Assembly (NCBI GenBank): GCA_010909165.1
Contig: VJWM01000375.1
Location: 1-28,526 of the forward strand
Direction of reading: 5' to 3'
DNA: 28,526 bases
DNA from: Anthoceros angustus
Lineage: Eukaryota; Plantae; Anthocerotophyta
This document shows, one piece after another, positions 1-28,526 of the stretch (position 1 is the stretch's first letter; every line of letters starts with the position of its first letter). The notes under the pieces are model-generated. The model did no database searches. It worked only from the letters and a program-made list of their open reading frames with translations, and had not been told where the DNA came from. Both the position numbers and the translations under genes were made by a program.

Positions 1-87
1 CACACCGTAGCCCCGACCACCCTCTGCCCGCAGGCCGCGCACGCGGCGGCCACACGCAGCACCATCGGGAGCCGAGCGCGAGTCCAG

Positions 88-108
88 TACACCCGGAGGA
101 TTCGAACC
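88..108 (-). mobile_element. att-like site: short tRNA 3'-end remnant (T-loop to discriminator)
   Basis: Minus strand reads GGTTCGAATCCTCCGGGTGTA, matching the 3' part of the longer tRNA fragment at 8389-8429 apart from one homopolymer base. Homology stops at the T arm. TGCA repeats 12 bp apart (164-179) resemble integrase arm sites. Confidence 0.7.
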
Positions 109-590
109 GCACCTCCGAGAGCCTAGAAAACAAGGCGATTCCACCGACCCCGCCGGAACGCGCTGCAAAGTCCGGTGCAATTGGTGACAGAATGGCCTCG
201 CTCCGCCTCCTCACCACCCGAGCAAAGGGCGGAGTTAGCCCCTCTGACTCTACCGCTGAACCCGTACTAATCGCGGATCTCATCCGCCATCAGGTGCGAG
301 CCTGATGGCGGATCTCATCCCCGAGAAGTTCTCCTCATTCTCCACTGAGCGCCCCACCCTAGGCCGCTCACCCATGCTGGGGAGTTCCGTGCTGACCTCC
401 CAGACGATCGGCCGAGGTAAGCCGTGTTCACACCGGTCTATTCGGGACTCCAGCGGTCTGCCGTCGCCGTCGGCCGTGGAGTGCCGCACTCGCTGACTAA
501 CCGTGGTTCGAGGTCAACGGCGAGGCGCGGAGTTGGCTCCGTCGGCCGTCAGCGGGTTCTGAAACGGTTCGCGACCCCGCGGAGTGAGTG

Positions 591-1082
591 ATGACCGTCC
601 GGGAAGCCATCCTGCTCGCCTTGCCCGCTTTCTCCGCCCACGGTCGGGTGGGCTGTTCGCCGTCCGCACCGAACTGGAACGGGTCGGCGTCGAGGCGGCT
701 GGCGGCGGAGGTGGTGGAGTTCTTACCGCTCGCGTTCGCGCGGGCACTGCTCGACGGATGGGCGTCCGGTTCGACGACCACTACGTCCGGCAGACCTCGG
801 GGCGGGTGATCGGGCGGAAGCTGCTCACCGACGAGGCGGTCTTTCGTGAGGGCTGGCGATTGCCGACGAGGTGTCGGCGGACGGGAGGTGTACGTCGCGG
901 TCGCGGGATTCAGTCAGGAGTACCGGGCGGTGAACGACGAGCTGAACGCCGGCTCGCGGCCGGAAGATTTGCGGTGTCCGCCACCTGTGGTGTCCGCGGA
1001 GTTCGACGACGAGCGGCGGTTCGACGACACTTCGGGCGGCATGCAACCGCGGGCCAAGGCCTGGTGGCAGTTTTGGAAGTGA
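591..1082 (+). CDS. hypothetical protein, possibly immunity-protein-like, ending in a WWQFWK tail (frame-joined)
   Basis: GGAG RBS at 581-584. Joined frames: MTVREAILLAL...LAAEVVEFLPLAFARALLDG-MGVRFDDHYVRQ...SQEYRAVNDELNAGSRPEDLRCPPP...AKAWWQFWK*. Confidence 0.6.
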
Positions 1083-1104
1083 CGACCACCGTGTGTGATG
1101 GCCG

Positions 1105-1261
1105 TCAATGGTGTGCGGTCGCCAGGTCCGGGCACCCCGGTCTGCCGCCACTCCTCGGAGTCGCTGTACCACCGTTGCTCACCTCCCGCCCGTCGAACGT
1201 CAGCCAGTTCCGCCCGGCCGCGGGCCGGCAGGCGGGAGGAGGTGAGAGTCCAGTCGGACAT
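1105..1261 (-). CDS. small hypothetical protein, weakly DUF551-like
   Basis: GGAGG RBS. MSDWTLTSSRLP...WLTFDGREVS..WYSDSEEW resembles the W..S.RLP start of small phage-type proteins. Frameshifted. Confidence 0.3.
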
Positions 1262-1342
1262 GGGTCCTCCGGCGGGAGCGGGCGACGTGGGAACCGCCCG
1301 CAGGTCAGGGTTCCCCGACCTGCGGGCGTTTCGCCTCTCATC

Positions 1343-1629
1343 TTAGTACCGGCGGTTTCCGCCGTACCCGCCGCCACCGCCCCGACGATCTTCCCGCGGC
1401 TTGGCCTCGTTCACCGTCAGGTTGCGGCCCTGGAACTCGTTCATGTGCGTGCCCTGGATGGCCTCCTGGGCGCCGCTGCTCATCTCCACGAACGCGAACC
1501 CCGCGGCTGCGGCCGGTGTCCCGGTCGGTCACCACCGCTCGCCACCTGGCCGTACCGGCCGAACAGCTCGGTCAGGTCGTCGTTGGTGGTGCCGAACGCC
1601 AGGTTGCCCACGTGCAGTTTCGTACTCAC
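1343..1629 (-). CDS. RNA-binding protein, RRM domain with Gly-rich tail
   Basis: Joined frames: [92 protein letters not shown]2 (LHVGNL) and RNP1 (RGFAFVEM) motifs present. Confidence 0.92.
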
Positions 1630-2331
1630 CCCTTTAGCGGCCGTGTACCGGCCGCGTGCCGAGTCACGCCCCGGCTGGTGCCGGAAGGCGGAGATAGACC
1701 CGCCGCCGGGTGAAAGACCCGTGCGGCTTCTTCGCGATCCTCAGCGAGCGGGCCGGGTACTGTCTCGGAGGTGAACTCGGAGGCGGCAGCCAGATGCGGA
1801 GTGGACGTGCGGGGTGTGCCCGTCGCAGCGGTGTCTCAGTGCCCGCTGTGTTGGAAATATACCCGCCGGTCGGGGAATTGATAGCCGAATCTGCGAAATC
1901 CGATCTCGCGGGTCGTCTCCGGCCGGGTTCGAGATGCCGCATTCATGCCTGGAAGTCGGCCGGGTGAGCCACAGCCGGCCCGCCCGCGGATAGAATGGGA
2001 CGCCCGCGGCCACCCCGAAACTCGCACCCCGGCCGCGCCAGTCACCCTGAGGTCGTCGTATCCTCTCCGCCGACGGCCTCGTCCTCATCCAGTTCGTGTA
2101 CGCCGACGTGAGCGGGCTGGAGGAGCATTCGCGGTTCCTGGTCTGGTGTGCGGTTGTGCCGCGTGTCGGCGAGACGGTCCGCTCGGCCAGCGGGCCGAAG
2201 GTGGTACGGAGGTGCAACACGAGCCGGTGCGGACGCCGGAAGAGGAGTGGCTGATGTCCGTCCACGTCCTGCTCGTCGACCCGTCCGACGGGTCGGCCGA
2301 CTGACTCGCGCCGACCAACCGGAGGCCGGCC

Positions 2332-2517
2332 ATGCCGACCACCTTCATCGAAGTCGAGTGCCCGTTCTGCCGGCGGGTGGTGAGCGTCCAGGTCTTCCCG
2401 CGGGCCGCGGAACTGGCCGCCGCCGGCGACCCGAGTGAGGTGTACGAGCGGTGCCCGAGGTGCCAGCGGACGTTCGCCCTGCTCGTCCCGGCCGACCGGC
2501 GAGACCCGCCGCGCTGA
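2332..2517 (+). CDS. small zinc-ribbon protein
   Basis: GGAGG RBS. Intact 61-aa ORF with CPFC and CPRC pairs. Confidence 0.6.
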   Translation: MPTTFIEVECPFCRRVVSVQVFPRAAELAAAGDPSEVYERCPRCQRTFALLVPADRRDPPR

Positions 2518-2817
2518 TGGTGCCCCAGACTCGGGGCGGGCGATGTTCGACCAGCACGCTCTGAATTCCGCCCGCATCCGGCGTTGCTGCCACCGCGGCG
2601 GCGTATGATGAGCGTGTCGGATCTCCCGCTTCCTGGTGCCTACCTTTCCCAAGATCACCTCTTCGGAACCGGCGGACATCTAGCACGGGTGGGTGACGCA
2701 GTGTGTCACGGCCCGTTTCCGGTTCTCTTGCTGATTGACAACCTTGCTACTTGCGGACCGCCGGACGTGCTGTGCCCGCGGGCCGAACACCGCCAACGAC
2801 TGGCCCAACCAGGTACC

Positions 2818-3540
2818 ACGGATGAGATCCCCGACTCCGGCTCGTTCCACGACCTACCGGCCACTCACCGACTGCTCGCTTACGTGGCGGACCTCGAATT
2901 GGAGGTGGACCGGCTGCGGAAGCAGGGTGGGTTCGTCCGCCATCAGGTGCGGACGGCCTGAAGCGGGTCGAGCGGCTGGCCGCCGGCCCGGCCGACCCGC
3001 CGAGCTGGCGGCGGCGATCCAGAGTTTGGCGGTGGTCCTGGACGACCTGCACGACCCGCCCGGGTACCACCCGGCACGACCGTGGTGCCGATCGCCGTCC
3101 GCCCGCTGGCCGAGCAGGTGTTCCGCGCCCAGCGGCGGCTCACCGGGCCGGCGACGTGGCCTCCGGCTGGACCTGACGGCGGACCACGTGGGTGGTTCCC
3201 CGCCCGGCTGCGGCACATCCTGGACAACCTGTTCTCGAACGCCCTGCGGTACCGCGACCCGGCGAAGGCCGAGGGTGGGTGCTTCTCGGGCTGCGGGCGT
3301 CGGACGCCGCCTACGAGTTCCGGGTGTCGGACAACGGGATCGGACTGCCGACCGGGGCGGGCTTTCAGGCGTTCGAATTGCTGTCCCGGCCCCGGTGCGG
3401 GCGGCCGGGGGTCGGCTGCCGGTCGTCCGCCTGCTGGTCGAGCAGTGCGGGGCAGTCTGACCGTGCGATCGGAGGAGGGACGCGGGACGGACTTCGTCCT
3501 CACCCTGCCGCGGTACGACGTGGCCGACTACCTGACCTGA
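2818..3540 (+). CDS. histidine kinase-like protein (degenerate H-box plus HATPase_c), no sensor domain
   Basis: Joined frames give FVRHQVRTAL (H-box-like), LRHILDNLFSNALRY (N box), VSDNGIG (G1), GVGLPVVRLLVEQCGG (G2) and SEEGRGTDFVLTLP. Start codon uncertain. Confidence 0.85.
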
Positions 3541-3578
3541 TCGCCCGACACACCTGAAACACGAACTGGGAGGCGGAG

Positions 3579-3865
3579 ATGGCGAAGTTGCCGACGGCCG
3601 TGCAGGCGGAGGGCCGTGACTCGGTCGGGGAAGCCGGTGCCGGGTCGCGGGGCCGGACCGTTCAGCGGGCCGTCCTCGCCGCTGGGCCGCCGCCCGGTCT
3701 GATCAACGTGTCCGTGCGGCCGTTGTGGGGCGACTACCACCGGGTGAACGTGCTGGTCGGAACAGACGCCGGGTCCGCCCGCATCGCCCACAGCTACTTC
3801 GTGGAGACCGACGCGACCGGTCACATCCACTCGTCCACCCGCGGATCACCAGACTGTACACCTGA
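3579..3865 (+). CDS. conserved planctomycete-type hypothetical protein
   Basis: GGAGG/GGAG RBS. VSVRPLWGDYHRVNVLVG.DAGSARIAHSYFV.TD..G.I.SSTP.ITRLY pattern, recalled from Gemmataceae hypothetical proteins. Confidence 0.7.
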
Positions 3866-4089
3866 CATCCGGGGGCGGTGGGAAGTTGATTCCAGCCCCA
3901 TTTGCCCGACCGGTCGGCGCCGACCAGGTCGCCCAGCCGATCACACCGTGGCCGCAGGCTTGCCCCTCCACCTTCGGCCCGTCGTTCCCGTGCCTGGCCG
4001 GTCCTACGGGTGGCGATTCCCGTAAGGTACACCCGCCCGAGTCACTGGCCATGCCGGACGGCCGCGGCATCTACACGGGAGAGAGACCG

Positions 4090-4407
4090 ATGGCGAAGAA
4101 GGCGGCGGCCAAGGGGCACCAGATTCACGAGGCCAGCCCGGAGGTGGAGGCGGCGCAGGCGACGGCCGCCGGGGCGGCGTTCGTCTGGCACTCCGGGCGG
4201 CTGACCGGGCTGGGGTGTGCAGGGACGGCGGGCGGGGGTGACGATCACCTGGGACGAGGGCGGCACCTCCCACGTCGGCGAAATCAGCGACGACCAGTGG
4301 GAGGTGTTCAAACTAACGTTCGCGGCCGGCGGGCGGGTCGCCGTGTTGAGCGACGTGGAGGACTGGGACTGGATGTACGACTACCGGTACCGGAGGCGAT
4401 GCGGTAG
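4090..4407 (+). CDS. hypothetical protein
   Basis: GGAGAG RBS. MAKKAAAKGHQIHE...VWHSGRLTGLG / GVTITWDEGGTSHVGEISDDQWEVFKLTF...WMYDY. Followed by hairpin CCCACCCC-AGTC-GGGGTGGG. Confidence 0.6.
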   Translation: MAKKAAAKGHQIHEASPEVEAAQATAAGAAFVWHSGRLTGLGCAGTAGGGDDHLGRGRHLPRRRNQRRPVGGVQTNVRGRRAGRRVERRGGLGLDVRLPVPEAMR

Positions 4408-4433
4408 GCCCACCCCAGTCGGGGTGGGGTCAC

Positions 4434-4829
4434 GTGGCGGATTGTCGAGTTCGACCGCCTTGCCCCGATCGCGCTCGTGCCGGCCGGCAGATTGTCGTAG
4501 AATGTCCTGACCTTCACTCGCCCCAGATCGAGGCCGCCATTCAGATCCCTCTCTACCAGCGGACGTACCCGGTCAAGGATGCCCCGGTGTCCGTGTCCCT
4601 GGTCCGTTCCCCGCCCACCAGCGGCACACGTTCGCCGTTGGTGACACGGTGTACGAGGCCGTGTACCGCGAACTGGCGGTGGTCGCTCCCGACGGCGCGA
4701 GCGTCGACCCTCTCGAAACCAGTTGAGCTGGCCGGGGCCAAAGGGGCGGTCAAGTCGACGGCGAAGGAGGTGGCCGAGTTGGCCGCCCGCGCCTCAGGCT
4801 TCCGCATGGCGCGGGCGAAGCCTGAGTAG
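4434..4829 (+). CDS. hypothetical protein
   Basis: Protein-like segments (QIEAAIQIPLYQRTYPVKDAPVSVSLV...VELAGAKGAVKSTAKEVAELAARASG). Frameshifted; start uncertain. Confidence 0.4.
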   Translation: MADCRVRPPCPDRARAGRQIVVECPDLHSPQIEAAIQIPLYQRTYPVKDAPVSVSLVRSPPTSGTRSPLVTRCTRPCTANWRWSLPTARASTLSKPVELAGAKGAVKSTAKEVAELAARASGFRMARAKPE

Positions 4830-4844
4830 GTGGGGCCGAGGCGG

Positions 4845-5136
4845 CTACTCGACGAGTAGGTCCACCAGTTGTTTCAGCTGTCTCATGCCGCCCACCTCGT
4901 TGGCCAGCTTCTTCACCCGGCCGAGCTCGACCGGGCTGCGGAGGTGACAGCCGCCTGCCTGGCCTTCCGCGCCGCCTGCCCGAGCTTGCTTCGGACGTAG
5001 TACACCATGGTCTGGGATACCCTCGCCCTTTCTCCGCCGCCCGCTCGATGACCGTCTTGTAGTCCGCCTTCGGGTCGGCGGCGAGGATGTCCCGGATGAC
5101 CTGGGACTTGTTCACCTTGTTCTCGGCCTTGGCCAC
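4845..5136 (-). CDS. small basic putative DNA-binding protein, planctomycete family
   Basis: GGAGG RBS with GTG start. MAKAENKVNKSQVIRDILAADPKADYKTVIERAAEKG.RVSQTMVYYVRSK...VKKLANEVGGMRQLKQLVDLLVE*. HTH-like N-terminus and a GG-helix C-terminal motif. Confidence 0.7.
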
Positions 5137-5527
5137 GGTCGCCTCCGCTCACGTGAGTTATGGGACAATATCATACCACGCCAGCTGCCGTCGAACGACT
5201 CCAACCTTAGAAATGTCTTAGCTGATCTTAGACCACGACCTTAGTCCGTGGGTACCCGCCGGCAGCGGAGCCGAACTGACTACAATCGTGGTCCGGTGCC
5301 GGTTGCCAAGAGGGTGGGTGTGGAACAGCGGTTATTCCGCCGTTCCGCAGAATTTGGAGCGGAAAGCAGTCGCCCGGTGGTGTCTTCTTGGGCGCGAGCA
5401 GATTCGCCGATCCGCGGAGGGCGAACCGGCCGAAGTTGATTCGGTGAATTCGCAACACGCCGGCCGACATGTGCAGTATAATTCCAAGTTACGTGCTTCG
5501 CCCGCTCCCTCCTCTGAAGGAACGTTC

Positions 5528-5763
5528 ATGCGGTTTACCCAGCCGGTCGAGTCGTGGGTCGTACGGTGGTGGCTCCCCGAGGTGGGCGGGCGATGTGCCC
5601 GGCGTCTGAGTGGCCGGCACTGGAGGCGGCCGGGCACACTCTCATCCAGGCCGGGCTGGTGAACGAGGGCAGGCCGAGCGGTTGGCCCGTGGCACCGCCG
5701 GCGACGCCAAGCCCGCGCCGGCAGCCGGACGCTGCCCTCGTCGGCGGCGGCCGACCCGCCTGA
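5528..5763 (+). CDS. conserved Gemmataceae-type hypothetical protein
   Basis: AAGGA RBS. MRFTQPVESWVV...AMCPASEWPALEAAGHTLIQAGLVNEGQAERLARGTAGD pattern. 3' end uncertain. Confidence 0.6.
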
Positions 5764-6138
5764 CCGGATTCCACCGCATCTGGCCGACGGGCGGACCGAC
5801 CACACAGAGCGATCGAAAGCCGGGCTAAACCGGCTCTTTTGTGCATCAACTTTGGCCGTTGTGGCACACGCCGCCAATGAACGTCTACACAGACGGGTCG
5901 ATCAACCTGTGTCCGGTTTCCGGCGCGGCGTGTTCAACGCCACCGATCAGGTGAATTGGGACGAGGTTCAGCTCATCCCGCTCGGGCGGACGGACAAGAT
6001 CTTGGAAGGGTCGGACGACGTGCCCCGGCCGGACATACCGCCGGCCGAGTTCACCGCCGCGTGAGCGGGATTTCAGCGGAGGCGTGACCCGCCGGGGAAC
6101 GGATTCTCCTAGGTTGACTGCGGCCCGCTCCGGGCGGC

Positions 6139-6340
6139 ATGATCGGAGGTCTCGTGGAACTGTTCGAGAAGGTGGACGCGCTGGTCGACCGGGACGGGCT
6201 GACCGCCGTGCTGCTCGCCCTGCGGAACAAGGTGCGGCTGATGGTGGCCGCCCGCACGACCGCTGGTCGCCGGAAGAGCGGGAGCGGCTGAAGGAGGCGG
6301 AGGGGCTACTGGCCGAGGCGGTGGACGAGTTGGGCGGACG
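6139..6340 (+). CDS. small helical hypothetical protein
   Basis: MIGGLVELFEKVDALVDRDGLTAVLLALRNKVRLMVAA..DRWSPEERERLKEAEGLLAEAVDEL. End approximate. Confidence 0.4.
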
Positions 6341-7149
6341 GACCTCGACCCGCCGGACGCCGGCCGTAGTCGGCCAGCAGCCGGTGGGCGGAATCGACCA
6401 CCGCCTGCTCGTCCCGCAGCTGGCGGAACTGAACGCACTGGATACGGAATTCGGTCAACACGGAGAGGGAATTGGGGTCCATGGCGGACTACTGCGACTT
6501 TACCCGGACGATCGCCGCCGGGGAAGCGAAAAGGGCGGACGACTGGCCTGCCCTGGAGCGGTCAATCGGACGGTACCAACTCGGCTGAGACCAGCGCCCG
6601 CGACGGAGGCTAGTTCGTCGTCCAGCACGTGCAGCCTGTCCGCCGGCCCGCACCCGCAGCACCGGTCCAGCAGGCACGCCAGGGCGGGCCGCACCGGCCG
6701 GTCGGACAGGCGGGCAGCTCGCTCACCGTCACCGCCGCCATCCCGGCTGGGTCCGGATGCACCGCCCGCACTGCCCGCTCCTCGGCCACCTGCGCCACCC
6801 CGGCCCGGTGGTGGGACAGTTTGGACTACGCTACCTGGAATCGCAGCCATTTCGCGGGGTGATTTCGTCAATCTGTACCACCACCCGAAGGATCATCCGC
6901 TCGCCGAGCCGCCGGCGGACGAGCGCCCTTCTGCGGGTGACACCGGGCCGGCCTTCGGGGCCTCGCCGAACCGCCGCCCGCACCGCGGCACAGGTAGGTG
7001 GGGTGGCCTGCCGGGGCCGACCGGGCTGGGCCAACGGCTGCGGCGTGAGCTGGAGTTCGTCGAGTGGTGCGGGGTGCTGGTCGAGTTCCGCCGGCGGGGA
7101 CTTGCAGACGGTGTTCTTCCTGCCGGCGGAGGGGCGGCGCGGAAGCGGT

Positions 7150-7559
7150 CAACTAACTCTACCCGCCGCGTGCCTGTTCCGGGGCGAGTGCCCCAGCCGG
7201 TCAGCGTGAAGGACCCGCGGGCGGTGGCGGGCGGGAGCGGCACCGGGGTGCCGAACGTCCACCGCACCCATTGCCCGAGGCGGTGACGGCCAGAAGCAGC
7301 GGGTGAACAGCAGCAGGAAGGCGAGCACCGGCCACGGGTCGGGCAGCGGGCGGTGAGCAGGTACACCGGCACCGCGGCCGCCAACTGCGCGAGCACCTGC
7401 CCGAGGTGGCCGACCGCCGAGTCGCATGCGGACGGGGCGCCGCACCCCGGGCACACGGTCCACCCGGACCAAAACGTTGCCACCCGTCCCGCGGGCGGGT
7501 GCGTGCGGAGCCGATCGAAAGGTGATCCGGCCGCCACACGTCGGGCACGGTTTGGGCAT
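7150..7559 (-). CDS. zinc-ribbon membrane protein
   Basis: GGAG RBS. MPKPCPTCGG...CPGCGAP followed by hydrophobic segments (VLAQLAAAVPVYLL, WPVLAFLLLF). End approximate. Confidence 0.5.
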
Positions 7560-7721
7560 GGCCCGCTCCGAGGGAATGGATCGCCTGAGTGTACCCGCCC
7601 GCTCCACACCAGGAGGTGTCCGTGCTCGAGCCGCCGCCGGTGATCGCCGACCGGGATCGGAATTCCGTGGCGGCCGGACGGCGGCCGGGGTAGTGGGCTA
7701 CCTGACGACGGAGGGGCGGAC

Positions 7722-7970
7722 ATGCGGGCGATAGCCGGCGCGATCCTGTTCCTGGCCGCGGCCGTGGCCCTGGCCGGCGGGTGGGTGGCGGAGGCGGTGG
7801 GCAAATCGAACTACGGGTTCGGCATGCTCGGGCTGGTGGCCGGGCTGGTGATGGGCGGGCTGGGCCGGCCGTCCTGCTCAGTGACTACGCCCGCCCCGGA
7901 CGAGGTGAGCAGGCGGTGGGGTCATCCTCGACCGGTTGCACACCTGACCCGGTTTCGCTACGCGGAGTAG
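7722..7970 (+). CDS. small two-helix membrane protein
   Basis: GGAGG RBS. MRAIAGAILFLAAAVALAGG...FGMLGLVAGLVMGGLG. End uncertain. Confidence 0.55.
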   Translation: MRAIAGAILFLAAAVALAGGWVAEAVGKSNYGFGMLGLVAGLVMGGLGRPSCSVTTPAPDEVSRRWGHPRPVAHLTRFRYAE

Positions 7971-8332
7971 ACCGTTTTGCAGACGCCGCACTTCGTGATG
8001 CTGCTCAAGTGGGCGTATGTGGTCACAACCCGGATGAGTTTCTTCTGAGCGTCGTAACAGGTGGTGCAGAACGGTCCATCACCGCCAGCCTTCTTGTAGT
8101 ACAACCTGTCCTTGATCTCCACCTCGGGAACCGTGTTAGTGGCCTGCTTCAGTTCTTCCTTCAGCCGTGTGTTCTCCTCGATCAACTCGGCCATCTTCGT
8201 CTTCACCTCGGCTAGTTGCATCTTCAGGTCGGCGGCTACCATTGCCGACTCGGCGTCCTTCTTGGCCTTGGCCAGTTCGTACAGCTTCTTGGCCAGTTCG
8301 ATAGTGCCCGAGATGACTGCGAACGGGTCCAA
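7958..8332 (-). CDS. coiled-coil plus C-terminal zinc-ribbon hypothetical protein
   Basis: Intact ORF from TTG with AGAGG RBS: MDPFAVISGTIELAKKLYEL...LKMQLAEVKTKMAELIEENTRLKEELKQ...GPFCTTCYD...KCGVCKTVY. Confidence 0.8.
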   Translation of the reverse strand: MDPFAVISGTIELAKKLYELAKAKKDAESAMVAADLKMQLAEVKTKMAELIEENTRLKEELKQATNTVPEVEIKDRLYYKKAGGDGPFCTTCYDAQKKLIRVVTTYAHLSSITKCGVCKTVYSA

Positions 8333-8388
8333 GTGGCGGCCTCTGTAACCCGAGGTGTAACCCAACCTAACACCTCGCCGCAACCCAT

Positions 8389-8429
8389 TACACCCGGAGG
8401 GATTCGAACCCCAACCCTCGGTTCCGAAG
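8389..8429 (-). mobile_element. att site: 3' half of tRNA-Arg(TCG), anticodon loop to discriminator
   Basis: Minus strand CTTCGGA-ACCGA-GGGTT-GGGGTTCGAATCCCTC-CGGGTGTA gives anticodon loop, 3' stem, variable loop, T arm and acceptor strand. The 5' half is absent. Lies about 110 bp upstream of the integrase and is flanked by TGTAACCC x2 (8344-8363) and TGGTGCA repeats (8484-8527). Confidence 0.85.
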
Positions 8430-8537
8430 CTTCATGTTGGTGTCCGAAATGCCTTATTTTCTAGCCTTAGCTCTTCGCTGATATGCACCAAACGGGTATG
8501 ATTCGGGTTTGGTGCACGAATGGTGCAGGAGTAACAG

Positions 8538-9720
8538 GTCGGCGCGGCCGGCGAAACCGTGGTGGCGGAGGCAGACCGGGTGGTGGATGGTGAAGATCGG
8601 CGGCAAGCAAGCTGCTCGAAGGGCCGGACGACGAGACCCACCGCGTGCTGGCGGAGGAGAAGTTCGTCGAACTCCGCCGGTTGCACCGCATCACCCGCAA
8701 GCCCCGACCGCCCGCACGGCGGACGTGATCGAGGCGTTCCTGTCGTGGTCGCGGCAGCACCTGTCGGCCGACACCCACCGCGTCCACTTCTACTACTGCC
8801 AGTTGTTCGCCGAACACTGCGGCACTGTCCCCGCCCGCGCCAAGCCGTTCCACGTCACGCGCTGGATCGGCGAGATGATGTCGCCTGAGCGGGTGGAGCG
8901 GGAGATGATCCGACGGGAAGAATTATTGACCAGCGGGAGGGTATCCAAGCGACAGCTCGGCGGGGCACCGAGGATCTGGGGCGCGTCCACGGCGCACAAC
9001 GCCCGCGCCACCGCGTTCCGGGTGTTCGCCTGGGCGAAGGAAGAAGGTGTTGCCGGACAACCCGCTGGCCGGGATGAAGCGGCCGAAGCCGGCCCCGCGG
9101 CAGCGGCGATGACCGACGACGAATTTACCAAGCTGTACGAGAACGCCGGCGGGCTGTTCGCCGACTTCCTGCTCGCCCTGCGGAGACGGGGGGCGCCGAA
9201 GGAGGTGCGCGATCTGCGGTGGGAGCATGTACAGGACGATCGCTGGGTGTTACCCAAACACAAGACGGCCCAGAAGACGAAGAAGGCCCGCGTCGTCATC
9301 CTGACCGACGCGGTGCAGGCGATGATGGGGCGGCTGAAGGGCACACGCACGTGTTCCTGAACACCGAGGAACCCGTGGACGTTGAACTCGGTCCGCCTTC
9401 AGATGAAGCGGCTGCGGAGCGGCTGGGGTTGGCGGGCGACCTGTGCGCGTACCTGTGCCGGCACGGGTTCGGCACGCGGCCATCCTCAACGGCGTGAACC
9501 CGGCGGTGGTGGCCGAGCTGATGGGGCACACCTCGTTGGAGATGGTGGCCAAGGTGTACGTGCACCGGCCGACCAGCACGAACACCTGAAGGCGGCGGTG
9601 GAGAAGATCAACCCGACCGCCACGCCCGCGCCAGCCGCTGAGGGTTCAGCTCGGGGCGGCCCCGGTGAACTCGGCGAAGCAGGGGCCGAAGCCGAAACGG
9701 AAGGGGTGATGGGGTCAGGG
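8538..9720 (+). CDS. tyrosine recombinase / phage-type integrase
   Basis: AGGAG RBS. Arm domain ARPAKPWWRRQTGWWMVKIGGKQ. Catalytic segments L.ETGA(R)PKEVRDLRW, HKT, AYLCRHGFGTRAILNG, VAELMGHTSLEMVAKVYVH. Several frameshifts; ends approximate. Confidence 0.93.
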
Positions 9721-9948
9721 CCAATGCGGAGCGAGTCGAGCCAGCGCGGACGTCGGCCTCCCGGGCAGGTACTTTCCGCGTCCGCCCTTCGGGCCGGGAC
9801 GCGGTAGTGCGGCAGTTGGCCGGTGCGGCAGGCGGCGTAGACGGTGGACCGGCTGAGCGAGAAGCGGTCTTCCAGGTCGGACGGGAGAGCATCTCCGCGT
9901 GCGGGTGCGACTTCCTCTTTGCTCGATCTTGGCATCCGTGTCGGTCAT
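9608..9948 (-). CDS. excisionase-like HTH DNA-binding protein
   Basis: DLEDRFSLSRSTVYAACRTGQLPHYRVP...GRGKYL.READVRAWLDSLR, a MerR/HTH_17-type winged helix. Convergent with the integrase. Confidence 0.8.
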
Positions 9949-10526
9949 TCCCCGGCGTGTGGGTGAGTGGGGATTACCCGACGGCGTTCGAACTGCTCGG
10001 TGTGGTGGGAGATCGCATCACATTCAGCAACCGGCGAACGCGCACCCAGTCATGCACAATGCGAACCCCGTCGACCGTAGGCAACTCGTCCTGGGTCAAC
10101 GCATTCGCGAAGCGACCGCATGCTTCCGCCCACTCCTCGGCGGTCTGCCCGAGGGTGGCCGAGATGACCGGCACGAACTCCACGTACTGCTGATAGAGGC
10201 CGGGTACGGCACCCACACGCACTCGTCTTCGCACCGCAGCGGCGGGTCGTCCACCAGAAACACCAGCTCGTTCAACTCGGCGTCGGTGAGCGAACGCGGT
10301 TGCCCTCACCACGCACCCCTTTCCAGATATGGTCGGCGAGTGGCGCGGGCAGGAACGTCATGCCCGCCCCAGCCACGTCGGCATGTCCTGGGCGTGCCAG
10401 TCGTCGTAGCCGAGCTGCGGTAGGGCGTCGGGCGATCCCCAATTCGCGCAGATGCGGGCGGATCTGCCCCAGGACGTGGTCGCACAGGTCGACGTCGAAA
10501 TCGCCGAGTTCGTTCCTCACCATCAT
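9945..10526 (-). CDS. hypothetical protein, paralog A
   Basis: Joined frames: FDVDLCDHVLGQIRPHLR...PLADHIW...LTDAEL...DDPPLRCEDECVW..PGLYQQYV...LTQDELP...VHDW. Shares these motifs with 12047-12741. Confidence 0.7.
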
Positions 10527-10652
10527 TCCCCTTCAGGTTCGGTTCCCTCCACCCCTCACCCGTCCTGGTGAGTCATCAGCGGCGGAGGAGGGTTCAGTCG
10601 TAGCGTCACGTCCCGGCCGAGCCGAACGTTCGGCCCGGCTGGCAACAACCAC

Positions 10653-10687
10653 GCGTTCTCAGTTTCTCACTGAGAATCTGAGAACGC
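10653..10687. repeat. 35-bp near-perfect palindrome built of four TGAGAA units
   Basis: GCGTTCTCAGTTTCTCA-C-TGAGAATCTGAGAACGC: 17-bp arms with one mismatch, overlapping the ATPase stop codon. Confidence 0.8.
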
Positions 10688-11665
10688 CGGCACTTTCAGT
10701 TCGTCCAGCCGGCGGTACAGAGTCGGCTCGCTCTTGCCGGTCCGCTCCTTCCACAGGCGGAACCGCTCCTGCCGGTTCGCGATGACGGCCACCTCGCGGG
10801 CGACGGCCAGTTCCGCCTCCTTCTGCGTCGCCCGCTCGCCGAACGTCTTCACCTCTTCCAGGCTGATCGGCCGCTCCTTCAGGCGGGTGGACACCATGTC
10901 CCGCCAGTGGCACCCGCTCTGGCACTCCCGCCATTGCAGGTAGTCCTTGAAGGCGTTGATCAGCGTCCGCATGTCCATCGCCCGGTTCAGCCCGCGGGCC
11001 TGCTCGACCGGTGGTCGCACACCTCCCGGCACTCGGCCGGGTTCGCCTTCATCTCGCCCGCCCGGAACCCGTCGCCGGACACCTTCCGCATCAGGGCGAT
11101 CAACTCGTTGTCGCTGACGGCGAGTTGCATGTAGGCGATCCGGGTCTTTACCGCGTCCAGTTCGGGGATCTGCGGAACGGGCAGTTGGCGATCATGATGA
11201 TGCCTCGGTTAACACGGACTGGTGCTCCATCTTGTACGTCGTCCAGGTGACCAGCCGCTCCTGCGGCAGCCGCACGTCCTTCCCCTGGCCCCAAAGCGCT
11301 CCGCAGCACCCCCTGGCCGCGCTCTCGTTCAACAGTTGCTCCATGTCTTCCAGCAGGTGCACCGCGTCCGGGTAGGTCTCGCGTTGTACAGCCCGCGGCC
11401 GGTCATCCGGCTGTTGTACAGCAACGGCACCCGCCGGCGGTCCAGCTCCTGCACCACCGAGTAGCTCTTCCCGCACCCGCCGGGGCTGCAGGTAGAAGCC
11501 GGTGGTCAGCCCGTCGGCCACGCTGCCGGTGTAGTCGCGGACCATTGCAGCTTGGCTTCGAGCGTCGCCAGGTGCTTCTGGTCCGCCGCCGTCAGCGACC
11601 GCGGGCTGGTCCGCCGCTCGGTCGGCCGTGCCGACGGGCGATCCGTCCTTTCCATCCAAGGACAT
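10667..11665 (-). CDS. P-loop AAA-type ATPase with C-terminal HTH
   Basis: AGGAGGA RBS. Walker A region GFYL..PGG(C)GKSYSV, Walker B VHLLEDMEQL, sensor/Arg-finger-like GIIMIAN...LDAVKTR, and C-terminal TGKSEPTLYRRL. Confidence 0.8.
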
Positions 11666-12046
11666 GTCCGTCCTCCTCGTGTTTGGTGCGGCCCGCCCGG
11701 CTCAACTAACGGAGCGGTGCGACGGCCGCCACGAGCAGTTGGGAACCGGGACCGACCCGGCCTCTGCTCGCAGGCAGAAGAGTAACTGAGGGAGGGGAAC
11801 GCGAGCGTTCCCTCGTTCCCGGTTTTGGGAACAGTGGCGATGGGGTGAGTCAGGTAGAAGGGTTGTTACTCTTCGGTGGAATAGCGGGCGGGCGTTCTCC
11901 TGGCGAAGCCGTCGTACTCGCCCTCCCGTTCAAGCCAGCGGAGCACCTTTTCGCATCCGTTCTCCGCACCTGAGCCTCACCGATGACGGTTTCGACTTTC
12001 GCCGTCCGACCGTCCGGCATCGCTCGGATCACTCGCCTCAGTTCGT

Positions 12047-12741
12047 TCACGGGTCCATGAACCGTTCGCGAGAAAAGCCCATGTATTCGTCGACGACGGC
12101 GGCGGGCACGGGATTCGTGGGGTCGGAGGTGACCGATGGGTATGGGCAGCAAGCGGTTCTCACCCATCGCTGCCAGCAGGTGCCGAACCGCCCACAGCCA
12201 CTCGTGGACGGCGTCCATGCCGCGGGCCAAGGGCAGTTCGTCCTGGCACAGCCGGGCGGTGAAGGCCGCCGACTCGCTCGCCACACCTCGGCGGTAGCCT
12301 GGGACAGCTCACTGCGGATTTCAGGGAGGCACAGCACGTACTGCCGGTACAGGGCCGGGGTGGCACCACACGCACTCGTCCTCGCACCGCAGCGGCGGGT
12401 CGTCGAACAGGCCGGCGAGGAGGAGCAACTCCGCGTCGTTCAGGGGAGAACGGCGGGAGCATGTTCGCGTAGTGGCGGTCCACCAGCAGGGGCAACTCCG
12501 CGTCGTTCAGGGGCAAGCCGTGGCGTTGTAGTCCGCCTTGGCCCACAGGTGGTCAGCGAGGTCCGGGAGGGACGCCCCGGCCCAACCACTCCGGCAACGT
12601 CAGGCGGTGGAACCCGTCGTAGTCGAGTGCCGGCAGGGGCCGCCGGGGCCGTTCCGGGGGTTGGCGGAGGTGGGGCCGGACTTGCGCGAGGACGTGTTCA
12701 CACAAGTCGAGGTCGAATTCGTGCAGGCGTTCTCCGGCCAT
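12047..12741 (-). CDS. hypothetical protein, paralog B
   Basis: Joined frames: FDLDLCEHVLAQVRPHLR...LADHLW...PLNDAEL (twice)...DDPPLRCEDECVW..PGLYRQYV...LCQDELP...VHEW. Confidence 0.7.
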
Positions 12742-13592
12742 CGCTCACCCCTGTGTGTGATCTGCCCAACCCGAACGGGGTCGTTCTATGAGACCGTTGG
12801 CCGGGCGAGAGGCGGAACGCGCGATGCCTGTTGGGGCGGTACGGCTGTCGGCGGGTGTTGCTCGCGTGCAAGGTGCCTCGGCGGTCACAGCCGCCGCACC
12901 GCGGCACCGATAGAGAGCGAGGCTGCTCGCCGTGACCGGGACACCGCCCCTCCTCAAAAGCGCTTTACTTCTGAAGTGCCCACAGCCGCCCAGGCAGCGA
13001 TGTAAGAACACCGCTCCCTCGGAATGACGCATTCCGGCTTGGCCGGATCGACGGAGGGTTGTGATCACACCTCCCGTCACCGCCGATTCGCCTGGTCGGC
13101 AGCGGACGGCACCAGGGCTTCCCACACCGACCCCATCACCGCTGCTGTTCCGCTCGCGTCATCGAGGCTCCACTCGCTGACGGCGCGGCGTCGCGAACAC
13201 TCTTCGTTGCGGCCTGTCGCAGGGTTCGTCCCGGCGTGTCGAGTGCTCCATCGGTGCTGAGTTCCGTAGGTGGGAACCCTGGAACGTTCGCAATCCTGGG
13301 GCGTGGGGGTACAGTTCGGCGTACCGGGCGACGCACTGCCCGGAACAAGGTGCTCCGGCACCGGACGACCAGTGCGGTATGGCCCTCACCGGGAGGCTCA
13401 CCGAAAGATGGAAGGCGAGAGGAGGGCACCGGCGTGCGGAAGGGTGAACCGAGTGTGTGGTACGAAAATGCTCCCGCGATCGGTCGCCCTCGACGCGCTC
13501 CGGTTACGACCATCGGCCGGTCGGCCGGGGTGAACAAGATGGTGTCGACAGGTACAGGCGGTCAGCGACCGCCGCAGTCACAGGAGACGCTC

Positions 13593-14204
13593 ATGACCAC
13601 GACCACGAAGCGGAAACCGACGGCGAAGAGCGAGAGAAGGGCGGAGATGTCGAACGACGCCGAACTGGCGCGGATGGCCGAGCGAATCTCGGCCCATTAC
13701 AAGGGCTACAAGCAGCGGTCCGCAGTCGAACAGATGCAGGTCCACTTCGCCGCCGGGCAGGAGATGGACAGGCTGCCGAACATCATCTTCCGGGAGGATT
13801 GGCTCGACGGAAACCGCCGAGTTGGTTCCCGAACTGCCCGACCGCGAGCACGCCCGATGGCTACTCCGCCTGAGCGCTCTGGATCGGAAGAGCCGGGCGT
13901 TCATTCTCGAACAGACGGCGATCCCGATGAGCAACGGCACCTCACGCTCACCCACTGGGCGTGGGTGTTGGATCACCAGCCGAGGCCCAAAAGGGATTCG
14001 GGGTGGGATCCGAACTCCGCGAGGCTCAGCGGGAGTGGCAACTGCGGAACTCGACTGGCTCCGCCGAGGCGCGTCGGCGGCGGCCATCGAGCACATCGCA
14101 GGGGTGTTGAGGGATGCGGAGGTCCGACAGTATGAAAGTACGAGTCGGAGACGCGGAAGAAGCTGAAGAAGGTCGGGAAACTGATCGAGTCGATCTCGAT
14201 CTAG
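13593..14204 (+). CDS. hypothetical protein, putative DNA-binding (DUF1016-N/ParB-HTH-like segment)
   Basis: AGGAG RBS. MTTTTKRKPTAK...LTLTHWAWVLD...KRD...RKKLKKVGKLIESISI*. Followed by a cUUCGg hairpin (14231-14252). Confidence 0.6.
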
Positions 14205-14558
14205 TGGGCTTTCGGGTTGTGACGTCCCCAGAGCCGGGCTTCGGCCCGGCTCCCCGCCGTCACCCGCGGCGACCGGCTCGCCGCGAGAGGGTCGCTCGTT
14301 CGCGCCTTCCGTCCGTCCGATGAATCCTGCCTACGGCGGAAGCGACCGTCCTGGGGCGAGTCGAATCGAACGACTGGACACGACCGCCGGCCACACCCCG
14401 AACCACTCCCACCGCCTCAACGCCACACGGCGGACGACCGCCACTTCGGCCACGGCCCCTGAGTCCGCGACGAGCGGCCGTGACGGCGTGACCTCAAAGC
14501 GGAGATATCCGGCTGTCGGCCCCGCCGTTGACGCCGCACCGACGCGAATGAGGATGAC

Positions 14559-15495
14559 ATGACCGCCAGTAGCACCACGAACATCCGGCACATGCCCGCA
14601 CGCCGGTCGTTCTGCCGCCCTACGACCACTGGGAGGAGGCCACCGCATACGAACGCCGCGGGTGGTGCGTCCTCCCACTCCGCCCGAACGCCAAGAAGGC
14701 CCAAGTCCGGTGGAAGCCGTACCAGGAAGAACCCCGGCGTCCGAACAGGTCAGCGACTGGTGGAAGCGGTGGCCGGACGCCGGCATCGCCCTCGTCCTGG
14801 GGCCGGTGAGCGGCGTGCTGAGCGTCGACGTGGACGGGCCGGACGCACGCCGAACTGGTGCGGCGGCTCGGCGGCGAGCCGGTCGCCCCAAGATCCTCAC
14901 CGGCAGCGGCCTGCCGTGCCGCTACCAACTCCTGTTCCGACACCCCGCCGGCGTCGCCACGCGGTCGAAGATCACCCCCACCCGCAGTTGGAGTTCCGCG
15001 GAAGGGCGGGTTGAGCGTCCTGCCGCCGAGCGTGCACCCGTCCGGGCGGCGGTACAGGTGGGCGGTGGCCCAGTCGTCCGACGAGTTGGAAGTGCCGACG
15101 CTCCCGTCGAAGATCCTGGACGCGTTGCTCGCCGACGCCGGAGGGCGGGGCGACTATGCGGCAGGGACGGCGCGGCGGTGCCGGTGCTACAGCACCGGCT
15201 GGACGAGAGGCAGAGGCGATGGCGTTCATCGCCGGGCGGCTGACGGCGGTGCGGGCGGGGACAAGGCCACCTACACCGCCGCGTGCTGCTGGTCAAGGAC
15301 TTCGCCCTGTCGGTCGAACAGGCACTTCCGGTGTTGAAGACCTGGAACCGCACTAACTGCCGGCCGGCGTGGGCCGACGGCGAGTTGCTGCACAAGTTGC
15401 GGACGGCGGCCGGGTCGCCCGGCCCGCGGGGCGACTCCTCGACACGTCTCCGGGTCATCAGACAACGACCACCGACTCGCCGGGCGTGTCAATGA
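14559..15495 (+). CDS. bifunctional DNA primase/polymerase (Prim-Pol) with PriCT-type C-terminal domain
   Basis: GWCVLPL...WKPYQ...WWKRWPDAGIALVLGPVSGVLSVDVDG (DxD), TGSG, LEFRG.GGLSVLPPSVHPSGRRYRW; C-terminal WNRTNCRPAWADGELLHKL. Confidence 0.9.
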
Positions 15496-16854
15496 CGGGC
15501 GTCGGGTCGGGTCCGACCTTCCTCACGGCGGTGCCCGACTGGGTGGAGTCCATCTGGGGTGCCGCGGCCCCTGCGAGCCGGGCAAACGCCGGGGCCGCCC
15601 CAGAATCGCGAACGGGATCTTGCCTCTGTTGATGGCGAACGTGGTCCTGCAACGGGGTTCCGTCGTCCACCTCCCCGACGTGGCCCTCGCCCAGCTCGTC
15701 TGGGGCGGGGACCAGGCGTGGTGGCCCAGACGCTGGCGGGCGAAACTGGCCGAACGGCTCGGCCGGAAACCCTGAGCGACTGGTTCGTGGTCGACCCGCC
15801 CGACGCCCTGTCCGGGCGACTGTCCGGCGGCGGGCACCCGACACCGCCACGTGCGGTTCCGGCTGGTGAATGAGGACGCCCTGAACGACTTCATGCCGTT
15901 CGCCACCGACGGGTCAGCGACGAGCGGGTTCGTGTACGCCTTCAAGGGCCGACGGTCGCACGCCTCGGACCCCGAGGAGGCGAAGGCGAACACGAAGCGG
16001 ATCCGCCAGGCCGTCAGGCGCGGGGACTGGTGTGCCATCTACCTGCCGGTGTGGGTGTTCGGCCCGCGCGCCCTGCCGCCCGGCCTGCCGGGTGCTCAAG
16101 GCGGCGACCCGCGAGCTGACGCGGGAGCGGGGCCGCAACGCCCGCCGGCCCGACCACGCCGAACTGGTCGACGGCGCGATCACCCGCTGCTCGCCGACGG
16201 CTGGGCGTACGTCGGGTTCAACGGGAACGGCAGCCGGAAGGCCGCACTTCCACGGCCGCGGGTACTCAGTAGGGACGTGGATGAAGCGGGCCGGCTACCC
16301 GCACGACCCACGGCCCCGTCGTTCCGCGGGTCTGCGATGGGGTTCTTCACCGACCTGAAGGAGCTGGCGGACACGCTCGGCGTGGTGGCCGCGGTCCGCG
16401 TCCCCGGCCGCGGCGGGTGGCTGACCGCCGGCGAGGCGATGGGCGAGGTGGGGTGGTCGCGTCCAACCGTCTGGCCAAAAGTGTCTGGTCCGACTGTACG
16501 CCCCGGCGGATTATCCCGACGCGTGGCGGGCGTTTTCGCGTCGAGGCTGTCACTCGGCGGCATCCCGAGTGGCGAGACGGATGAGTCGGAGACGGAATGG
16601 GAACGGTTGCGACCTCCGAACACCTCGCCCGCTGGATGAAAGAGAGTGGGCTGGACGACTCCGCCCTCGCCGGCGAACTCGGCGTGTGCCGCACCGGTGT
16701 GCAAGTTCCGAACGGGCGCGAATCCTCGCGACGGTTCCTGAAAAGCTGGCCCGCTTTCGTCGCAACGCGGGGGTGTGACAAAACGGTCCCGAAACCCGGT
16801 CGGTGTGACAGAAAGTGTCCCGAAACGCGGCCGGGTGTGACAAAAGTGTCCTGA
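15492..16854 (+). CDS. large hypothetical protein with C-terminal XRE-like HTH; candidate replication initiator
   Basis: ATGA overlap with the primase stop. Joined frames include IYLPVWVFGP, RELTR, CPLL...YVGFNGNG...GRGY, LYAPADY and LARWMKESGLDDSALAGELGVCRT. Confidence 0.7.
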
Positions 16855-16857
16855 AAC
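16772..16857 (+). repeat. three tandem iteron-like repeats
   Basis: GGTGTGACAAAACGGTCCCGAAAC (16772), GGTGTGACAGAAAGTGTCCCGAAAC (16802) and GGTGTGACAAAAGTGTCCTGAAAC (16834); period 30-32 bp. Confidence 0.85.
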
Positions 16858-17381
16858 GAATTCGGCCACGGTCGCGAACGCCTGAGATTCCAGGCAGTTG
16901 CGCGACACCGTCCCCTACGTAGTACAAACGTAATACACCTCCGCCGGGGACGGCTCCTGGCGTCGCCGCCCCGGCTGCGAAAGAAGAAACACAAGGAGGT
17001 GGCGATGGAAAACCACCCGCGCCGATGCGAGCGGCGGGTGGAACGGGCGTCGCGAGCTGCGACCGCGACATCACCGACGGCATTCCGTCACGGCGAACAG
17101 AAATCATCCCGACGCCGACCGACTTCTCCGCCCGAACACGACCCGCGGTCGAATCCGTTCGTCGATCTGGACCGCCGGTGGTGGACGGGTGTGTGAGGCA
17201 TCGACAGTGCGAACCAAAGCGCATTTTGAATCTGCCAACCGCTAGTCGAGAGATTTCCGAGGACGAGGCGACGGGTCGGTAAAGTTCGTCGGCGACGGCA
17301 TCGCCCTCCCGACGTGGCAAGCGGCGTGCATCAACGGCGGCGAAGTGCTCGGCAACTCCTGTGAGCATGCCGATTCGCCGA

Positions 17382-17701
17382 AAATACCTGCGGCTTTCGT
17401 GCAGTACAGGCGAACCCCTGGCCCTGCCACAGCCCGAAGTGCGAGAAACCGGCCAAACCCACACCGCGAAACCGCGGAAATAGGTTAAGTACTTAACCTA
17501 ATAAACAGAGTTACTCCTTGTTTCCCTTTTGGGAAACGCAAGCGCGAGTTTATTAGGCCGATGCCTTCGCGCGCCGATCAAACTACTCACCGCCGCGCAT
17601 TTCGCGGCCGACCATTTACACCGACTGCATCGTGCTGACGACCCGACATAGCCAACCGTGGGTAAGGATTCAAAAGCGGTTTTGAACCGTCCCGCGACGT
17701 T
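17382..17701 (+). repeat. ~310-bp palindrome-rich non-coding element, copy 1
   Basis: Aligns by eye end to end with 20323-20630. Contains TAGGTTAAGTACTTAACCTA, CCTAATAAAC...GTTTATTAGG and TTCAAAAGCGGTTTTGAA. Confidence 0.9.
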
Positions 17702-17806
17702 ACGCACGCAGCCTGTGCAGTTCACCAGCGATGTCGAGCGCACGCAACTTGGTCACCGATCCGAGTCCCGAACGCACAATTTGCGTCACGACCCTGCTGT
17801 CAGAAT

Positions 17807-18354
17807 GGACGCACCGCCGATCGGGACATGGGATGCTGACGGCGATCGTCTGAAGAGGCGGATGTCCGCCCGCTACACCCACCAGGACAAGCTGGTCCTG
17901 CTCCGCGAGGAGGCGGCTCGACCTCAGCGTGGACACGGTGCGGAAGGCGTGGAGGTGTCGAGACGGTACTCCGCCAGGACATCGACCGGCTGGCCGACTC
18001 GGTCGTCGAGCACGGGCGGTGTTCGGCCGACCCATCTGGTTCGGCTACTGGCGGTGCCGGACAACACCCGCCGGGACAGACTCGCCCTCACCGCGATCGA
18101 GGAGCGGTGGGGGTGCGGAAGGTGGAGCGGGCCGTGCAGGGGCGAACCGCGGGCGGCGGCCGGGGTGGGGCGAAAGCCGGCGGTGCCGATGCCCGCCGCC
18201 GAGTTCCCATGGACGCCCTGTGCGACAAGTGGGAGCGGTGGTGCGCGGCCGCGAAAGCAATCCCCGACGGGCTGAGCGGGCCGGTTGAACAGGTGACGGC
18301 GGCGGTGGGAAGGTCCGCCGGCAGATCGCACGGCAACAAGCTGACAACGGGTAG
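17807..18354 (+). CDS. hypothetical protein with DUF1016-N/ParB-HTH-like segment
   Basis: Joined frames: LREEAARL..SVDTVRKAW...PTHLVRLLAVPDNTRRDRLALTAIEERWGVRKVERAVQ...DALCDKWERWC. Resembles the SHY..LL.V.D...R...W.VR.LER motif. Confidence 0.6.
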
Positions 18355-18515
18355 GGGTCACCGCCGGTGGGACTCTCCGCCCCGTTCGCTGCCCTGCCCG
18401 TCTCGTCGCCCGATGCCGAGGGCGCTCAAGAAGCCGTCTCCGACGCCACCCTGCTGGAAGGGTGGCGGTAGGATGGTCACGCCGGACGACCGGCGGGGCC
18501 GACGCCGGCGGGGCC

Positions 18516-19636
18516 TCACTTCCGCCGGCCGCCTGCTTCAGCCGCCTCGTAGGTGGCCGTCCGCTTGCCCTCGGCCGCCGCCTTCGCCGCCGCCTGCTGG
18601 TATTTCACGTCCTCCCGCTCACCGCCCCTTCTCGTACAGGAAGAAGCAGTTCGACCAGAAGTACGTCACCTCCTCGAACGGCCCCGGTCCCGGCGTACCT
18701 GTGGGCCATCTTCACCCACTGCTCGTCCAGTTTCTCGAACTCGGCCGACCTGATCCCGGCCCCGGCTTCGGGGTCACCCCTTCGGCCGCCTCCACCGCCG
18801 GCCGCCACGTCTCCTCGATGTACACCCGCTTGCCCGCCTTCCTCGCCTCCTCCGCCAGCCCCTTGTCCCCGTTCAGCGACTTGCCGTACACGTCCAGAGT
18901 GATCGTGTCGATCTCGTTCAGGCCGAACATCGCTTCAATCACCTTGCGGTCCTGGCCCAGCCCGCCCACCCCGACGCGGACCTTGGCTTCCTTCCGCACC
19001 GCCTCGGCGGTGGCGGCGGCGAACCCCGCCCACTCCGCCGGGGTGCCCTTGATGCCCAGATGCCGGGCCATGGTGGACGGCTCGTGCAGCACCACGAACG
19101 TGTCCGGGTCGAGGTCGGCGACCATCTTCGGAAGGCCGCCACGCACGCCTTCTGGTAGTCGGCCAGCGTCTTGGCCGGGCTGTCCCTGGTTGAGCGGGTT
19201 GACCGCCAGCCCCATCTTCTTCTCCGCACCCGCGCGCCACCCGCTTGTACGCCTTCACCGCCTCGGCGTCACCGGCCCCGGCCCAGAACGCCACCGACGG
19301 GTTCACGTCGACCCGCTTCACCCCGCCTCGGCGGGCGTCCACCGCCGCCAGCAGGTGCTCCACCGGGATGTGCTTGACGAACGCGCCCTGGGCGAAGATG
19401 AGGTTGACCCCGACACCGACCGGGTGGGATTTCAGCTTGGCCAGGCAGCCTCTTCCCTCCACTGCCGCCAACATCTCCTGCTCGTACAGGTGGGTGGGCG
19501 AGTGATCGCCGCCGGTCGGCTCGTGGCGGTTCTGTTCGGACGGGGTCGGCTTGTGCGGGCGGACGGGCGGTTGGAGCACAACGGGAACCAGGGTCAGAAC
19601 GACGGCCACACAGGGCACGAACGGAACGGGTTTCAC
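18516..19636 (-). CDS. secreted TIM-barrel glycoside hydrolase-like protein (clan GH-A-like)
   Basis: GGAGG RBS with GTG start and a hydrophobic leader (VPCVAVVLTLVPVVL). FVVLHEP (acid/base-like), ITLDVY, VYIEETW (nucleophile-like) and YFWS. Confidence 0.65.
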
Positions 19637-19734
19637 GAGATGCGCCTCCGGGGTGACGGGTGGAAGGTTCGATGCCGGTTGAACACACGGCCGCCGGCCC
19701 ATTACACAACGCGGCTGGAAATTCCTCCCGCACC

Positions 19735-20010
19735 TCACCCGCGACGCCGTCGAAGGGCGGTGGGGTTGCGGCGGTTGGAGCGGAGCGTGCAAGCGGCGAA
19801 CGGCACGCGGCGGAAGAATGGGCCGGCACACCGTCAGCCGGAGAGCCTCTGTGCTCTGGACGCCCTGTGCGACAAGTGGGAGCGGTGGTGCGACGGCCGC
19901 GGCGGAGAAGATCCCCGCGGGCTGAAGGCCATTATGGACCGGGCGACCGATGCCGTCGGCGAGGTTCGCCGGCGGATCGCTTACCTACAGTCGGACGAGG
20001 GCGTATGGGT
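19735..20010 (+). pseudogene. 3' fragment of a paralog of 17807-18354
   Basis: LTRDAVEGRWGLRRLERSVQ...LDALCDKWERWC...AVGEVRRRIA. Shares TGGACGCCCTGTGCGACAAGTGGGAGCGGTGGTGCG with the full copy. 5' half absent. Confidence 0.75.
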
Positions 20011-20011
20011 G

Positions 20012-20175
20012 TTAGCCGCCAGCCGGCACGAAGATAGTTAGCCGCCTCTTCGGCCGCACCCTTTGGCCTTCTTATTCGCCAGCAGGCGGAAGGTGCGGAC
20101 GGCGTCGGCCAGTCTCTTCTGGGCAATTGACAGCACCTTCTCGCGTGCCGCCCGCACCGTGCCGGGGCGCCCGGA
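20012..20175 (-). pseudogene. 3' fragment of a paralog of 23162-23697
   Basis: VRAAREKVLSIAQKRLADAVRTFRLLANKKAKG versus VRAAGKTLSVAQKRLADAVRTFRLLAKKKARG in the full copy. Confidence 0.8.
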
Positions 20176-20322
20176 TGTCGTCATCGCACCGGAGCCGACT
20201 CACGGGCGAACTGGAAGACGTTGATGGCCGGAATCGTCTCGGCGGCACGGATGCCGCACGGGAACGACGCCGTTGGTGAAGCAGGGCACGGCGACAACCA
20301 ACTTGTCGGCCTCTATACCCTC

Positions 20323-20630
20323 AAATCCGAGCGGCATTCGTGCGGTACGGGCGAAATCTCGACCCGCCCGAAGTGCGAGCAACCGGCGAAACCCCACACC
20401 GCGAAACCGCGGAAATAGGTTAAACCAACCTAATAAACGGAGTTACTCCTTGTTCCCTTCTAGGAACGCAAGGCGAGTTTATTGGGCGCCGATGCCTTCG
20501 CGGCGCGATCAAACTACTCACCGCCGCGCACCTCTCGGCCGACCATTTACACCCGACCGCGATGACGATGACCGACACGGCCAACCGTGGGTAAGGATTC
20601 AAAAGCGGTTTTGAAACGTTCCGCGACGTT
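20323..20630 (+). repeat. ~310-bp palindrome-rich non-coding element, copy 2
   Basis: Direct repeat of 17382-17701, with the inverted-repeat arms retained. Confidence 0.9.
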
Positions 20631-20752
20631 GCACCCGCGGCCGGTACGGTTCAGAGCGCTGATCAGCGATGGTTCGGACCGCCGCGACGACCTCACGAAC
20701 CACGAAATGGGTCTCGACTGACACAACTGCGCATTCTGTTCGGTCGAGTCGA

Positions 20753-21389
20753 TCACACACACCCGACGCTTGGATGAAGTCTGCTTCGATGTCGTAGATG
20801 CGACGCATCGCGCCAGCGATAGCCCTTCGTGCCGGGAGTACCTCACGCCTGGCGGCAGAGACACGCCTCTGGGCCTCCGTGAAGTTCCCCTGTTCCACCA
20901 AATCGAGCACGCCACCCGCCTCGGCCGTTAGCCAACTCGTGACGTTGTCAATGGCCTCCAACATCATGCTGTCGGTCAACGACATCTGGGTGAACAGCGT
21001 GTCCATCATAGACACCTCTTCGGGCTGAAGGATGCGCTTGAACCAAGGCGACAGGTATCGCGTGAAGATGTTATAGATCCTCCGCAGTGGCCACGGGCGG
21101 CGTTCATCCGCGCGTTGAGCTTACCGCCTTCAAGTTCGAGGAGCGTCGTTCGCTCGCCGGCGACCTCCTCGGGTTCGAGGGTCAGGGCAAGGTACTTCGT
21201 CAACTCCTCCTCGAGCGCCAGGTAGATCTTTGAAATCTCGCTGAGAACGGCCAACAACTTCGACGCCGCTGGATCGGGCTGACTGACCAGTTTGGACTTT
21301 ACGACTTGGATGAGTCCGAGCTTGTCCGAGATATCGACCAGATCCTTAGCCTGGAACATGGGTTTCGTCTCCTGGTCAGGCATTGTCAT
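20753..21389 (-). CDS. all-alpha-helical hypothetical protein
   Basis: GGAGG RBS. ORFs 21006-21389 and 20599-21015 join via ARGHC-RIYNIFTRYLSPWF. Likely stop near 20753. Lower GC than flanks. Confidence 0.75.
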
Positions 21390-21439
21390 GCCCCTCCAGT
21401 GCCCGAAGAATGCGTGCTAGCTATGGGTGGATGGCAGGC

Positions 21440-21770
21440 GAAATCGCCCACCAGGGCCGATCACGCCGAGACACTACTCTCATGACTCTCGACGTCACCC
21501 ACACGGAGGTGGTGGCACAGGGACACTGCCACGGACCCGGTGCTGGGAACTCGATGCGGAGGAACGGCATACCATGGCCTCGTCTTTGTGGATGACGGCG
21601 GCAAGATGGGGCTTACAGGTATCGTGGTGAGAACAAGGTGGCAAGCCAGGACTACGTCACTGGCATGGAAGCGACGGCGGCCGAGTGCTGGTTCTGTGGC
21701 CTGAAGGTGAACGACTACGAAGAGATCGACTACCTGCGGCTCAACGAGGAATCGAGTAGACCCGGATTGA
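21440..21770 (+). pseudogene. C-terminal gene remnant with CxxC
   Basis: ...DYVTGMEATAAECWFCGLKVNDYEEIDYLRLNEE; no clear start. Confidence 0.35.
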
Positions 21771-21791
21771 GCCGAGGGCCGGACGACCGCT

Positions 21792-22144
21792 TCACCCCGC
21801 CCAGGCACGATGCACCGGTGCAACTCCACCCAGCACGCCGTGATGTCGGTCGTGTCCAGGCCCAACTCGTCCGCCAGTTCGTAGAACCCCGGTCCCGGTT
21901 CCATGTCGCCGTCGCGGTGGACCACCAACGCGGTCATCATCCTCGCCCGGCTTCCGCCTCCTCCACCGACACCTCACGAAGGAACCACCGATTGAACGGC
22001 GGGTCGCCGGCGTCGAAGGGAGGGCGGTGATCTGCCCGGCCGGTCGGAGTACGCCATCATCCCGCACCGCGCCCGCCGGGCGAGGATCTCCTTCGCCTCG
22101 GCCTTCGCCGCCTCCCAGGCCGCGTCATCGAAGCCGTAAGGCAC
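21792..22144 (-). CDS. conserved hypothetical protein, putative winged-helix nucleic-acid binder
   Basis: GGAGG RBS with GTG start. MPYGFDDAAWEAAKAEAKEILA...MAYSD..GQI...LREVSVEEAEAGRGMMTALVVHRDGDMEPGPGFYELADELG...CW. Confidence 0.75.
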
Positions 22145-22161
22145 GTCTCACCTCCGCGGGT

Positions 22162-23044
22162 TCAACGGTCAAGGGATTGCTCGGATGGCCTCAAACGACA
22201 CGTTCCCGCCTTCAGTACCCGCAACTCACTCGAGCAACTCCCGCTCCGCACCAGACAGTGATGCGGCCGGAGGGGCCGATCAGCGCGAGAAACCGCGTAC
22301 GCCAGCCGACCAAGAAGAGATACGACACCTGCTCGATCGCGGGCAACCGCTCGGCCACCTCCGCCACCTTGTGGACGTCGATGAAGGCGACGCCGTGGGC
22401 CACGTCGAGGCGGACCGAGTAGCTGTCGTCGATCCACCGGTCTGTCCCGCGATCACCGGCCACCCCGCACGGCCCCCACAGCGTCTTGAAGCACTCCCAC
22501 ACCTGACTCTTGCATCCATTCTTGGCCCGCTGCTGGTCGATTGCCAGGACGGACTGGTAGAACTTGCCGGCCACGATCTCGATGACATTCCAGAACGCCA
22601 GGAACTTGTCGAGCGGGTCGTCCGTCGTCAGCCTGCGATACCAGCCGAGACTCCGCAACAATGCGGGACCGCCCTGCCTCAGGCTATGGGCCTCGTGGAA
22701 GGCGGCCTCGAACTCCTCCCGTTCGATGATCCGTTTGACGTCGTGACGCGGGGCGGAGGGCCGCTCCCGCTCGGTCAGGCTGAGGTCCATCGGCCGGTTC
22801 ACCGCGAGCGTGAGCGCGTCCAACATGTGGCCGAAGTAGACCGCCGCTGTGTACGCGATTACGTGGTCGGTGCCCGAGCGGTGACGGTCGCCTTGAGGCC
22901 GGAGGGGATGTTGGTGATTTCAATGTCGCTGTAAAACGGGTCGTCAACCCGGAACCCCTTCTGTTGGGTGGTGACGACCCGGCGTTTGACGGTGACCGGG
23001 CCGTCAACGTACAGGCTCACCTCCCAGGTGGGCGTATCCGACAT
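22162..23044 (-). CDS. HEPN-domain protein (MauJ/ApeA-like), putative RNase
   Basis: GGAGG RBS. LLRSLGWYR...DPLDKFLAFWNVIEIV (HEPN N-terminal helices with conserved E) and RLDVAHG (R-x4-H motif). Confidence 0.75.
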
Positions 23045-23161
23045 TCTCACACCTCCACCGCCGACCCAAACTATCATCCGGCCAGTGGCTTCGAGGACCA
23101 CCCCGCACGATGTGATCCCACACCGACCGAGATCCAACGCAGGAACACAATACTGGTGGGG

Positions 23162-23697
23162 TCAGCCGGCGGCCGGCTCGAAGATCTTCAGCTTCCGCCT
23201 CGGCCGCACCCCTCGCCTTCTTCTTGGCCAACAGGCGGAAGGTGCGGACGGCGTCGGCCAACCTCTTTTGGGCGACGGACAGCGTCTTTCCCGCGGCCCG
23301 CACCCCAACGTGTTCCGTCGGCTGGGCGGCCATCACCGCCGCCGGTGGTGGGCCGGTGCGACACCGCCACCAGCGACCCCACCACCCGGTCGAGCACGGA
23401 CGGCGTGTCGCCCACCAGCTCCGCCCGCAGCGCGGCCGCCTCGTCCCGCGCCGTCTCGGCCAGCGGGTCGCCGCCGCCACGCCCGCCTTCGGCCCCTTCG
23501 GCCGCGCCAGCGCCTTGAACTCCCTTTCAACTCCGGGAACACCTCCACCCACTTGGCGATGCTGTCCACCGCCTCGGGTGCCCCTGGCTGGCCCGCACGC
23601 CGAGCATTTTGACCATATGCCGCGCCCCGGCCACCGTGCCGTACCGCCGCCGCGGTTTCGCCCGGCCGTCGCGTCCGTCGCCCCTTCCTTTCGCCAT
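23162..23697 (-). CDS. hypothetical protein, helical, element-associated (gene X)
   Basis: GGAGGAG RBS. ...LRAELVGDTPSVLDRVVGSLVAVSH...AQKRLADAVRTFRLL...RKLKIFEPAAG*. Confidence 0.7.
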
Positions 23698-23991
23698 GAC
23701 TCTCCTCCACCGCCGGTAGCGGTGCCCGGTGAGCACCAGCCAGGCGGCGGACAGGATGAACGCCCGCGGACAACTCGGCCGCCAGCCGGTCGGCGTCGGC
23801 GGTGGCCTCCCGCTCGGTGCTGACCTGGGATTGCACGTGTAATTTGGTCTGCCGCCGCTGTTCGACGGCGGCGGCGGCCAGCTTGCCGGCCGTGCTGCGG
23901 CCGTGGTACACCTTCTTGACACCGAACGGGGTGCGAACGGACTCGTAGAAGTAGCCGGACGACGGCCCCGCCGCTTCTTGTCCCACCCCAC
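23690..23991 (-). CDS. hypothetical protein, basic (gene Y)
   Basis: GGAGG RBS with GTG start. MGWDKKR...GYFYESVRTPFGVKKVYHGRSTAGKLAAAAVEQRR...LVLTGH.Y..W. Translationally coupled to gene X. Confidence 0.7.
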
Positions 23992-24337
23992 GGCCGATCC
24001 TCCCGGTTGCACCACCACTTCGGACTACCCGCATTCTCCTTGATGACGGCGTGACGTCGCCAGGGCAACGACGGCGTCGAGGCGACCGAGTTGTACCACA
24101 TCAACAAGTCGGGCACACAGAACGTGGTGGACGCCAAGAACCTGTTCGACGCACTCCGCACGCAGCAAGCGATCCAGGCGCCAAACACCGTCCGGCAGAA
24201 AATTGGTCGAGTGACTGTACGGGACGCCGCTGGCAGCAAGCGAAGGCGGTGCCGTGGTGGGCTATTCGGCCCGGCGAATAGAATGTCCGTTGAGTGACCG
24301 GACCCATACTTGCCGGTCGCATTCAGCCTGCTGAGCA

Positions 24338-25262
24338 ATGGCTGAGCCGGCGGTGCGACGTGAACGCCGAAACTCCACCTCCCGTACCTGAGTACCTTCT
24401 CGAAAGCAGCCGAGTTGAGTAGTTTCACCGCCGCGGCGAAGGCGCGGGGGCTGACACGGCGGTCAGCCAACGCATCCAACTTCTCGAACGTTCACTGAAC
24501 GTGAGCCTGTTCTCCGCCGTGGCGGGCGGGTAATTGTCACCGAGGCGGGGCAGACGCTGTACGCCTACGCCCAGCGGATCGACGACCTTCTCCGTGAGGC
24601 ACGGCGGGCGGTATCGGGGCACGAGACGCCGCCGCCGGCGACCTCGACATCGCCGCGAGTTCCGTTCCCGGAGAACACCTTCTGCCCGCCGTACTCGCCG
24701 GGTTTGGTCGGATGCACCCGCACATCCGGGTGAGGGGCCTGTCACCGACAGCCTGGCCGTGACCACACTGGTCGAGCGGGCGAGGTGAGCGTGGGGTTGG
24801 TCGGGCGGAAGGTGGACCGGCCGCACCTAGAGTTCCGTTACCTGGCGAGCGACCGGCTGGTGCTGGTCGCACCGGCAGATCACCCGCTCGCCCGCAAGAC
24901 ATCGGTGACGGCCGACCAACTGGCCGAACACCCGCTGGTGGTGCGGGAGGCCGGATCGGGGTCTCGGCATTGCTTCGAGCAGCGCTGGCGCGGGTCGGCG
25001 GTCGGTCGCCGACTTGCGGGTGGTCCTCGAACTGGGGAGCAACGAGGCGATCCGTGACGCCATCCGTAAGGGGTCGCCGTTCTGTCGGTGTATGCCTTCG
25101 ACTGTGACCACGATGCCGGCCGACTTGTGGCCCGTCCGTTGACGGCCTTTGCAGCGAACGCGACATGTTCCTGGTGTTGGACCGCCGCCGGGTGTTGCCC
25201 TGCCATCCCGCCTGTTCTTGAACTTCATCGAATCCCATCCGATTCCGGCTCATCCGTCATAA
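24338..25262 (+). CDS. LysR-family transcriptional regulator (CysL-like)
   Basis: LSTFSKAAELSSFTAAAKA.GLT..AVSQRIQLLERSL HTH; IAASSVPGEHLLP; REAGSGSR; LELGSNEAI. Confidence 0.92.
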
Positions 25263-25362
25263 GCGGCGCTGCCCGCCTCCGATCCTATCAGCGAAGGCCG
25301 CTCACGCCCCGTTCCGCCTCAGTGTAACTTGCCCCAGACGGTTCCCACCTTCCGGAGCGGCA

Positions 25363-25831
25363 ATGATGTTACGGACCATTTCCGGAGTGGCGTTGGCGGC
25401 CGCACTCCCCCGTGCCCCTGTCACCCGGCCACGAGAAGGAGAAGAACACGACGGCGCGGCCGTCCACCGGCCGGACGACCTCAAGTGGCAAGACGGCCCA
25501 CCCTCCCTCCCGCCACCAAGATCGCCGTTCTCGAAGGCGATCCGTCCAAAGAGGGGCCGTTCGTCTTCCGGGTCAAAGTGCCGGACGGCTACCGCATCCC
25601 GCCCCACACCCACCCCAGGCCCGAACGGGTGACGATCATCTCCGGCACCTTCCACCGGGCATGGGGAGGCGTTCGACGAGAAGAAGGGCGGCCCGCCGGC
25701 ACCTACGGGACGTGGCCGGCGGGGATGAAGCACTTCGTCTGGGTGAAGGGCGAGACGGTGGTGCAGTTTCACGGCGACGGCCCGTGGGTGATCGAGTACG
25801 TCAACGCGGCCGACGACCCCGCAAGAAGTGA
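25363..25831 (+). CDS. secreted cupin-domain protein (DUF4437-like)
   Basis: Signal-like start; LEGDPSKEGPFVFRVKVPDGYRIPPHTHPRPERVTIISGTF...PAGMKHF...HGDGPW. Confidence 0.88.
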
Positions 25832-25915
25832 CTCGCGCGGGTGTGAGGTCCGTGCAGCCGAGTCGGGGACCGCTTCGCGGTGGTCCGCTCCGCAATCACA
25901 CGAAGGGGGACCGAC

Positions 25916-26498
25916 ATGCCGTGGGTTCGACCGTGCCCGACGATCAGGCGGCCGGGTTGCTCGTCGATGTCTACCGGAAGCGCGGGGAGCGGGCCGGGAA
26001 GGTGCCCAACATCACGAGGTTGCAGAGCCTCCGGCCGGAGACGACGGCCCGCGGGTTCGACCTGTACCTGCCAGGTGATGGACGCCCCGACCGGCATCAG
26101 CCGGTGGGAGCGGTGCTCGTCGCCACAGTCGTGTCGAAGGTGAACGGCTGCCTGTACTGAATGGAGTCGCACGAGAAAGACCTCCGGTCGGTGGTCGCGA
26201 GCGATTCCCAGCGACAGGCGGTTCAGGAGGACTACCGCACGGCCGGACTGACCGCCCGTGAGGTGGCCCTGCTCGACTACGCGGTCAAGCTGACAAAGAT
26301 CCCCGCACGGTCGGTTGCGCCGACCTCGACGCTCTGCGGGAGGCCGGTTACACGGACGAGCAGTTGGTCGATGCCGTGCAGTGCATCGGATACTTCAACT
26401 TCATCAACCGCGTCCTCGACGGCCTGGGAGTTGACCCGGAGCCGGGAATGCGGTACGCCGATCCGCCGGCCGGGGACGCATCGTGGAGGCGACAATGA
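25916..26498 (+). CDS. AhpD/carboxymuconolactone decarboxylase-family peroxidase-related selenoprotein (CxxU)
   Basis: ...LVATVVSKVNGCLY-TGA(26158-26160)-MESH...LLDYAVKLT...GYFNFINRVLDGLGV. The TGA sits at the second Cys of the CxxC..H motif and is followed by a SECIS-like hairpin. Confidence 0.88.
26161..26208 (+). promoter_or_regulatory. candidate bacterial SECIS element
   Basis: Lower stem GGAGTCGC/GCGATTCC; upper stem GACC-T-CC/GG-T-GGTC with GGTC apical loop 25 nt after the UGA. Confidence 0.7.
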
Positions 26499-26814
26499 AA
26501 CTCGGCCTCGTGATTTGCTCGAACGACCCGGAAACCGTGTGGAATGCGTTCCCGTTCGGCCACCACGCCATCAAGCACGCCGGAGGTGAGGTGAGGGTGT
26601 TCCTGCTCGGTCGCGGTGTCGAAGCCGAGTCACTCGACGCCGGGCGTTCCGGGTCAACGAACAGATGCACCAGTTCGTCGCCGCGGGGAACGATCCTCGC
26701 ATGCGGCACCTGCCTGAAGAGTCGCCAGGCCGGGGAAGCGAGATATGCCCGGTTTCCACTATGGCCGACCTGCACAGACTGGTCGTCGCGTCCGACAAAG
26801 CGCTGACCTTCTGA
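26495..26814 (+). CDS. DsrE/DsrF-family sulfur-relay protein
   Basis: ATGA overlap. MKLGLVICSNDPETVWNAF...VRVFLLGRGVE...ILACGTCLKSR...CPVSTMADL..LVVASDKALTF*. Confidence 0.9.
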
Positions 26815-26861
26815 CTCATTCTCCGTGGCCGACGACGGCGACGCCCTCCCCAGGTGCCAAC

Positions 26862-27660
26862 ATGACCCCGCCCGTCATCGACATAGATGCTCAGGGCCGC
26901 CTGAAGGCGACCTGGATGGCGGGTGACTTCGGACTCATCGCCAAGAATTACGAGTCCGGCGGCGGAGTTCGTCCGCCGTCTCGGACTCGTCCCCGGTGTC
27001 CAGGTTCTGGCGTGTGGAACTGGGAATCTGACCCTGCCGCCGCGGACCGGGGCCGAGGTGATTGGGGTGGATATCGCTACCAACCTCCTGGATCAGGCTC
27101 GAAGCCGGAGTGAGACCGAAGGGTTGAACGCACGGTTCGACGAGGGGATGCCGAGAAACTGCCTTATCCTGATGCGAGCATCGACGCCGTCATCAGCATG
27201 TTCGGGGTGATGTTCGCGCCCGCCGGAACTCGCAGCCGCCGAGTTGCTCCGCGTCTGCCGTCCGGGTGGTCGAGTCGCGCTGGCGAACTGGACCCCTGAC
27301 GGGTTCGTCGGGCAGATGTTCAAGACGATTGCCGGCCACGTCCCGCCGCCGGCCGGGGCCTCGCCACTCCTGTGGGGGACGAGGCAACGGTCCGCGGGCG
27401 ATTGGGTAGCGGGAGTTCTGACCTGCGGACAACGCCCCGGACGATTGCGTTCGAGTTCCCCTTTCCCGGCGGAGGTGGTGGAGTTCTGGCGGGTCTACTA
27501 TGGCCCAACGAACCGAGCGTTCGAGGCCCTGGCCGACGTTCCGGCCAAACAGGCGCGCTGCGGGCCGACTTGGAGAAGCTGTGGGCGAACCAGAACCGAG
27601 CGTCGAGCGGGGCACGAGTGGAGTTTGGAGATGGTCGCGCTCAAGGCTCCCACGCGATGA
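26862..27660 (+). CDS. class I SAM-dependent methyltransferase
   Basis: [11 protein letters not shown]...VL(D)ACGTGN...GVDIA...GDAE.LPY...SMFGVMFAP...[16 protein letters not shown]. Confidence 0.9.
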
Positions 27661-27734
27661 CCGAACGGGGTAAGCTGTGAGCGGTCAGGGCGATAGCTCC
27701 ATCGTTTTCACCTGCGGTCTCCTCCTACTGCCCA

Positions 27735-28085
27735 ATGAGCGGGTCATCATCCGACAAGCCAGGAGTAATTGCCCCGCCCCGCTGGTGTACCGTGTGGGGC
27801 TTGGGGCGGGCTTCTGTTCGACCGGCTCGTTCCGGGTTACGAGCTTCCGGGTGGGGTTTTCCAGATCGTCGGCCTCGGACACGTCCCGATCGGCGTCTTG
27901 CTCCTCGCCTGGGCGGTCGTCTCGATGAGGCGGGCGAAGACGGCGGTCAACCCGTACAAGCCCTCGTCCGCGGTCGTCAGGAGTGGTCCATACCGATTCA
28001 CCCGGAACCCGATTTACCTGGCCGACGGCGTCTTGTACGTCGGCCTCTCACTCGCGCTCCGGTCGGCCGCGGCTTTGGTCCTTCC
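27735..28085 (+). pseudogene. isoprenylcysteine carboxyl methyltransferase (ICMT/PEMT-family) membrane protein, 3'-truncated
   Basis: MSGSSSDKPGVIAPP.LVY...TAVNPYKPSSAVVRSGPYRFTRNPIYL. The C-terminal EE..L...FG..Y segment is absent. Confidence 0.8.
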
Positions 28086-28460
28086 ACGGCGTCCTCGTTG
28101 CACAGCACCGGGGTGACGTTCCGCAGCTTCGCCTCGCGGCAGGTCTTCTGCACGTGTTCCAGGAACTTGGGTGAGATGTCCGCCGCGTACACTGCCGTCG
28201 TCGCCCACCGCCTTGGCGAACAGGCGGGTGTGCACTCCGGTGCCGGCCCCACATCGGCCACCACCATGGCCGGCTTCACCCGCACGCCGCCACCACCTTC
28301 TCCCGCTCCACGTACACCTCCCGGCTCTCCCCTCGAAGGTGTTCTGTACCTCCACGTCCGGGTTCTTGAACGGGTCGTTGATCCCCGGCCTCACGCTCTT
28401 CTCCTGGGCGGTGGAGGACACGGCCAACAGCACCAGAGAGACGGGAAGGCAGCGCATCAC
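28082..28460 (-). pseudogene. secreted class I SAM methyltransferase, 3'-truncated
   Basis: Signal peptide, then QEKSVRPGINDPF...FEGESREVY...VADVGAGTG...VYAADISPKFL...VLCNEDAVE, ending abruptly before motif IV. Confidence 0.8.
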
Positions 28461-28526
28461 GGCACCTCAAGATCCTGGGGAGGGACGATTCAGGCGGGGC
28501 TTCGGCCAGCGGGATCACGGTATCGG

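Follow-up and report, generated by a model that had tools for sequence, protein, structure and literature searches.

A predicted primase–initiator fusion with adjoining repeats on a tRNA-integrated, planctomycete-like DNA island

A contig assembled with Anthoceros angustus (VJWM01000375.1) raises the question of what kind of mobile element it carries and how that element might replicate. The sequence-only reading had proposed a self-replicating integrative element of planctomycete type, ending at position 24000, without capsid or conjugation genes and with a mostly unknown core. Here, the whole 28,526-nt stretch (the window; Table 1) was compared with public-run contigs and with related loci.

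The island and its left junction

A genuine planctomycete-like bacterial DNA island, integrated in a tRNA gene, has its left part in the window. Contigs from public runs fork precisely at 8389 and 8429, the edges of the att core, which confirms the att noted at the island start, and one such contig links the core to the 5' half of the tRNA. X2 contig depth was 22.7 over the core versus 8–10.5 in the arms, and a single X2 contig covers 20588–25375. From its sequence the interrupted gene is read as tRNA-Arg(UCG); in a relative, the same integrase adjoins tRNA-Arg(tcg). Near-identical DNA recurs in sequencing runs from several studies. The proposed type of island is upheld, and the core genes were found in synteny at other loci. 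The window contains one att copy, the second being deduced from the contig branch and depth, and this copy lies beside a tyrosine integrase at a tRNA gene. In outline, the cryptic integrated mobile elements that form class iii of PMC5862659 combine att repeats with a recombinase of tyrosine or serine type, commonly at tRNA genes, and carry neither conjugation nor phage genes over their full length, a description that applies here within the window.

The end proposed at 24000 was wrong, since the window contains neither an intact tRNA, the tRNA and Rfam scans being negative, nor a second arm. The far arm is seen in runs X2 and X8; the far-arm motif had zero matches in JGI metagenomes, and no att pair was present among 11 stitched regions from relatives. 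One X4 contig, in which the flank continues through the core into the 5' half of the tRNA, resembles an empty site; it was discounted as evidence of excision because the 41-bp core may collapse in the assembly graph and X4 does not cover 8444–8681. X8 contig depth was lower outside 8.3–23.6 kb, an observation that was left unused.

Table 1 Features of the window, with the basis or details of each assignment.
Feature	Position	Strand	Basis or details
att core, 3' half of tRNA gene; left junction of island	8389–8429	−	assembly branching in public-run contigs
Tyrosine integrase	8587–9706	+	299/365 identical to intact L076 integrase; 10 frameshifts, 0 stops
Paralog 1, probably with fused C-terminal HTH_17 excisionase	9744–10523	−	aligns to residues 1–258 of 277-aa L078 protein; no stop
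339-aa P-loop/AAA+-type ATPase, HTH-like motif at C-terminus (phrog_1250)	10670–11665	−	homology
Paralog 2, excisionase part undetected	12132–12741	−	sequence alignment
Uncharacterised gene	13496–14148	+	weak homolog in G117, 70/201 identical
Rep: Prim-Pol (PF09250), PriCT-like helical bundle, predicted double winged-helix initiator with conserved Cys/His motif, XRE-type HTH	14590–16854	+	start approximate
About three direct repeats, probable iterons overlapping Rep gene 3' end	16771–16857	+	31 bp × 2.8
Short near-palindrome, then GC-rich hairpin; candidate signal for melting or priming	16908–16978	+	alignment and DNA fold
Non-coding segment	17382–17724		duplicate at 20323–20653, 82% identical
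DUF1016_N-like gene, copy 1	17853–18313	+	homology to relatives
DUF1016_N-like gene, partial copy 2	19683–19969	+	alignment
Remnant of second Y gene	20021–20187	−	alignment
Gene Y, ~184 aa, without family match	23171–23683	−	alignment to homologs
Gene X, ~105 aa, without family match, coupled to Y	23701–24015	−	alignment
Probable cargo running past window edge: LysR regulator, cupin, methyltransferases	24300–28526	+	open-frame scan; right att beyond window

Much of the reported gene content was recovered, including the tyrosine integrase, the AAA-ATPase/HTH gene between two paralogs and the coupled X/Y pair. One assignment stood in part: the HTH_17 match taken as an excisionase is present but is probably the C-terminal part of paralog 1, as in relatives, rather than a separate gene. 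Two DUF1016_N-like genes were confirmed, with a weak Pfam match, below cutoff and in relatives only. Homologs of gene Y occur in 86/252 genomes of the family. A FEN1-related reading of gene X was rejected as likely chance (weak match to FEN1 helices only, E 0.004).

The reported absence of helicase, capsid and relaxase from the window was supported by probe and Pfam searches. None of nine helicase, relaxase, capsid and portal probes matched the window at E ≤ 0.05; for helicases or ATPases in particular, AAA_25 included, the count was 0 of 5 within the window, outside which the right end lies. Pfam detected no helicase or relaxase, and neither capsid nor portal, in the 252 open frames of 7644–25256 or the 14 frames of 24598–28518, and no packaging or interference gene in window frames. 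Because of frameshifts, motif scans are unreliable in the window; one for Walker A failed to recover the motif of the AAA gene itself. The description "capsid-less, conjugation-less" applies to the window alone, because only one att lies inside and the far arm is outside.

A gene fusing a primase and a predicted initiator, with adjoining repeats

The sequence-only reading had coupled a Prim-Pol/PriCT gene to a separate HTH protein of ~450 aa, followed by tandem repeats. The Prim-Pol (PF09250, E 4e-12) and the repeats were both confirmed, but the two genes are one, of about 750–790 aa (Rep). An intact relative aligns over 14624–16779 with 22 frameshifts and no stop, which is why a single open reading frame is assigned; short-read contigs contain bases missing from the window sequence, and on these alignments the break between primase and HTH protein is the product of sequencing errors.

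The PriCT-like bundle leads into a middle domain of ~340–350 aa, with insertions, that precedes the HTH and is predicted to fold like the double winged-helix (dWH) iteron initiators RepE and π. In the model, two winged-helix domains appear in the RepE/π arrangement, and the whole domain of ~340 residues aligns structurally, with moderate Z, with three initiators: R6K π (2NRA), F RepE (2Z9O) and RctB domains 2–3 (5UBF). Pfam, PHROGs and NCBIfam gave no match to Rep3_N, Rep3_C or other initiator profiles, Foldseek alone gave none for the isolated middle domain at E ≤ 0.001, and the 60 matches listed when PDB sequences were searched with the family profile concerned the HTH region only. The Rep chain matched no P-loop family, its predicted fold being dWH-like instead. 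A LAGLIDADG reading of a Rep fragment was set aside (ESM Atlas clusters at 0.75, below lead level). The core is not "mostly unknown": its primase and HTH protein form one predicted primase–initiator fusion with probable iterons.

Direct repeats lie beside the gene in 11/16 cases versus 15/361 in the comparison, with a period of 31 bp here and 31–32 bp in relatives; they are probable iterons. The near-palindrome downstream was aligned in all five close loci (5/5).

Proposed replication mechanism and its alternatives

Fused primase, initiator-like domain and repeats of conserved spacing together suggest that one protein likely recognises the origin and primes there. We consider it probable that the excised island replicates through the single Prim-Pol/dWH Rep and its approximately three 31–32-bp repeats, Rep binding its own iterons, opening adjacent DNA and priming without an island-encoded helicase. 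Integrase and excisionase would excise the island, Rep would bind repeats set three helical turns apart, and melting and priming would follow at the downstream palindrome and hairpin; host polymerase and host helicase would then elongate, as in iteron plasmids. Replication may be transient and stabilise the excised circle, as PMC7826253 reports for SGI1. That the island has its own replication logic is retained from the sequence-only reading, with self-replication as an inference; the suggested check for raised coverage was made through contig depth, a weak measure, which gave no sign of amplification.

A helicase might nevertheless accompany the same Rep and iterons, either as the AAA/HTH protein, acting as an unrecognised helicase or loader, or as a gene past 28526. 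The AAA/HTH gene is 323/328 identical to the intact protein P0153, which has Walker A, Walker B and further conserved blocks and whose best structure matches, weak and confined to the Walker A region (E 0.04–0.1), are primosomal DnaI-type loaders. Its look-alike clusters are mostly viral or planctomycete, and in some relatives the same Rep has an AAA_25 or DnaB_C helicase gene on its upstream side. However, the protein has no helicase family match, and its gene lies on the strand opposite to Rep, grouped with the excisionase. It is kept in G117, where the Rep slot holds a different module, and was not found in the fetched loci around other Rep genes; it therefore follows the integrase chassis and not Rep, and we judge this reading improbable. 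A phage satellite of PICI type, hijacking a planctomycete helper phage with the fused Rep in place of the usual primase–helicase, is very improbable: the int–xis–regulators–pri/rep–ori layout is satellite-like and the family of the AAA/HTH protein is largely viral, but the window gave no terminase, capsid or packaging-interference match, the island exceeds 20 kb with metabolic cargo, and two IMG/VR pattern scans confirmed no relative.

A larger element of mobilisable, conjugative or prophage-linked kind, with its left arm in the window and its genes for transfer or virions past the right edge, is unlikely, if less so than either of these; in that case the Rep mechanism would stand and the label "cryptic" would fall. 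The far arm does lie outside the window, a TrwC relaxase and the Rep remnant are about 28 kb apart in G059, and G387 carries tail, capsid and portal genes on the far side of a serine recombinase, at roughly 18–37 kb from Rep; none of the relatives yielded an att pair that would place these genes inside islands. Against this, the window from 24300 onward is metabolic cargo, and selected open reading frames from G117 (35 kb of a 44.6-kb contig) and the surroundings of G002, G247, G257 and G235 comprise defence, metabolic and IS cargo, with no T4SS or capsid. Alternatively, the middle domain could be a regulator of winged-helix type or another kind of DNA-binding module, the repeats could be operators, and the island could be a passenger in decay with a possibly inactive primase. 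The moderate structural score, a Gln in motif II, the duplicated and partial genes of the window, the several relatives broken by IS elements and the lack of visible amplification would fit this reading; yet an entire 340-residue domain, not a single winged helix, aligns with the initiators, a role in replication is indicated by the three primase-like types to which that domain has repeatedly been fused or by a neighbouring DnaB_C, and the recurrence of near-identical DNA across studies speaks against it, making this reading quite improbable.

Comparison with known replicons and spread of the family

The Rep resembles dWH iteron initiators in its predicted tandem winged-helix fold and in the direct repeats adjoining its gene, but differs in having no sequence-level match, in the insertions and the conserved Cys/His motif of its ~350-aa domain, in being fused to an AEP primase as well as an XRE HTH, and in 31–32-bp repeats overlapping the gene 3' end. 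SaPI PriRep is an AEP whose single C-terminal winged helix, following a PriL-like or ATPase/helicase domain, is proposed to read the origin; PDB 7PDS is, judging from its title, presumably this protein. Unlike in PICIs and SaPIs, no helicase is fused or adjacent to the primase in the window. ICEs and IMEs have a relaxase, with or without a T4SS, inside their att sites; the part of the element within the window showed none, and a TrwC relaxase occurs near the G059 Rep. PolpTN2 and PrimQH, as presented in PMC5862659, likewise join an AEP to a winged helix at the C-terminus, with a proposed role in reading the origin, but theirs is one winged helix after a PriL-like or ATPase/helicase domain, versus a predicted two-winged-helix initiator here.

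The lack of a helicase in the window is not exceptional, because the ColE2, RepE/RepS and PrimHYQ AEP replicons, in the account of PMC5862659, have none of their own while combining AEP, PriCT and HTH in one chain; here, by contrast with ColE2-type proteins, the primase is PF09250, not Replicase PF03090, and a ~350-aa dWH-like domain separates the PriCT-like bundle from the HTH. Related AEPs sit on tRNA-integrated "cryptic" elements (portions of PMC5862659 and PMC4538821). RSF1010 (IncQ) has a RepA helicase, RepB' AEP primase, RepC initiator and ssi sites (per PMC4538821), and by analogy we propose that Rep places this pairing of initiator and AEP primase in one chain; the relative G002 also has an upstream AAA_25 helicase, whereas here primase and initiator are fused, the window has no helicase gene and integration is at a tRNA gene. 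SGI1 is likewise an integrated island with a plasmid-type initiator (RepA, with oriV) that replicates transiently, but it depends on an IncA/C helper, none being known here, and the accessible text of PMC7826253 describes no fused primase for its replicon. Helicase-less AEP replicons and cryptic tRNA islands are already known; the accessible literature gave no description of an AEP–dWH fusion or of these particular islands; preprint supplements, WHRepDB and subscription papers fall outside that scope and could contain such proteins.

The family, whose tree was built by a quick method, numbers several hundred proteins scattered among Planctomycetia islands and varies in primase type and domain order; the middle domain occurred in 1/401 sampled genomes of the phylum, that one being the centre itself. 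DNA and protein searches of plasmid and phage collections gave no match, and no relative was confirmed in JGI metagenomes. In sister islands the whole Rep cassette is replaced by an unrelated module, which in G117, G069 and G235 consists of three ORFs; the alternative module of G117 was excluded as a split Rep (hhalign probability 1.3 and 0.3). We tentatively suggest, at somewhat less than even confidence, an undescribed planctomycete initiator class that joins an AEP primase-polymerase and a RepE/π-type dWH in one chain to pick the origin, melt, prime and start synthesis without an element helicase, perhaps without host primase, the dWH scaffold serving as a docking module to which different primases were joined repeatedly, at either end, or which took up a DnaB helicase gene in their place.

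Such a Rep would bridge WH-type and AEP-type initiators, separate classes in a 2026 plasmid phylogeny and evolutionarily distinct, with a dWH RIP superclade, as summarised in bioRxiv 10.1101/2024.09.03.610885. Current replicon typing misses this unannotated family, which has no match in Pfam, NCBIfam, PHROG or plasmid collections, and the proposal offers a function for it that can be tested. Few vectors are available for Planctomycetia, and the ~2.5-kb cassette might serve as a replicon there. Rep protein and repeats diverge in parallel across loci, and therefore supply natural cognate and non-cognate pairs for the study of iteron specificity.

Origin of the contig and chassis of the island

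The closest named relatives of the island genes were planctomycetes, namely Gemmata sp. (primase), Fimbriiglobus sp. and Paludisphaera (ATPase). The genome of the related locus L001 (G001) was placed in the same family as the Fimbriiglobus genome, a family that we take to be Gemmataceae, and the contig probably came into the assembly as a bacterial passenger. Deletion errors abound in the window: contigs of four public sequencing runs aligned to it with few substitutions and many gaps (for example, 47 gaps for a 2213-nt run contig on window 14331-16496), and an intact relative of the ATPase (P0153, 339 aa) aligned full-length to the window copy with 323/328 identical residues and 7 frameshifts. 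These alignments indicate that frameshifts in the window are no evidence of decay.

The core genes expected by the sequence-only reading to be syntenic elsewhere were found in the same order in two genomes. G001 carries att-integrase-excisionase-AAA on one contig and Rep-repeats-DUF1016_N-like-Y-X on another, while G117 has this order on a single contig, with three unrelated ORFs in the Rep slot; the alternative module is also present in G069 and G235. L001 and L078 (from a sister island) were 93% and 86% identical flanking exactly the Rep-plus-repeat segment, and Y homologs occurred in 86/252 family genomes, far above Rep. Because this swap is exact and Y is far commoner than Rep, we assign X/Y, together with the DUF1016_N-like gene and the ATPase (phrog_1250), to a broader island chassis that receives interchangeable replication cassettes. 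The three-ORF module may be a second undescribed replicon. The internal duplications in the window suggest stacked captures from a sister island.

Features of the window and of related loci
Feature	Locus	Position	Strand	Remark
Degenerate copy of tRNA 3' half / att core	window	~88-117		
Possible older island sharing the tRNA site (tandem)	window	118-8388		degenerate att core copy at 88-117, also region 120-240
Coiled-coil gene just outside att, ~125 aa	window	7961-8350	-	C-terminal Cys motif; phrog_1244 match, E 4e-6
att core, tRNA 3' half	window	8389-8429	-	
Internal duplications (82%, 79%, 72%)	window	17382-20653 and 20008-23304		non-coding segment, DUF1016_N-like gene, Y end
Cargo gene	window	18460-19640	-	apparent hydrophobic leader at start; no Pfam family
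Gene with weak MauJ match	window	22215-22919	-	E 0.008, below cutoff; we presume a possible HEPN-like defence cargo
Unrelated three-ORF module in Rep slot	L078; L086; L079	4685-7257; 14613-17255; 10809-12200		sister islands; one ORF with Crp-like winged HTH
Excisionase HTH_17 fused to ~190-aa uncharacterised domain	L078; L076; L079	9604-10434 (L078)		two copies of the domain in the window
Permuted order: dWH-like domain, HTH, C-terminal Prim-Pol	L045; P0126; P0147	4283-6826 (L045)		

No intact tRNA was found in the window by tRNA and Rfam scans. In run X2 the att core had a depth of 22.7, compared with 8-10.5 in the arms. One contig, 3159 nt long, terminated in the core and carried another arm, which was also present in X8; X4 connected the core to a tRNA 5' half. 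Neither this arm nor the tRNA 5' half was found in the window, and one X2 contig was continuous over 20588-25375. Taken together, these data place the island between two cores and extend it beyond 28526, past the end at 24000 proposed earlier, so that the second arm lies outside the window; the genes for a LysR regulator, a cupin and methyltransferases probably represent cargo. That capsid and conjugation genes are missing held for the window, the frames of which were scanned by Pfam and probes; the right end of the island lies outside it.

Rep and its candidate origin

The Prim-Pol and the separate ~450-aa HTH protein of the sequence-only reading proved to be one gene. L001 carries an intact 793-aa ORF that spans both parts, with DNA 72% identical to window 14710-16975 and, at the protein level, 458/703 identical residues across 22 frameshifts and zero stops. 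A search with the 'unknown' part retrieved the relative P0001, from which 393 representatives were returned, many of 765-944 aa, and another relative (P0003) spanned window 14630-16764 by tblastn. The domain order is Prim-Pol, PriCT-like helices, a ~350-aa domain and an XRE HTH; PriCT_1 matches were weak and limited to three relatives.

Tandem repeats (32 bp x 2.7-2.8) follow the Rep gene in L001, L038, L047 and L014, with a different sequence in each. When the best period among 18-45 was sought in 220 bases around the stop codon, it was 31-32 at 11/16 Rep loci versus 15/361 other genes (p 6e-11), about half of the 11 being weak when judged singly. A short near-palindrome lies at a constant distance after the repeats in five close loci, followed on its 3' side in the window by a GC hairpin. 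Three sites at three-turn spacing with a downstream signal would fit an iteron origin.

Distribution, proposed mechanism and novelty

The dWH-like (double winged-helix) domain was present in 11/252 genomes of the family and 8/401 of the class (4 of these 8 new), and among 401 sampled phylum genomes in the centre genome only. Its profile matched 147 of the best 150 proteins: Prim-Pol stood in front of the domain in 10 and behind it in 2, an AEP-TOTE-like primase accompanied it in 3 and a third primase-like region, a putative AEP from its DxD and His motifs and weak LigD match, in 24. The remaining 108 had no primase; they include many short proteins, possibly fragments. A quick tree of 80 domains required 9 changes for the 10 rows with N-terminal Prim-Pol, 7 of them forced by well-supported branches, which suggests repeated primase exchange, with the class 'none' mixing fragments and real losses.

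Most likely, the integrase and excisionase would turn the island into a circle, Rep would bind the repeats and open adjoining DNA, and its AEP would prime elongation by host enzymes. Iteron Reps are described as opening a DUE and recruiting host DnaB (PMC4980987), and the transient replication of the island SGI1 as driven by Rep (PMC7826253). Against activity stand the run contigs and their depth, in which the attP circle and raised coverage that the sequence-only reading proposed to look for were not seen, and the Gln at motif II in the clade of the window Rep; according to PMC5862659, some AEP families tolerate this residue.

PMC5862659 describes both AEP-PriCT-HTH initiators that lack a helicase and cryptic AEP elements integrated at tRNA genes, so the headline of a capsid-less, self-replicating element is not new in kind. 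Unlike the initiators described there, the window Rep adds the ~350-aa domain between the PriCT-like helices and the HTH. In a 2026 preprint on replication initiators (bioRxiv 10.1101/2024.09.03.610885), dWH and AEP initiators are kept separate, and our literature search, with supplements outside its scope, returned no dWH-AEP fusion and no account of these islands. We therefore read the island as one of an ordinary class, and its fusion of primase and initiator, with a dedicated repeat array, as apparently undescribed.

Relatives of Rep occur at tRNA-Leu, tRNA-Met or tRNA-Phe with a tyrosine integrase (G151, G247, G067), at tRNA-Val, tRNA-Pro and tRNA-Asn (G257, G405, G402), and with a serine recombinase (G387). 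An integrase and AAA_25 helicase accompany Rep in G002, and DnaB_C lies immediately upstream of a primase-less Rep in G087 and G059; a helicase is therefore optional. A TrwC relaxase lies ~28 kb from Rep in G059 and virion genes ~18-37 kb from it in G387; both may lie outside the islands. The Rep islands of G257, G387 and G405 (L120-L121, L124-L125, L129-L130) share an operon of PD-(D/E)XK nuclease, AAA ATPase and DUF2997, and G059 (L052, L055) carries a long CRISPR-like array with a period of ~71 bp, 16-24 kb from a Rep remnant.
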